NCBI GenBank assembly: GCA_965277715.1
Contig: OZ255836.1
Span: 3,520,001-3,584,000, forward strand
Direction of reading: 5' to 3'
DNA length: 64,000 bases
DNA from: Gammaproteobacteria bacterium
Lineage (GTDB): Bacteria; Pseudomonadota; Gammaproteobacteria; JBCCGL01
Below the pieces are notes generated by a model. The model did not search any database. It worked only from the letters and a program-made list of their open reading frames with translations, and had not been told where the DNA came from. Positions 1 to 64,000 of this stretch are shown here, piece after piece. The position numbers and the translations under genes were made by a program. The stretch's first letter is position 1; every line of letters begins with the position of its first letter.

Positions 1-203
1 TTCACCAGCCCATCGAGAATCTGCCGAAACTGCTGCTCATCACACCCCATCAACAGCGCATCCTCAAAGCAATCCTGTAATTGTTGGCGCAACTCCTCGT
101 GGTTTTCACGCAGCACTTTTATTTTCTCGACACACGAAATAGGCTGACCTGCCGGGTCACGCCACACGGTGGGTGTTATCGGTGTTTTTTCAGTGGTAGG
201 CAT
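1..203 (-). CDS. conserved hypothetical protein (runs off window start)
   Basis: Hand translation from ATG at 203: MPTTEKTPITPTVWRDPAGQPISCVEKIKVLRENHEELRQQLQDCFEDALLMGCDEQQFRQILDGLV..., open to the window edge; not in the ORF track. Confidence 0.7.
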   Translation of the reverse strand, partial: MPTTEKTPITPTVWRDPAGQPISCVEKIKVLRENHEELRQQLQDCFEDALLMGCDEQQFRQILDGLV

Positions 204-285
204 TTAGCAGGTATATTAGTGCAAAAGGGGTATTATCCTCAAAAATGCAGCGGGAACAAATACGCGTGATTAATTCAGGTTTAGG

Positions 286-639
286 GTGATGCTACTAAGA
301 ATAACCCACAAGCGCACAATAGCCACTGTGTTACTGCTGTTTTTTACCACAACAATACAAGCCTACCCACCCCCAACAGACCCACTGGTAAGGATTCACT
401 ACGATTTCGAGGTTGCCGGGTATTGCGGCCTGATTAGTCAAACAGTCGGTGCTGGCTTCCAGCGGCAACTGTCCGCCCTGCTGAACCAAATCAGGCCCAG
501 CCAAAAAATACACGAAAAAGCCCGTTCAGATGCCTGGCAGGCCGCTTACGAAGAATGGCAAAACCGTGGCCTGGGCGGGTTTCGCGCCTGGTGTAAAAAT
601 GAAGGGCAAGCGGTAGTGGCCCGCTTTACGCTGGAATAA
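286..639 (+). CDS. hypothetical exported protein
   Basis: 117 aa ORF with signal-peptide-like N-terminus (IQA/YP) and two Cys; fits the intergenic space. Confidence 0.65.
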   Translation: MMLLRITHKRTIATVLLLFFTTTIQAYPPPTDPLVRIHYDFEVAGYCGLISQTVGAGFQRQLSALLNQIRPSQKIHEKARSDAWQAAYEEWQNRGLGGFRAWCKNEGQAVVARFTLE

Positions 640-727
640 GCCCGCTGGACACACCCTGATACACCGAGTCAAGCAAACTGGCTTATAATTTGTTGTACCT
701 TAAAGTATTCACAGCGGGAAACTTCTT

Positions 728-2245
728 ATGACGACTATTCGCCAGGACGACTTTATCGACTCCATTGCCGATGCTTTGCAGTTTATTTCTTACTACCACC
801 CACTGGACTATATCCAGGCAGTACATGAGGCTTACCTCAGAGAAGAATCGAAGGCAGCGAAGGATGCAATGGCGCAAATCCTGATCAACTCCCGCTTATG
901 CGCTGAAGGTCATCGACCCATCTGTCAGGATACCGGCATCGTTACTGTGTTCCTGAAAATCGGTATGCGCGTGCAATGGGAGAGCACAATGAGTGTGACC
1001 GATATGGTCAATGAAGGCGTTCGCCGTGCCTACACGCACCCCGACAACCCACTGCGTGCCTCAGTACTGGCCGACCCGGCGGGCGCACGCCGAAACACGC
1101 GGGACAATACCCCCGCCGTGATCAATATGGAAGTGGTACCCGGCGATACCGTGCAGGTCGATGTCGCGGCAAAAGGCGGCGGCTCAGAGGCCAAATCCAA
1201 ATTTGTGATGCTCAACCCATCCGACAGCGTCGTCGACTGGGTAGTGAAAACTGTACCGACAATGGGCGCTGGCTGGTGTCCGCCGGGTATGCTGGGTATC
1301 GGTATTGGTGGCACCGCAGAAAAAGCCATGTTGATGGCCAAAGAGTCGCTGATGGAATCAATCGATATACAGGCCCTGCGTGAACGTGGCCCACAAACCC
1401 GTGCCGAAGCGCTGCGCCTGGAGATATTTGATGCCGTCAATCAACTCGGTATCGGTGCACAGGGGCTGGGTGGCCTAACCACTGTGGTCGACGTGAAGGT
1501 ACACGATTACCCCACGCACGCCGCCAACCTGCCGGTGGCGATGATTCCCAACTGCGCGGCGACCCGGCATACACACTTTGTACTCGACGGCAGCGGGTCT
1601 GCGCTGCAGACACCGCCCAATATCGACGACTGGCCACAAATCACCTGGGATGCCGGCCCTGATGCGCGGCGCGTTAACCTGGATACGGTAACGCGTGAGC
1701 AAATTGCCGAGTGGCAGCCGGGTGAAACAATCCTATTGTCAGGCAAGATGCTGACAGGCCGGGATGCGGCGCACAAACGTATTGCCGACTACGTCGAACG
1801 CGGCGAGGCACTGCCAAACGGTGTCGATTTCACCAATCGCTTTATTTACTATGTCGGCCCGGTAGACGCGGTACGTGATGAAGCGGTTGGCCCGGCAGGC
1901 CCCACCACCGCAACCCGCATGGATAAATTCACCGATATGATGTTAGGTCAAACCGGTTTGCTGGGCATGATAGGTAAAGCTGAGCGCGGCCCCGGCGCAA
2001 TTGAATCAATCAAACGGCACCGGGCGGTGTACCTGATGGCTGTTGGCGGTGCTGCGTATCTGGTGTCTAAAGCCATCCGGCAGGCACGGGTCATCGCCTT
2101 TGACGATCTTGGTATGGAGGCCATTCATGAGTTTGAAGTTGCCGATATGCCTGTTACAGTAGCAGTTGATAGTTGCGGCGAGTCGGTTCACCAGACTGGC
2201 CCGGCACAGTGGCAGAAAATACTCTTTGACAAACAGGCTGGCTAA
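728..2245 (+). CDS. class I (Fe-S) fumarate hydratase
   Basis: PICQDTG, KGGGSE, GWCPPG, GPTTATRMD motifs; 505 aa. Confidence 0.95.
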   Translation: MTTIRQDDFIDSIADALQFISYYHPLDYIQAVHEAYLREESKAAKDAMAQILINSRLCAEGHRPICQDTGIVTVFLKIGMRVQWESTMSVTDMVNEGVRRAYTHPDNPLRASVLADPAGARRNTRDNTPAVINMEVVPGDTVQVDVAAKGGGSEAKSKFVMLNPSDSVVDWVVKTVPTMGAGWCPPGMLGIGIGGTAEKAMLMAKESLMESIDIQALRERGPQTRAEALRLEIFDAVNQLGIGAQGLGGLTTVVDVKVHDYPTHAANLPVAMIPNCAATRHTHFVLDGSGSALQTPPNIDDWPQITWDAGPDARRVNLDTVTREQIAEWQPGETILLSGKMLTGRDAAHKRIADYVERGEALPNGVDFTNRFIYYVGPVDAVRDEAVGPAGPTTATRMDKFTDMMLGQTGLLGMIGKAERGPGAIESIKRHRAVYLMAVGGAAYLVSKAIRQARVIAFDDLGMEAIHEFEVADMPVTVAVDSCGESVHQTGPAQWQKILFDKQAG

Positions 2246-2272
2246 ACCCTGTCCACGCAAACTAAAAATAAA

Positions 2273-3775
2273 ATGTACAGGGCAAGAGCCCTGACAACGA
2301 GGACTCTAACCATGTCAATACATGCAAACCGTGGCACTGCGATGCCCGCCGTTATTATCGCACTGTTATTAGTCGCCAGCGGTACGGGATGGACACTGTA
2401 TTACAAAAACGAGCAAATACTCGATGAAATGGCGGGCAATAAAGCGATGCTGGACAAACAAATCAACGCTAATGATGCATTGCAGGCGACTATACAAACG
2501 CTCGAATCCGACAAAATCAACGCCAAAAGCCAGATTGAAACCCTGAATAATCAGGTGGCAGCACTGGACAGCCAGGTGAAGTCCCTGGAGAGCGAGGCAA
2601 GCGATAAAGCAAAATTGCAATCTGAACTTGAGCAGGCGAATAAAAATATCCAGGCGCTAACTGGTGAGCGCGACCGGGCCAAGCAGCAAATTGGGCAAAT
2701 TGCGGAGGCGTACGATAATAGCGAAACTGCATTGGCACAGCGCACCGGGGAATACGCTGAGGCACAACAGCAAATCGCTCAACTGATACAGGAAAAAGAG
2801 GAAGCGCAACGGCAGGTAGATCAGCAGGTACAGGAAAAAGAGGAAGCACAACAGCAGATAGACCAGTTGGTACAGGAGAGAGAGGCGGCGCAACAGCAAA
2901 TAGACCAGTTGGTACAGGAGAGAGAGGCGGCACAACAGCAGATAGACCAGTTGGTACGGGAGAGAGAGGCGGCACAACAGCAGATTGCCCAGTTGATGCA
3001 GGAGAAAGATGGTCTCGGCAACACATTGGCAGAGCGTACGGGCGAGTACGAGGCGGCCCGGCAACAAATTATCGCGCTTGGCGAGCAGCGCGATGAAGCC
3101 CTGGCGTCTGATAAACGCGGTCGTCAGGAGCTGGCTGAACTGGTGGTACAAATGGAGTCCAGCCAGCAGAACAGTGAAGCGTACCGCGAACAACTCGACT
3201 CGGCCCGCCGGGAACTGGACACCACCAGCGAACAGACCAGCACACTGATCAAGCGCCTACAGGCACTGAAAGCCGAACGGGAAAAAGAACAGCAGGCATT
3301 TAATCAATTGCGTGAAAAACTCAAAGAAGAGCTGGGCAAAAACAGCGTCAATATCGAACAGAAACGCAACCAGCCCACCATTATTCGTTTGCAGGGTGAT
3401 GTGTTGTTCAGCAGTGGCTCTGCACAACTGTTACCCTCGGCACAAGCGGCATTGGCCAGTATTGGCGATGTACTGCAACAATACCCGGATCGACGTATCC
3501 AGGTCGAAGGCCACACAGACAACATACCCATTGTAAGCAGCATACGTTACCCCACCAACTGGGAGCTGTCCTCGGCGCGTGCCGGTTCAGCCGTGCACTT
3601 TTTGATTGAACGCTCGAAAATTGATCCGCATCGCCTACAGGTTACCGGTCTGGGTGAATACAGCCCTATTGTCGACAATGCCACAATCGAAGGGCGTGCG
3701 CGCAACCGGCGCATTGAGATTAAGCTGTTGCCCACTGAGTTGGTTGAGGTGAATGTGGAGAGTGTGGGGGATTAG
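2273..3775 (+). CDS. MotB/OmpA-family peptidoglycan-binding protein with N-terminal membrane anchor and long coiled coil (start may be ATG 2312)
   Basis: Hydrophobic segment AVIIALLLVASG, Q/E-rich heptads, C-terminal VEGHTD, NWELSSARA and RNRRIEI motifs. Confidence 0.85.
   Translation: MYRARALTTRTLTMSIHANRGTAMPAVIIALLLVASGTGWTLYYKNEQILDEMAGNKAMLDKQINANDALQATIQTLESDKINAKSQIETLNNQVAALDSQVKSLESEASDKAKLQSELEQANKNIQALTGERDRAKQQIGQIAEAYDNSETALAQRTGEYAEAQQQIAQLIQEKEEAQRQVDQQVQEKEEAQQQIDQLVQEREAAQQQIDQLVQEREAAQQQIDQLVREREAAQQQIAQLMQEKDGLGNTLAERTGEYEAARQQIIALGEQRDEALASDKRGRQELAELVVQMESSQQNSEAYREQLDSARRELDTTSEQTSTLIKRLQALKAEREKEQQAFNQLREKLKEELGKNSVNIEQKRNQPTIIRLQGDVLFSSGSAQLLPSAQAALASIGDVLQQYPDRRIQVEGHTDNIPIVSSIRYPTNWELSSARAGSAVHFLIERSKIDPHRLQVTGLGEYSPIVDNATIEGRARNRRIEIKLLPTELVEVNVESVGD
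2759..3010 (+). repeat. 6 x 42-bp in-frame tandem repeat (14 aa, [EA]AQQQI[DA]QLVQE[KR]E)
   Basis: Units start at 2759, 2801, 2843, 2885, 2927, 2969. Confidence 0.9.
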
Positions 3776-3961
3776 TTTTTTACCAATACTAAAGTGAGAG
3801 GCTTTACCTGTGATTAAGCGCACGTTTCGGGCGGTGAATTCTCTACTGGTGCCAGTATAGATTTGATTTTAAAATGGGTTCTGTCGCTTGCCGACAGATT
3901 TTCTCGTGTATAGAACACAAACACTAACGTCTTACAGCAATAATTATTTGAGGGGAAAACT

Positions 3962-5785
3962 ATGGGTTGGCAAAATCGCGTACTTCGGGTCGATTTGAGT
4001 GCAGGCACTGCGATCAGTGAACCACTCAATCAGGAATGGGCGGACCACTACATTGGCCAACGTGGCCTGGCCAGTAAATATTTAATGGAGAATATGGACC
4101 CATCGGTCGATGCGATGAGCCCGGAGAACTGCCTTATTTTTGCCACTGGGCCGCTGACGGCAACCGCCGCCTCTACCAGCAGCCGCTATTCGGTGATTAC
4201 CAAAGGCCCGTTGACCGGCGCGATTGCCTGCTCTAACTCGGGTGGTCGCTTTGGTGCCGAGCTGAAAATTGCCGGTTACGATATGATTATTTTTCTTGGC
4301 CGGGCAGAAAAACCTGTCTATCTACACATTGAAGACGACCATGCCGAGCTATTGCCCGCTGATGATATCTGGGGCACCAGTGTCTGGAATACCGAGGGCT
4401 GGCTACGCAGGCAACACCAGGACCCACAGCTGAAAGTCGCCTCCATTGGCATTGCGGGCGAAGCCGGTGTGCGCTTTGCCTGTGTGATCAATGATTTGCA
4501 CCGTGCCGCTGGCCGCTCTGGCGTTGGTGCAGTGATGGGCAGTAAAAACCTCAAGGCGATTGCCGTGCGCGGCACTACCGGCGTCAGAGCCGCCCGCCCG
4601 CAAGCCTTTATGGATGCAGTGAAAACCACCAATGCTCGCCTGGCGATGAGTCCGGGGCGCAAGGAGTTTTCTGATTGGGGCACGCAGGCGATGATGGAAA
4701 CCATGAACACCTTTGGCGGCTTGCCCACGCGCAATTTTCAGGCAGTTCAGTTTGAAGGGGCCAGTAAAGTGGGGGCCGAGGCGATGTGGGAAACCACCCG
4801 TGACGGCCACCGCAATATGGTGCAAAACGCCGCCTGCTTTGGTTGCACCATCGCCTGTCAGCGCATCAGCAAGATCAACCCGAACCATTTCAGCGTGAAA
4901 GACCGACCGGAATACCATATTGCCGGCGGTGGCCTCGAATACGAATCCGGCTACGCCTTTGGTCCATTGGTGGGTGTCGACGATATCGACGCCTTGACCT
5001 TTGCCGGTTTCCTCACCAATGAACACAGCATGGACCCGATTTCTATGGGTGGCACATTGGCTGCGGCGATGGAGCTTTATGAGATGGGGGTGATTACCAA
5101 AGAGGATACTGACGGTGTGGCCTTAACCTTTGGTAGTGCTGAAGCGCTGACCGTCATGACGGAAAAAACCGGCAAGCACGAAGGTTTCGGCAAAATACTG
5201 GGCCTTGGTTCAAAACGCCTGTGTGAGAAATACGGTCACCCGGAGATTGCCATGCACGTTAAAGGGCAGGAATTTGCCGGTTATGATTCCCGTGCGTTAC
5301 AGGGTATGGGGCTGGGGTATGCGACCAGCAACCGGGGTGCCTGCCATATGAAACACGATTCCTTTGGCCCGGATATGAAAGACCAGACGGGCAGCGGCAA
5401 AGCAGAGCCAATCAAAAGTTCGCAGGATGAAATCGCCACCATCGACTCCACTGGCCTGTGTTGCTTCGCCGCCAGTGCGGGTTGGAGTCTCGACGATTAC
5501 CGGGTACTGCTGAACGCCGCCTGTGATAAAAACTGGAGCGAAGAGGATTTGCTGCGCATCGGCGAACGTATCTGGAATATCGAGAGGCGCTTTAATGAGC
5601 TGGCAGGTTTAACGGGTGCCGATGACACCTTACCCAAGCGCCTGTTGGAAACTCCGGCCCCCAGTGGCACGGCCAAGGGCCGGGTGAGCGAGCTGGATAA
5701 AATGAAAAAAGAATACTACCAACTGCGCGGTTGGCATACCGATGGCAGTATTCCCGAATCGCTCCTCAGTGAGTTAGGTATTTAA
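3962..5785 (+). CDS. aldehyde ferredoxin oxidoreductase family protein (tungstopterin, 4Fe-4S)
   Basis: AAGRSGVGAVMGSKNLKAIAV, CFGCTIAC, LEYE, RGACH, DDTLPKR, YYQLRGW motifs; 607 aa. Confidence 0.93.
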   Translation: MGWQNRVLRVDLSAGTAISEPLNQEWADHYIGQRGLASKYLMENMDPSVDAMSPENCLIFATGPLTATAASTSSRYSVITKGPLTGAIACSNSGGRFGAELKIAGYDMIIFLGRAEKPVYLHIEDDHAELLPADDIWGTSVWNTEGWLRRQHQDPQLKVASIGIAGEAGVRFACVINDLHRAAGRSGVGAVMGSKNLKAIAVRGTTGVRAARPQAFMDAVKTTNARLAMSPGRKEFSDWGTQAMMETMNTFGGLPTRNFQAVQFEGASKVGAEAMWETTRDGHRNMVQNAACFGCTIACQRISKINPNHFSVKDRPEYHIAGGGLEYESGYAFGPLVGVDDIDALTFAGFLTNEHSMDPISMGGTLAAAMELYEMGVITKEDTDGVALTFGSAEALTVMTEKTGKHEGFGKILGLGSKRLCEKYGHPEIAMHVKGQEFAGYDSRALQGMGLGYATSNRGACHMKHDSFGPDMKDQTGSGKAEPIKSSQDEIATIDSTGLCCFAASAGWSLDDYRVLLNAACDKNWSEEDLLRIGERIWNIERRFNELAGLTGADDTLPKRLLETPAPSGTAKGRVSELDKMKKEYYQLRGWHTDGSIPESLLSELGI

Positions 5786-5807
5786 TCCGGTTTGATGCGA
5801 GTAAGAT

Positions 5808-6068
5808 TTGATGCAGCTTAGCATTACACTCGGCGGTCACTTTAAACATACCATCGTGTCTGCTGCCGGGAAAATGCGTGCATTGCAGGCGCGTGAGGCA
5901 TTAACCGTCGCGGAGGCCATACAGCACTTTTCTATTGAAAAGCGCCAGGTTGAAGTATTGGTGACCGTCGATGGCAGGAATATACCACCGGGTGAGCGCG
6001 ATGACTTTCGGCTTGCCGATGGCAATGCATTGGTAATCTCGCCCTGGTATACGCATTTGCGCATGTAA
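5808..6068 (+). CDS. MoaD/ThiS-like ubiquitin-fold protein lacking the C-terminal GG
   Basis: Aligns by eye with the next gene (LGG, EAI, V.G.NIPP..R....L.DG) but ends ISPWYTHLRM. Confidence 0.7.
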   Translation: MMQLSITLGGHFKHTIVSAAGKMRALQAREALTVAEAIQHFSIEKRQVEVLVTVDGRNIPPGERDDFRLADGNALVISPWYTHLRM

Positions 6069-6112
6069 TCAGCTAAGGGCATGATTTATTGCCCTTGCAA
6101 CGGTGCTATAAA

Positions 6113-6364
6113 ATGAAAATAAATATAAAGCTTGGCGGGCGATTAAAGGAGTACTTACCCAAGGCAAAAAATGGCAGTGCTGAATTTACATTGCCCACGG
6201 GTAGCAAAGTGGATGAGGCGATAAAACAATTGCGCATTAGTGAAGATATTGATGAACTACTGGTGATCGTGGCGGGTGAAAATATCCCGCCCAGTCAACG
6301 CCACAACACAGTATTGGAGGATGGGCAACTGATTAATGTGATGCCGCCGTTGAAAGGTGGTTGA
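6113..6364 (+). CDS. MoaD/ThiS family sulfur carrier
   Basis: MKINIKLGG...MPPLKGG with diglycine terminus, next to AOR. Confidence 0.85.
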   Translation: MKINIKLGGRLKEYLPKAKNGSAEFTLPTGSKVDEAIKQLRISEDIDELLVIVAGENIPPSQRHNTVLEDGQLINVMPPLKGG

Positions 6365-6371
6365 TCAACAC

Positions 6372-6555
6372 GAATGAATTGCTTGAGAGCTTCCAGAGGC
6401 TCGAAACGACGGGTAGCCCGGCGGTTGAAACGCTGAGAGAGATACGCAAGAGCGAATCCAAGCGCTTAGCTGGATGAAAACCATCGTATTGGATTCCTGT
6501 GTAGCGGCTAAGACATTTATTGATGAACCGGATTCATCTGAGGCCGTGAAACTAA
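6372..6555 (+). pseudogene. remnant vapBC toxin-antitoxin pair (antitoxin C-terminal part plus PIN toxin N-terminus, truncated by a MITE)
   Basis: ...TGSPAVETLREIRKSESKRLAG* overlaps (ATGA) MKTIVLDSCVAAKTFIDEPDSSEAVKL from 6473, a typical PIN-domain N-terminus; similarity ends at the MITE. Confidence 0.6.
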
Positions 6556-6684
6556 GGAACGTGCACGAAATAACTTCCGGGGTTTGCAAATGTATCGATT
6601 TACCTTATAGCTGAGTGTGTCATTAACGCATAGCGCATTATTTAAATAACATTGTAAAAGTGGACATTGTTTTGTGTACGTTCC
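6556..6684. mobile_element. 129-bp MITE with imperfect terminal inverted repeats
   Basis: GGAACGTGCACGAAA ... TTTTGTGTACGTTCC (13/15 match), preceded by CTAA, no ORF inside. Confidence 0.65.
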
Positions 6685-6710
6685 ATATACCATTAGTTTT
6701 TATGAAAAAA

Positions 6711-6786
6711 TGGAGCTGGCGACAGGAGTCGAACCCGCGACCTGCTGATTACAAATCAGCTGCTCTACCAACTGAGCTACGCCAGC
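6711..6786 (-). tRNA. tRNA-Thr (UGU)
   Basis: GCTGGCGTAGCTCAGTTGGTAGAGCAGCTGATTTGTAATCAGCAGGTCGCGGGTTCGACTCCTGTCGCCAGCTCCA; cloverleaf, CCA encoded. Confidence 0.98.
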
Positions 6787-6953
6787 AATAACTTAATCCT
6801 GGCAGTAACGTAACCAGGGGGCGAAATTCTACGTGCTTACGCAAACCAACGCAATGCGTACAGCTTTTTCAATTTGCGCCATCTACTAAGCTGTACGAAC
6901 CCGGCGTTTTGTGCAAAATACGCACACACTGTCTTTATATAGAGAATACCCAC

Positions 6954-7370
6954 ATGGCTCACACCCGCATTCGCAAATTCAATACCGCCGATATGTATCC
7001 CGGCAAGGCTCTCAGTAACGATGTTTGTATGGCAGTGCGCGCCGGTAACCGGGTGTTTCTACGTGGCCAAACAGGCTTTGATCTGGATGGTCAGTTCCAC
7101 GGTGCGGGTGACCCCACTGCGCAAGCAGAGATGGCGATGCAATGTGTTAAAACGCTGCTGGAAGAGGCGGGTGCCAAGCTTGAGCACATTTGTAAGACGA
7201 CGATCTATATCACCGACCGGGCCTACCGGGAAGAGGTGTATACCGTGATTGGCAAATGGCTCGAAGGCATCCACCCCTGCTCAACCGGCCTGATTATCAA
7301 TGGCCTGGCATTACCGGAAATGGTGATGGAGATTGATGTCGAGGCGATTATCCCCGACGATGAATTGTAG
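6954..7370 (+). CDS. RidA/YjgF family protein
   Basis: MAHTRIRKFNT, VFLRGQTG, PCSTGL, VMEIDVEA. Confidence 0.88.
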   Translation: MAHTRIRKFNTADMYPGKALSNDVCMAVRAGNRVFLRGQTGFDLDGQFHGAGDPTAQAEMAMQCVKTLLEEAGAKLEHICKTTIYITDRAYREEVYTVIGKWLEGIHPCSTGLIINGLALPEMVMEIDVEAIIPDDEL

Positions 7371-7384
7371 CTTTAGGAACAACC

Positions 7385-8539
7385 ATGCCCCCAAAGCCCG
7401 CCCAAAGCGCTGGATTAAAACGGCTGTTGGCCACGCTGCAAAGCCTGGCCGCAAAGCCGTTGAACAAGGCGACAAGTATGCCACCTGCGGTGTATACATC
7501 TGAGGATTTCTACGCGCTGGAGCAGGAAAAGATATTTAAGCAACAGTGGCTATGCGCCGGGCTTGCCGGGTCGATCCCCAGGCAGGGCGATTATTTAAGC
7601 CACCATATCGGTGGGCAGCCTGTTGTTGTGATTCGCCAGGGTGATGGCAGTATCAAAGCCTACGCCAATGTGTGTCGGCACCGGATGATGCAATTGGTCG
7701 AAGGGCAGGGTAACTGCAAGCACCTGGTATGCCCTTATCACGCCTGGACATACGGGATCGACGGGCAATTAGTGGTTGCCCCGCATATGCAGGAGCGCCC
7801 TGGGTTTGATATAAAAAGCATCGCATTGCCGTCGATTCGCTGTGAGGTGTGGGAGGGCTGGATTTACCTGACGCTAAACCCCAAAGCAAAGTCGGTAACG
7901 ACAGCGCTTAAACCGTTGCAAAAGATCGTCGCTGACTACCGCATGGCGCACTATATACCGATTGTACAGCGCGACCACGTTTGGCAGAGTAACTGGAAAC
8001 TTCTCACTGAAAACTTTATGGAGGGTTACCATTTGCCCGTTGCCCACCGCGCCACCGTCGGCCCGCACATTGGCCTTAAGGAGACGCAATTCCCCAAGCG
8101 GTTTAATCGTGCCTTTACCTATCAACTGTATACCAAAGGTAAAAAAGCGCTGGTAGGCACCGCCCACCCGGACAATAAAATTCTCCAGGGCGAGCAGCGG
8201 CGCACCTCGGTATTGCCGACTATTTTTCCGTCGCATATGATTTCACTGGCCCCCGACCATCTGTGGTATCTCTCACTGCAGCCCAAAGGGTGCGGTCAAA
8301 TTGCCATCCGCTACGGCGCGGCAATGGCGCCGGAGGTATTGGCGGCGAGTGAAGACAAAGACCAGTTGATTGCCGAGATCAGTGGCTTTCTCGATGACGT
8401 TAACGAAGAAGACCGGTTCGTCGTGGAAGGTATTTATAAAGGGGCGCAAGCGGCTCTTTCAACGCCGGGGCCGCTGTGCTGGCTGGAGCATGAAAACCAC
8501 GACTTTACCCGTTATTTGGCGGGGCAGTTGTGCACATAA
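7385..8539 (+). CDS. Rieske non-heme iron oxygenase alpha subunit (choline monooxygenase/demethylase-like)
   Basis: Rieske CRHR...CPYH; NWKLLTENFMEGYHLPVAH iron-binding motif. Confidence 0.92.
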   Translation: MPPKPAQSAGLKRLLATLQSLAAKPLNKATSMPPAVYTSEDFYALEQEKIFKQQWLCAGLAGSIPRQGDYLSHHIGGQPVVVIRQGDGSIKAYANVCRHRMMQLVEGQGNCKHLVCPYHAWTYGIDGQLVVAPHMQERPGFDIKSIALPSIRCEVWEGWIYLTLNPKAKSVTTALKPLQKIVADYRMAHYIPIVQRDHVWQSNWKLLTENFMEGYHLPVAHRATVGPHIGLKETQFPKRFNRAFTYQLYTKGKKALVGTAHPDNKILQGEQRRTSVLPTIFPSHMISLAPDHLWYLSLQPKGCGQIAIRYGAAMAPEVLAASEDKDQLIAEISGFLDDVNEEDRFVVEGIYKGAQAALSTPGPLCWLEHENHDFTRYLAGQLCT

Positions 8540-8573
8540 TAACGACCTTAATAAACCCTACCGGAACGATACT

Positions 8574-9251
8574 ATGACATTTTCGATCACAGGCCACTGC
8601 GCCCGCACCCATATGACCGGTGTTGCCATCACTACATCGAGCATTTGTGTCGCCAGCCGCTGCCCCTGGGTACGTGCTGGTATTGGTGCTGTCGCGACGC
8701 AAAACGTCACAGACCCCAGCCTTGGCCCAAAATTACTGGACTTACTGGCAGCGGGAAAAACCCCTCAACAGGCAATTGACACCATCACCCACGACCGTGC
8801 ATTCATCCAATACCGGCAACTCACCGTGGTTGATACACTCGGCGGAGTGGCGCACTTTACCGGCAGCGAAATTCTCGGCACCAATGCCGTCGCCACGGGC
8901 AGCCACTGTATCGCGGCGGGCAATTTACTCTCGACCACCGCCGTGCCCCAGGTAATGGTCGATCAATTTGAAGCGGGTGCCGATTTGCATTTGGCTGAGC
9001 GATTACTGCTCGCCCTAAAAGCGGGCGTGGACGCAGGGGGTGAAGAAGGGCCGACGCATTCATCTGGGGTAAAAGTCGCTTATCAGAATAGCTGGCCACT
9101 GGTTGACCTGCGCGTCGATTGGAGTGACGAGGACCCGGTTAGTGCGTTAATGGACATATGGCATGCCTATCAACCACAGATGGATGATTACACCACGCGT
9201 GCAATTGATCCGAGTGCTGCGCCTAGTTATGGTGTTCCGGGGGATATATAA
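8574..9251 (+). CDS. DUF1028 (Ntn-hydrolase-like) protein
   Basis: MTFSI start, GAVATQN, AAGNLL, AGGEEG, DLRVDW motifs. Confidence 0.88.
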   Translation: MTFSITGHCARTHMTGVAITTSSICVASRCPWVRAGIGAVATQNVTDPSLGPKLLDLLAAGKTPQQAIDTITHDRAFIQYRQLTVVDTLGGVAHFTGSEILGTNAVATGSHCIAAGNLLSTTAVPQVMVDQFEAGADLHLAERLLLALKAGVDAGGEEGPTHSSGVKVAYQNSWPLVDLRVDWSDEDPVSALMDIWHAYQPQMDDYTTRAIDPSAAPSYGVPGDI

Positions 9252-9366
9252 ACGGGTGGTTAGTGATGGTTCTTAGTGTGCCTTTCAATGCTGAATTGAT
9301 TGATACATAAAGCAATCTATAAGTATTGAGATTAACGTAATTGACCATTGCGTGCACATCCCTTAT

Positions 9367-9708
9367 TTACAAAAACAACAACGCCGGATTGAGTTCGCCC
9401 TCGGTGAGCGCAGTCTGCCGCCACCCCAGCTTTACCGGTTCCGTTACCAATGTATTCCAGTATGGAACGGCAAATTCAGCGAGGTCTACCTTGGGCCGAA
9501 GCAGGTGGGTCAATGCCTGTCCGCGCAGTTCGTAGGCCTGCAATTGTACGTCGTGCCGCCCGGCATCGACCAGCAACAGGGTGTCTTGTTGCCCCTTTGT
9601 CGACCAGATGCAAGGATTAACGGATACAATGCCGTGTAAAGCAATTGCCTCTGCCGTTCTGGCGAGAAACGCATGAAATGTCGGCTGGTTCCTGGTACAC
9701 CGTCCACC
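9367..9708 (-). pseudogene. probable degraded gene fragment of unknown family
   Basis: One frame stays open ~113 codons (TFHAFLARTAEAIALHG...TEGELNPALLFL*) with no 5' start; ends beside a MITE-like end at 9362. Confidence 0.3.
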
Positions 9709-9858
9709 TTATGTTGACGGGTTCAGGACTGCTCTGCTGCGGAGAAGCCGATCAAGCTGCGTTTTTTGTCAATTTTCCCCTCGCCTCACTCTCGCTCGTG
9801 ACGTTTTAAGGCACCCACTTACGATATAATAGACGCTACTTCTCCTATAGTTCAGAAG

Positions 9859-10737
9859 ATGCGCGCTGCCCTCATCACTTTTTTCCTGCATGTTTTCGCA
9901 AAACTACCGCTTGGATGCAATCGTCTGCTCGGGTCTTTAGCCGGTCGAATAGCCTATTGCTGCAATACGAATAGCACCCGGATAGCGGCTCGCAATCTGC
10001 AACTTTGCTTCCCTGATCAATCAACCGCTGAACGCAATCAGCTCGTACAAAGCAGTTTGATTTCCACTTTTCAATTTATATTTGAAACCAGTTCGATTTG
10101 GTTTCGTGGTGCGCAGTGGCGTAAAACACATACACTGTCGATTCACAATGAAGCGCTTTTTCAGCGCGCCCGTGAAAGTGGTCGGGGTATTTTGATACTG
10201 GTGCCACACTTTGGTAACTGGGAGTTGGCGGGTATTCACGTTTCAGAGTGGGTGAAAGGCTCAGCGATTTACCGCCCCCCCAAGATTGAACAGTTGGATC
10301 CGTTGTTTCGCAAGGCGCGCAATGTTGGCACCAGTACGTTGGTACCACCCACGGCAAAAGGGGTGATGGCGATATTAAAAGCGCTCAAGCGCGGAGAAAT
10401 GACGGTGATACTGCCAGATCAGGTGCCGATGGGTGAGGGGGGGGTATTCGCCAGTTTTTTCGGTATGCCTGCGTTTACTGTGACGCTGATTTATAAACTT
10501 ATCCAGAAAACCAATCCGGTGGTGTTGCAAGCCTACGCGATACGTCGGCAACAGGGCTTTGAGCTGGGTTTTATGGAGCCACACCCCAGTATCTACAGCG
10601 ATAATCAGCAGGAGTCTGTGGCTGGGTTAAACAAAACGGTGGAGATGTTGGTGGCATTGGCGCCTGAACAATACTTATGGGAATACAAACGGTTTAAAAA
10701 ACAACCGGGTGATGTTAGCCACTACGCTAAGCGATAG
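9859..10737 (+). CDS. lpxL: lipid A biosynthesis acyltransferase (LpxL/HtrB family)
   Basis: PHFGNWE, LPDQ, FFG, PEQYLWEYKRFK motifs. Confidence 0.88.
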   Translation: MRAALITFFLHVFAKLPLGCNRLLGSLAGRIAYCCNTNSTRIAARNLQLCFPDQSTAERNQLVQSSLISTFQFIFETSSIWFRGAQWRKTHTLSIHNEALFQRARESGRGILILVPHFGNWELAGIHVSEWVKGSAIYRPPKIEQLDPLFRKARNVGTSTLVPPTAKGVMAILKALKRGEMTVILPDQVPMGEGGVFASFFGMPAFTVTLIYKLIQKTNPVVLQAYAIRRQQGFELGFMEPHPSIYSDNQQESVAGLNKTVEMLVALAPEQYLWEYKRFKKQPGDVSHYAKR

Positions 10738-10762
10738 CATTAACGGTTGATTTGCTATTTCA

Positions 10763-12160
10763 TCATGCATGGTTCAATCGGAACGGGTGATCAGTCGGTG
10801 TGTCCAACAGCTTGTCGATGGTCATTTTGGGGCCACCACACAGCCGGTATTTCTGCAAAATTTCTGGTTGGTTCATGGGGCGGTTTGTACCCCCGCTGAC
10901 ATCGGCAATGGTTTTTTCGACAACCTGGCCATTGTGCAGTACAGCACGCACTGTGTCGGGATGGCTGGGGCTCATATCATCCAGGTGTCCTGTCGTTGTA
11001 TACGCTTCTATTTGTATGCATTGCATCAGTGTGCGGACATCGGCCCGCATAAGCGCCGCCGGGGTATATGTGTGTGGGCTGACGACGCCATCGGTCAAGG
11101 CACTGGCGACGCAGTAGGTGATGCTAAACCGCGCTTGTGCGCTGTTGTTTGGGTCGGTAAATGAAGCGACTCGCGCATAAGGTTCGGGTACGCGAACATT
11201 CACTGAACGAATGTTGTGGGCGGAGAATCCATCATGTTGAAATAAAGCAAGCGCGGCCTCAATGCTGCGGTGCGTATAAGCACAGCTTGGCCAGGGTTTG
11301 CGCAGTGGTGGAAATTCATCTATACCGTTTGAGGCGCCCAGTTTGCTCAGCGGTAAAGCAAACCCAGGTGACTCAGGCGTGCCGTAGCAACTTAAAAAGC
11401 CGTGTGTTTGTTCCATGATAGCCAGGTTGGCATCGACACCCACCTCCGCCAGTAAGGATGATTCAACGCCGGTACGGGCAGCCAGCCCGGCGTGAAGTGC
11501 CTTGACGGTTGAGCCAAACTGCCGTTTTAGTCCCGCCGCGCTACTGGTTGCCATCGATACGGCGGCGGCAAATTGTTCACTGTTTAGGTTTAGCAGTTTT
11601 GCGCTGGCGGCGGCTGCGCCGAGCGATCCGATTGTTGAGGTGGCGTGCCACCCGGCCATGTAGTGCCCATAGCCCAATGCCTCACCGAGGCGCACGATGG
11701 TTTCATAACCAACCAGATAAGCATCGATTAGCTGTTGCAGCGAAACTGTGCGCAACCCAGCCAGTGCCAGCAGGGCGGAAACCACGGGGGCACTGGGGTG
11801 TGTCGAGGCGGGTACTTCGTAGTCGTCGAAATCGAGTGCGTGGGCGGTGACACCGTTGATATAAGCGGCAACTGGGGCGGAAAATTTTTCACGGGTGGCG
11901 GGTGATGCCACGCCGCCTAACCCGCCACTGTTGCGCATTGCCGCCACTGCCATGTGTACCTGTGGCTCATCCTGCCCTGCGTAAATACAGGCGAGTGTGT
12001 CGATAAATGATAAGCGCGCCTGGTGCAATGCGGTATTGGAAAAGGTCATTGCCGGGTTGCAGGCCCATTGCGCCACTGCGGGGATAAAATGTACTGGGTG
12101 AGGAGGTATCACGTCGCTTCTTACCGGCAATCTTTCAGTTATCTGTACAGGGCTTATCAA
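10763..12160 (-). CDS. MmgE/PrpD family protein
   Basis: AHALDFDD, HPSAPV, GWHAT, KPWPSCAYTH motifs. Confidence 0.9.
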   Translation of the reverse strand: MISPVQITERLPVRSDVIPPHPVHFIPAVAQWACNPAMTFSNTALHQARLSFIDTLACIYAGQDEPQVHMAVAAMRNSGGLGGVASPATREKFSAPVAAYINGVTAHALDFDDYEVPASTHPSAPVVSALLALAGLRTVSLQQLIDAYLVGYETIVRLGEALGYGHYMAGWHATSTIGSLGAAAASAKLLNLNSEQFAAAVSMATSSAAGLKRQFGSTVKALHAGLAARTGVESSLLAEVGVDANLAIMEQTHGFLSCYGTPESPGFALPLSKLGASNGIDEFPPLRKPWPSCAYTHRSIEAALALFQHDGFSAHNIRSVNVRVPEPYARVASFTDPNNSAQARFSITYCVASALTDGVVSPHTYTPAALMRADVRTLMQCIQIEAYTTTGHLDDMSPSHPDTVRAVLHNGQVVEKTIADVSGGTNRPMNQPEILQKYRLCGGPKMTIDKLLDTPTDHPFRLNHA

Positions 12161-12831
12161 TTGTTTTGTTGGTGCGTTTTCTTTTTTTCAGGGTAAGCCC
12201 TGACAAAGGGATGCTGTGGCCAGGCGTGCTCAAACTGTTTAAATTGTTTATCTGCCTGTTCCCATTGGCCTTGCTCAAGTAGCATTTCAATCATTGACTG
12301 CCACTCTTTGGGGTTGTGGTGTGGTGTGCGTGCCAAGAGGGTTTGCATGTCACTGTCGGTAAGGCCTGATGGCGGTTCCTCCTGAGTTTCTGGTGATAGG
12401 TCGTCGGTCTCTATCATTAATAGGTCAGGCATCGCTGTCCTGGATTGTATCGAATTTGGCTCCAACATGGGTTGTATTGTAGGTGGTGCCTTTTGCTGGG
12501 CTACTGCTGCGGTAGTGTGGGACGCCCGTTTTTTCTGCCTGGTTTCTGGTGTTGGTGCCGGGTTGTTTGATATGTGCTGCTGTTCATTGTTGGGCAGTAA
12601 GATGACCAGTGTTGCCGTTAGCACCAGCATGGCCGCCATTGCCAGTGGCGGTGCCCAGCGATAGGTGGGAGTGCGAAGGGGGCGTGGCTTTGATTCAACG
12701 GCACGGTGCGCTACAGCGAGAATGTCGGCATCAAGTGCGGCGGGCGCGTGCAGTGGGGTCTGCCGGTTTATTTCAGCGTAGGTATCGCTAATATCCCGTT
12801 CAGCTTTATTCTGGTCAGTATATTCAGCCAT
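12157..12831 (-). CDS. putative anti-sigma factor (single TM)
   Basis: Overlaps the ECF sigma stop; P.ALDADILA motif, one TM segment, C-terminal W...I..L...G helix. Confidence 0.7.
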   Translation of the reverse strand: MAEYTDQNKAERDISDTYAEINRQTPLHAPAALDADILAVAHRAVESKPRPLRTPTYRWAPPLAMAAMLVLTATLVILLPNNEQQHISNNPAPTPETRQKKRASHTTAAVAQQKAPPTIQPMLEPNSIQSRTAMPDLLMIETDDLSPETQEEPPSGLTDSDMQTLLARTPHHNPKEWQSMIEMLLEQGQWEQADKQFKQFEHAWPQHPFVRAYPEKKKTHQQNN

Positions 12832-13402
12832 TGGTCACTGTCAGTTGCTGCCTCAGTTTATTGACTGCGTAACGCAGTCGGCTTTTAACCGTTTCCCGGT
12901 CGACATCGGTAACGCTGGCGATCTCCAGCAAACTTAAACCGGCCTCCTCCCTGAGTAAAAACGCCTCGCGTTGTGGCGGTGGTAGATCACCAATTAGCTG
13001 TTTAAGTCGCTGCGCCAGCTCGGTATTGATGGCAGTGTTGTAGGGGTCACTGCCCGTTTCAGCGATTAGTTCGTCGGCTTCTTCCAGTGGCTCGACCAAC
13101 GCCCCCCAGCGGGTATTACTGCGGTAGTGGTCGACCAGGCGATTGTGCGCAATGCTATATAGCCACGTGCTAAATGTCGCATTATCGCGGTAGCGGGTAC
13201 GCGCATTAATCACGCGTGCCCACACATCCTGAAATAGCTCATCCACGCAGCTAGCTGCGTTAAGCTGGCGATGCAGATAGCGATACAATTTATCTTTGTG
13301 CCGAAAATACAGTGTATCAAAGGCGGCGGCTTCACCGTTGGCATAGGCGAGCATCAACGATGCATCACTCTGCTGCTGCCGGTTGTCAGTTTGTGCATCC
13401 AT
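12824..13402 (-). CDS. ECF RNA polymerase sigma factor
   Basis: DELFQDVW, FSTWLYSIAHNRLVDHYR, EIA...ETVKSRLRYA. Confidence 0.92.
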   Translation of the reverse strand: MDAQTDNRQQQSDASLMLAYANGEAAAFDTLYFRHKDKLYRYLHRQLNAASCVDELFQDVWARVINARTRYRDNATFSTWLYSIAHNRLVDHYRSNTRWGALVEPLEEADELIAETGSDPYNTAINTELAQRLKQLIGDLPPPQREAFLLREEAGLSLLEIASVTDVDRETVKSRLRYAVNKLRQQLTVTNG

Positions 13403-13425
13403 GCACAAATGATAACCGTTTATTC

Positions 13426-15192
13426 TCAATTGGGGTCTCGTTCAGTCTTTGTATTTTGCGAAACCTTTGTTTGCCGGGTGTTTTTAAGCGTGTTTAGACT
13501 TTCGGCCAGCCCGATTAGCTGTAAGAATTCACCACGATAACCAAAGCGGTCATCGCCGCGTGACTGGCTAGCCAGTGTGTGGATTTCACTGTAACTGAAA
13601 TCCTGTAGGTATTTGCTACCGCGCAGTGTTTGTGCGAAGGCGGCGACCGATGCGGCAAAACGAAAGTCCTCTGAGGTCTTGCGCCAGTCTGGATTGATCA
13701 ACGCGTGGCTGACAATCTGTTCAAGCAATTGGCTACTGGGTGAACCGGGTCGCTTATAGCGCAGTCGTAAAAAAGCCAATTCATCGCTGGTGGGGCGCGC
13801 CGCCTTTTGTTGCGTGTAGCGCAGTGGGTCGATCCGCTTCCCTTTACTGGATTGCAGGGTGATTTCATAGAGTGCGGTTACTGTGTGGCCGGCACCAATG
13901 GCACCGGCGTCGACTTTGTCGTTGTTAAAGTCCTCACGTGCCAGCGCCCGGTTTTCGTAGCCAAGCAACCGGTATTCGGCCACCTGTGCGGGGTTGAATT
14001 CGATTTGAATTTTTACATCGTTGGCAATCGTCAACAGTGTTGCGGCACGTTCATCGACCAGGACTTTACGGGCTTCTTTTAGTGTATCGATATAAGCGTA
14101 GTTGCCGTTGCCTGCGTCTGCCAGTTGTTCCATCAGATGGTCATTGTAATTGCCGCCACCGAAACCCAAGGCGGTCAATGCAATACCGGATTCACGGTGT
14201 TGTTTAACCAGGTCTTTAAGCGCGTCAAAATCGGTAGTGCCAACGTTGAAGTCACCATCGGTGGCGAGTAGCACCCGGTTTACGCCGTTTTCAATAAAGC
14301 TTTGCCGGGCAAGTTGATAGGCGAGCTGAATGCCTGCGGCGCCGTTAGTAGTGCCACCTGCACGCAGTTGTTGTAATGCCGGGTCAATTTTTACGTAATC
14401 GTTACCGGCGGTGGGTTCGAGCACTACCCCGGCAGCACCGGCATATACGACGATAGCGATGCGATCCTGGGCGCGCATTTGCCTGGTCAGTATTTTCATC
14501 GCCGACTTTAGCAGGCCAATTTTATCGGGTGAATCCATCGAGCCAGATACATCGACTAGGAACACCAGGTTAGAGGGGGGTAGCTGAAAAAATGATTTCT
14601 GGTAGCCGCGAACGCCAATGTGCAGTAAATGCGTGTGGGGATTCCACGGGCTGGGGGCGATTTCAGTGTACACACTGAAAGGGCGTTGCAGTGATGTCGG
14701 TGGTGTGTAGCTATAGTTGAAATAATTAATCAACTCTTCGATTCGCACGGCGTCGGCGTGTGGCCAGCGCCCCTGGTTTAAAAACCTCCGCACATTCGCA
14801 TAGCTGCCGGTATCCACATCAATACTGAACGTGGATACGGGTGATTCGCTCACTTGTTTGAGTGGGTTGTCGTCAAAGTGTGCGTAGCGCTCCCGGCCCT
14901 GGGTTTGCTGAAAGAGTTGTTTGTAACCGGGTGGAATAGCCTGGTTCATTCCATCCCGGCTCATCCCGGCCACTGCTATTTCTGGTTGCATTACGGCTAA
15001 AGCCTCTGCTGTAGCTTCTGTCTCAGTTGTGTTTGTGTGTGCGTTTGCGGTGGTTTTTGGTTCGAGCGTATTGTTGCACGCGGCTATCGTCATAGCGCTG
15101 ATAAACATCAATGCCAGCTTGTATTTTGGGAAAACCATATTCTGCTCCAAGTCATTAAATAAATGGCGAGTCGTGTGTTTCATCGCCTGCAA
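13426..15192 (-). CDS. vWA-domain lipoprotein (YfbK/DUF3520 type); true start probably 15183 or further downstream
   Basis: Lipobox IAAC, STFSIDVDTGSY, DVSGSM MIDAS, LATDGDFNVG, EDFNNDKVDAG. Confidence 0.9.
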   Translation of the reverse strand: MQAMKHTTRHLFNDLEQNMVFPKYKLALMFISAMTIAACNNTLEPKTTANAHTNTTETEATAEALAVMQPEIAVAGMSRDGMNQAIPPGYKQLFQQTQGRERYAHFDDNPLKQVSESPVSTFSIDVDTGSYANVRRFLNQGRWPHADAVRIEELINYFNYSYTPPTSLQRPFSVYTEIAPSPWNPHTHLLHIGVRGYQKSFFQLPPSNLVFLVDVSGSMDSPDKIGLLKSAMKILTRQMRAQDRIAIVVYAGAAGVVLEPTAGNDYVKIDPALQQLRAGGTTNGAAGIQLAYQLARQSFIENGVNRVLLATDGDFNVGTTDFDALKDLVKQHRESGIALTALGFGGGNYNDHLMEQLADAGNGNYAYIDTLKEARKVLVDERAATLLTIANDVKIQIEFNPAQVAEYRLLGYENRALAREDFNNDKVDAGAIGAGHTVTALYEITLQSSKGKRIDPLRYTQQKAARPTSDELAFLRLRYKRPGSPSSQLLEQIVSHALINPDWRKTSEDFRFAASVAAFAQTLRGSKYLQDFSYSEIHTLASQSRGDDRFGYRGEFLQLIGLAESLNTLKNTRQTKVSQNTKTERDPN

Positions 15193-15197
15193 TGGGG

Positions 15198-15226
15198 TAA
15201 ACGCATAGGCGGAGCAAAAGGGGTTA
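15198..15226 (-). promoter_or_regulatory. putative ECF-sigma promoter of the vWA-ECF operon
   Basis: Minus strand TAACCC-N17-CGTTTA fits the ECF AAC/CGT pattern just upstream of the operon. Confidence 0.5.
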
Positions 15227-15293
15227 AAGGCGCTTTATATTCGAGCGTATTTTGGTATGTGCTGAACAATATTCTGTTGGGGATATTTTTTAG

Positions 15294-15680
15294 TTACCAG
15301 ATCAGTTTCAACGGATACTGAGAAAATACCTCATCTGTACTCATCAGCGGCATATTCTCTTCAATGGCCTGCGCTATCAGCAGGCGATCAAAAGGATCGC
15401 GGTGATGAAGTGGAAGGTCGGTGAGGTGATAAGTTTGCGCATGGGTAATTGCCAGTTTATGCAGGCTATTGTTACGGATGCGGTTCTCAATAAATTTTTC
15501 TGGTGTCTCATGTAAATGCAATTTGCCCAGTTTGTATTTGGTGGCAATTTCAAATGCGCTCACCGCACTCAGGTAAAGCTGGTTATTCATATCTAAGAAC
15601 AGTTTTTTTGCGCGTGGAGAAAGTCGTTTATCATCCGTGGTCAGCCACAAAAACGCATGGGTATCCAATAGTATTTTCAT
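15294..15680 (-). CDS. vapC: type II TA VapC (PIN domain) toxin
   Basis: MKILLDTHAFLW, HRDPFDRLLIAQA. Confidence 0.93.
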   Translation of the reverse strand: MKILLDTHAFLWLTTDDKRLSPRAKKLFLDMNNQLYLSAVSAFEIATKYKLGKLHLHETPEKFIENRIRNNSLHKLAITHAQTYHLTDLPLHHRDPFDRLLIAQAIEENMPLMSTDEVFSQYPLKLIW

Positions 15681-15693
15681 GTGGATGTATGTG

Positions 15694-15921
15694 TTAACCG
15701 AAGTGTTTCAGAAAATCTTCCGGCAACGTATCAAAGCCATCTTCGATGGTGACAAGGCCTTTTGCTTCTCCCAATTGCCTTGGTTTTTGTGTGGGTTCCA
15801 ATGGCACCAGGCGTACAACGGGTTTGTTGGCTCGCGCAATAAGGACTTCCTCGCCCGCCTCCGCAAGGCGAACTAACTCTGATAGCTGTGCTTTGGCCTG
15901 GTAGATATTGACGGGTTTCAT
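15694..15921 (-). CDS. Phd/YefM family antitoxin
   Basis: VNIYQAKAQLSELV...GEEVLIARANKPVVRLVP. Confidence 0.92.
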   Translation of the reverse strand: MKPVNIYQAKAQLSELVRLAEAGEEVLIARANKPVVRLVPLEPTQKPRQLGEAKGLVTIEDGFDTLPEDFLKHFG

Positions 15922-15936
15922 TTTGTTCGAGCTATA

Positions 15937-15984
15937 TAGTCCATAGTGTTAGACTAATATAGCGCCACGGAGTGGTTTTTTCAA
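15937..15984 (-). promoter_or_regulatory. sigma70 promoter and palindromic operator of the TA operon
   Basis: Minus strand TTGAAA-N17-TATATT; inverted repeat TAGTC-N10-GACTA at 15937-15956. Confidence 0.55.
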
Positions 15985-16102
15985 TTAAGCGAAACCCCAC
16001 CCCTCTTTTGCGGGCCGAGAGAAGGTAGACGGTGTACTGGATTGACGCTTTTCATTTACCAGCCTGTTTGTGCTGTCAATAGTATTTCGTTGCAATAGTG
16101 GC

Positions 16103-16169
16103 TTGACTTTGCTTTAACGCCTACCTACAATTCGCCGCTTTTCTGACAGGCCGGATTGCCCGGCCTGTC
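16103..16169 (+). promoter_or_regulatory. str operon promoter and leader hairpin
   Basis: TTGACT-N17-TACAAT (16103-16131), GC-rich discriminator, hairpin GACAGGCCGG-ATTGC-CCGGCCTGTC. Confidence 0.7.
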
Positions 16170-16282
16170 GTTCGTTTGTCGGCGTGAAACTCTCACTGAC
16201 CGTTTAAGTATCTGCTTTCTTTGCTGTGCTATGCCCGGCGAGGCTGGATACACTTAAAATATCTGGAGCTTAAAAGAGGCCT

Positions 16283-16657
16283 ATGGCTACTGTTAATCAG
16301 CTTGTGCGCAAGCCACGCAAACGCAAGGTGGTGAAAACCAATGTACCGGCACTTGAAGCCTGTCCGCAGCGACGCGGCGTCTGCACCCGTGTATACACCA
16401 CAACGCCTAAAAAGCCGAACTCGGCCATGCGTAAGGTAGCCCGTGTGCGACTTACCAACGGTTTTGAAGTGACGTCGTATATCGGTGGTGAAGGCCATAA
16501 CCTGCAAGAGCACTCGGTAGTGCTGATTCGCGGTGGTCGTGTGAAAGATTTACCGGGTGTGCGTTATCACACGGTGCGTGGCAGCCTCGATACCCAGGGT
16601 GTGGAAAAACGCCGTCAGGGTCGTTCTAAATACGGTGCCAAGCGGCCTAAGAGCTAG
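16283..16657 (+). CDS. rpsL: 30S ribosomal protein S12
   Basis: [21 protein letters not shown]. Confidence 0.99.
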
Positions 16658-16687
16658 GGCGTTCACGAATACTAATGAGTAAGTTCG

Positions 16688-17158
16688 ATGTCTAGAAGAA
16701 GAGAAATCCCCAAGCGCGAAATTTTGCCAGACCCCAAATATGGAAACTTAAAGCTGGCCAAGTTCGTTAACATCATTATGAAAAGCGGTAAAAAATCCGT
16801 CGCTGAAAATATTATTTACGGTGCTCTGGATATTATGTCGGCAAAGGGTAAGACCGATGTTATCGAAGCCCTGGATGAAGCACTCAATAATGTAGCCCCG
16901 GCAGTTGAAGTAAAATCCCGCCGTGTGGGTGGCGCAACCTACCAGGTGCCTGTTGAAGTGCGCCCAGTGCGCCGCACTGCACTGGCAATGCGTTGGATTA
17001 TGGATGCGGCGCGCAAGCGTGGTGAAAAATCCACGATGCAAAAACTCGCGGGTGAGCTGCTTGATGCTTCAGAGAAACGCGGCGCAGCAGTGAAAAAACG
17101 CGAAGATACGCATCGCATGGCCGAGGCCAATAAAGCGTTTGCGCACTACCGTTGGTAA
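16688..17158 (+). CDS. rpsG: 30S ribosomal protein S7
   Basis: [29 protein letters not shown]. Confidence 0.99.
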
Positions 17159-17185
17159 CCACATAGAGAGTACGAGTATTTTCCC

Positions 17186-19285
17186 GTGGCCCGCACAACC
17201 CCTATTGGACGATACCGCAACGTCGGTATCATGGCGCACATTGACGCCGGTAAAACGACGACGACTGAACGTATACTCTATTACACAGGCGTATCGCATA
17301 AGATAGGTGAAGTGCACGACGGTGCAGCCACGATGGACTGGATGGAGCAGGAGCAGGAACGTGGTATTACCATTACCTCGGCTGCAACCACTTGCTTCTG
17401 GCGTGGTATGGATCAGCAGTTTGATCAACACCGTATCAACATTATCGATACGCCTGGGCATGTCGATTTTACGATTGAAGTCGAGCGTTCGCTACGGGTG
17501 CTCGATGGGGCGGTGGCGGTGTTTTGTGCGGTCGGTGGTGTTGAGCCTCAGTCTGAGACAGTCTGGCGCCAGGCAAATAAATACAGCGTGCCGAGAATGG
17601 CCTTCGTCAATAAGATGGATCGCTCCGGCGCTGATTTTTTACGCGTGGTTGCACAGTTAGAAGACAGACTGGGCGCTACTCCGGTGCCGCTGCAACTACC
17701 TATTGGCGCAGAGGAAAAGTTTGCAGGCGTCGTTGACCTCCTGCGTATGAAGGCAATCTATTGGGATGCCGATACACAAGGTATGCGCTATGAAGAGCGT
17801 GATATACCGGAAGATATGCTCGATCAGGCTGAAATGTACCGTGAGGCAATGGTCGAGTCGGCCGCTGAAGCCAGTGAGGTGTTGACAGAGAAATACCTTG
17901 ATACGGGTGATTTGTCTACGGCGGATATTCAGGCAGGCATTCGTATGCGAACGCTGGCGAATGAGATTGTTCCCGCATTGTGTGGCAGTGCCTTTAAAAA
18001 TAAAGGTGTCCAGGCGATGCTTGATGCAGTGATCGACTACATGCCTTCACCTGTTGATGTGCCTGCGATTAGCGGTATTCTCGATGATAGCGAAGCCAGT
18101 GAGGCGCAGCGCCTATCGGATGACGATGAACCTTTTGCGGCATTGGCGTTTAAAATAGCGACCGATACGTTTGTGGGTAGTTTGACGTTTTTTCGTGTCT
18201 ATTCGGGCGTTTTGAAGTCGGGTGATGCAATTTATAACCCGGTAAAACACAGAAAAGAACGTGTTGGTCGTATCTTACAGATGCACTCCAATAACCGGGA
18301 AGAGATAAAAGAAGTACGGGCCGGTGATATTGCCGCTGCCGTTGGTTTAAAGGATGTGACAACGGGAGATACGCTGTGTGATTTGAAAGAGGTTATCACG
18401 CTCGAACGCATGATATTTCCCGAACCGGTTATCTCGGTGGCGGTTGAGCCTAAAACCAAAGCTGATCAGGAAAAGATGGGTGTGGCGCTGGGTAAACTGG
18501 CGCAGGAAGACCCCTCGTTTCGTGTGCACACCGACGAGGAGTCGCACCAGACCATCATCTCGGGCATGGGTGAATTGCACCTGGATATTATTGTTGATCG
18601 TATGCGGCGCGAGTTCAGTGTCGAGGCGAATATTGGCAAGCCACAAGTGGCTTACCGTGAAACCATTCGCAATTCTGTTGAACAAGAGGGTAAATTTGTT
18701 CGTCAGTCGGGTGGGCGCGGTCAGTATGGGCGTGTAGTGCTGCGTATTGAACCAAAAGAACCGGGAAGCGGTTACGAATTTGTCAATGAGATTGTGGGTG
18801 GCGTTGTGCCACGCGAGTACATTCCGGCTGTCGATAAAGGCATTCAGGAGCAGATGGAAAGCGGCGTAATTGCGGGCTTTCCTGTCGTTGATGTCAAAGT
18901 ATCGCTGGTTGATGGCTCTTATCACGATGTTGATTCAAATGAACTGGCATTTAAAATCGCCGGTTCAATGGGGTTCAGGTCGGGTATGCAAAACGCTAAT
19001 CCAGTATTGCTTGAGCCGATTATGAGTGTTGAAGTGGTGACCCCGGAAGACTATATGGGGGATGTGATGGGCGACCTGAATCGTCGCCGTGGCATGGTTC
19101 AGGGAATGGAAGACGCACCGGCCGGTAAAGTGATTCGCGCTGAAGTGCCGTTGGCAAAGATGTTTGGTTATGCCACGGATGTGCGTTCAGCAACACAGGG
19201 TAGGGCGACTTACTCGATGGAATTTTGTAAATATGCAGAGGCGCCGAATATTGTCGCTGATGTCGTGATGAAAAAAGCATCTTAA
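17186..19285 (+). CDS. fusA: elongation factor G
   Basis: [18 protein letters not shown]; 699 aa. Confidence 0.99.
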
Positions 19286-19318
19286 ACAGAGATTGAGAAT
19301 AGTTAAGGGGTTATAGCG

Positions 19319-20509
19319 GTGTCCAAAGAGAAATTTGAAAGAAACAAGCCACACGTAAACGTGGGCACAATAGGCCATGTAGACCATGGTAAGACGACGT
19401 TGACAGCGGCGTTGACGAAGGTTCAGGCAGAGGCGATGGGGGGTGAGTTTAAAGCTTACGACCAGATAGACAATGCTCCGGAAGAACGCGCCCGAGGTAT
19501 AACGATTGCCACGGCGCACGTAGAGTACGAATCTGCAAATCGTCACTACGCCCACGTTGATTGCCCTGGACACGCGGACTATGTAAAAAACATGATAACC
19601 GGTGCTGCGCAGATGGACGGAGCTATTTTGGTGTGTTCAGCGGCCGATGGTCCAATGCCACAAACCCGAGAGCACATTCTGTTGGCGCGTCAGGTGGGAG
19701 TTCCCTACATTATCGTCTACCTGAACAAGGCCGATATGGTTGACGACGAAGAACTGTTGGAACTGGTTGAAATGGAAGTGCGAGAACTGTTGGATGCGTA
19801 TAACTTTCCGGGTGACGATACCCCGGTCATAATAGGTTCGGCACTTAAAGCGCTGGAAGGTGATACCAGCGAAATTGGTGTGCCTTCAATTAGCCGACTG
19901 GTTGAAGCGTTGGATAGTTACATTCTGCAGCCGGAACGTCCAATTGATCAACCGTTCCTGTTGCCGATTGAAGATGTGTTTTCGATTTCGGGTCGTGGCA
20001 CAGTGGTAACGGGTCGTATTGAACGCGGTGTTATCAAAGTGGGTAACGAGATAGAGATAGTTGGTATCCGCGAAACAGCGAAGACCACTGTTACGGGTGT
20101 TGAAATGTTCCGCAAGCTGCTGGACAGTGGTGAAGCGGGCGATAACGTTGGCGTACTGTTGCGTGGTACGAAGCGTGAAGAGGTTGAACGTGGTCAGGTG
20201 TTGTGTATCCCTGGCAGTATTAACCCGCATACAGTGTTTGAGGCGGAAGTGTATATTTTGGGTAAAGATGAAGGGGGTCGTCATACGCCGTTCTTCAATG
20301 GTTATCGTCCTCAGTTTTACTTTCGCACGACGGATGTGACGGGTGCGTGTGATCTACCGGAAGGTATTGAGATGGTGATGCCGGGTGACAACGTTAAGAT
20401 GAGTGTAAAACTGATTGCACCGATAGCGATGGAAGAGGGTTTGCGTTTTGCGATTCGTGAAGGTGGCCGTACCGTGGGTGCGGGCGTCGTATCGAAAATT
20501 ATTGAGTAA
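19319..20509 (+). CDS. tuf: elongation factor Tu
   Basis: [18 protein letters not shown]. Confidence 0.99.
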
Positions 20510-20514
20510 CTATC

Positions 20515-20835
20515 ATGGCAGCCACTGATACCCAAACAATTCGCATTCGCCTGAAAGCGTTTGATCACCGTCTGATCGATAAGTCGGCGCGTGAAATTCT
20601 GGAAACCGCCAAGCGTACAGGTGCTTATGTGGTTGGCCCGATTCCACTACCGACTAAGAAAGAACGGTTCACTGTCTTGATTTCACCGCATGTGAATAAG
20701 GATGCGCGTGACCAATATGAAATACGTACACATAAGCGTTTGATTGACATCGTCGATCCAACGGATAAAACCGTTGATGCATTAATGAAGCTTGATCTGG
20801 CGGCCGGTGTGGATGTTCAGATTAAATTGAATTAA
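20515..20835 (+). CDS. rpsJ: 30S ribosomal protein S10
   Basis: [21 protein letters not shown]. Confidence 0.99.
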
Positions 20836-20882
20836 AAATATCAACCAATGCAATCCAGTGCTTGGCTTGCAGATATTTCTAG

Positions 20883-21040
20883 TGCTATAATGCACGGCTT
20901 TCCGGCCCCGTAATAGCTAAGCTGTCACGGGGCTTGGTTTTGCCAGAGGCGTGAAAAATTTATTTTGCGCATGGCAGCTTTTTAGCAACATCGGTCAATC
21001 GTAATCGATGGTAGAGAATACCTGGGCACATTGTGCCCTT
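20883..21040 (+). promoter_or_regulatory. putative promoter and structured leader upstream of rplC
   Basis: Extended -10 TGCTATAAT (20883-20891), GC-rich discriminator, several hairpins in a 235-bp gap. Confidence 0.55.
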
Positions 21041-21070
21041 TAAGGTGTTGTTGTATTTAGAGGAATAACG

Positions 21071-21709
21071 ATGGCAATTGGTTTAGTCGGCCGCAAGGCA
21101 GGCATGACCCGTGTGTTTACTGATGCCGGTGAATCGGTGCCGGTAACTGTAATCGAGGTCGAGCCCAACAGAATTACTCAAGTAATGACTGAAGCGAACG
21201 ATGGATATCGGGCGTATCAAATTACTGTGGGCAGCAAAAAACCCTCACGTGTCAATAAACCAGAAGCAGGTCATTTTGCCAAGGCTTCAGTGGAAGCAGG
21301 GCACGGACTGTGGGAGTTCCGGCTCGCTGAAAACGAAGGCCAGGACTTACAGGCAGGTAGTGAGGTTTCGCTGAGTATTTTTGAAGAGGGACAAAAAGTC
21401 GATATCGCAGGTAAGACAATCGGTAAAGGTTTTGCCGGTGTTATCAAACGATACGGTTTTCATATGCAGGATGCCACTCACGGTAACTCTATCTCTCACC
21501 GCGCACCAGGTTCTATTGGTCAAAACCAAACACCAGGGCGTGTGGTAAAAGGGAAAAAGATGGCCGGACACATGGGGGCAGTACGTCGTACTGTGCAGAA
21601 CCTCAAAATTATCAAAGTTGACGTTGAAAAACAGTATTTATTAGTCAAAGGTGCTGTGCCCGGTTCGCGGGGCGGTGATGTCATCATTTTTCCGTCGGTT
21701 AAGGCATAG
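21071..21709 (+). CDS. rplC: 50S ribosomal protein L3
   Basis: [23 protein letters not shown]. Confidence 0.99.
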
Positions 21710-21717
21710 GAGATCTG

Positions 21718-22323
21718 ATGGAACTGAAAATGCAAAATGGTTCAGGTGCTTTGCAAGTCTCCGATGAGATTTTTGCACGCGAATTTAACGAAGCGTTGAT
21801 TCATCAGGTTGTCAATGCGTATCTGTCGGCTGGTCGGGCAGGTACCCGGGCACAAAAAACGCGTTCACAGGTACGTGGTGGTGGCGCTAAACCATGGCGT
21901 CAAAAAGGCACTGGCCGTGCACGGGCGGGTACTATTCGCAGCCCTATCTGGCGCAGCGGTGGCGTTACTTTTGCGGCTAAACCACAAAACCATGAACAGA
22001 AAGTAAACCGTAAAATGTATCGTGGAGCGATTGGTTCAATTATTTCTGAATTGATTCGCCAAAATCGTTTGCAGGTCATCGACGGTATTGTGCTTGATTC
22101 GCCAAAAACCAAACAGTTGGTCGGTAAACTCAAGGAAATGGAATTGAACAGTGCATTGATTGTTACCGAGGCGCTTGAGCAAAATCTGTACCTCGCTTCA
22201 CGCAACCTACCCGATGTACAGGTTATTGATGTTGCTGCCGTCGACCCGGTTTCGTTGTTGCGTTACGAGAATGTCGTGTTTACGGCGGGTGCCGTAAAAC
22301 GTGTTGAGGAGTGGTTGAAATGA
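21718..22323 (+). CDS. rplD: 50S ribosomal protein L4
   Basis: [14 protein letters not shown]. Confidence 0.99.
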
Positions 22324-22619
22324 ATCAGGAACGAATGATGCAAATCCTGGTATCGCCGCACGTCTCGGAAAAGTCGACGATTGCCGCTGAAGCAATAAAC
22401 CAGCATACGTTTAAAGTGTTGGTGGATGCCAATAAGCTGGAAGTTAAACAAGCAGTTGAAAAATTGTTTTCGGTAAAAGTGCGTTCGGTGCGCATAGTTA
22501 AAATGAAAGGTAAAAACAAACGCTTTAGTCAACGACTTGGGCGTCGTGCCGATTGGAAAAAGGCATTTGTGTGTCTCGAAGACGGTCACGATATTGACTT
22601 TGTTGGAGGCGGAAACTAA
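22320..22619 (+). CDS. rplW: 50S ribosomal protein L23
   Basis: [15 protein letters not shown]; synteny. Confidence 0.98.
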
Positions 22620-22621
22620 AC

Positions 22622-23449
22622 ATGGCGCTGGTAAAAACAAAACCGACTTCTCCGGGTCGCCGCTTTGTCGTTAAGGTCGTTAACAAAGACCTGCACAAAG
22701 GCGAACCTTGGGCTGGTCTGGTTGAGAAAAAATCCAAAACGGGCGGGCGCAATAATACCGGTCGAATTACCACACGCCATCGCGGGGGTGGTCACAAGCA
22801 ACGCTATCGTATTATCGATTTTAAACGTGATAAAGACGGTATTGGCTCGCGTGTTGAGCGTATTGAATACGACCCTAATCGTACAGCCAATATTGCATTA
22901 CTGGTTTATCTCGATGGTGAGCGCCGTTATGTCCTGGCGCCCAAAGGCGTCAAAGTTGACGATAAATTGATGTCAGGTCGTGAAGCGCCGATTAAACCGG
23001 GTAACTGTCTGCCATTGAGCAATATCCCAGTAGGTACCACTGTTCATTGTATTGAAATGAAACCCGGTAAAGGTGCACAAATGATCCGCTCAGCGGGTGG
23101 GTATGCGCAATTGGTTGCTCGCGAGGGTGTCCATGCGACACTTAGGTTGCGTTCTGGTGAGATGCGGAAAGTGCCTGTAACGTGCCGCGCCACTATCGGT
23201 GAAGTAGGCAATGGTGAACATGCACTGCGTAAATTGGGTAAAGCAGGTGCTAAACGCTGGCAGGGTGTGCGCCCAACAGTGCGCGGTGTTGCCATGAACC
23301 CAGTCGATCATCCACATGGTGGTGGTGAGGGTCGTACTTCTGGTGGGCGTCATCCTGTATCGCCTTGGGGCATGCCGACGAAAGGCTTTAAAACGCGATC
23401 TAATAAACGCACAGATCATATGATCGTGCGCCGACGTAAAAAGAAATAG
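22622..23449 (+). CDS. rplB: 50S ribosomal protein L2
   Basis: [17 protein letters not shown]. Confidence 0.99.
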
Positions 23450-23461
23450 GCGGAAATTATT

Positions 23462-23734
23462 ATGCCACGTTCATTAAAAAAAGGACCGTTTGTCGATACG
23501 CATTTGCTCAACAAAGTTGAAGTTGCACATGCTAATAACGACAGACGGCCGATTAAAACCTGGTCTCGCCGTTCAATGATTGTTCCAGAAATGGTCGGAT
23601 TGACGATTGCTGTTCACAATGGTCGCCAACATGTGCCTGTATTGGTCAGTGAAAACATGGTAGGTCATAAATTAGGCGAGTTTGCGCTAACACGACTCTA
23701 TAAAGGTCATGTTGCAGACAAAAAGACGCGATAG
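23462..23734 (+). CDS. rpsS: 30S ribosomal protein S19
   Basis: [19 protein letters not shown]. Confidence 0.99.
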
Positions 23735-23742
23735 GTGTTGAT

Positions 23743-24072
23743 ATGCAAGTAAGTGCCAAATTGAGACACGCGAGAATATCGCCACAAAAAGCGCGTTTGG
23801 TAGCCGATCAAGTACGTGGTATGCCGGTTGAACGTGCATTGCAGGAGCTTCAGTTCAGCAATAAAAAAGCGGCATCAATTACCCGGAAAATACTTGAATC
23901 GGCCATCGCCAATGCGGAGCATAACGAAGGTGCTGATGTTGATGAGTTGGTGATCTTAACCATCTTTGTTGATGAAGGGCCGGTAATGAAACGCTTGCGC
24001 GCACGTGCTAAAGGCCGTGCTAACCGAATTGTAAAACGCACTAGCCACATTACGGTTACCGTGGCCGATTAA
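23743..24072 (+). CDS. rplV: 50S ribosomal protein L22
   Basis: [17 protein letters not shown]. Confidence 0.99.
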
Positions 24073-24091
24073 ACGTTAAGGCGATAAGTTT

Positions 24092-24775
24092 ATGGGACAA
24101 AAAGTACATCCGATTGGCATCAGGCTTGGTATTTCCAGTGACTGGAATTCCACCTGGTATGCAAACAGTCAGGACTACGCAAATTACCTGAATGATGACT
24201 TGCGCATTCGTGAGTTTCTCAAAAAGAAACTTGCTCATGCTTCGGTTAGCCGTATTCAGATTGATCGACCAGCACGTGCGGTTGTGATTACGGTTCATAC
24301 TGCACGACCAGGTATTGTTATTGGTAAGAAAGGCGAAGATATTGAAAAATTGCGCCGTATTATTGCCCCGATGATGGGTATTAATATTAATAACGTGAAA
24401 ATCAATATTGCCGAAATCCGCAAACCTGAACTGGATGCTCAATTGGTTGCCGAGGGCGTTGCCCAGCAACTTGAACGCCGTGTGATGTTTCGCCGTGCGA
24501 TGAAACGCGTTATTACCAACACAATGCGCCTAGGCGCACAAGGCGTAAAGATTAGTGTGTCAGGCCGGTTAAATGGTGCAGAAATCGCACGCCGGGAGTG
24601 GTATCACGAGGGCCGTGTGCCGCTGCATACGCTGCGTGCAGATATTGATTACGGTGTTGCCGAAGCGAATACTACCTACGGCATCATTGGTGTAAAGGTG
24701 TGGATTTGCAAGGGAGAGGTTTTTGATCTCGAACAAAAACGTGCCGCTGATCGCAGCAACGTAGCAGCAAAATAA
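24092..24775 (+). CDS. rpsC: 30S ribosomal protein S3
   Basis: [21 protein letters not shown]. Confidence 0.99.
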
Positions 24776-24790
24776 GAGGTTTCGTTAACA

Positions 24791-25204
24791 ATGCTACAAC
24801 CAAAACGAACAAAATTTCGGAAACAGCAAAAAGGCCGCAATCGTGGTCTCGCTGTTAACGGTAACAAAGTCAGCTTCGGTGAATTTGGCTTAAAAGCAGT
24901 TGTGCGTGGTCGTATTACTGCACGTCAGATTGAATCGGCACGGCGTGCCATGACCCGCCATATCAAACGTGGTGGCAAGATCTGGATTCGGATTTTCCCC
25001 GATGTCCCGGTTACCAAAAAACCCATCGAGGTACGCCAGGGTAAAGGTAAGGGTAATGTCGAATACTGGGTGTGCAAGATTCAACCTGGAAAAATGTTAT
25101 ACGAAATGGAAGGCGTATCGGAACAGATTGCGCGTGAAGCATTTCGACTCGCCGCCGCAAAATTACCGATAGCCACTTCTTTCGTAACCAGAACGGTGAT
25201 GTGA
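24791..25204 (+). CDS. rplP: 50S ribosomal protein L16
   Basis: [11 protein letters not shown]. Confidence 0.99.
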
Positions 25205-25410
25205 TGAACGCGAAAGAATTGCGAGAAAAAGATTTGCCTGGCTTAGAACAGGAATTAATTGCACTGCGCCGTGAGCAATTTAATCTGCGTATGCAACAGG
25301 GGTCTGGGCAGGGTGTACGCCCTCACCAGATTCGCGATGTACGTAAAAATATTGCTAGGGTCCATACGGTTATTAATCAAATGAAAAAAGCGACGGGTGA
25401 GGCATCATGA
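25204..25410 (+). CDS. rpmC: 50S ribosomal protein L29
   Basis: [17 protein letters not shown]. Confidence 0.98.
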
Positions 25411-25658
25411 ATGCTGAGTCAAAACTTCAACGCACCACTATGGGGCGCGTTGTCAGTGATAAAATGGACAAGTCAATCGTTGTCCTGGTTGAACGTATGG
25501 TTCGCCACCCGGTGTATGGGAAATTTATCAAACGCTCTAAAAAAATGCACGTGCATGATGCGGAAAATACCTGCCGGATCGGGGATGTTGTGCAAATTAA
25601 AGAATGCCGTCCATTGTCCAAAACAAAATCCTGGGAGCTGGTGAAAGTTGTCGATTAA
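25407..25658 (+). CDS. rpsQ: 30S ribosomal protein S17
   Basis: [19 protein letters not shown]. Confidence 0.99.
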
Positions 25659-25743
25659 GCCCATTGGTTTAATAATTGATGTGAACTAAACAGACAAATA
25701 TAGATACCATCCGAGAGACTGGCCCAAGAGACTAGATACTGAA

Positions 25744-26112
25744 ATGATTCAAATGCAAACCGTTTTACACGCTGCGGATAATAGCGGAGCTAAAAAAGTT
25801 CAATGTATTAAAGTGTTGGGTGGTTCACGTCGTCGTTACGCGGGTATTGGTGACATCATCAAAGTCAGTGTAAAAGACGCTATTCCCCGTGGTAAAGTTA
25901 AAAAGGGTGAAGTGTATAACGCCGTGGTCGTGCGTACCCGCAAAGGTATTCGTCGGGGTGATGGTTCTGCAATTCGTTTTGACTCAAATGCGGCCGTTAT
26001 TCTCAATGCTAAACTTGAGCCGATTGGCACACGTATTTTTGGCCCAGTAACACGTGAGCTGCGTAGTGAACGGTTTATGAAAATTATTTCATTGGCACCT
26101 GAAGTGCTATGA
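25744..26112 (+). CDS. rplN: 50S ribosomal protein L14
   Basis: ADNSGAK, SLAPEVL. Confidence 0.99.
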
Positions 26113-26144
26113 GTCTCGAAGTATTGTGAGCTGAGAATAGAATC

Positions 26145-26462
26145 ATGCGAAAAATAAAGAAAGGTGATGATGTCGTCATCATCTGTGGTAAAGATAAAGG
26201 ACGTCGTGGCACAGTACAAAAGGCTTTGGCTAATGGCCGTTTGATCATAGATAACATCAATATGGTTAAAAAGCATACAAAGGCGAATCCTAACGCAGGT
26301 ATCGCCGGTGGTATTATTGAAAAAGAAGCATCGATTCACGCTTCTAACGTGATGCTCTTCAACCCAGCAAAAGAAGCGGGTAGTCGAGTGGGTTTTAGGG
26401 TGCTTGAAGATGGCAAAAAAGTGCGTTTCTTCAAGTCGAATGGCGAAGTAGTGGACGCTTGA
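26145..26462 (+). CDS. rplX: 50S ribosomal protein L24
   Basis: [18 protein letters not shown] motif. Confidence 0.99.
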
Positions 26463-26471
26463 GGCTGAGAA

Positions 26472-27014
26472 ATGGCACGTTTACAAGAATTTTATAGAGA
26501 GACCGTTGTTCCACAGTTGAGTGAGCAATTTGGTTATGCTAGCGTTATGCAGGTACCGGCGATTACCAAGGTTTCGTTAAACATGGGCCTCGGTGAAGCC
26601 TTGACAGATAAAAAAGTCATCGACCATGCCGTTGGTGATATGTCAAAAATTGCGGGTCAAAAGCCTGTTGTCACCTTAGCCAGAAAATCGATTGCGGGTT
26701 TTAAGGTACGTGACGGTTGGCCTGTCGGTTGCAAAGTCACCTTACGTCGTCAACGCATGTATGAATTTCTTGACCGCCTAGTCAGTATCGCCATACCGCG
26801 AATTCGTGATTTTCGTGGTTTTACACCAAAAGCCTTTGATGGTCGTGGCAATTACAGTTTAGGTGTTAAAGAGCAAATTATTTTTCCGGAAATCGATTAC
26901 GATAAGATTGATGCAGTACGTGGTATGGATATAACTATCACCACCTCGGCAAAGACTGATGAGGAGGCGCTGGCTTTATTGCGTTACTTCAATTTTCCGT
27001 TCAAGCGAAGCTGA
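26472..27014 (+). CDS. rplE: 50S ribosomal protein L5
   Basis: [15 protein letters not shown]. Confidence 0.99.
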
Positions 27015-27026
27015 CTGGTTACATTT

Positions 27027-27332
27027 ATGGCTAAGAACTCAATGGTTGCACGCGAAGAAAAACGTGCAAAACTAGTAAAAAAATACGCTGCCAGACGCGA
27101 TGCGTTACGTGCAATAGTGAAATCTGCCTCTGCTTCATTTGAGGAGCGTATGGATGCCAGTGCAAAGCTACAGGCTTTGCCACGAGATTCCAGCCCTTCG
27201 CGGCAGCGTAATCGTTGCCGTGTTAGTGGACGGCCACACGGTTTTTACCGGAAATTTGGTTTGTCCAGAAATAAATTGCGTGAAGCCGCTATGCGCGGTG
27301 ACGTGCCCGGTTTGGCTAAAGCCAGCTGGTAA
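27027..27332 (+). CDS. rpsN: 30S ribosomal protein S14 (101-aa form)
   Basis: [20 protein letters not shown]. Confidence 0.99.
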
Positions 27333-27376
27333 CTCGTTGGCAGTCAACTGCCCGAAAGTAGAGACAGGTAACTAAC

Positions 27377-27772
27377 ATGAGTATGTCCGATCCGATTGCC
27401 GATATGCTAACGCGCATTCGCAATGCACAACAAGTGAACAAAACCTCGGCTTCGCTGCCTTCTTCAAAGCAAAAAGTAGCCATAGCCAAGGTACTTGAAG
27501 AAGAGGGCTACATTAACGGGTTTGAAGTCAGTGATGCTGATGTCGGTAAAATCTTACGCGTTGATTTAAAGTATTTTCAAGGCAAGCCAGTTATCGAAAT
27601 GATTAAAAGGGTTAGTCGCCCGGGTTTGCGGATTTTTAAAAATAAAGATGAACTGCCAAAGGTACTCGGTGGCTTGGGTGTCTCTATTATTTCAACATCC
27701 AGTGGTGTAATGAGTGATCGCCGCGCACGTGCGAACGGACAGGGTGGTGAAGTACTCTGTTACGTAGCCTGA
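27377..27772 (+). CDS. rpsH: 30S ribosomal protein S8
   Basis: [13 protein letters not shown]. Confidence 0.99.
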
Positions 27773-27796
27773 TAGTCGCTGTAGGTAGATATAAGT

Positions 27797-28330
27797 ATGT
27801 CGAGAATTGCAAAAAAACCGATTTCAGTGCCGGTGGGCACAGAAATCAATATCGACGGTCAAAGCGTAACAGCTAAAGGTGCTTTAGGCACTAAAGAGCT
27901 CATATTGCACAGTGCCGTGAGTGTGAATCAGGACGGCGGTGTGTTGCAGGTAATACCCAACTCTGATGCCAAGGGTGATTTTGCTATGGCGGGTACTATG
28001 CGTGCTTTGCTGAATAACCTGGTCAATGGTGTTACCAGTGGTTTTGAGAAGAAACTCACCTTGATTGGGGTTGGTTATCGTGCACAAATGCAGGGTTCCA
28101 CGCTCAATCTTACACTGGGTTTTTCGCATCCAGTTGAATATTCAGTGCCTGAAGGTATTCAGATCGAAACCCCAAGCCAAACAGAAATTGTGGTCAAGGG
28201 TAGCGATAAACAGGTAGTAGGCCAGGTTGCTGCTGATATTCGCGCTTACCGTCCCCCTGAACCTTATAAGGGTAAGGGTGTTCGTTATACCGATGAGTAT
28301 GTCATCAAAAAACAAGCCAAGAAAAAGTAG
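27797..28330 (+). CDS. rplF: 50S ribosomal protein L6
   Basis: PPEPYKGKGVRY. Confidence 0.99.
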   Translation: MSRIAKKPISVPVGTEINIDGQSVTAKGALGTKELILHSAVSVNQDGGVLQVIPNSDAKGDFAMAGTMRALLNNLVNGVTSGFEKKLTLIGVGYRAQMQGSTLNLTLGFSHPVEYSVPEGIQIETPSQTEIVVKGSDKQVVGQVAADIRAYRPPEPYKGKGVRYTDEYVIKKQAKKK

Positions 28331-28342
28331 GCAGATAGTTAT

Positions 28343-28696
28343 ATGGACAAGAAATTAAATCGATTACGCCGTGCAAGAAAAACACGTGCGAAAATAAGAC
28401 AACTGGGTGTTTGCCGGTTGACGGTTCACCGTACACCGCGTCACATCTACGCACAGGTGGTTTCTGCCGATGGTGTTTCGGTGCTCGCTGCTGCATCAAC
28501 GCTTCAGGCGGGTGTTCGCAGTGAAATTAAAAATACCGGTAATGTTGATGCCGCTGCTGTCGTAGGTAAAGCTGTCGCCGATAAGGCAAAGGCAGTGGGT
28601 GTGGAAAAAGTTGCCTTTGATCGATCAGGCTTCCAATATCACGGTCGTGTAAAAGCGTTGGCAGACGCTGCGCGCGAAGCCGGTTTGCAATTTTAG
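28343..28696 (+). CDS. rplR: 50S ribosomal protein L18
   Basis: [17 protein letters not shown]. Confidence 0.99.
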
Positions 28697-28721
28697 TTTG
28701 GCGCTTTAAAGGGTACTCGCA

Positions 28722-29228
28722 ATGGCAAATGTCGAAGCACAAGCAAATAGTGATGGTTTTATTGAAAAGCTGGTGACTATTAACCGTGTCGCCAAGGTAG
28801 TAAAAGGTGGTCGTCAATTTGGTTTTACCGCGCTAACCGTTGTTGGTGATGGTGCGGGTAAGGTTGGATTTGGTTATGGTAAGGCTCGGGAAGTCCCGCA
28901 GGCTATTCAAAAAGCAATGGAAAAAGCACGTGGCAATATGATTGAAGTCGCGCTTAACGAAGGGACTTTGCAGTACTCCTTAACGGGTAAACACGGTGCC
29001 GCTCAGGTATACATGCAACCGGCATCTGAAGGTACAGGTATTATCGCCGGTGGTGCTATGCGCGCTGTGTTTGAGGCCGTTGGTGTACGTGATGTATTGG
29101 CGAAGATTATGGGTACCAATAACCCTATTAACGTTGTCCGTGCGACAGTTGAGGGTTTATCTGGCATGCATTCCCCCGAGCTGATTGCTGCGAAACGCGG
29201 TAAATCAGTTGAAGAGATAACGAGTTAA
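28722..29228 (+). CDS. rpsE: 30S ribosomal protein S5
   Basis: [12 protein letters not shown]. Confidence 0.99.
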
Positions 29229-29232
29229 AATA

Positions 29233-29427
29233 ATGGCTAAATCGGCAAATAAAACGGTCAGACTCACGCAGGTGCGTAGCAAAAATGGTCGACTCAAAAA
29301 CCACAAAGCCTGTCTTTTGGGTTTGGGATTGCGCCGTATGCACCAAACTGTGGAAGTGATCGATACCCCTGAAAACCGTGGGATGATCAATAAAGTAGCT
29401 TACCTGTTAAAAGTCGAGGAAGTGTGA
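29233..29427 (+). CDS. rpmD: 50S ribosomal protein L30
   Basis: LGLRR, RGMINKV. Confidence 0.98.
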
Positions 29428-29428
29428 A

Positions 29429-29863
29429 ATGCGCTTAAATGAAATAAAACCGGCGGCGGGCAGTAAAAGTACAGGCAAACGCGTTGGACGCGGTATTGGC
29501 TCTGGATTAGGTAAAACCTGTGGTCGTGGCCATAAAGGGCAACACTCGCGTTCAGGTGGTTATCATAAGGTAGGCTTTGAAGGCGGACAAATGCCACTTA
29601 AACAACGGTTGCCAAAATTTGGTTTTACTTCACGCATGGCACGCTACAGCGCTGAAGTACGTTTGCACGAGTTGGCCGGGTTAGATGCCGATGTGATCAC
29701 CTTGCAGACTTTAATTGAGGCCAATGTGGTACCACTGGAAACCAAAAAGGCAAAAGTGATTAAATCGGGTGAGTTGAATAAAGCGGTTAGCCTGCAGGGA
29801 ATTGCTGTCACTGCAGGAGCAAAGACAATAATTGAAGCGGCTGGCGGCAAGGTCGAAGCATAA
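29429..29863 (+). CDS. rplO: 50S ribosomal protein L15
   Basis: [20 protein letters not shown]. Confidence 0.99.
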
Positions 29864-29866
29864 ATT

Positions 29867-31216
29867 ATGGCGACTTCAGCGACAGCAATGGGTGGATTGG
29901 GTGGACTGGGCAAATCTGCCGAGCTGCGTTCGCGTTTGTTTTTTGTATTGTTTGCACTGGTTATCTTTAGAATTGGTTCGCATATTACTATTCCAGGTGT
30001 TGACCCACAGGCAATGGCTGCCATCTTTGATCAACAGCGTGGTGGTATTCTGGATATGTTTAATATGTTTGGCGGCGGGGCTCTGGCACGTATGTCGATT
30101 TTTGCGTTGGGGGTTATGCCCTATATCTCTGCATCAATCATTATGCAGTTGATGAGCCATGTTATTCCTACGCTTGAACAATTGCGTAAAGAAGGTGAGA
30201 CTGGTCGGAAAAAAATTACCCAATACACACGCTATGGCACGTTGATATTGGCTACAGTACAGGCTATTGGCATGTGTACTTTATTGAAAGGGCAGTCTTT
30301 TGGTGCAGTACCAGTAGTCTATATTGGTGGAATAAGCTTTGTGGTAACCGCGACGGTGACATTGGTGACTGGTACGATGTTTTTGATGTGGTTGGGTGAG
30401 CAGATTACTGAACGCGGTGTAGGGAATGGAATTTCCATTATTATCTTTGCAGGTATTATTTCAGGTTTACCGTCAGCAATAGGGGGCACTTTGGAGCTGG
30501 CGCGCACAGGTGAGTTGTCATCTTTTGTTGTTATTATTTTGTTCTTTATGGCAATTGCAGTGACTGCGTTTGTGATTTTTGTTGAGCGTGGGCAACGCCG
30601 GATAACGGTTAATTATGCCAAGCGCCAACAGGGACGTAAGATGTATGCGGCACAAAGTAGTCATTTACCGCTTAAACTGAACATGGCGGGTGTTATTCCA
30701 CCGATCTTTGCTTCGAGTATTATTCTGTTTCCGGCGACGATGGGTGACTTCGTTAGCAATGCCGAAGGGCTTGGTTGGTTGCAGAATGTTGTTGCAACCT
30801 TGCAGCCGGGGCAGCCTTTGTATGTTGCCTTTTATGCAACGGCTATTATGTTTTTTTGTTTTTTCTATACCGCATTGATTTTTAATGCGCGTGAAACAGC
30901 CGATAATTTGAAAAAATCAGGTGCGTTTATTCCTGGTATTCGCCCTGGCGAGCAAACGGCAAAATATATTGATGGTGTATTGACACGGCTTACACTTGTC
31001 GGTGCTTTGTACATTACGGCTGTTTGTTTGTTGCCAGAGTTTTTGATTCTATTCTGGCGGGTGCCATTCTACTTTGGTGGTACTTCACTGCTGATTATCG
31101 TTGTTGTGGTGATGGATTTTGTCGCTCAGGTTCAATCACACATGATGAGCCATCAGTACGACAGTCTGATGAAAAAAGCTAATTTAAAAGGTTATGGTTC
31201 GCGAGGTCTCCGCTAG
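29867..31216 (+). CDS. secY: preprotein translocase SecY
   Basis: [29 protein letters not shown]. Confidence 0.99.
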
Positions 31217-31240
31217 GAGGCTGTACGTGGGAGAAATAAG

Positions 31241-31354
31241 ATGAAAGTAGGGGCTTCAGTTAAAAAAATTTGCCGCAATTGCAAGGTAGTGAAACGCAAT
31301 CGTGTCATTCGCGTGATATGTAAAGATCCTAGACATAAGCAGCGTCAAGGCTAA
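31241..31354 (+). CDS. rpmJ: 50S ribosomal protein L36 (zinc-ribbon form)
   Basis: Hand translation [37 protein letters not shown]; below the ORF-track cutoff. Confidence 0.97.
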
Positions 31355-31512
31355 TCACGTTAGAAGGCGTGCGTGAAGCATTATTCTTCACTCCGCTGAA
31401 ATAAACAGTTGTTTTGTATTTGAGTGAAATGGATCACTTGCGTATAATTCCGCGCTTTTCGCTTTATTGAAGCAGGCGAAACAAACAGTCAAAAATCGGG
31501 AGTCATTTACTG

Positions 31513-31869
31513 ATGGCACGTATTGCCGGTATCAATATACCGATGAACAAACATATATGGGTTGCACTGACGTCAATTTACGGTATTGGTCGAACCAGTG
31601 CGTATAAAATTTGTGGTAGTGCATCAATCAATCCAGACATAAAAGTACGGGATTTATCTGAGAGTGAAGTGGAAATTTTGCGTGGCGCTGTGGCTTCCTA
31701 CACGGTTGAAGGTGATTTGCGTCGTGATGTAGCGATGAATATCAAACGCCTAATGGATCTCGGTAGCTATCGTGGTATTCGCCACCGCCGTGGTTTGCCA
31801 ATGCGTGGCCAGCGGACCCGTACCAATGCGCGCACTCGTAAGGGTCCTCGCAGACCGATTAAGAAGTAG
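31513..31869 (+). CDS. rpsM: 30S ribosomal protein S13
   Basis: [20 protein letters not shown]. Confidence 0.99.
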
Positions 31870-31899
31870 TAGCACTTACGGATTTATTGAGCACAAATT

Positions 31900-32286
31900 A
31901 TGGCCACCAGCAGCTCCAGTAGTAAAAAAACGAAACGAAGTGTTTCAGATGGCATTGCCCATGTACACGCATCGTTTAACAACACGATTATCATGATCAC
32001 TGACCGCCAGGGTAATGCACTTTCCTGGGCAACAGCCGGTGGTTCTGGTTTTCGTGGTTCACGAAAAAGTACACCGTTCGCCGCTCAGGTTGCCGCTGAA
32101 CGCGCCGGAGAGGCCGCTAAGGTCTATGGGTTGAAAAACCTTGATGTTAAGGTGAAAGGCCCCGGTCCTGGTCGCGATTCAGCCGTACGTGCCTTGAATA
32201 ATGTTGGCTATAAAATCGGATCGATTACGGATGTTACACCGATTCCTCACAATGGATGCCGTCCACCTAAACGTCGTCGGGTATAA
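31900..32286 (+). CDS. rpsK: 30S ribosomal protein S11
   Basis: [22 protein letters not shown]. Confidence 0.99.
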
Positions 32287-32323
32287 ACCTTGCGTTTTTG
32301 CAAAAATTATTGGGAGTTAAACC

Positions 32324-32944
32324 TTGGCTAGATATATCGGCCCCAAGTGTAAGCTGAGTCGTCGTGAAGGTACTGATTTGTACTTGAAATCGGGGATACG
32401 GCCACTCGAATCTAAATGCAAGCTTGAAAGCCCTCCAGGCGTTCAGGGTGCGAAGCGTGGACGGCCTTCTGATTACGCAATTCAGTTGCGTGAGAAGCAA
32501 AAGCTGCGTCGTTTGTACGGTGTACTGGAAAAACAGTTCAGAAATTATTATAAGAAGGCTGCACAAAGAAAAGGTTCTACCGGTGAAAACCTGTTGAGCT
32601 TATTGGAGTGTCGGCTCGATAATGTTGTTTATCGTATGGGGTTTGGCTCTACGCGTGCTGAAGCCCGTCAATTGATCAGTCATAAATCTATTTTGGTCGA
32701 TGGCAGTATTGTTAATGTGCCCTCTTATCAAATAGCGTCTGATCAGGTGATAGCTGTTCGCGAAAAATCAAAAAAGCAGGCGCGTATTGCTGAGTCCATT
32801 GAGTTGGGGCAGCAACGCGGTGTGCCAGATTGGATGGATGTCGATGTGAAGAAAATGGAGGGGATTTTTAAGTCTGTGCCTGATCGCAGTGATTTGCCAG
32901 CAGAAATCAACGAATCACTGGTTGTGGAACTTTACTCCAAGTAG
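32324..32944 (+). CDS. rpsD: 30S ribosomal protein S4
   Basis: TTG start; [20 protein letters not shown]. Confidence 0.99.
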
Positions 32945-32959
32945 GGGAGAGAAAACTCG

Positions 32960-33958
32960 ATGTCTGGTGATGTAAACGAATTTTTAAAACCACGGATTGT
33001 TGATGTAAATACCTATAGTTCCAGTCACGCCAAGGTGACTCTGGAGCCTTTAGAGCGTGGCTTTGGGCATACCTTAGGGAATGCGTTGCGGCGAATTTTG
33101 TTGTCCTCTATGCCGGGTGCGGCGATTGTTGAGGCAGAAATTGATGGTGTATTGCATGAATACACTACGGTTGAAGGTGTTCAGGAAGATGTCATGGACA
33201 TTTTATTGAACCTGAAAGGCATTGCACTGGTAATGCATGGTAAAAATGAGGCTAAGCTTGAGTTAAACAAGAAAGGTCCTGGAATTGTTACGGCTGCTGA
33301 TATCACGCTTGACCACGATGTGGAAATTATCAACCCTGATCATGTTATTGCTAATCTGACCAAAAAGGGTGGCGTTAATATGTTGCTCACTGTACGTCAA
33401 GGGCGTGGATATGAGCCATCGACTCAACGTGTACTTGCAGAGGGTGAGACCCGCCCAGTGGGTAGCCTACAGATTGATGCCTCTTTTAGTCCGGTTCGTC
33501 GGGTGGCTTATTCTGTTGAATCGGCGCGTGTTGAGCAGCGTACTGACCTCGATAAATTGATTATCGATATTGAAACGAATGGCACTATTGATCCAGAAGA
33601 AGCGATTCGCAAGTCGGCGTCGATTCTACAGGGGCAATTGTCAGTATTCGTTGATCTCACGGCTGATGAGCAGATGCCACAGGAAGAGCAGACTTCTTAT
33701 ATTGATCCAATTCTGCTTCGCCCGGTCGATGATCTTGAGTTGACAGTACGTTCGGCGAATTGTTTGAAGGCGGAAAATATTTACTATATTGGTGATTTGA
33801 TTCAACGTACGGAGGTTGAATTGCTTAAAACACCGAACCTGGGTAAAAAATCACTCACTGAAATCAAAGATGTCTTGGCGCAACAAGCGCTTTCATTAGG
33901 TATGCGCCTGGAAAACTGGCCACCACCTGAGTTGGTTGGAAGAAAGGTCGGGCTTTGA
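32960..33958 (+). CDS. rpoA: RNA polymerase alpha subunit
   Basis: [29 protein letters not shown]. Confidence 0.99.
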
Positions 33959-33997
33959 TCCGAATTGTATTGAACACTATCAAGGTTAATTAATATC

Positions 33998-34381
33998 ATG
34001 CGTCATCGTAATAGTGGCAGACAACTAAACCGTAATAGCAGTCATCGCAGTGCTATGTTTAAAAACATGGCAGTGTCTTTGTTGCAGCACGAAATCATTA
34101 AAACAACGTTGCCTAAAGCCAAAGAGTTGCGTGGTGTTGTTGAGCCATTGATTACTTTGGCTAAGCATGACAGTGTTGCCAATCGTCGGCTTGCATTCGC
34201 GCGTTTGCGTGATAAGGCGATGGTGGGTAAATTGTTTACTGAGCTTGGTCCACATTTTCAAGAACGCCCTGGTGGTTATACGCGTATTCTGAAATGTGGG
34301 TTTCGCCAAGGTGATAAAGCGCCTATGGCGTATATTGAGTTGGTGGATCGTCGTACTGATGAGGAAGAAGACGCTGCTTAG
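33998..34381 (+). CDS. rplQ: 50S ribosomal protein L17
   Basis: [12 protein letters not shown]. Confidence 0.99.
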
Positions 34382-34399
34382 TTTTTATCCTACTTTTTG

Positions 34400-34428
34400 A
34401 AAAAAGGCCCTATTTAAGGGCCTTTTTT
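34400..34428. terminator. bidirectional intrinsic terminator between rplQ and uvrA
   Basis: AAAAAAGGCCCT-ATTTA-AGGGCCTTTTTT. Confidence 0.85.
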
Positions 34429-34465
34429 ATGTCAATTAATTCAAAGTTGGGGCAGTACATTATGC

Positions 34466-37321
34466 CTAACCTTTTTTGGTACGTGACTTCAGGGGACTGC
34501 TGTTTTTCAATACCCGTTTTAAATAATGCCCTGTATAAGAATCTTTGTTGTTACTAATATCTTCTGGTGTTCCCGTTGCAATGACTTTACCACCACCTGA
34601 CCCACCTTCAGGTCCAAGGTCGATAACCCAATCACTGGTTTTTATCACGTCGAGGTTGTGTTCAATGACCACGACGGTATTGCCGTGGTCACGTAAGCGG
34701 TGCAGTACGCGAAGCAATTGTTCTACATCGTAAAAGTGTAACCCCGTTGTTGGTTCGTCCAGTATGTAGAGTGTCTTTCCCGTATCGCGTTTGGACAGTT
34801 CACGTGATAGTTTTACCCGTTGTGCTTCTCCCCCTGATAAGGTGGTCGCATTCTGCCCCAGGGTAATGTAGGAGAGGCCTACGTCCATTAAGGTTTGCAG
34901 TTTACGGCTGACAACAGGTATGGCTGAAAAGAAATCGAGACCTGCTTCAACGGTCATTTCCAGTACCTGATGAATGTTCTTTCCCTTGTAGTGAATATCC
35001 AGTGTTTCCCGGTTGTAGCGTTTGCCTTTACAGGTGTCACAGGTGACGTATACATCGGGAAGGAAGTGCATTTCGACTTTAATTAAACCATCACCCTGGC
35101 AGGCTTCACAGCGCCCCCCTTTGACATTGAAACTAAAACGCCCCGGCTGGTAACCACGGGAACGTGCTTCTTGTGTGCCAGCGAACAGTTCTCGAATGGG
35201 GGTAAATAAGCCAGTGTAAGTTGCCGGGTTTGAACGCGGTGTCCGGCCTATCGGGCTTTGGTCTATATCAACAACTTTATCGATGTGTTCTATACCTTTA
35301 ATCGATTTAACTTTTGCCGGTGGCTGGTTGGCGTTGTTGAGTTGTTGTGCCACGTAACGGTAAAAAGTATCGTTAATCAATGTCGATTTTCCCGAACCGG
35401 ACACGCCTGTTATGCAGGTTAGCAACCCTATAGGAATATCTGCACTCACGGATCGAAGATTATTGCCCGAAGCACCTTTAATACTGAGAAGGTGCTTTCC
35501 TTTTGGTGTGCGTTTTGTGGGGATGGGAATTTGCCGTTTTCCAGAGAGGTATTTACCTGTCAATGATGTGCGGTTTTTCTGGATTTTATCGGGTGTTCCT
35601 TTGGCAACGATCCGTCCGCCGTGAACACCAGCGCCAGGGCCAATATCTACCACATAGTCGGCGGAGCGGATAGCGTCTTCGTCATGCTCGACAACGATGA
35701 CAGTGTTGCCTAAATCACGCAAATAGGTGAGTGTATTGAGCAGCCGCTCATTGTCGCGTTGGTGCAAACCGATGGATGGTTCGTCGAGCACGTACATAAC
35801 GCCCATCAGTCCTGCCCCGATCTGGCTGGCGAGGCGGATTCGCTGGGCCTCGCCACCGGAGAGGGTTTCAGCACTACGCTCCAATGTCAGGTAATCGAGG
35901 CCGACGTTGACTAAAAATTGCAATCTTTGCAATACTTCTTTGAGTATCTTTGCGCCAATTGCTGCGCGCTGACCTTCCAGTACCAGGGTTTTGAAATAGT
36001 GATGTGCTTCACCGATGGGCAGTGCAGTAATTCTCGGCAAGTTTTTATCACCGATGAATACGTGTCGGGCGTTAATATTGAGCCGTGTACCTGTACAGTC
36101 CGGGCATGCCTGTGTCGATAAGAGTTTGGCGAGTTCTTCACGTACAGCGGTGGATTCGGTATCTCGATAGCGGCGTTCCAGGTTGGGAATGATACCTTCA
36201 AAGGCCTGCACACGGGTGCGGGCATCACCACGGTCATTGAGGTAGCGAAATTCAATTTTTTCTTTGCCGCTGCCCAATAGAACAATGTGCTGTATTTTTT
36301 TATTGAGTGACTGAAAAGGGGCTTCCACATCGAATGCATAATGCGCGCCGAGTGACTGAACCATTTGAAAATAGTAGGCGTTACGTCGATCCCAGCCACG
36401 AATAGCACCACCGGCCAAGCTGAGGGAGGGATTGGAAATCACCCGTTGTGCATCGAAAAACTGCTTGGCGCCAAGGCCATCACACCCACTGCATGCACCG
36501 TGTGGGCTGTTAAATGAAAATAGGCGCGGCTCCAGTTCAGGTAGGGCATAGCCACATTTATTACAGGCAAATTTTGATGAAAAAGTAATTTCTGCGGTAC
36601 TGTCGTCATTCATTGGCGCAGCGATAGCGACACCTTCTGCGAGCTGTAAGGTGGTTTCCAGTGATTCGGCTAAACGCAAACCGAGATCATCGCGAATTTT
36701 GATGCGATCAACTACCACCTCGATAGTGTGTTTCTGTTTTGGGTTAAATTGAATGTCGGTATCCAGTTCGAGTACGTGTCCGTCGATACGTGCACGAATG
36801 AATCCTTGGGCGCGCAACTCGTCGAGCAGTTTTTTATGTTCGCCTTTTCGGTTGCTGACGATAGGGGCGAGCAGCATCCATTTGCTGCCTGTAGGAAGCC
36901 CGAGTAATTGGTCGACCATTTGGCTAATAGTCTGTGCATCCAGTGTAATATCGTGAGTAGGGCAGCGCGGTGTGCCTACGCGGGCAAATAGCAGCCGCAG
37001 GTAGTCATAAATTTCGGTTATCGTGCCAACGGTTGACCGAGGGTTGTGCGAGGTGGATTTTTGTTCGATGGATATCGCGGGAGACAAGCCCTCGATATGG
37101 TCTATATCGGGTTTCTCCATCATCGATAGAAACTGCCGCGCATAGGCGGACAACGATTCGACATAGCGCCGCTGCCCCTCGGCAAAAATGGTATCGAATG
37201 CCAGCGAAGACTTGCCTGATCCAGATAGACCGGTAACGACAATGAGTTTGTCGCGTGGCAGGTCGAGATCTATGTTTTTAAGGTTGTGGGTGCGTGCGCC
37301 GCGTATTCGGATAGTTTCCAT
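34466..37321 (-). CDS. uvrA: excinuclease ABC subunit A
   Basis: Two Walker A motifs (GSGKS), LSGGEAQR x2, zinc fingers; 951 aa. Confidence 0.99.
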
Positions 37322-37432
37322 ATAACTCGCTGGGTGTTAGTCAATTATGTGTTTCATTTTGCCGAGGCGAAACTGTTAATATACGCCGATTGGCAGGTAC
37401 TCGCCCGCTTATTTTACCCGTGTTTTTATGGG

Positions 37433-37448
37433 CTGTTTTTTTGAACAG
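37433..37448. promoter_or_regulatory. putative LexA (SOS) box between uvrA and ssb
   Basis: CTGT-TTTTTTGA-ACAG in the divergent uvrA/ssb intergenic region. Confidence 0.6.
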
Positions 37449-37556
37449 ATAGGCTGCAAGTAGCCAGTGGTATTTGTATAATGTGCTGTTTGGCGCGGTG
37501 TGGAATTGTGGGTGAGGCTTGGGGTTCTATAGGCGCAACAATATGAGGGTAAGTAT

Positions 37557-38021
37557 ATGGCACGCGGTGTTAACAAAGCGATTTTGATTGGTAATCTGGG
37601 CGCCGACCCGGAAATGCGGTATATGCCCAGCGGCGGTGCTGTCGCTAATGTTAGTCTGGCTACCGCTGAGTCGTGGAAAGATAAGAATACAGGTGTGCAG
37701 CAGGATCGTACCGAATGGCACCGTGTTGTATTTTTTAACCGGCTTGCGGAGATAGTGGGGGAGTATTTGAAAAAAGGTTCACAAGTCTACGTCGAGGGGC
37801 GTATCCAAACCCGTAAATGGCAGGATAAGCAGGGAATAGACCGCTACAGCACCGAAATCGTCGCAAGCGATATGCAAATGCTCAGTAGTCGTGGTAGTGA
37901 GGGCGGCAGCTCTGCCGGTTTTGGTGGTGGTTATTCACAGCCACCGCAGCAGCAACCCTCACAGAGCGTGCCTGCTAACCGGTCGCCAGAGCCTGAGTTT
38001 GACGACGATGTGCCGTTTTAA
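37557..38021 (+). CDS. ssb: single-stranded DNA-binding protein
   Basis: [20 protein letters not shown]-terminal DDDVPF. Confidence 0.98.
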
Positions 38022-38074
38022 TTAAATCACCAAAAATACCAACTACCTATCGCTTTTGAGGAGCGCGGAGCACT

Positions 38075-39241
38075 ATGAGCAACGATTTTATTTTTACGTC
38101 TGAGTCTGTGTCTGAAGGTCACCCGGATAAAATGGCCGATCAAATCTCAGATGCCGTGCTGGATGCTATTCTGGAACAGGATAAGCGTGCACGGGTTGCT
38201 TGTGAAACCCTGGTCAAGACCGGTTTGGTGATGATTGCCGGTGAAGTGACCACCTCTGCCTGGGTCGATTTGGAAGCAGTGGTGCGGGAGAAGGTATTGG
38301 ATATTGGTTATAACGGCTCGGACGTCGGTTTTGATGGGGCTACCTGTGCCGTGGTGAATGGCCTTGGTAAACAGTCGCAGGATATAGCAATGGGCGTTGA
38401 CCGTGAACGCGATGAAGAGCAGGGTGCAGGTGACCAGGGTTTGATGTTTGGTTATGCTTCAAACGAAACTGACGTATTGATGCCTGCGCCGATTACCTAC
38501 GCGCATCGACTGGTTGAGCAGCAGTCGAAGGTGCGTAAGCGTGGTGAGTTGAAATGGTTGCGCCCGGATGCAAAAAGCCAGATAACATTGCGCTATAGCA
38601 ACGGTAAACCCGTGGGGATGGAAGCGGTGGTGCTGTCGACACAGCACGATCCCGATATATCACTGGCCAACCTGCAGGAAGCGGTGATGGAACATATCAT
38701 CAAACCAATATTACCCAGCGAATGGATTGCTGGTTGCCCAGGTGAAAATATCCATATTAACCCAACGGGCAATTTTGTTATTGGTGGGCCAGTGGGTGAC
38801 TGCGGTTTAACCGGGCGCAAGATTATCGTCGACACCTATGGGGGGATGGCACGCCACGGTGGCGGTGCGTTTTCTGGGAAAGATCCGTCAAAGGTTGATC
38901 GCTCGGCCGCTTATGCGGGGCGCTATGTGGCGAAAAATATCGTTGCTGCAGGGCTGGCAGACCGGTGCGAGATTCAAATCTCTTACGCAATTGGTGTGGC
39001 CAAACCGACATCGATTAGTATCGAAACGTTTGGTACCGGTAAGATTGATGATCGAAAGATTGAAGCCTTGGTTGCTGGGCATTTTGATTTGCGCCCTTAC
39101 GGTATTCTGAAAATGCTCGATTTGATTCGCCCCATTTATGCGGCAACGGCCCGCTATGGCCATTTTGGTCGCGAAGATGACGCATTTACGTGGGAGCGGA
39201 TCGATAAATCTGACGTCCTGCGCAATGCTGCTGGACTATAA
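38075..39241 (+). CDS. metK: S-adenosylmethionine synthetase
   Basis: [28 protein letters not shown]. Confidence 0.99.
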
Positions 39242-39285
39242 TTCACGCTTCACCGGGTTTAATTTCACCGGGTGAATAATGCTTT

Positions 39286-39380
39286 ACCTGCCGAGGGGCG
39301 TTGCGACAGAGAGGGTTGTATTTTTATTAACCTAGCTCTGCCAGGCTCGGTGTGGTCAAGTTTCTGTAAACGACGCTCGC
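39286..39380 (+). ncRNA. SAH riboswitch
   Basis: CCGAGGGGCGTTGCGAC...GCCAGGCTCGG...AACGACGCTC, the typical SAH riboswitch elements, directly upstream of ahcY. Confidence 0.88.
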
Positions 39381-39398
39381 TGATGACGGAGGTGCACA

Positions 39399-40715
39399 AT
39401 GAGTGCAGCTGTACAACAAATCAGCGACTTCACCGATTACAAAGTCGCCGATATGTCTCTGGCCGAATGGGGCCATAAAGAAGTATCTATTGCCGAAACT
39501 GAAATGCCGGGTCTGATGGCTTTGCGTGAGGAGTACGGGGGTCAGCAACCACTGAAAGGTGCCCGAATTGCCGGTTGTCTGCATATGACTATTCAGACTG
39601 CCGTATTGATTGAGACGTTGATTGATCTTGGTGCGGAGATTCGCTGGTCATCGTGCAATATCTTTTCCACACAGGATCATGCAGCGGCGGCGATAGCCGA
39701 CAACGGTACACCGGTGTTTGCCTGGAAGGGCGAAACCGAAGAGGAGTTTGATTGGTGTATTGAGCAGACCATCCTTGGTCCCAATGGCTGGCGTCCAAAT
39801 TTAATTCTCGATGATGGGGGCGACCTCACGCTGATGATGCACGAGAAGTTTCCTGAATTGCTGGAGGGTGTTAATGGCCTTTCTGAAGAGACTACTACAG
39901 GGGTGCACCGGCTTTACGAGATGATGAAAGCGGGTACGCTGAAAGTGCCTGCTATCAATGTTAACGATTCAGTTACCAAATCAAAATTTGATAATCTTTA
40001 CGGTTGCCGTGAGTCATTACTCGACGGCATCAAACGGGCGACCGATGTAATGGTCGCTGGCAAGATTGCTATTGTGCTCGGCTATGGTGATGTTGGTAAA
40101 GGGTGTGCTCAGGCGTTTCGTGGTATGGGTGCTACTGTCTGGGTTACTGAAATCGACCCAATTTGTGCCCTGCAGGCATCGATGGAAGGTTACCGCGTAG
40201 TGAGAATGGACGATGTTGCCTCACAGGGTGATATTTTTGTGACCACGACGGGTAATATTGACGTGATTACTCATGCGCATATGGTGCAAATGAAAAATGA
40301 ATCGATCGTTTGTAATATTGGTCATTTCGATTCTGAAATTGCTGTTGCCAGCCTCAGGCAATATACGTGGGAAAATATCAAACCGCAGGTGGATCACATT
40401 GTATTTCCCGATGGCAAGCGCATTATTCTACTCGCTGAAGGCCGCCTGGTGAATCTCGGTTGTGCCACAGGTCACCCCAGTTTTGTGATGTCGGCATCGT
40501 TTACCAACCAGGTACTGGCCCAGATAGAGCTTTGGCAGCGCCCGGAACAGTATGCGGTGGATGTTCACGTCTTGCCAAAGTCGCTCGATGAAAAAGTGGC
40601 GCGTTTGCACCTTGGCAAAATTGGTGCAAATCTGACTGTGCTGACACAGGAACAAGCTGATTATATTGATATATCGGCCAATGGACCGTTTAAAGCGGAT
40701 CATTATCGTTACTGA
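39399..40715 (+). CDS. ahcY: adenosylhomocysteinase
   Basis: [30 protein letters not shown]-terminal HYRY. Confidence 0.98.
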
Positions 40716-40725
40716 TGATGCCTGT

Positions 40726-40755
40726 GGGGCGCACTGTGCAATGCAGTGCGCCTTT
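40726..40755 (+). terminator. intrinsic terminator-like hairpin after ahcY
   Basis: GGCGCACTGT-GCAAT-GCAGTGCGCC followed by TTT. Confidence 0.6.
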
Positions 40756-40934
40756 AAATAGGTGCATGTGAATAAATCTCAACAGTCAGTTTAATTTGCT
40801 ATAAACACTTAATGCACTGAAGATAAAACACATTTCCCCCTTTTTGTTTTATTTTGTTTATGTGTATATTTTCAAGTGATTTTCGGCAAAAAAAAATGTA
40901 TGGTTACCCGCCCTTCGCTGATCGCCCTGAGTAG

Positions 40935-42308
40935 ATGGCACGCAAAGTCTATATAAAAACGCATGGATGTCAGATGAATGAGTATGATTCGGCAAAAATG
41001 CTGGATGTGCTCAGTGACGAGTGTGCAGTTGAACCGACTCAAGATCCTGAGCAGGCCGATATTCTGCTATTAAACACCTGCTCTATCCGTGAAAAAGCGC
41101 AGGAGAAGGTTTTCTCTGAGTTGGGTCGTTGGCAAAAACTCAAAGCGGCCAGGCCAGATTTGGTCATCGGCGTTGCAGGTTGTGTTGCCAGTCAGGAAGG
41201 CGAGGCGATTCAACGGCGTGCGCCGCAGGTTGATATTGTCTTTGGCCCGCAGACGCTGCATCGGTTGCCCACTATGCTGAAAACAGTTGATCAGCAAAGG
41301 GTGCCGGTAGTGGATATCTCTTTTCCAGAGATTGAAAAATTTGATAACCTGCCGACCCCACGTGCTGATGGCCCATCTGCCTTCGTTTCTATTATGGAAG
41401 GCTGCAGTAAATACTGTACGTTTTGTGTTGTTCCCTATACGCGTGGCGAAGAGGTCAGCCGCCCTTTTGATGATGTGATTGCCGAGTGCGTCTCGCTGGC
41501 TGAGCAAGGCGTGCGTGAAGTCAATTTGCTGGGGCAGAATGTCAATGCCTATCGTGGCGCAATGCACGATGGGGAAATTGCTGACCTGGCGTTATTAATT
41601 CGTTACGTGGCGGCTATTGAAGGCATTGAGCGCATTCGTTACACCACGTCACACCCGGTTGAATTCAGTGAAAGCCTGATTGATGTTTATGCTGATGTGC
41701 CGGAACTAGTTAGTTTTTTACACCTGCCTGTGCAGAGTGGTTCGGATCGCATTTTGGCGGCGATGAAACGTGGGCATACCGCTATAGAGTATAAATCCAA
41801 GATTCGTCGTTTGCGTAAGGTGCGCCCTGAGATTACCCTGTCCTCTGATTTTATTGTGGGTTTTCCCGGTGAAACCTTACGTGATTTTGACGATACCATG
41901 CAGCTTATTCGAACAGTTGGTTTCGATCACTCATACAGTTTTATTTACAGTGCGCGGCCAGGTACGCCGGCGGCCTCATTTAATGATGATACTGATATTG
42001 CGACAAAAAAATCACGGCTCGCGGAATTGCAGGCACTGATTGTGGAGCAAGCGGCTGCCATCAGCCAGGCAATGGTTGGCAGTGTGCAACGCATCCTCGT
42101 TGAAAGGCCAGCGCGGCGTGGTGAAGCTGAATTCGCAGGTCGAACCGAGAATAATCGTGTGGTTAACTTTAAGGGTGATGAATCGATGGTTGGATGCTTT
42201 GTCGATGTCATGATTACTGCTGCCATGCCCAATTCTTTGCGCGGTGAATTTATCGCAATTAGTGACCGGAATATGGTTTCCACACAGTGTGTTGGTATTA
42301 CTGCATGA
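40935..42308 (+). CDS. miaB: tRNA-2-methylthio-N6-dimethylallyladenosine synthase
   Basis: [17 protein letters not shown] radical-SAM motif, TRAM domain. Confidence 0.97.
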
Positions 42309-43333
42309 TGCCGGGCAACCCACCTCGCCGGGATGGCGACATCTTTGAAAATGAATTTAGTTTACAACCTCTGGATAACCAGCGGTTGGCCAATTTGTGT
42401 GGGCAGCTTGATGAGCATTTGAAGCAGATAGAGTCGCGTTTAAGGGTGGAGGTGCAGCACCGTGGCGGGAAGTTTCGGGTGCTGGGTGACGAGCATGCGG
42501 TATGTGCTGCAAGCAATGTACTGCATGCACTTTACCGCACAACACAAGATGAACCACTATCACCTGAACAGGTACACTTGTTTTTGCAGGATGCAGGTAT
42601 TGAGGGTCTGATGGCTGAACCTGTGACAAGTGATGCCGCTGAGCGTGTCGATATTGTGTTGAAGCGCCAACGTATTATGTGTCGTGGCTTACACCAGATA
42701 AACTATGTGAAGAGCATTCGAAACCGTGACCTGACGTTTGGTATAGGTCCTGCAGGAACAGGGAAAACCTATTTGGCGGTGGCCTGTGCTGTCGAGGCAC
42801 TTGAAGCGGAGTCTGTGCGGCGTCTGGTATTGGTACGCCCGGCAGTCGAGGCGGGTGAGCGGCTGGGTTTTTTACCGGGTGATCTGGCGCAAAAGGTCGA
42901 TCCCTATTTACGCCCAATTTACGATGCGCTCTATGAGTTTATTGGCTTTGAGCGCGTGGCTAAATTGATTGAGCGCAATGTGATTGAAGTTGCACCGCTG
43001 GCGTATATGCGCGGGCGTACCTTGAACCACTCGGCGGTGATTATGGATGAAGCACAAAATACCACCGTTGAACAAATGAAAATGTTTTTGACCCGCATTG
43101 GTTTCGGTTCTCATGCGATTGTCACCGGCGATATTACACAGATTGATTTACCCCGGCACACGCTGTCTGGTTTGATTCATGTCAGCAAAGTGCTGAAGGG
43201 GGTTGACGATATTGGCTTTGCCCACTTTGATGCACGCGATGTGGTGCGCCACCCCCTGGTACAACGTATTGTCAGTGCTTATCAGGCGGCAGAGCGAAAA
43301 GACCAGCGTAAATCGGTTGCATCAAAAAACTAA
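42305..43333 (+). CDS. ybeZ: PhoH-family ATPase
   Basis: [26 protein letters not shown]; synteny. Confidence 0.95.
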
Positions 43334-43798
43334 ATGGTAGCGGTAGAAGTGCAATTTGCCGTCGATAGTGCGGCGTTACCGGATGCAGGGCAAATCTGTA
43401 CATGGGCCAGCGCGGCACTCGATAAGCAATTGAGCGGCGAGCTGACCATCAGAGTTGTTGATGTTGATGAATCCAGACAACTCAATGCGACTTATCGGCA
43501 TATCGATAAAGCGACCAATGTACTGTCATTTCCTGCAGATTGGGAACAGGAAAATGGCCTAAAATACTATGGTGATATTGCAATTTGTGCTGAAATTGTA
43601 TGCGAAGAAGCGGCGTGCCAATGTAAACCACTGCACGCACATTGGGCGCATATGGTCATTCATGGTGTGTTGCATTTGCTTGGTTATGATCATTTGCGCA
43701 AACACGATGCCGTACAGATGGAGACACGAGAAACAATGTTATTAGCACTATTTGATTTCTGTAATCCCTATCAACAAGCACAGCAGATAAGCAGGTAA
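43334..43798 (+). CDS. ybeY: rRNA maturation RNase YbeY
   Basis: HMVIHGVLHLLGYDH. Confidence 0.96.
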   Translation: MVAVEVQFAVDSAALPDAGQICTWASAALDKQLSGELTIRVVDVDESRQLNATYRHIDKATNVLSFPADWEQENGLKYYGDIAICAEIVCEEAACQCKPLHAHWAHMVIHGVLHLLGYDHLRKHDAVQMETRETMLLALFDFCNPYQQAQQISR

Positions 43799-43807
43799 TT
43801 GACAAGA

Positions 43808-44668
43808 ATGAGTGACGAACCCGGAGAGAGTAGCCAGCGATCTTTAATGGATCGCATTGTTCAAGCGTTGGGTGGTGAACCCCGTGACAGGGATGAGCTG
43901 CTGGGTATATTACGCGATGCCAGTCGGCGTGATTTAGTTGATAGTGATGCACTTTCGATGCTTGAAGGTGTTTTTCAGGTCGCTGATATGAAAGTGCGGG
44001 ACATTATGATTCCACGTGCACAGATGGTAGTGGTGGAAGTCGATGATACGATTGAAGAGACACTCACTACGATCATTGAATCCGGTCACTCACGTTTCCC
44101 TGTTATTGGTGAAAGCAAAGATGAAGTGGTCGGTGTTTTATTGGCCAAGGACTTATTGCGGTTCTCCACGGCAGGCAGTAGTGAAATTCCTGATGTTAAC
44201 GAACTGGTGCGTTCAGCGGTATTTACTCCTGAAAGTAAGCGCCTCAATGTGTTATTGAAAGAGTTTCGTGCTAACCGTAACCACATGGCGATTGTGGTGG
44301 ATGAATATGGTGGTGTTGCAGGCCTGGTGACTATTGAAGATGTATTGGAACAGATCGTTGGTGAGATAGATGATGAGCACGACACAGAGGAAGATGCCAA
44401 TATCCGCCGCAATGGCGATGGTATATACACAGTGCGGGCACTAACTCCCATAGAGGAGTTCAACGACTTTTTCAAAGTGTCTTTCAGTGATGAAGAGTAC
44501 GATACGATTGGTGGCTTGGTGATGCACCAGGCGGGTCATATGCCCAGACCCGGCGAGCGTATCACTGTCGATGGGCGGGAATTTAAGGTACTGTCCGGTG
44601 ATTCCCGCCGCATTCATTTTTTACAGGTTTCCGATGCTATCACTCCAGTGACAAGCTTGGCGAGTTAG
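43808..44668 (+). CDS. corC: CBS-domain Mg/Co transport-associated protein
   Basis: HSRFPV, VVDEYGG, EIDDEHD; synteny. Confidence 0.93.
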   Translation: MSDEPGESSQRSLMDRIVQALGGEPRDRDELLGILRDASRRDLVDSDALSMLEGVFQVADMKVRDIMIPRAQMVVVEVDDTIEETLTTIIESGHSRFPVIGESKDEVVGVLLAKDLLRFSTAGSSEIPDVNELVRSAVFTPESKRLNVLLKEFRANRNHMAIVVDEYGGVAGLVTIEDVLEQIVGEIDDEHDTEEDANIRRNGDGIYTVRALTPIEEFNDFFKVSFSDEEYDTIGGLVMHQAGHMPRPGERITVDGREFKVLSGDSRRIHFLQVSDAITPVTSLAS

Positions 44669-44706
44669 TGTGTGGTCATCAGCTTCGCGTAGGCATTATA
44701 TGAGCA

Positions 44707-46260
44707 ATGATTAGCCGGTTATCATTTCTTAGTGGCTATCCTCGATACTTGCCTGGTTATTTACATATACTGGCGCTGTTAGCAGGAGGCGCACTGCCCT
44801 TTGCATTTGCCCCATTTGAATGGCGATGGCTTGCGTTTGTATCGTTGGCAATGCTCTTTTTCTTGTGGTCTCAAGGAAGTGTGCGAGTGGTTGTATTACG
44901 CAGCTTTCTATTCGGTATAGGCATGTTTGCTGTAGGCGTTTATTGGGTGTACTACAGTCTTCATCTGTTTGGTGATGCAATTGCACCATTGGCATTGATC
45001 ATTACCGTTGGTTTTATTGGCTTATTTGCACTGTTTATTGCGTTGTCCGGTTGGTTGGTGGCGCGTTTTTTCCCATCGCCGACGTCAACCCGTGGGCGTG
45101 TCGTATGGTTTGTGACTGTCGCACCTGCAGTGTGGGCTTTGTGCGAGATCTTTCGTGGATGGTTTCTAACAGGATTTCCCTGGCTTTCAGTAGGTTATTC
45201 TCAAATCGATACTCCACTTGTAGGATATGCACCTATACTAGGTGTATATGGTGTCAGCTGGTTGGCGGCAATTTGTGCTGGTCTAACGTATTTATCCATC
45301 GCTGAAAGATACAAAGTGAAACTATTAGCCCTGTGTGTAGTTGTACTCATAGGTTTTGGTGGTTTTCTTCTTGGTAAAGTAGAATGGTCTGAGCCCCATG
45401 GTGACCCGATAAAAATCAGGTTGGTGCAAGGTAACATTGAGCAACATCATAAATTTATGGCTGATTTGCTTACCCCTTCGATTGAAATGTACAAACGGTT
45501 GAGTGAAACGTCTGAAGATATTGACCTAATTGTTTGGCCCGAATCGGCTATACCGACGTTTTTTTTTCGTATTGATAAATCGCTACGTGATTTTACTGTG
45601 CAAAAAAGTGCTGAAGGGACACAAGTGCTGACGGGTGGGTTTGTCTTTGACCGGGAAAAAGAGGTTTACTATAACAGCCTGCGTATGCTTGATGATCCAG
45701 ATGCTTACTACCACAAAAAACACCTGGTGCCATTCGGTGAATTTATACCGTTTCGATCAGCATTGGCCTTCTTGTCAAAATATATTGCTATTCCGATGTC
45801 AGACCTATCACCAGGTACTGATGGTGGGAAAGGACTTGTTGTCAATGGGCAGGTTATTGGTGCCTCTATTTGCTATGAAGATGCCTTCGGCGAAGAGATT
45901 ATCCGGCAGTTGCCTGAAGCCAATCTATTACTTAATGTCAGTAACGATAGTTGGTTTGGTGATTCCTCTGCCCCTTATCAACATCTGGAGATTGCTAAAA
46001 TGCGAGCGGTGGAAACGGCCCGTCCAATGGTGCGCGTAACAAATACAGGCGTATCGGCAGTTATTGATTATCGTGGTAGAATTCACAGTTTGCTTGGGGT
46101 CTCTCAGTCAATCGCAGTTAATGTATCTATTCAACCACGAATGGGTGCTACTTTGTACGTTAAAAATGGGAATCTTAATGTGCTGATTTTGGTGTTTTTT
46201 GTGCTTATTATTGGATGTTGGTTTTGTCGAACAAACATAAGGGCTAATTTATGGCTTTAA
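44707..46260 (+). CDS. lnt: apolipoprotein N-acyltransferase
   Basis: GFPW, WPESA, KKHLVPFGE, ICYE, NDSWFG. Confidence 0.96.
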   Translation: MISRLSFLSGYPRYLPGYLHILALLAGGALPFAFAPFEWRWLAFVSLAMLFFLWSQGSVRVVVLRSFLFGIGMFAVGVYWVYYSLHLFGDAIAPLALIITVGFIGLFALFIALSGWLVARFFPSPTSTRGRVVWFVTVAPAVWALCEIFRGWFLTGFPWLSVGYSQIDTPLVGYAPILGVYGVSWLAAICAGLTYLSIAERYKVKLLALCVVVLIGFGGFLLGKVEWSEPHGDPIKIRLVQGNIEQHHKFMADLLTPSIEMYKRLSETSEDIDLIVWPESAIPTFFFRIDKSLRDFTVQKSAEGTQVLTGGFVFDREKEVYYNSLRMLDDPDAYYHKKHLVPFGEFIPFRSALAFLSKYIAIPMSDLSPGTDGGKGLVVNGQVIGASICYEDAFGEEIIRQLPEANLLLNVSNDSWFGDSSAPYQHLEIAKMRAVETARPMVRVTNTGVSAVIDYRGRIHSLLGVSQSIAVNVSIQPRMGATLYVKNGNLNVLILVFFVLIIGCWFCRTNIRANLWL

Positions 46261-47276
46261 CTGCAGAAATATATTTAGCAGTTCTTCTTGCAGGTTTGGG
46301 GAGCTTTGTTGCTATTCAATTGCTTAGGCCTCTCGCGAATAAAGTTGGTTTGGTGGACTTGCCCGGTGACAGAAAATCTCATGTGGGGCAGGTGCCTCTC
46401 GTTGGAGGTGTTGCTGTATATGCTAGTTTAGTGCTGTCATTGGTGGTGTTTTCTGAACTTGATACGAAACTATTTTTTTTGTTTTCTACTGGGATCATTA
46501 TACTTTTCACAGGTATGGTTGATGATTATCGAGAGCTAGGTGCAAAGCTCCGAATCTGTATACAAATCGCAGTTACTTTCATAATGATCGAAGGTTCTGG
46601 TGTTTATCTGCACTCGCTTGGCGATTTGCTCGGCTTTGGTGATATTGTTTTGGATACTATTTGGGGAAAGTGTTTTACTGTCTTTGCTGTTGTAGGGGTT
46701 GTCAATGCATTTAATATGATGGATGGAGTGGATGGCTTGGCGGGTTGTTTGGCATTAGTTGTCGTATTGGGTGTAGTTATTAGTGAATATTTGTCCGGGC
46801 AGTATTTTTATTCTGGTCTTTTAGCTATTTTTTCGGCTGCAATGATTCCCTATTTAATGATTAACCTATCGGTTTTATCGAAACAAAAAGTCTTTTTAGG
46901 TGATGCGGGGAGTTGTTTTATTGGTTATTTGTTAGCCTGGGTGTTGATTGATATATCGCAGGGAGAAAATTCCGTTATTAATCCAGCCAATGCATTATGG
47001 CTAGTGGCTGTTCCTTTGTTGGATATCACTGCAGTAATGATTAGACGTATAGGTCGAAAACAGTCTCCCTTTCAAGCAGATCGTAGCCACCTACACCATT
47101 TATTACAAGATAAGGAGGTATCTTCGTCTAAAATTCTGGGTATAATTTTAATGTTCGCCCTAATAGCTATTCTACCGGGGATATTGATACCTGTTTCAAG
47201 CATTGCTTTCGGGCTGTTTAGTGTATTTATGATTGCGTATACCGTTTCGGTTTTTCGATTATCGGATACAAGCTAA
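46251..47276 (+). CDS. wecA: undecaprenyl-phosphate GlcNAc-1-phosphate transferase (MraY/WecA family)
   Basis: NAFNMMDGVDGL, VFLGDAGS, ADRSHLHH. Confidence 0.9.
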   Translation: MALTAEIYLAVLLAGLGSFVAIQLLRPLANKVGLVDLPGDRKSHVGQVPLVGGVAVYASLVLSLVVFSELDTKLFFLFSTGIIILFTGMVDDYRELGAKLRICIQIAVTFIMIEGSGVYLHSLGDLLGFGDIVLDTIWGKCFTVFAVVGVVNAFNMMDGVDGLAGCLALVVVLGVVISEYLSGQYFYSGLLAIFSAAMIPYLMINLSVLSKQKVFLGDAGSCFIGYLLAWVLIDISQGENSVINPANALWLVAVPLLDITAVMIRRIGRKQSPFQADRSHLHHLLQDKEVSSSKILGIILMFALIAILPGILIPVSSIAFGLFSVFMIAYTVSVFRLSDTS

Positions 47277-47341
47277 ATATATAATTACTTAAAGTGGTGG
47301 AGATTGAAATCTTAGCTGAAACCAAGGTGAGTGTATTATCT

Positions 47342-47842
47342 ATGAAAGGATGGTTTTTACTTCAAACAAAACCGAGGCAGGAACAGCGTGCCATTGCAAA
47401 TCTCGAGCGGCAAGGTGTTTGTACTCTATGCCCATATATAGGCGTAGAGAAACTGTATCGAGGTCGGCGAGTTATAGCTAGAGAGGTTTTGTTTCCTGGG
47501 TATTTGTTTATTAATCTTGAATATACTTCCTCGTCAATAACTGCAATTCGCTCGACCAGGGGGGTTACTCGATTTGTGGCGTTTTCTGGTGTTCCTGTCG
47601 AAGTGCCAATTCATCTAATTGAACAATTGCAGCAAACTGAAAGAAATCCAGTGTGCAACGTGATTCACTCTACATTGCCTCAGCCTGGTGATGTGTTAAA
47701 AGTATTGAAAGGTCCTTTTCAAGGCCTCAACGTTATATTTTTCCAACCTGATGGTGAGCAACGCGCTATTGTGCTTATCAATATTTTGGGCCAACAGAGT
47801 AAAGCTTCTTTTTCCTATACTAATTTGTGCAAGTCTGATTGA
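47342..47842 (+). CDS. rfaH: transcription antiterminator RfaH
   Basis: WFLLQTKPRQE, LFPGYLF, IRSTRGV, KOW GPFQG. Confidence 0.9.
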   Translation: MKGWFLLQTKPRQEQRAIANLERQGVCTLCPYIGVEKLYRGRRVIAREVLFPGYLFINLEYTSSSITAIRSTRGVTRFVAFSGVPVEVPIHLIEQLQQTERNPVCNVIHSTLPQPGDVLKVLKGPFQGLNVIFFQPDGEQRAIVLINILGQQSKASFSYTNLCKSD

Positions 47843-47849
47843 GTTTTAT

Positions 47850-49024
47850 GGTTCTTTCCCGGTTGTGGGAGGCATAATATTTTATACCCTTTGCTATTTT
47901 GAGAGAACCCGGTGTTATCAAGCATTGAAGAACATCACAGTCAGCTCCTGGGTCTGATAGATGGCGGGTCAGTAACCTCAGTTGATTTAGACCCATCAGG
48001 GTTAAAAGTATATGCATTTCGTTGGTGTTTAGCGGTGATCAGAGTCCTTGCTCGCACGCATTCCTCGGGTAAGCTGCCCAGCACATGGTGTTAAAAGCAT
48101 GGTATTACCCTGGGCAAGCAAGAGCAGTCGTTTTACATTGTTATTTGAACTATTTTCCATCAGGGTGTTGCGAGTCTCAGGTAGTGTCGAAGAGGCGCGT
48201 AAGTTACTGGGGCTTAGCTGGAACGCGGTGGAAGCCATCAAAGTCCGAGCTGTCGAACGGGTTCTTTCGCGTCGGGAATTGATTACAATAGAGCACCTTG
48301 GTACTGATGAGAAGCCTCACCGTAAAGGGTATGACTATGTGACGCTCATCAATGATATTGACGCAGGGCGAGTATTGGATGGGGTGAGAGATCGCACGCA
48401 GGCAGCCTGTGAGGAGGCGTTAGAGGTTGCGCTGACGGATAGCTAGCGAGAACAGGTGAAAGCTGTCGCGATTGATATGTGGCCTGTGTTCATTAATGCT
48501 GTTGAGGTAAAACTCGCCGACAGTGCGTGCGATTGTTCACGACCGTTTTCACATTAGGTAACACCTCAATAAGGCGGTTGATCAGGTGCGTTGTGTTGAA
48601 CATAGAGCGCTTCTGTCAAAGGGTGATACCCGGTTGAAAAAGAGTCGTTATCACTGGCTAAAAAACGAAGAGAATTTATCTGATAAAGCAGCCAGGCATT
48701 TTGAATCACTGAAGAATGATCAGTTATTGACAGCGCGAGCCTGGGCGATAAAAGAACTGTTTCGTGATGTTTGGATGTATAAGACGGCGGGTTGGACAGT
48801 ATCAAGAAAGTGGCAAAGATGATAAAAGCTTATTTGCCGAACATATTGACCTGGTTTAAGCACACAATAAGCAATGCTGTATAGAGGGACTGAATTCAAA
48901 AATTCAGGCGGTCAAATCGAATGCAAGAGGGTTTCGTTCGTTTGAAAATTACCGGCGGAGTATTTTATTTTACTATGGAAAGCTGGATATGGAACCCGTG
49001 GCTTCACAATAATCGGGAAGAACC
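47850..49024 (+). mobile_element. ISL3-family element copy 1, defective
   Basis: IRs GGTTCTTTCCCGGTT / AATCGGGAAGAACC; 8-bp TSD AGTTTTAT both sides; transposase split by stops and frameshifts. Confidence 0.9.
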
Positions 49025-49045
49025 AGTTTTATGGTGGATTAAATG

Positions 49046-49147
49046 TTGCAACAAAGTTTGTTTATTAATACAATGTTCATATCGTGAACAATGTGGTATT
49101 TAGCGATCTTCTGTGAATTCTTGATGAAAGAGTTCTGCGGTAGCCTG
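49046..49147 (+). promoter_or_regulatory. polysaccharide-operon promoter, palindromic operator and ops-like element
   Basis: TTGCAA-N17-TACAAT (49046-49074); TGTTCA-N5-TGAACA (49074-49090); TGCGGTAGCCTG (49136-49147) vs ops GGCGGTAGnnTG. Confidence 0.7.
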
Positions 49148-49169
49148 CCTGAAATAAATGTAAAAGACT

Positions 49170-49490
49170 ATGGATGTTTCGGATTTAGAGTATAAAGTTT
49201 TAAAAATTCTTGAGCATAACCCTCGTTTGACACAGCGTGATGTTGCCAAAGCATTGGGTCTTAGTTTGGGGAAAACACATTACTTGATACGTGCCCTGAT
49301 TGATAAAGGCTGGGTGAAGTTTAATAATTTTAGGTGCTCGACAAATAAAATAGGATACTCTTATCTGTTAACGCCGAAAGGAATGGTGGAAAAAACACGT
49401 TTGGCATGGAAGTTTTTAGCTCGAAAGCAGGAAGAGTACAATCAGTTGAAAATAGAAATTGAAGTGCTGCAAGGTGAACTTAAAAAATAG
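49170..49490 (+). CDS. EPS-associated MarR-family transcriptional regulator
   Basis: TQRDVAKALGLSLGKTHY, YLLTPKG..EK, KQEEY. Confidence 0.88.
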   Translation: MDVSDLEYKVLKILEHNPRLTQRDVAKALGLSLGKTHYLIRALIDKGWVKFNNFRCSTNKIGYSYLLTPKGMVEKTRLAWKFLARKQEEYNQLKIEIEVLQGELKK

Positions 49491-49727
49491 TTTAACTTAC
49501 CGTACATGTTTTTCTAGTATTTGTAAAAATAAATTCCATTTATGTCGGTATTTATGTGATAAATATTAATTGAAATAGTATTTTGATGGCTTAACTGAAA
49601 TTTTTTCAGTTTCTATAAATAAGTATGGTGCAGTATGTTTTTCGCTATAGATTAAGTACTTTATATAAATCGAATTTGAAATTTTGATAACTAAAAACCT
49701 GATTTGTTTTTTTGCTGTTTTTGAGAT

Positions 49728-49976
49728 TTGGCTGGTTTTAAATTGAACATATGTTCTGTGATATTGGCGGGTGGTTATGGTACGCGATTATGGCCACTTT
49801 CACGTGCTATGCGCCCCAAACAGTTTTTACCGTTAGTTGGTAGCGGCACCATGCTGCAAGCGACAATCAAGCGAACGTCAGCATTAGATATTCAATCGAC
49901 CCTCATTGTTTGCAATGAAGAGCATCGTTTTCTTGTGGCCGAACAGCTCTGTGGAATTGCTCAACCTGGATTTATT
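49728..49976 (+). pseudogene. manC: mannose-1-phosphate guanylyltransferase, truncated by ISL3
   Basis: ILAGGYGTRLWPLSR..PKQFL, CNEEHRFLVAEQL, then the ISL3 IR; remainder absent. Confidence 0.88.
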
Positions 49977-51056
49977 GGTTCTTCCCCGGTTTGTGTGAGG
50001 TTATAGTATTTCATCCCCCCTTTGCTATTGAGAGACTCCGGTGCTATCGAGCCTTGAAGAACACTACAGCCAGCTCCTGGGTCTGACAGATGACTGGTCA
50101 GTGGTGTCAGTTGATTTAGACCCTTCAGGGTTAAAAGTATCCATTTCGTTGGCGTTTAGCGGCAACCACGGCCCTTGCTCGCACTGTGGAGGGGCTTAGC
50201 TGGAACGCAGTGGAAGCCATCAAAGCCCGCGCTGTCGAACGGGGACTTTCGCGTCGGGAATTGGTGACAATTGAGTACCTGGGTATTGATGAGAAGTCCC
50301 ACCGTAAAGGGCATGACTATGTGACGCTCATCAATGATATCGATGGAGGGCGAGTATTGGATGGAGTGAAAGATCGCACCCAGGCAGCCTGCGAGGAGGC
50401 GTTGGAGGTTGCGCTGACGGATAACCAGCGAGAACAGGTGAAAGCTGTCGCGATTGATAGGTGGCCTGCGTTCATTAATGCCGTTGAGGTAAAACTGTCA
50501 GACAGTGCGATTGTTCACGACCGTTTTCCTATTAGCCAACACCTGAATAAGGCGGTGGATCAGGTCCGTCGTGACGAACATAGAGACCTTTTGTCACAGG
50601 GCGATATCCGGTTGAAAAAGAGTTGTTATCACTGGTTAAAAAACGAAGAAAATTTGTCTAACAAAGCAGCCGAGCGCTTTGAGTCACTCAAGCATGATCA
50701 GTTATTGACAGCCCGAGCTTGGGCGATAAAAGAACTGTTTCGTGATTTTTGGACGTATAAGACAGCGGGTTGGGCAAAGCGTTTCTTTGACGAGTGGTAT
50801 TCATGGGCAATTCGGTGCCGATTGGACAGCATAAAGAAAGTGGCCAAGATGATAAAAACGCACATGCCGAACATATTGACATGGTTTAAGCACACAATAA
50901 GTAATGCCGTGTCAGAGGGTTTGAATTCAAAAATTCAAACAGTCAAATCGAATGCAAGAGGGTTTCGTTCGTTTGAAAGTTACCGGTGGAGTATTTTGTT
51001 TTACTGCGGAAAGCTTGATAGGGAACCGGTGGCTTCACAATAACCGGGGAAGAACC
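49977..51056 (+). mobile_element. ISL3-family element copy 2 (internal N-terminal deletion; residual DDE ORF 50186-51043)
   Basis: IRs GGTTCTTCCCCGGTT / AACCGGGGAAGAACC; GIDEK, SNAVSEGLNSKIQ; no matching TSD. Confidence 0.9.
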
Positions 51057-51221
51057 TTTTTGTTCAAGGGTTTATGGTGAATTCATTGTAACAAAATAAT
51101 CGAATATTCAGGCCTCTTTATTTCTTCTTAACCGGGCAGCAGTGAGATGAAAGAAAAATTTTTGTTGGGAATAATCAAATTTATATTACGAAAAAAATTC
51201 GATATCTATACACTTCTTTGA

Positions 51222-52583
51222 ATGAAATTTGAACTAGTGCAAAATCTCATTGTGAATGTTAAGTATTTTTACCGTAACCAATTTGGTCGTACAGTTGTAG
51301 CCAACTACGTGGCTGCAGTAACAGGGATTCTTGCACCCCTTATAGCTTTGCCTTGGTATCTCTCTACTTTGGGTAGCGTGCAATGGGGATTAGTCAGTTT
51401 TATAGCAGTTTTACAGGCAATGTTAAGCCTATTGGATGCTGGTTTATCTCAAGCTTTAGTTAAAAAATTTTCAGAATACCGAACAGAAATTAAAAAAAAT
51501 AAGAAGTTTTTAAATTTATTTTTTTCAATGGAAAGGCTAAGTTGGATTTTTTCTGGAGCTTTAGCTGTAATTGTGATTGTATTTTCTTCTGCTATATCTG
51601 AACTCTGGTTGCAAACACATGATGAAATTGTACCAAATGGGCAATTAACTATAATCGGTGCTGCGCTAATTTTTTTCTGGGTGAATGGCGGTTCTATATA
51701 CCGCTCTGTATTGATAGCTTCAGACTCGCAAATTGCGTTGAGTGTGCTGTCTTCTATAAGCATAATAGTAAGGCATGCAGCTACTGTAGTGGTTTTGCAA
51801 TTTCATCCATTTTTAATTGCTTATATTGCTACTCAAATTCTATTTTTAGCAGTAGAGGTAATGGTTCGAAAATTTATATCTTTTATATGTATTGGTAAAG
51901 ATAAAGGGCAATGGGATTTTGAATTAATTAAAGAACTTGGAACATATTTTGCTGGAATGATAGGAGCCACGCTTGTCGGGGTTTTAACTGTACAACTAGA
52001 TAAGTTGATGGTAAGTAAATTTCTTTCTGTTGAAAAGCTAGGATATTATTCTATAGCATCTGTAATTGGTTTAGGAGTTTTACAATTAGTTTACCCCATG
52101 ATGTACGCAAATTTACCAAAATTATCTGTTTGTAAGAAAAAAAGCAAAGTTCGATCTCTTATTAATTTAAAAACATTTGTTTTTTTTATTGTAGTAATTT
52201 TTTTTTCATGGTTTTTATACATAAAATTTGGCAAACATATTTTAATATTTTGGATAGGTAACATTGGTACTGTAGATATTATCTATCCAGTTGTAACTGT
52301 TTTATTAATCGGCAGTACTATTAATGCATTTTGGTGTATAGGGCAAATTAATCTTATCGCAGATGGGGACTATCCCCAAATCGCTAGAATAAATTTTCTA
52401 ATTCTTGGGGTTGTCTGTGTTGTGATGCCTATTACTATTAATAGTTTTGGAATGATTGGTGCTGCATACTCATGGGTACTTTTAAATTTAATAGGGTTTT
52501 TTATTACTTGCTCTTGGGTTGTTAATCTGATTGAAATATTTTTTCTGAAATTCTATAAAAATAGTTTTTTAACAAGAAATTAA
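51222..52583 (+). CDS. wzx: Wzx-type polysaccharide flippase
   Basis: Many TM segments, LLDAGLS, QLDKLMVSKFLS..LGYYS. Confidence 0.8.
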   Translation: MKFELVQNLIVNVKYFYRNQFGRTVVANYVAAVTGILAPLIALPWYLSTLGSVQWGLVSFIAVLQAMLSLLDAGLSQALVKKFSEYRTEIKKNKKFLNLFFSMERLSWIFSGALAVIVIVFSSAISELWLQTHDEIVPNGQLTIIGAALIFFWVNGGSIYRSVLIASDSQIALSVLSSISIIVRHAATVVVLQFHPFLIAYIATQILFLAVEVMVRKFISFICIGKDKGQWDFELIKELGTYFAGMIGATLVGVLTVQLDKLMVSKFLSVEKLGYYSIASVIGLGVLQLVYPMMYANLPKLSVCKKKSKVRSLINLKTFVFFIVVIFFSWFLYIKFGKHILIFWIGNIGTVDIIYPVVTVLLIGSTINAFWCIGQINLIADGDYPQIARINFLILGVVCVVMPITINSFGMIGAAYSWVLLNLIGFFITCSWVVNLIEIFFLKFYKNSFLTRN

Positions 52584-52615
52584 AAAAATTATGAAAAATA
52601 TTTTCGATAAAGCTA

Positions 52616-52988
52616 AGGCCTGTTGACGTTTGGCTATAAATTTTTGAAACAAAAGGCAAACTCGTATCATTAGATGTGAGAAAAACAACAAATACGAGTT
52701 TGCCATGCCCCGATTATTGCTCAACGATGAGTATTGGTCGAAGCTACGGAGTATCATGCTTAAAGAAGGCATTTATGACAAGCCGAAGTTAAGGTTAGTC
52801 GTTGAAGGAATTCGTTATCGATTGCGTGTGGGGTGTCCGTGGCGAGATTTACCGGTGTCATTTGGTGACTGGAATAGCGTTTATAAACGCGTCAATGACT
52901 GGTCATCGAAAGACAAGTTAATGAACATTTTCCATGCGCTTGTCGAAGAACCCGATCAAGAATGGGCGTTTATTGATGGAAGTATTGT
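52616..52988 (+). mobile_element. IS5-family element, left part only, cut by ISL3 copy 3
   Basis: IR AGGCCTGTTGACGTTT; ORF from 52705 with GCPWRDLP, W.SVYKR, FIDGSIV; also truncates a gene start MKNIFDKA at 52591. Confidence 0.88.
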
Positions 52989-54211
52989 GGTTCCTCCCCG
53001 GTTTGTGTGAGGTTATAGTATTTCCTCCCCCTTTGCTATTGAGAGACTCCGGTGCTATCGAGCCTTGAAGAACACTACAGCCAGCTCCTGGGCCTGACAG
53101 ATGACTGGTCAGTGACATCAGTTGATTTAGACCCTTCAGGGTTAAAAGTATCCATTTCGTTGGCGTTTAGCGGCAACCACGACCCTTGCTCGCACTGTGG
53201 CGAAGTGAGTCCGTTCTATGATCACCGTTCACAAGAGCGATCCTGGAGACACCTGGATACTATGCAGTTTGAAACGTGCCTACACAGTCGCATTCCCCAG
53301 GGTGTTGCAAGCCTCACGTAGCGTCGAAGAGGCGCGTAAGTTACTGAGGCTTAGCTGGAACGCAGTGGAAGCCATCAAAGCCCGCGCTGTCGAGCGGGGA
53401 CTTTCGCGTCGGGAATCGGTGACAATTGAGTACCTGGGTATTGATGAGAAGTCCCACCGTAAAGGGCATGACTATGTGACGCTCATCAATGATATCGATG
53501 GAGGGCGAGTATTGGATGGAGTGAAAGATCGTACCCAGGCAGCTTGTGAGGAGGCGTTGGAGGTTGTGCTGACGGATAACCAGCGAGAACAGGTGAAAGC
53601 TGTCGCGATTGATAGGTGGCCTGCGTTCATTAATGCCGTTGAGGTAAAACTGTCAGACAGTGCGATTGTTCACGACCGTTTTCCTATTAGCCAACACCTG
53701 AATAAGGCGGTGGATCAGGTCCGTCGTGATGAACATAGAGACCTTTTGTCACAGGGCGATACCCGGTTGAAAAAGAGTCGTTATCACTGGTTAAAAAACG
53801 AAGAAAATTTGTCTGACAAAGCAGCCGAGCACTTTGAATCACTCAAGCATGATCAGTTATTGACAGCCCGAGCCTGGGCGATAAAAGAACTGTTTCGTGA
53901 TTTCTGGATGTATAAGACAGCGGGTTGGGCAAAGCGTTTCTTTAGCGCATGGTATGCGTGGGCAATTCGGTGCCGATTGGACAGCATAAAAAAAGTGGCC
54001 AAGATGATAAAAACGCACATGCCGAACATATTGACATGGTTTAAGCATACAATAAGTAATGCCGTATCAGAGGGTTTGAATTCAAAAATTCAGACAGTCA
54101 AATCGAATGCAAGAGGGTTTCGTTCGTTTGAAAGTTACCGGCGGAGTATTTTGTTTTACTGCGGAAAGCTGGATAGGGAACCGGTGGCTTCACAATAATC
54201 GGGGAAAAACC
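52989..54211 (+). mobile_element. ISL3-family element copy 3 (internal deletion/frameshift; ORFs 53052-53321 and 53218-54198)
   Basis: IRs GGTTCCTCCCCGGTT / AATCGGGGAAAAACC; WRHLD motif; near-identical to copy 2. Confidence 0.9.
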
Positions 54212-54314
54212 TTTTTTTATAAGGTGCTAGTGAGAATTGAAGAAGTAATCGCCTGAAAAAGTTGTATTTTATACGCTGTAAGTTTTTATGTTAAGTGCGC
54301 CTATTTTTTTACCT

Positions 54315-54942
54315 TTTTTTATCTGCATATGATTGTGGATGTTTTTAGTCGAAAGATTGTTGGCTGGGCGGTGCATGATCGGGCGTGTGGTGAACGGGCT
54401 TCGGCGTTGGTGCGCCGTACCGTTATGGCAGAGAGAGATATAGGCGGCTCGCAGATACTTCATGCAGATAATGGGGCACTTCAGCGCTCTTCAACCTTGC
54501 GTGTGACACGGGAACGATTAGGTATAGAGTCGAACTATAGCCGTCCACGAGTGAGTTATGATAACGCGTATTCTGAGTTGTTGTTCCAAACGACAAAGTA
54601 CTGACCTGGTTACCCGGTTGACGGGTTTGCAGGTCTCGAACAGGCCTGGTACTGGGTATTGAGTTTTGTCCGCTGGTACAACACAGTGCGTCGTCATAGT
54701 GGAATTGAGTTTGTAACACCAGTGGAGCGGCATACGGGTGCTGATAATGAAATTTTAACGCGACGAAAGGCCGTTTATGAGAGAGCTAAAGCTCAACACC
54801 CAACCTGTTGGAATGGCAAAACCCGCGACTGGTCGAGACCCACTGTCGTTAAGTTAAACCCTGATAAACCGGTTCATAGTGGACTCTCTAAATTAGAGGT
54901 CGCTGCTGAGTAAAAACGCGCAACTACCTTGACGAATATTGC
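54315..54942 (+). mobile_element. IS3-family transposase C-terminal remnant
   Basis: IVDVFSRKIVGW, LHADNG, SRPRVSYDNAYSE, in-frame TGA at 54602, WYNTVRRHSGI..VTP; 5' part missing. Confidence 0.85.
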
Positions 54943-54983
54943 CGTGGCTTCATAATAGTCGGCGAATAATCGAAAATTATAAT

Positions 54984-56444
54984 ATGTTAATATCAATTTA
55001 CGCAATAGTTTTTTTAGCATTGGGCTTAATTTCCATATTTCTATTTCATAGTAGTATGTATGTGCCGATATTAATTTCTATTTTTGTATCCTTGATAATT
55101 TCGGTTTTTTTGTTTAGGCAATTTAAACTTAAAAAAACTGGCACTTTAATGTTATTGCTGTGGCTAGTTTATGTGTTGCCATTTATTCATATAGTGCCCT
55201 ACTTATGGTTCGATTTTTATAAAGATGATCCATGGCTTTTGTGGGGATTGAAAGTTAATCCGTATATGGTTGATGAAAATATTATCATGTTAACAGCTAT
55301 GATTGGGGCAGTAGGAGGACTTGGGTTTGCATTAGGTGTATCACTTACTAATAGTAAAATTGTAAATGATCAACGTTTTGAATTAGGAATGAAACCGACA
55401 AGAATTGAAACGTTATCAACTCCTATTTGGATTTTTTGGGTCATAGTCGGGGTTACTCTTTCCTGGTTGGCCGCACCGCAGGAAACGGTTTTTACATCTG
55501 CATATACTGAATCTGTGTCGATTCTTCAGGATGTTAATTTTAGTAGCGCGTGGATGTTTTCTTATGTGTTGTTAATTTTCTCTCTATGTGATGCTATAAT
55601 TGATAGCAATCCTGTTCGAAGAACTTTTAAAAGATATTTTATTTTTGGGGTAATAGTATTCGTTGTGGTTTTCCTACAACTTTTAAGAGGTGATCGAGAA
55701 TCTTTGCCTTTTGTTTTTAGTATTATATTGATTTATTTTTATTGGGCTGCCCCTATTACTCAAAAACACCGAGTAAGAATGCCTTGGGCAATATTAGTGT
55801 CCGGTGGGTTAGGTTTGCTGGTAGTTGCTTTAATGGTTGGAGTGCTGCGTTCTGCGCTTGTAAATATTTCTGATTTTAATGCTGTTTTGCTTTTACTTGC
55901 GGAGATGGGAGAGTCTGGTGTTATTCGTTTGGAAAACTTATTTTATGGAACATGGTCTGCAGTACTATTAACACCGCTTTCTGTTGCTGGTGATCATATC
56001 AATGGACTGCTTCCTTTGAAGTATGGGGAAACCTACCTGGATTTTATTTTGTCGATCCCACCAGGATTTATTGCCGATTGGATTGGGTACACACGACCTA
56101 TCAATGCTTTTGCTGGACCCGCTTGGGACATGCGTTACGGTCTTGGAGGAACTCATGCCAGTGTTGTACCATTCATGAACTTTCAAATAATAGGTGTATT
56201 TTTAATTCCTGCTTTGTGGGCTTATATTATCGCACGATATGAAAAAAAAGCATTGAGTAGAGTAAGTGTTATTAATCTTTCATTGCTAGGAGTATTAGCT
56301 ATGGCTTCCCCTCATTGGTTATGGTACGGTGAAAAAAGCGTTATTAATGCAATTATTATTTGGATGGTGTTGGTTTTTGCGTATCGGGTTAGCTTATCTC
56401 TACCGAGGGTTTTTTCAGTGCAGCGTTTTTCAATGCCTACCTGA
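54984..56444 (+). CDS. putative Wzy polysaccharide polymerase
   Basis: Multi-TM protein with RGDR motif and a large loop, inside a Wzx locus. Confidence 0.6.
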   Translation: MLISIYAIVFLALGLISIFLFHSSMYVPILISIFVSLIISVFLFRQFKLKKTGTLMLLLWLVYVLPFIHIVPYLWFDFYKDDPWLLWGLKVNPYMVDENIIMLTAMIGAVGGLGFALGVSLTNSKIVNDQRFELGMKPTRIETLSTPIWIFWVIVGVTLSWLAAPQETVFTSAYTESVSILQDVNFSSAWMFSYVLLIFSLCDAIIDSNPVRRTFKRYFIFGVIVFVVVFLQLLRGDRESLPFVFSIILIYFYWAAPITQKHRVRMPWAILVSGGLGLLVVALMVGVLRSALVNISDFNAVLLLLAEMGESGVIRLENLFYGTWSAVLLTPLSVAGDHINGLLPLKYGETYLDFILSIPPGFIADWIGYTRPINAFAGPAWDMRYGLGGTHASVVPFMNFQIIGVFLIPALWAYIIARYEKKALSRVSVINLSLLGVLAMASPHWLWYGEKSVINAIIIWMVLVFAYRVSLSLPRVFSVQRFSMPT

Positions 56445-56632
56445 GTCGGTAGTTTGAGAGCAGTCATAACTGTTACTATGATTTTGTTTGTGAAAATATT
56501 ATTATTTGACTCTGCATGTAAACAATATATGGTGATGAATACCATTTTTTAAATTTTTATATCTCAATTTTGTTGAGTTATATTCGTAGTTGATTGTACG
56601 CTTTTTGAAAAACTTTGCCAAAGTGGTGTGTT

Positions 56633-57703
56633 GTGAGAATTTTAATAGTAGGTGATTGGCATTCAGAGCTACATGAAGAAGTCGTATTTAGTGCTTTGGA
56701 CACGTTAGGACATGAACTATTAAAATTTGCTTGGCATAGTTATTTTGAATCAACTAACAAAATTAGTAACTTTAATAAAAAACTTCAAAATAAATTTATA
56801 ACTGGACCAATTATTCGCAAAATAAATCAAGATTTATTAGGGATAGTTTTAAGTTTTTCTCCAGATATGGTGTTTGTATATCGTGGAACACATATCATTT
56901 CATGCACTTTAAAAAAAATTAAACAAAAGTCACCAAAAACTATCCTAATAGGATATAACAACGATGATCCATTTGCCAAGGGACATCCGTATTCGTTGTG
57001 GAAGCATTTTTTTTCCGCAGTTCCTATGTATGATTTAATGCTCGCATATCGTCAAAAGAACATTGATGAACTCTATGGCGTTGGTGCGAAACGTGTAGAG
57101 TTATTGCGTTCTTGGTATTACTCGGAACGAAATTTTCCGGTTACTCTCTCTTTTGAGGATGAAAATAAGTATGGATGTGATGTTGTATTTGTTGGCCACT
57201 ATGAAGCAGATGGTCGAAAGCACTATTTAGAAATCTTGAGGAAAAATGGTATTAAACTGAATTTATTTGGGCCTGGATATGACTGGGATCCAGTAATTGA
57301 AAAGTCACCTGAGCTGAAACCTCTGATGCCTATAAATTTGGTTTGGGGCGAGGAATATAATAAGGCACTTTGTGGTGCAAAAATAGCATTATGCTTTCTT
57401 TCTAAACTAAATTCCGATACTTATACTCGTCGTTGTTTTGAAATTCCTGCTACTCGTACAATGATGTTTTCTGAATATACTGATGATCTTGCAAGTTTAT
57501 TTGAAGAGGGAAAAGAAGTTGAGTTTTTTCGCAATAAAAAAGAATTTTTAGAAAAAATTAAATTTTATCTGGCGAATGACACGCAGCGTGAAGCTGTAGC
57601 AAAAGCTGGTTATAATAAAGTGTGTGAGGAAGGGCATGATGTTATTTCTCGCATGTCTCAGGTATTGATTTGGGTTGATGAGATAAAAGAGAAGCAGATA
57701 TGA
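56633..57703 (+). CDS. glycosyltransferase (CgeB/GT-B type)
   Basis: DVVFVGHYE, TRRCFEIPA, LFEEGKEV motifs. Confidence 0.8.
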   Translation: MRILIVGDWHSELHEEVVFSALDTLGHELLKFAWHSYFESTNKISNFNKKLQNKFITGPIIRKINQDLLGIVLSFSPDMVFVYRGTHIISCTLKKIKQKSPKTILIGYNNDDPFAKGHPYSLWKHFFSAVPMYDLMLAYRQKNIDELYGVGAKRVELLRSWYYSERNFPVTLSFEDENKYGCDVVFVGHYEADGRKHYLEILRKNGIKLNLFGPGYDWDPVIEKSPELKPLMPINLVWGEEYNKALCGAKIALCFLSKLNSDTYTRRCFEIPATRTMMFSEYTDDLASLFEEGKEVEFFRNKKEFLEKIKFYLANDTQREAVAKAGYNKVCEEGHDVISRMSQVLIWVDEIKEKQI

Positions 57704-58398
57704 AATTGTTACGCAAAACTATCGATGTAGTATCTTTATTATTGGGTAAAATTAAGTATAAGCAAAGTATTTCAATACCTAATGATTCTATCGTTAAGGT
57801 AAATTTGGGCTGTGGTTTGGCAGTAGCTCCAGGCTGGATTAATATTGACGGCAGTCTTAATGCATTAGTAGCTACACTGCCAGCTTGGATTCATAAAATT
57901 GCTTACCGTCTAACGGGAGCAAAAAACTACTACAGTGAGAAAGAGTATCTTTGTTTGCTTCGAAATAATCGATTTGTTCATCACGATTTATCTTATGGTT
58001 TGCCTATCTCGGATAGTTCTGTAGATATTTTATATTCATCTCATTTTATTGAACATCTTTTTCGAAATGATGCGATAAATCTTTTAAAAGAAAGTTTTCG
58101 CGTCCTTAAACCAAAAGGCATACTTAGAGTATCAGTACCTGATCTTGAGTATGCAATATCATTATATTCAAATGGTGAAAAAGAAAAAATGTTATCTGCT
58201 TATTTTTTTGTAGATGATGATGATAGTTATTACGCTCGTCACAAGTACATGTATGATTATAGCATGATTTCGGGTATTTTAAAAAATGTTGGATTTAAAG
58301 ATGTTTATCGCTGTGATTATCAACAAGGACAAGCACTTGATTTAAATTTTCTTGATAATAGGCCTGATGAATCTCTATTTGTTGAAGCTGTACGTTAG
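57700..58398 (+). CDS. class I SAM-dependent methyltransferase-like protein
   Basis: VNLGCG, GWINID, YSSHFIEHL, RVLKPKG.LRVSVPD. Confidence 0.82.
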   Translation: MKLLRKTIDVVSLLLGKIKYKQSISIPNDSIVKVNLGCGLAVAPGWINIDGSLNALVATLPAWIHKIAYRLTGAKNYYSEKEYLCLLRNNRFVHHDLSYGLPISDSSVDILYSSHFIEHLFRNDAINLLKESFRVLKPKGILRVSVPDLEYAISLYSNGEKEKMLSAYFFVDDDDSYYARHKYMYDYSMISGILKNVGFKDVYRCDYQQGQALDLNFLDNRPDESLFVEAVR

Positions 58399-59767
58399 TG
58401 TGCCCTAATATTTTTGTTCTTCCGTGTGCCGTAGAGCAAAGAGTGTAGTAAGGCAAGAAGCTTTGCGACACTCAGAGCGTAAGCTCATAAGAAGATGGTG
58501 GTAGGCCCACCAGAGTCTGTTGTCGGTAACCGGCTTCAAACCACCCCAAGCTGCGTGCGTTAAGAGCGTAGGTGGTGAGCGTTGGGGAAAAGTCAATGCA
58601 AGAACATTGGCAGGTAAGATAGATGAGAGACGAGTAAACCCGAATACGTGTTGACGTGTCGAAACCAAATTGATAAGACATCAGAACCAGGGACGGGAGT
58701 TACAACTGGGATAAGTCTGTGCGTGAATGCTGAATGCGGCGGAGGTGGTGTCTGGCATACAGTGTACGTGACTGTGTATCAGGCTTTTTATGGGAACTGT
58801 GGGAACCAGTCGTTGTGATGCAAAGAGAGAAATACAAATCGCAAAAACGGTAAATATGAGAGTATCGAAGCACAGCACTGGGGCGGAGCTGTTCGTAGTA
58901 GTGATGAAGTGTTTGTAATGAACGTGGAGCGAAGGGGCAGCGTCAGATGGTTCTTTAAAGTGTTTACAACTGTCTTAGGCAGGAGGATATTCACGGAACA
59001 GAACAAAGACGTTAGGGCCTGTTGACGTTTCACATGGGTAACCAAAGAAAGGAGCATGCTAAGGCGAGCATGCTCCGATAATTCCGCTTCAACTTATCAT
59101 ATCGGGTGGCAATCGCTCGAAAATGCTTCAATCGAGCAAACACATTTTCAACCAGGTGTCGGTATTTGTATAAACACCAGTCGATATCCTCATTGCCTAT
59201 TTTTGAGTTGCTTCGCCGTGGAATAACCGGAACTGATTTTTTCTGTCTGATCTGATGGCGTAACGCCTCGCTGTCATACCCTTTGTCAGCCACCACATAC
59301 TCACTTTTTGGCAAGGCATCAATCACTTCAGGAGCCGCTGTGGAGTCATTAACCTGCCCAGCAGTGATGTCAAATAATACGGGCAACCCAAACCCATCTA
59401 CAATCATGTGTATTTTCGTTGTTTTCCCGCCTCGACTGTTGCCAATGGCTTGATTTTCATGCCCTCTAGCCCCTGCACTATGTTGGTGTGCCTTCACAAT
59501 ACTTCCATCAATAAATGCCCATTCTTGATCGGGTTCTTCGACAAGCGCATGGAAAATGTTGATTAACTTGCCTTTCGGTGACCAGTCATTGAAGCGTTTA
59601 TAAACGCTATTCCAGTCACCAAATGATGCCGGTAAATCTCGCTACGGACACCCCACACGCAATCGATAAAGAATTCCTTCGTAAGCGCCAAAGAATAGAC
59701 GTCTAGCAATTACTCGGGTTGGTCCTCACACTGCACCACAGCAACCCAATACCCGCATAGGTGTAGT

Positions 59768-60085
59768 ATGAGCAATAAAGAACGTGCGTCGTACTGGCGC
59801 AATCAAATTGAACAATGGCAAGCATCCGGTTTGAGTGGTGCGCAGTTTTGCCAGGATAACGGCATCAACTTGAAGCAGTTTTACTATTGGCACCGAAAAT
59901 GTTCCCGTAAAACTATTCAAGCAGTGCAGAGTAACATGCCTGTAGCAGGCTTTACCCAAGTGATGGTGGCTGATAGGCAAAGGGCTGATCCGGGTTTGTG
60001 TTTTACGCTGGCCAATGGCTGTGCCATTTCTGGCATTACCGCCGCTAACGTGACGTTAGTTGGCGCGTTACTGGCGCAGTTATGA
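59768..60085 (+). CDS. IS66 accessory protein TnpA
   Basis: W..SGLSGAQFC...FYYW HTH. Confidence 0.85.
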   Translation: MSNKERASYWRNQIEQWQASGLSGAQFCQDNGINLKQFYYWHRKCSRKTIQAVQSNMPVAGFTQVMVADRQRADPGLCFTLANGCAISGITAANVTLVGALLAQL

Positions 60086-60450
60086 TGGCCCGTTATTTAC
60101 GGCCATCGCTCGATATTCCAAAGGTGTTTTTATACCGAGAGGCGGTGGACTTTCGTAAGCAAAGCAATGGCCTTGCGGCCATTGTTGAGCGAGAGCTGGG
60201 TCACAACCTGTTTGATGGTGGCTTATACGTGTTTACCAATCGCCGCCGCAACAAAATCAAGTGTCTGATGTGGGAGGACAACGGTTTTGTACTGTATTAC
60301 AAAGCCTTGGCCGAAGAGCAATTTAAGTGGCCTGACCTCGATGAGGAAGTCATATCACTGACCGGCACACAAATAAATTGGTTGCTTGATGGCTATGATT
60401 TAGCCGCAATGAAAGGCCACAAAGTATTGCATTACGAATCTGTTTTTTAG
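60082..60450 (+). CDS. IS66 accessory protein TnpB
   Basis: VDFRK, FTNRRRNKIKCL.W..NGF, WLLDG. Confidence 0.9.
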   Translation: MMARYLRPSLDIPKVFLYREAVDFRKQSNGLAAIVERELGHNLFDGGLYVFTNRRRNKIKCLMWEDNGFVLYYKALAEEQFKWPDLDEEVISLTGTQINWLLDGYDLAAMKGHKVLHYESVF

Positions 60451-60501
60451 CCTGCTAAAGGGTGAAAAAGTGTTTAATTTTAATGATCTTTAGACAGCTA
60501 T

Positions 60502-62136
60502 TTGGTATTATTACGCGATGGTTTTGGCATCGGAAATTCAACAAAAACAACGCAATTACACCGGCTTAACGGCGGCTTAACGGCGGCTGAATTAGTGGCC
60601 GTGCTGGCAGAAAAAGAAGCCGAATTAGCGCACCATAACCAAATTATTCAACGTCACAAAAACACCATTAAAAACCGCGATCACTACATTCGTTTGCTGG
60701 AAGAACGGTTGCGTCTTTCCAAGGTTCAGAGGTTCGGCGCTAACAGCGAAAAGCTTGCCTTCCAGATTGACTTGTTTGATGAAGCGGAACTCGAACAAGC
60801 CATTGTCGACATTGATAACCAACTACCGGATGAGTTGCTACCTCAGCCTACGACCACGAACAAGAAAAAACGTCAACGCGGCTTCTCCAACCGTTTACCC
60901 CGTGTGCGCGTTGAGCTAGCCTTAAGCGATGAGGAAAAAGCAGGCGCTACACGTACTTTCTTTGTGAAAGTCAAAGAAGAACTCCAATACATTCCCGCAC
61001 AACTCAACGTTTTAGAGTACTGGCAAGAAAAGGCCGTCTTCAGCTACGCAGGTGATGACCACATCATCGCCGCGCAACGCCCCATACACCCTTTGGGTAA
61101 GTGCTTTGCCAGCACGGCTCTGCTCGCCAACATCATGGTGTCCAAATACGCCGATGGGTTGCCCTTGTATCGCCAGGAAAGCATTTTAAAGCGTTATGGA
61201 CATGCCGTGAGCCGCACCAACATGGCCAACTGGATGATTCGCCTGGAAGATGTCTTAAAACCCCTGATGACCTTGCTGCGGGAAAGTCAAAATGCCGGTG
61301 ATTATGTGCAAATGGACGAAACGCGTATCCAGGTACTCAAAGAAAATGGCAAAACCGCCCAATCCGATAAATGGATGTGGCTAACGCGCGGTGGCCCTCC
61401 AGCCCAGCCCAGTGTGTTGTTTGAATACGACCCCTCTCGTTCGGGCGAAGTGCCGCAACGCTTACTGGAAGGTTTTCAAGGCACTCTGCAAGTCGATGGC
61501 TATTCAGGGTATAACGGGGTGTGCGAACAACAAAATCTGACACGTATTGGTTGCTGGGATCATGTGCGCCGAAAATTCATTGATACCATTAAAGCCGCCG
61601 ATAAAGCAAACACGAAAAAACCCCGTGCCTCGAAAGCCGATGTCGCCATCGGTAAAATCCGCAAGCTCTATCTCATTGAGAAAAAGATACACGCGCTTGA
61701 ACCCGCAGAAAAACAAAGGTTTCGCCAAACACTTAGCCAACCGATATTAGAAGACTTCAAACAATGGCTGGATAAGCATATTACCCAGGTGGCTAAAAAG
61801 TCCCTTACGCGTAACGCCATGGACTATGCACTGAATCAATGGCATACCCTCACAGGCTACTGTGATGATGGACGGTTACACATCAGCAACGTGCTGGCTG
61901 AAAATGCCATTAGGCCTTTTGCCGTGGGTAGAAAAGCCTGGTTGTTTGCCGATTCAACCCGTGGCGCCCATGCCAGTGCCACATGTTACTCATTGATCGA
62001 AACGGCCAAAGCTAATGGGCTTGAACCCTATGCGTACATACTGCACGCCCTTAATCATATCGGCAGTACGGATACTCTTGAAAAGATAGAGGTCTTGCTG
62101 CCTTGGCATGTCGTTTTGGACATTACCTTGGAATAG
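60502..62136 (+). CDS. IS66 DDE transposase TnpC (likely frameshifted from its natural ATG at 60518)
   Basis: PLYRQE, MDETRIQVL, DGYSGY, CWDHVRRKF, AENAIRP, LLPW. Confidence 0.88.
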   Translation: MVLLRDGFGIGNSTKTTQLHRLNGGLTAAELVAVLAEKEAELAHHNQIIQRHKNTIKNRDHYIRLLEERLRLSKVQRFGANSEKLAFQIDLFDEAELEQAIVDIDNQLPDELLPQPTTTNKKKRQRGFSNRLPRVRVELALSDEEKAGATRTFFVKVKEELQYIPAQLNVLEYWQEKAVFSYAGDDHIIAAQRPIHPLGKCFASTALLANIMVSKYADGLPLYRQESILKRYGHAVSRTNMANWMIRLEDVLKPLMTLLRESQNAGDYVQMDETRIQVLKENGKTAQSDKWMWLTRGGPPAQPSVLFEYDPSRSGEVPQRLLEGFQGTLQVDGYSGYNGVCEQQNLTRIGCWDHVRRKFIDTIKAADKANTKKPRASKADVAIGKIRKLYLIEKKIHALEPAEKQRFRQTLSQPILEDFKQWLDKHITQVAKKSLTRNAMDYALNQWHTLTGYCDDGRLHISNVLAENAIRPFAVGRKAWLFADSTRGAHASATCYSLIETAKANGLEPYAYILHALNHIGSTDTLEKIEVLLPWHVVLDITLE

Positions 62137-63662
62137 AGGCTGATTTAAGGGCGCTTACATTCCTTCAACGACTAACCTTAACTTCGGCTTGTCATAAATG
62201 CCTTCTTTAAGCAAGCTACTCCGTAGCTTCGACCAATACTCATCGTTGAGCAATAATCGGGGCATGGCAAACTCGTATTTGTTGTTTTTCTCACATCCAA
62301 TGATACGAGTTTGCCTTTTGTTTCAAAAGCTTAAAAGCTTATAGCCAAACGTCAACAGGTCCTAGGCTATTTGTAGCAAAAGTGGACTGTAGACTGGTTC
62401 AGGAAGATACGTTTGTGGTTACATGATTTGTTTACCCATAGACGGGCAGGAACAGGCGAGGGTTTGTCTGATGGGAGCGGTATGAATCGAGAGGTTCACG
62501 TACCGTTCTGCGAGGGGTTGCGGGGGAGGTTCCCGCTGCCTACTCACCTGGTTTGTGTGAGGCTATAGTATTTCATGCTCCTTTGCTATTTTGAGAGAAC
62601 CCGATGTTATCGAGCCTTAAAGAACACTACAGTCAGCTCCTTGATCTGACAGATGAGTGGTCAGTGACATTAGTTGATTTAGAGACCCTTCAGGGTTTAA
62701 AAGTATCTATTTCGTTGGCGTTTAGCGATGACCAGGGTCCTTGTTCGCACTGTGGCGAAGTGAGCCCATTCTATGGCCACTGTTCACAAGAGTGATCCTG
62801 GAGGCACTTAGATACCATGCAATTTGAAACATGTTTGCACAGCCGCATTCCTAGGGTAAACTGTCCGGAACATGGTGTTAAAAGTATAGCGTTACCGTGG
62901 GCAAGCAATAGCAGTCGTTTTACGTTGTTGTTTGAATTATTTTTCATCAGGGTGTTGCCAGCCTCACGTAGCGTCGAAGAGGCGCGTAAGTTACTGGGGC
63001 TTAACTGAAACGCGGTGGAAGGAATCAAAGCCCGAGCTGTCGGGCGGGGTCTTTCGCGCCGGGAGTTGGTCACAATAAAGAATTGTTATCACTGGTTAAA
63101 AAACGAAAAAAATTTACCTGACAAAGCAGCTGTACACTTTGGAATTACTGAAGCATGATCAGTTATTGACAGCACGGACCTGGACGATAAAAGAACTGTT
63201 TCGTGATTTTTTGGGGGGATAAGGTGGCGGGTTAGGCAAAGCATTTCTTTGACAAGTGGTCTTTGTGGATAAGTCGGCGCCGACTGGACAGTATAAAGAA
63301 AATGGCAAAGATAATAAAAGCTCATTTGACGAAATATTGACATGGTTGAAGCGCACAATAAGTAATGCCGTATCAAAGAGCTTAAATTCAAAAAATCAGA
63401 CGCTTAAATCAAGCGCAAGAGGATTTTATGCGTTTGAAAGTTACCGGCAGAGTATTTTGTTTTACTGCGGAAAGCTGGATATGGAGTCAGTAACTTCACA
63501 ATAATCGGGAAAGCACCATTTAATTCAATGTGTATGCTGTAATTAAGATAATTTGATATGGAGTGAAAAAGAAGTGGTGTGCAATAGTTTTAATGCGAAG
63601 TTTTCAAATTTTCTAGGCATATCCAATATGTCAGTTAGCAACAATAGGTAATAATTTTCTCG

Positions 63663-64000
63663 ATGAAAACTCTTTCAATATGCATCCCAAGCTATAATCG
63701 ACCTGCTCAGTTATTCAAGCTACTCACGTCTATCGATTGTAGGCCGGAAGATATAGAAATTGTCATATGTGAAGACAAATCTCCAAAGCAAGAGGAGATA
63801 CGTTCTTTAGTTGAAGAGTACAAAACTCAATCTCTTTATAAAATAAGCTATTATCAGAATGAAAAAAACTTAGGGTTTGATGGTAATTTACGCCGATTAG
63901 TGAGTTTAGCAGCAGGCCGTTTTATTATGTTTATGGGTGATGATGATTTTTTTGTACCTGGTGGGTTAGATCGGTTTCTCTTGTTTTTGTCTGATAATAG
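63663..64000 (+). CDS. GT2 family glycosyltransferase (runs off window end)
   Basis: Hand translation MKTLSICIPSYNRP...IVICEDKSP...NLGFDGN...FMGDDD. Confidence 0.88.
   Translation, partial: MKTLSICIPSYNRPAQLFKLLTSIDCRPEDIEIVICEDKSPKQEEIRSLVEEYKTQSLYKISYYQNEKNLGFDGNLRRLVSLAAGRFIMFMGDDDFFVPGGLDRFLLFLSDN

Follow-up and report, generated by a model that had tools for sequence, protein, structure and literature searches.

Two reports describe the group II intron RmInt2 as homing into both inverted repeats of the insertion sequence ISRm17 in Sinorhizobium meliloti GR4 (PMC4615759, PMC5894124). In the first of these (PMC4615759), RmInt2 belongs to class D and type IIB, and its protein lacks an endonuclease; it is autonomous, occurs in seven copies that all lie in ISRm17 repeats, at both ends, and its retrohoming was shown experimentally. 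The authors stress there the relaxed EBS2-IBS2 pairing, and RmInt1 is also given the class label D. ISRm17 belongs to the ISNCY family (PMC10194956). RmInt1 is said to block the spread of its host ISRm2011-2 (PMC5894124; also, by its title, PMC4238363). No intron in an ISL3 repeat was found in the titles and abstract openings of the six papers listed for group II introns and ISL3 inverted repeats. The locus described here had been put forward, in a sequence-only reading, as an undescribed system. Because RmInt2 homes into ISRm17 repeats and RmInt1 is said to block ISRm2011-2, this label does not apply (PMC4615759, PMC5894124).

Judged from its sequence and its Rfam matches, the element in the window (the whole 64,000-nucleotide stretch of DNA analysed) can be assigned to the group II introns, as an RmInt1-like member of type IIB and probably of class D, and it lies within the left inverted repeat of an ISL3 element (Table 1). 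The intron RNA starts at 58424 with GTGTG (GUGYG-type), nine bases into the repeat of the decayed ISL3 copy 3. The group II D1-D4 5' motif is matched over its full length (RF01999, 58497-58615, model positions 1-118 of 118, 101 bits against a cut-off of 36 bits), as is D5/D6 including the catalytic AGC (RF00029, 62473-62548, model positions 1-77 of 77, 59 bits against a cut-off of 40 bits). Several full-length relatives have a D5 with exactly the same letters. By inspection, TGTTCTTCC occupies 58415-58423 and GTGTGCCG follows from 58424; the former agrees at eight of nine positions with GGTTCTTCC of ISL3 copies 1 and 2. At the other border ...CTACTCAC stops at 62547, the next letters being CTGGTTTGTGTGAGG. 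In the whole window GGTTTGTGTGAGG has exactly three occurrences (49988, 53000 and 62550), and GGTTCTTCCCC or GGTTCCTCCCC stands directly upstream of two of them. The proposal of a group II intron inside an ISL3 terminal repeat is thus borne out by the sequence, the Rfam matches and the agreement of eight repeat bases in nine.

The 3' border had been placed at 62547. In the record of a relative from E. coli, the empty sites read CTGGACG directly followed by TGGTAATG (8 of the 8 listed, L138-L143), and the filled site reads CTGGACG, the intron from GTGTG to ...CTACTCACC, and then TGGTAATG. The inserted DNA in this intron clade therefore terminates in ...CTACTCACC, that is, in ...CACC. As both this comparison and the Rfam D5/D6 match end at 62548, the intron spans 58424-62548; the proposed start and depth of nine nucleotides stand, whereas the 3' end moves by one base. 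With the corrected border the rejoined repeat is TGTTCTTCC followed by TGGTTTGTGTGAGG, one base shorter than in copies 1 and 2. An extra base before GUGUG in the intron clade was considered and ruled out, the empty E. coli sites assigning that base to the 3' end, as its final C.

Table 1. Features of the nested locus and of the other ISL3 copies in the window.
Feature	Position	Strand	Evidence
Nine leading bases of the ISL3 copy 3 left inverted repeat (TGTTCTTCC); 5' exon of the intron, with IBS1	58415..58423	+	
Intron 5' segment: GUGUG start, domains I-III, start of domain IV, remnant of the IEP (reverse transcriptase) start region	58424..59015	+	RF01999; up to 76.6% identity to relatives; IEP start-region alignment
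EBS2 (CCAAAT)	58665..58670	+	family covariation
EBS1 (GGAGTTA)	58696..58702	+	covariation with exon -1..-7
EBS3 (C)	58760	+	covariation with first 3' exon base
ISx, IS5-family element in intron domain IV; 861 nt without its passenger	59016..62362	-	DDE_Tnp_1; ends GGCCTGTTGACG / CGTCAACAGGTCC
IS66-family element inside ISx	59681..62158	+	TnpB_IS66, DDE_Tnp_IS66
IS66 genes tnpA; tnpB; tnpC	59768-60085; 60082-60450; 60502-62136	+	
Intron 3' segment: rest of domain IV with IEP C-terminal remnant, domains V and VI, ending ...CTACTCACC	62366..62548	+	RF00029, 59 bits
ISL3 copy 3 remainder: rest of left repeat, broken transposase gene, right repeat	62549..63517	+	83-84% identity to copies 1 and 2
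ISL3 copy 1	49977..51056	+	intron-free ends; internally deleted
ISL3 copy 2	52989..54211	+	intron-free ends; DDE_Tnp_ISL3, Zn_ribbon_ISL3

The host elements have the DDE transposase, N-terminal zinc ribbon and terminal inverted repeats of the ISL3 family: copy 2 matches DDE_Tnp_ISL3 (2.2e-72) and Zn_ribbon_ISL3 (2.2e-11), and copies 1 and 2 each carry the repeats GGTTCTTCCCCGGTT... at either end. Copy 3 is alignable to these two throughout, and its transposase gene is broken, with stops and some 400 bases deleted internally. Copy 1 interrupts a nucleotidyl transferase gene. Each of the three copies in the window is dead, and the internal deletions responsible differ. Of their six ends the intron occupies one, the left end of copy 3, and the other five are empty.

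Two further elements lie within the intron. ISx is flanked by a 3-base duplication (TAG at 59013-59015 and 62363-62365) and the IS66 element by an 8-base duplication (ATTCCTTC at 59673-59680 and 62159-62166). A second ISx copy (52617-52988, with DUF4096 at 52705-53010) hosts ISL3 copy 2. Public sequencing runs contain a joint from 58995 to 62363, which corresponds to the intron without ISx (depth 526.5 in X1, 102.3 in X3 and 22.7 in X5), and a joint from 59672 to 62159, which corresponds to ISx without IS66 (2486 bases skipped, with eight bases that fit either side). Since these joints show an insertion-free intron and an IS66-free ISx, the nesting order runs from ISL3 through the intron and ISx to IS66. 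Run X1 has zero depth over 57700-58290, a hole in the data that carries no finding.

The reverse transcriptase gene has been lost from the intron. Without the later insertions the intron is 775 nt long, compared with about 1.89 kb in its relatives, and in local alignments only the start region and the last 15 or so codons of the gene for the intron-encoded protein (IEP) align to them. A Pfam scan of 44 ORFs in the window detected no reverse transcriptase domain. In run X1, contigs in which domain IV has other content occur only at a depth of 2.45.

The exon-binding sites were mapped by covariation across 42 related introns, whose 5' ends were located by nhmmer search. The EBS1 columns are the top partner of exon positions -1 to -7 (90-100% paired, up to six pair types). 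EBS2 pairs with exon positions of about -11 to -16, those of about -11 to -13 being partnered by 58666-58668, in a register that is fuzzy by one base between subgroups. EBS3 is paired with exon position +1 in 95% of cases, with four pair types (A-T, T-A, G-C, C-G). The 42 introns thus show the exon recognition of the IIB type, in which +1 is paired by an EBS3 distinct from EBS1 and EBS2. The sequence-only reading had named GGGAG (58695-58699, in a loop closed by a CCAG/CTGG stem) and ACCAA (58664-58668) as EBS1 and EBS2. Inspection confirms the coordinates and the stem, and covariation places both sites in the right loops, but the EBS1 register was one base off, and EBS2 pairs through CCAAAT with exon positions further upstream than the assumed -7 to -11.

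The occupied site fits these sequences in part. EBS1 forms five of seven pairs with it; other intron copies in the public runs, which vary near EBS1 at 58693 and 58700, carry GGAGGTA (G at 58700), and this variant forms six of seven pairs with the repeat. EBS2 forms at most three of six pairs: its cognate IBS2 would be approximately ATTTGG, and in the covariation register IBS2 lies wholly outside the IS. The C of EBS3 expects G at +1, where the window has T. EBS1, EBS2 and EBS3 are therefore not all complementary to the repeat. Out of 119694 window positions, 9628 reach the combined score of the occupied site, and 2612 do so with the G58700 variant, which ranks the site in the top 2-8%. Scored by EBS1 only, with the majority variant GGAGGTA, it ranks 721 of 119694 (0.6%), better than a random landing. 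The EBS1 scores of ISL3 copies 1 and 2 (4.5-6.0) equal or exceed that of the occupied site, and their ends are nevertheless empty. Since both intron and IS are decayed, changes after the insertion may have affected EBS2, EBS3 or the exon.

We consider it likely that the locus is the fossil of a single insertion event, an ectopic or relaxed-specificity landing and no targeting system. The landing was probably a single off-target one, and the locus real but ordinary. A non-autonomous RmInt1-like intron of class D and IIB type, its reverse transcriptase/maturase gene almost wholly lost beforehand, would have used a protein supplied in trans to reverse-splice into the left inverted repeat of one ISL3 copy, on the top strand and between the ninth and tenth bases of the repeat. 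The landing would have been guided mainly by the short EBS1-IBS1 pairing. An IS5-family element later entered domain IV, and IS66 then entered that element.

The alternative that had been favoured before, an intron lineage aimed at ISL3 ends, would make the window copy one decayed member of several in an ISL3 counterpart of RmInt2/ISRm17. It could draw on the insertion exactly inside the repeat, nine bases in, on the six pairs of the EBS1 variant, on the multiple intron copies in the public runs that contain the locus, and on the precedent in the same intron class (PMC4615759). We regard it as unlikely, as EBS2 and EBS3 do not fit, IBS2 would lie outside the IS, a single window end in six is occupied and no further copy was seen in an ISL3 repeat among the relatives, plasmid records and run contigs listed. 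D5/D6 pattern scans returned 111 stretches in genome_contigs (with flanks of 80), 22 in metagenome_contigs and none in viral_contigs; no close relative was found among these matches, the best having 76.6% identity over domains I-III, and the best plasmid match to the 5' part of the intron has the same identity. Counting against the single landing, no close full-length member of the intron's own lineage, which would show its cognate site, was found in the genome, metagenome or viral contigs or in plasmids. The sites of the nearest relatives (at most 76.6% identity) are ISAs1-type transposase reading frames and others. The ISL3 repeat is absent from the 3' flanks of 138 of 138 relatives with a D5, a 24-mer of it occurs nowhere in 136 loci, and no intron/ISL3 junction occurs in 188 plasmid records. 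Contigs of run X5 cease to match the window exactly at 58424 and at 62550 and continue into unlike sequence. As they diverge right at the intron borders, that copy, the sole other one with judgeable flanks among the public-run contigs listed, does not lie in an ISL3 repeat. Neither the window nor the relatives, the plasmids or X5 show several copies at the same repeat position and at both ends. Tabulating the flanks of other copies, a check that had been proposed together with this alternative, thus suggests a one-off.

A related scenario, which we hold to be improbable, is a protein-less class D intron family that is still copied in trans in the sponge-associated bacterium at hand. Its relaxed, EBS1-led targeting would repeatedly hit ISL3 terminal repeats among other sites, and the family would inactivate IS ends as a non-autonomous parasite.

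It is very doubtful that the intron acts as a control element, retained as a host-benefiting hyperparasite that immobilises ISL3 copies. Since splicing cannot mend DNA, the split repeat would disable that ISL3 end in the DNA itself, and the same idea has been voiced for RmInt1 and ISRm2011-2 (PMC5894124 and, by its title, PMC4238363). Against this, each of the three ISL3 copies of the window is already inactivated by a different internal deletion, and the intron has no protein, is itself disrupted and occupies one end only; as the ISL3 copy is dead in any case, the disabling effect would be incidental. Least credible is an intron in its cognate site with nine coincidentally ISL3-like bases, copy 3 being a 5'-truncated element that abuts it: the rejoined repeat is one base short with the family-correct 3' border and its first base differs (T for G), but our arithmetic gives a chance of about 1e-4 for eight of the first nine repeat bases to match exactly where expected, the downstream sequence resumes the repeat gap-free at base 10 or 11, and a site that EBS2 and EBS3 do not fit is not a cognate one.

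As it stands, the locus nests four mobile elements one inside the other, in the IS-ridden genome of a symbiont. Reusable for the intron clade are the covariation-based map of EBS1, EBS2 and EBS3 and the identification of ...CACC as the end of the inserted DNA. Should the lineage prove true, introns homing to IS ends would have a second and independent example, with a non-autonomous intron and the ISL3 family, and it would bear on the mutual restraint among selfish elements.

Among known systems, RmInt2 in ISRm17 shares with the window intron the IIB type, probably class D and the position inside an IS terminal inverted repeat; the window intron differs in its ISL3 host, its one occupied end, its missing protein gene and its misfitting EBS2 and EBS3. 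RmInt1 in ISRm2011-2 (IS630 family) is probably of the same class, and the RNAs are similar: D5-D6 is 81.8% identical to matches in S. meliloti 1021 replicons, which would be RmInt1 itself, and domains I-III are 66.7% identical to a S. meliloti match. The D5 pattern (40 bases) is common to dozens of rhizobial introns, some of them in the '...FIDE' codon site of IS630-type elements. Unlike the window intron, RmInt1 lies in a transposase reading frame and not in a repeat, and it is autonomous and highly site-specific.

The nearest relatives are an intron on a Methylobacter plasmid, in an ISAs1-family transposase gene (L001), and an E. coli intron in an H-repeat/ISAs1 element (L002, together with 17 metagenome loci). 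They share 75-77% identity in domains I-III, 85-92% in D5-D6, the ...CTACTCACC 3' end and the EBS architecture. In contrast to the window intron, they lie in coding sequence with 7-base EBS1 matches and retain a 416-aa reverse transcriptase/maturase, which in the closest relative consists of RVT_1 and GIIM only, with no endonuclease domain. ORF-less group II introns have reportedly been described by Dai and Zimmerly in 2003 and by Simon et al. in 2008, and the clade of the window intron has ORF-less members of its own (L008, from an Endozoicomonas MAG, and L036). With ORF-less introns the window intron shares a ribozyme without a protein gene and a copy number above one; what sets it apart is that its loss is visible as an internal deletion that spared both ends of the gene.

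The left inverted repeat of ISL3 copy 3, one of three ISL3-family insertion sequences in the window, is interrupted past its ninth base, where TGTTCTTCC (58415-58423) gives way to GTGTGCCG from 58424; the repeat picks up again past ...CTACTCACC. Complete Rfam matches to both ends of a group II intron lie between these junctions (Table). The motif GGTTTGTGTGAGG occurs exactly three times within the window; its occurrences at 49988 and 53000 follow GGTTCTTCCCC or GGTTCCTCCCC and belong to the uninterrupted left ends of ISL3 copies 1 and 2. The feature is real: the sequence, the Rfam matches and the three repeat motifs bear out the sequence-only reading that a group II intron sits 9 nt into the ISL3 left repeat.

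That reading placed the borders at 58424 and 62547. Its 5' border holds, as a contig from X5 (one of the public sequencing runs covering this locus, as are X1 and X3) that carries another intron copy starts matching the window exactly at 58424. The 3' border is instead 62548. Group II introns usually end in ...AY. Inserted DNA in this intron clade ends in ...CTACTCACC (loci L002, L138-L143, L001, L115 and L135). An E. coli record carries an intron of the clade inside an H-repeat/ISAs1 transposase gene; in all eight listed empty sites (L138-L143) CTGGACG runs directly into TGGTAATG, and in the filled site GTGTG...CTACTCACC stands between the two, so the final C is part of the inserted DNA. The reading frame is likewise restored only with the final C removed in the Methylobacter plasmid intron (L001) and in rhizobial introns at the FIDE/TW site, and metagenome loci L115 and L135 show the same on the evidence of the 3' exon only. 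The rejoined repeat of copy 3, TGTTCTTCC followed by TGGTTTGTGTGAGG, is therefore one base short of those of copies 1 and 2.

Table. Coordinates of the intron, the insertion sequences and a tRNA gene in the window
Feature	Position	Strand	Details
tRNA gene	6714-6786	minus	
ISL3 copy 1	49977-51056		left end includes the 49988 motif
ISL3 copy 2	52989-54211		encodes DDE_Tnp_ISL3 (2.2e-72) and ISL3 zinc ribbon
ISL3 copy 3	58415-63517		hosts the intron
Group II intron	58424-62548	+	within ISL3 copy 3 left repeat
Group II D1-D4 5' motif, complete	58497-58615	+	Rfam RF01999, 101 bits (cut-off 36)
Domain V/VI, complete	62473-62548	+	Rfam RF00029, 59 bits (cut-off 40)
ISx, IS5-family	59016-62362	minus	ends GGCCTGTTGACG.../...CGTCAACAGGTCC; TAG duplication; DDE_Tnp_1; in residual domain IV
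IS66	59681-62158		inside ISx; 8-base ATTCCTTC duplication; TnpB_IS66, DDE_Tnp_IS66

The locus is a four-fold nest, with IS66 in the IS5-family element (named ISx here), ISx in the intron and the intron in ISL3 copy 3. The target duplications of IS66 and ISx are preserved at each level. Without ISx the intron measures 775 nt. In its relatives about 1815 nt separate the 5' end from domain V, and a 416-aa RT/maturase with RVT_1 and GIIM domains, without endonuclease, is encoded. This gene has been lost from the window intron, where the alignable remnants are the ribosome-binding and start region, about 20 codons, and the last 15 or so codons. The public runs confirm the order of insertions at the locus. 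In ISx-free contigs, 58995 is joined to 62363 with exactly the sixteen expected bases at depths of 526.5 (X1), 102.3 (X3) and 22.7 (X5), and the window-specific intron/ISL3 junction is matched identically by contigs at depths of 301 (X1) and 14.5 (X3); a further joint skips IS66, with 8 bases ambiguous. The ORF-less intron thus has additional ISx-free copies, and the insertions of ISx and IS66 are later events.

The surrounding polysaccharide gene cluster (46251-64000), directly downstream of the ribosomal protein operon, includes genes for a family-4 glycosyltransferase, a NusG paralogue, a flippase-like protein, glycosyltransferases and a methyltransferase, and carries three ISL3 copies, two ISx copies, one IS66 and an IS3-like integrase fragment (54329-54913). 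ISL3 copy 1 interrupts a nucleotidyl transferase gene at 49977, and ISL3 copy 2 interrupts the second ISx copy (52617-52988; region 52617-54211). ISx is not continued in the DNA beyond the right end of copy 2 (54212-54330), and the 8-base flanks do not match at any of the three ISL3 copies, which suggests deletions, or recombination among the IS copies. In one X5 contig (depth 37.9) the ISL3 right end (63511) runs back into the left end (62550), an arrangement that either two directly adjacent ISL3 copies or a circle-type junction could produce. Elsewhere in the window, an SAH riboswitch (39287-39385) lies immediately 5' of the S-adenosylhomocysteine hydrolase gene (39399-40715), which adjoins a SAM synthetase gene.

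No close relative of the intron was found: matches among plasmid records reached at most 76.6% identity over domains I-III, genome contigs gave 111 stretches (flanks examined for 80), metagenome contigs gave 22 loci, of which the E. coli H-repeat intron accounts for 17, and viral contigs gave zero matches. The domain V pattern is common to dozens of rhizobial introns at an IS630-type transposase codon site, and domains V-VI are 81.8% identical to matches on the S. meliloti 1021 replicons. PMC4615759 places RmInt1 and related introns in class D, with a IIB structure and no endonuclease. On these grounds the window intron is filed, from its RNA, as a putative RmInt1-like (class D) intron, the class-defining protein being deleted here.

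Other clade members are also ORF-less, namely those in an Endozoicomonas MAG (L008) and a Marinacidobacterales MAG (L036), where the 5' end and domain V are 631 and 728 nt apart, compared with about 1815 nt at full length. The Endozoicomonas-type 3' end (...CTACTCTCC) recurs in further matches, of which four come from Endozoicomonas records; the 3' flanks of these further matches differ but all start with A, perhaps pointing to a family dispersed in that symbiont. On a Marinobacter piscensis contig (L005/L006) and at L105, one full intron follows another in head-to-tail order without a spacer, ...CTACTCACC running into GTGTGCCG.... Tandems of RmInt2 are attributed, in extracts of PMC4615759, to pairing of its EBS3 (U) with the first G of the intron; the EBS3 column of the Marinobacter intron is A, however, and this explanation is not directly transferable.

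Exon recognition was derived by aligning 42 non-redundant introns over their first 460 nt (the window intron and 41 relatives with both borders identified), leaving out rows without a GTGTGCC/GTGTGCT start or recognisable 3' end and seeking by covariation the best-pairing intron column for each exon position. Columns 58696 to 58702 are, consecutively, the best partners of exon -1 to -7 (90-100% paired; up to six pair types), columns 58666-58668 pair with exon -11 to -13, and the partner of exon +1 is 58760 (95%; four pair types: A-T, T-A, G-C, C-G). The window intron therefore has EBS1 GGAGTTA, EBS2 approximately CCAAAT and EBS3 C. The exon-binding sites proposed from sequence lie in the correct loops, with GGGAG one base and ACCAA, set against exon -7 to -11, three to four bases out of register. 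In most of the 42 introns, column 58775 and the EBS3 column 58760 hold identical bases, a parallel rather than complementary covariation.

At the occupied site EBS1 is paired at five of seven positions (G-C, G-C, A-T, G-T, two mismatches, A-T) and EBS2 at three of six at most, EBS3 places C opposite T, and IBS2 would fall at -11 to -16, wholly outside the IS, which starts at -9. When all window positions were scored on both strands with the intron removed, 9628 of 119694 (8%) equalled or exceeded the combined score of this site. In other intron copies from the runs, G occupies 58700 and 58693; the GGAGGTA variant pairs 6/7 in EBS1 at the occupied site, ranking 2612 of 119694 (2.2%) on the combined score and 721 (0.6%) on EBS1 only. 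A cognate site would be predicted to resemble ATTTGG-N3/4-TACCTCC followed by G. The ISL3 repeat is thus a near match to EBS1 of the intron's main form, better than a random landing, and this is the strongest point for a lineage that targets ISL3 ends, as the sequence-only reading had proposed. The fit as a whole resembles an ectopic EBS1-led insertion, unlike a cognate homing site.

The occupancy data argue against such a lineage. Of the six ISL3 ends in the window, one is occupied. Equal or better EBS1 scores (4.5-6.0) belong to the left ends of copies 1 and 2, yet these are empty. Within 65 bases downstream, the repeat motif (up to three mismatches) was found in none of 138 domain V-bearing relatives (136 loci), a repeat-like 24-mer is absent throughout the 136 loci, and none of 188 plasmid records covers at least 80% of the junction query. 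Among the X5 contigs listed, one loses its match at 58424, followed by 95 unlike bases, and another at 62550, followed by 28; that copy does not lie in an ISL3 repeat, because the match would otherwise extend through GTTCTTCC and GGTTTGTGTGAGG. We consider a genuine ISL3-repeat-homing lineage improbable, and it would still be an instance of an already described kind. The likely explanation is a single ectopic insertion: a non-autonomous RmInt1-like intron would have entered the copy 3 repeat off-target, led by EBS1, and ISx and IS66 would subsequently have inserted into the intron.

A terminal repeat acts as DNA, so splicing is unable to restore it, and an insert of 775 nt, since grown to 4125 nt, should put this ISL3 end out of action. 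Apart from the split repeat, however, copy 3 carries stop codons and has lost about 400 internal bases, copies 1 and 2 have been inactivated by different deletions, and the intron is without its protein gene and is itself disrupted. We see no sign that a restraining role has been selected for, and the proposal that the intron curbs ISL3 spread is not supported.

Among titles and abstract openings on group II introns, ISL3 and inverted repeats, we found no intron within an ISL3 repeat. The concept is already published, contrary to the suggestion of an undescribed system. Extracts of PMC4615759 and PMC5894124 describe experimental retrohoming of RmInt2 into the inverted repeats of ISRm17 (family ISNCY, in an extract of PMC10194956), with EBS2 mismatches tolerated, and argue that targeting IS repeats doubles the number of targets; the spread of ISRm2011-2 is said to be blocked by RmInt1 (extract of PMC5894124; also, by search listing, PMC4238363 and PMC3035460).
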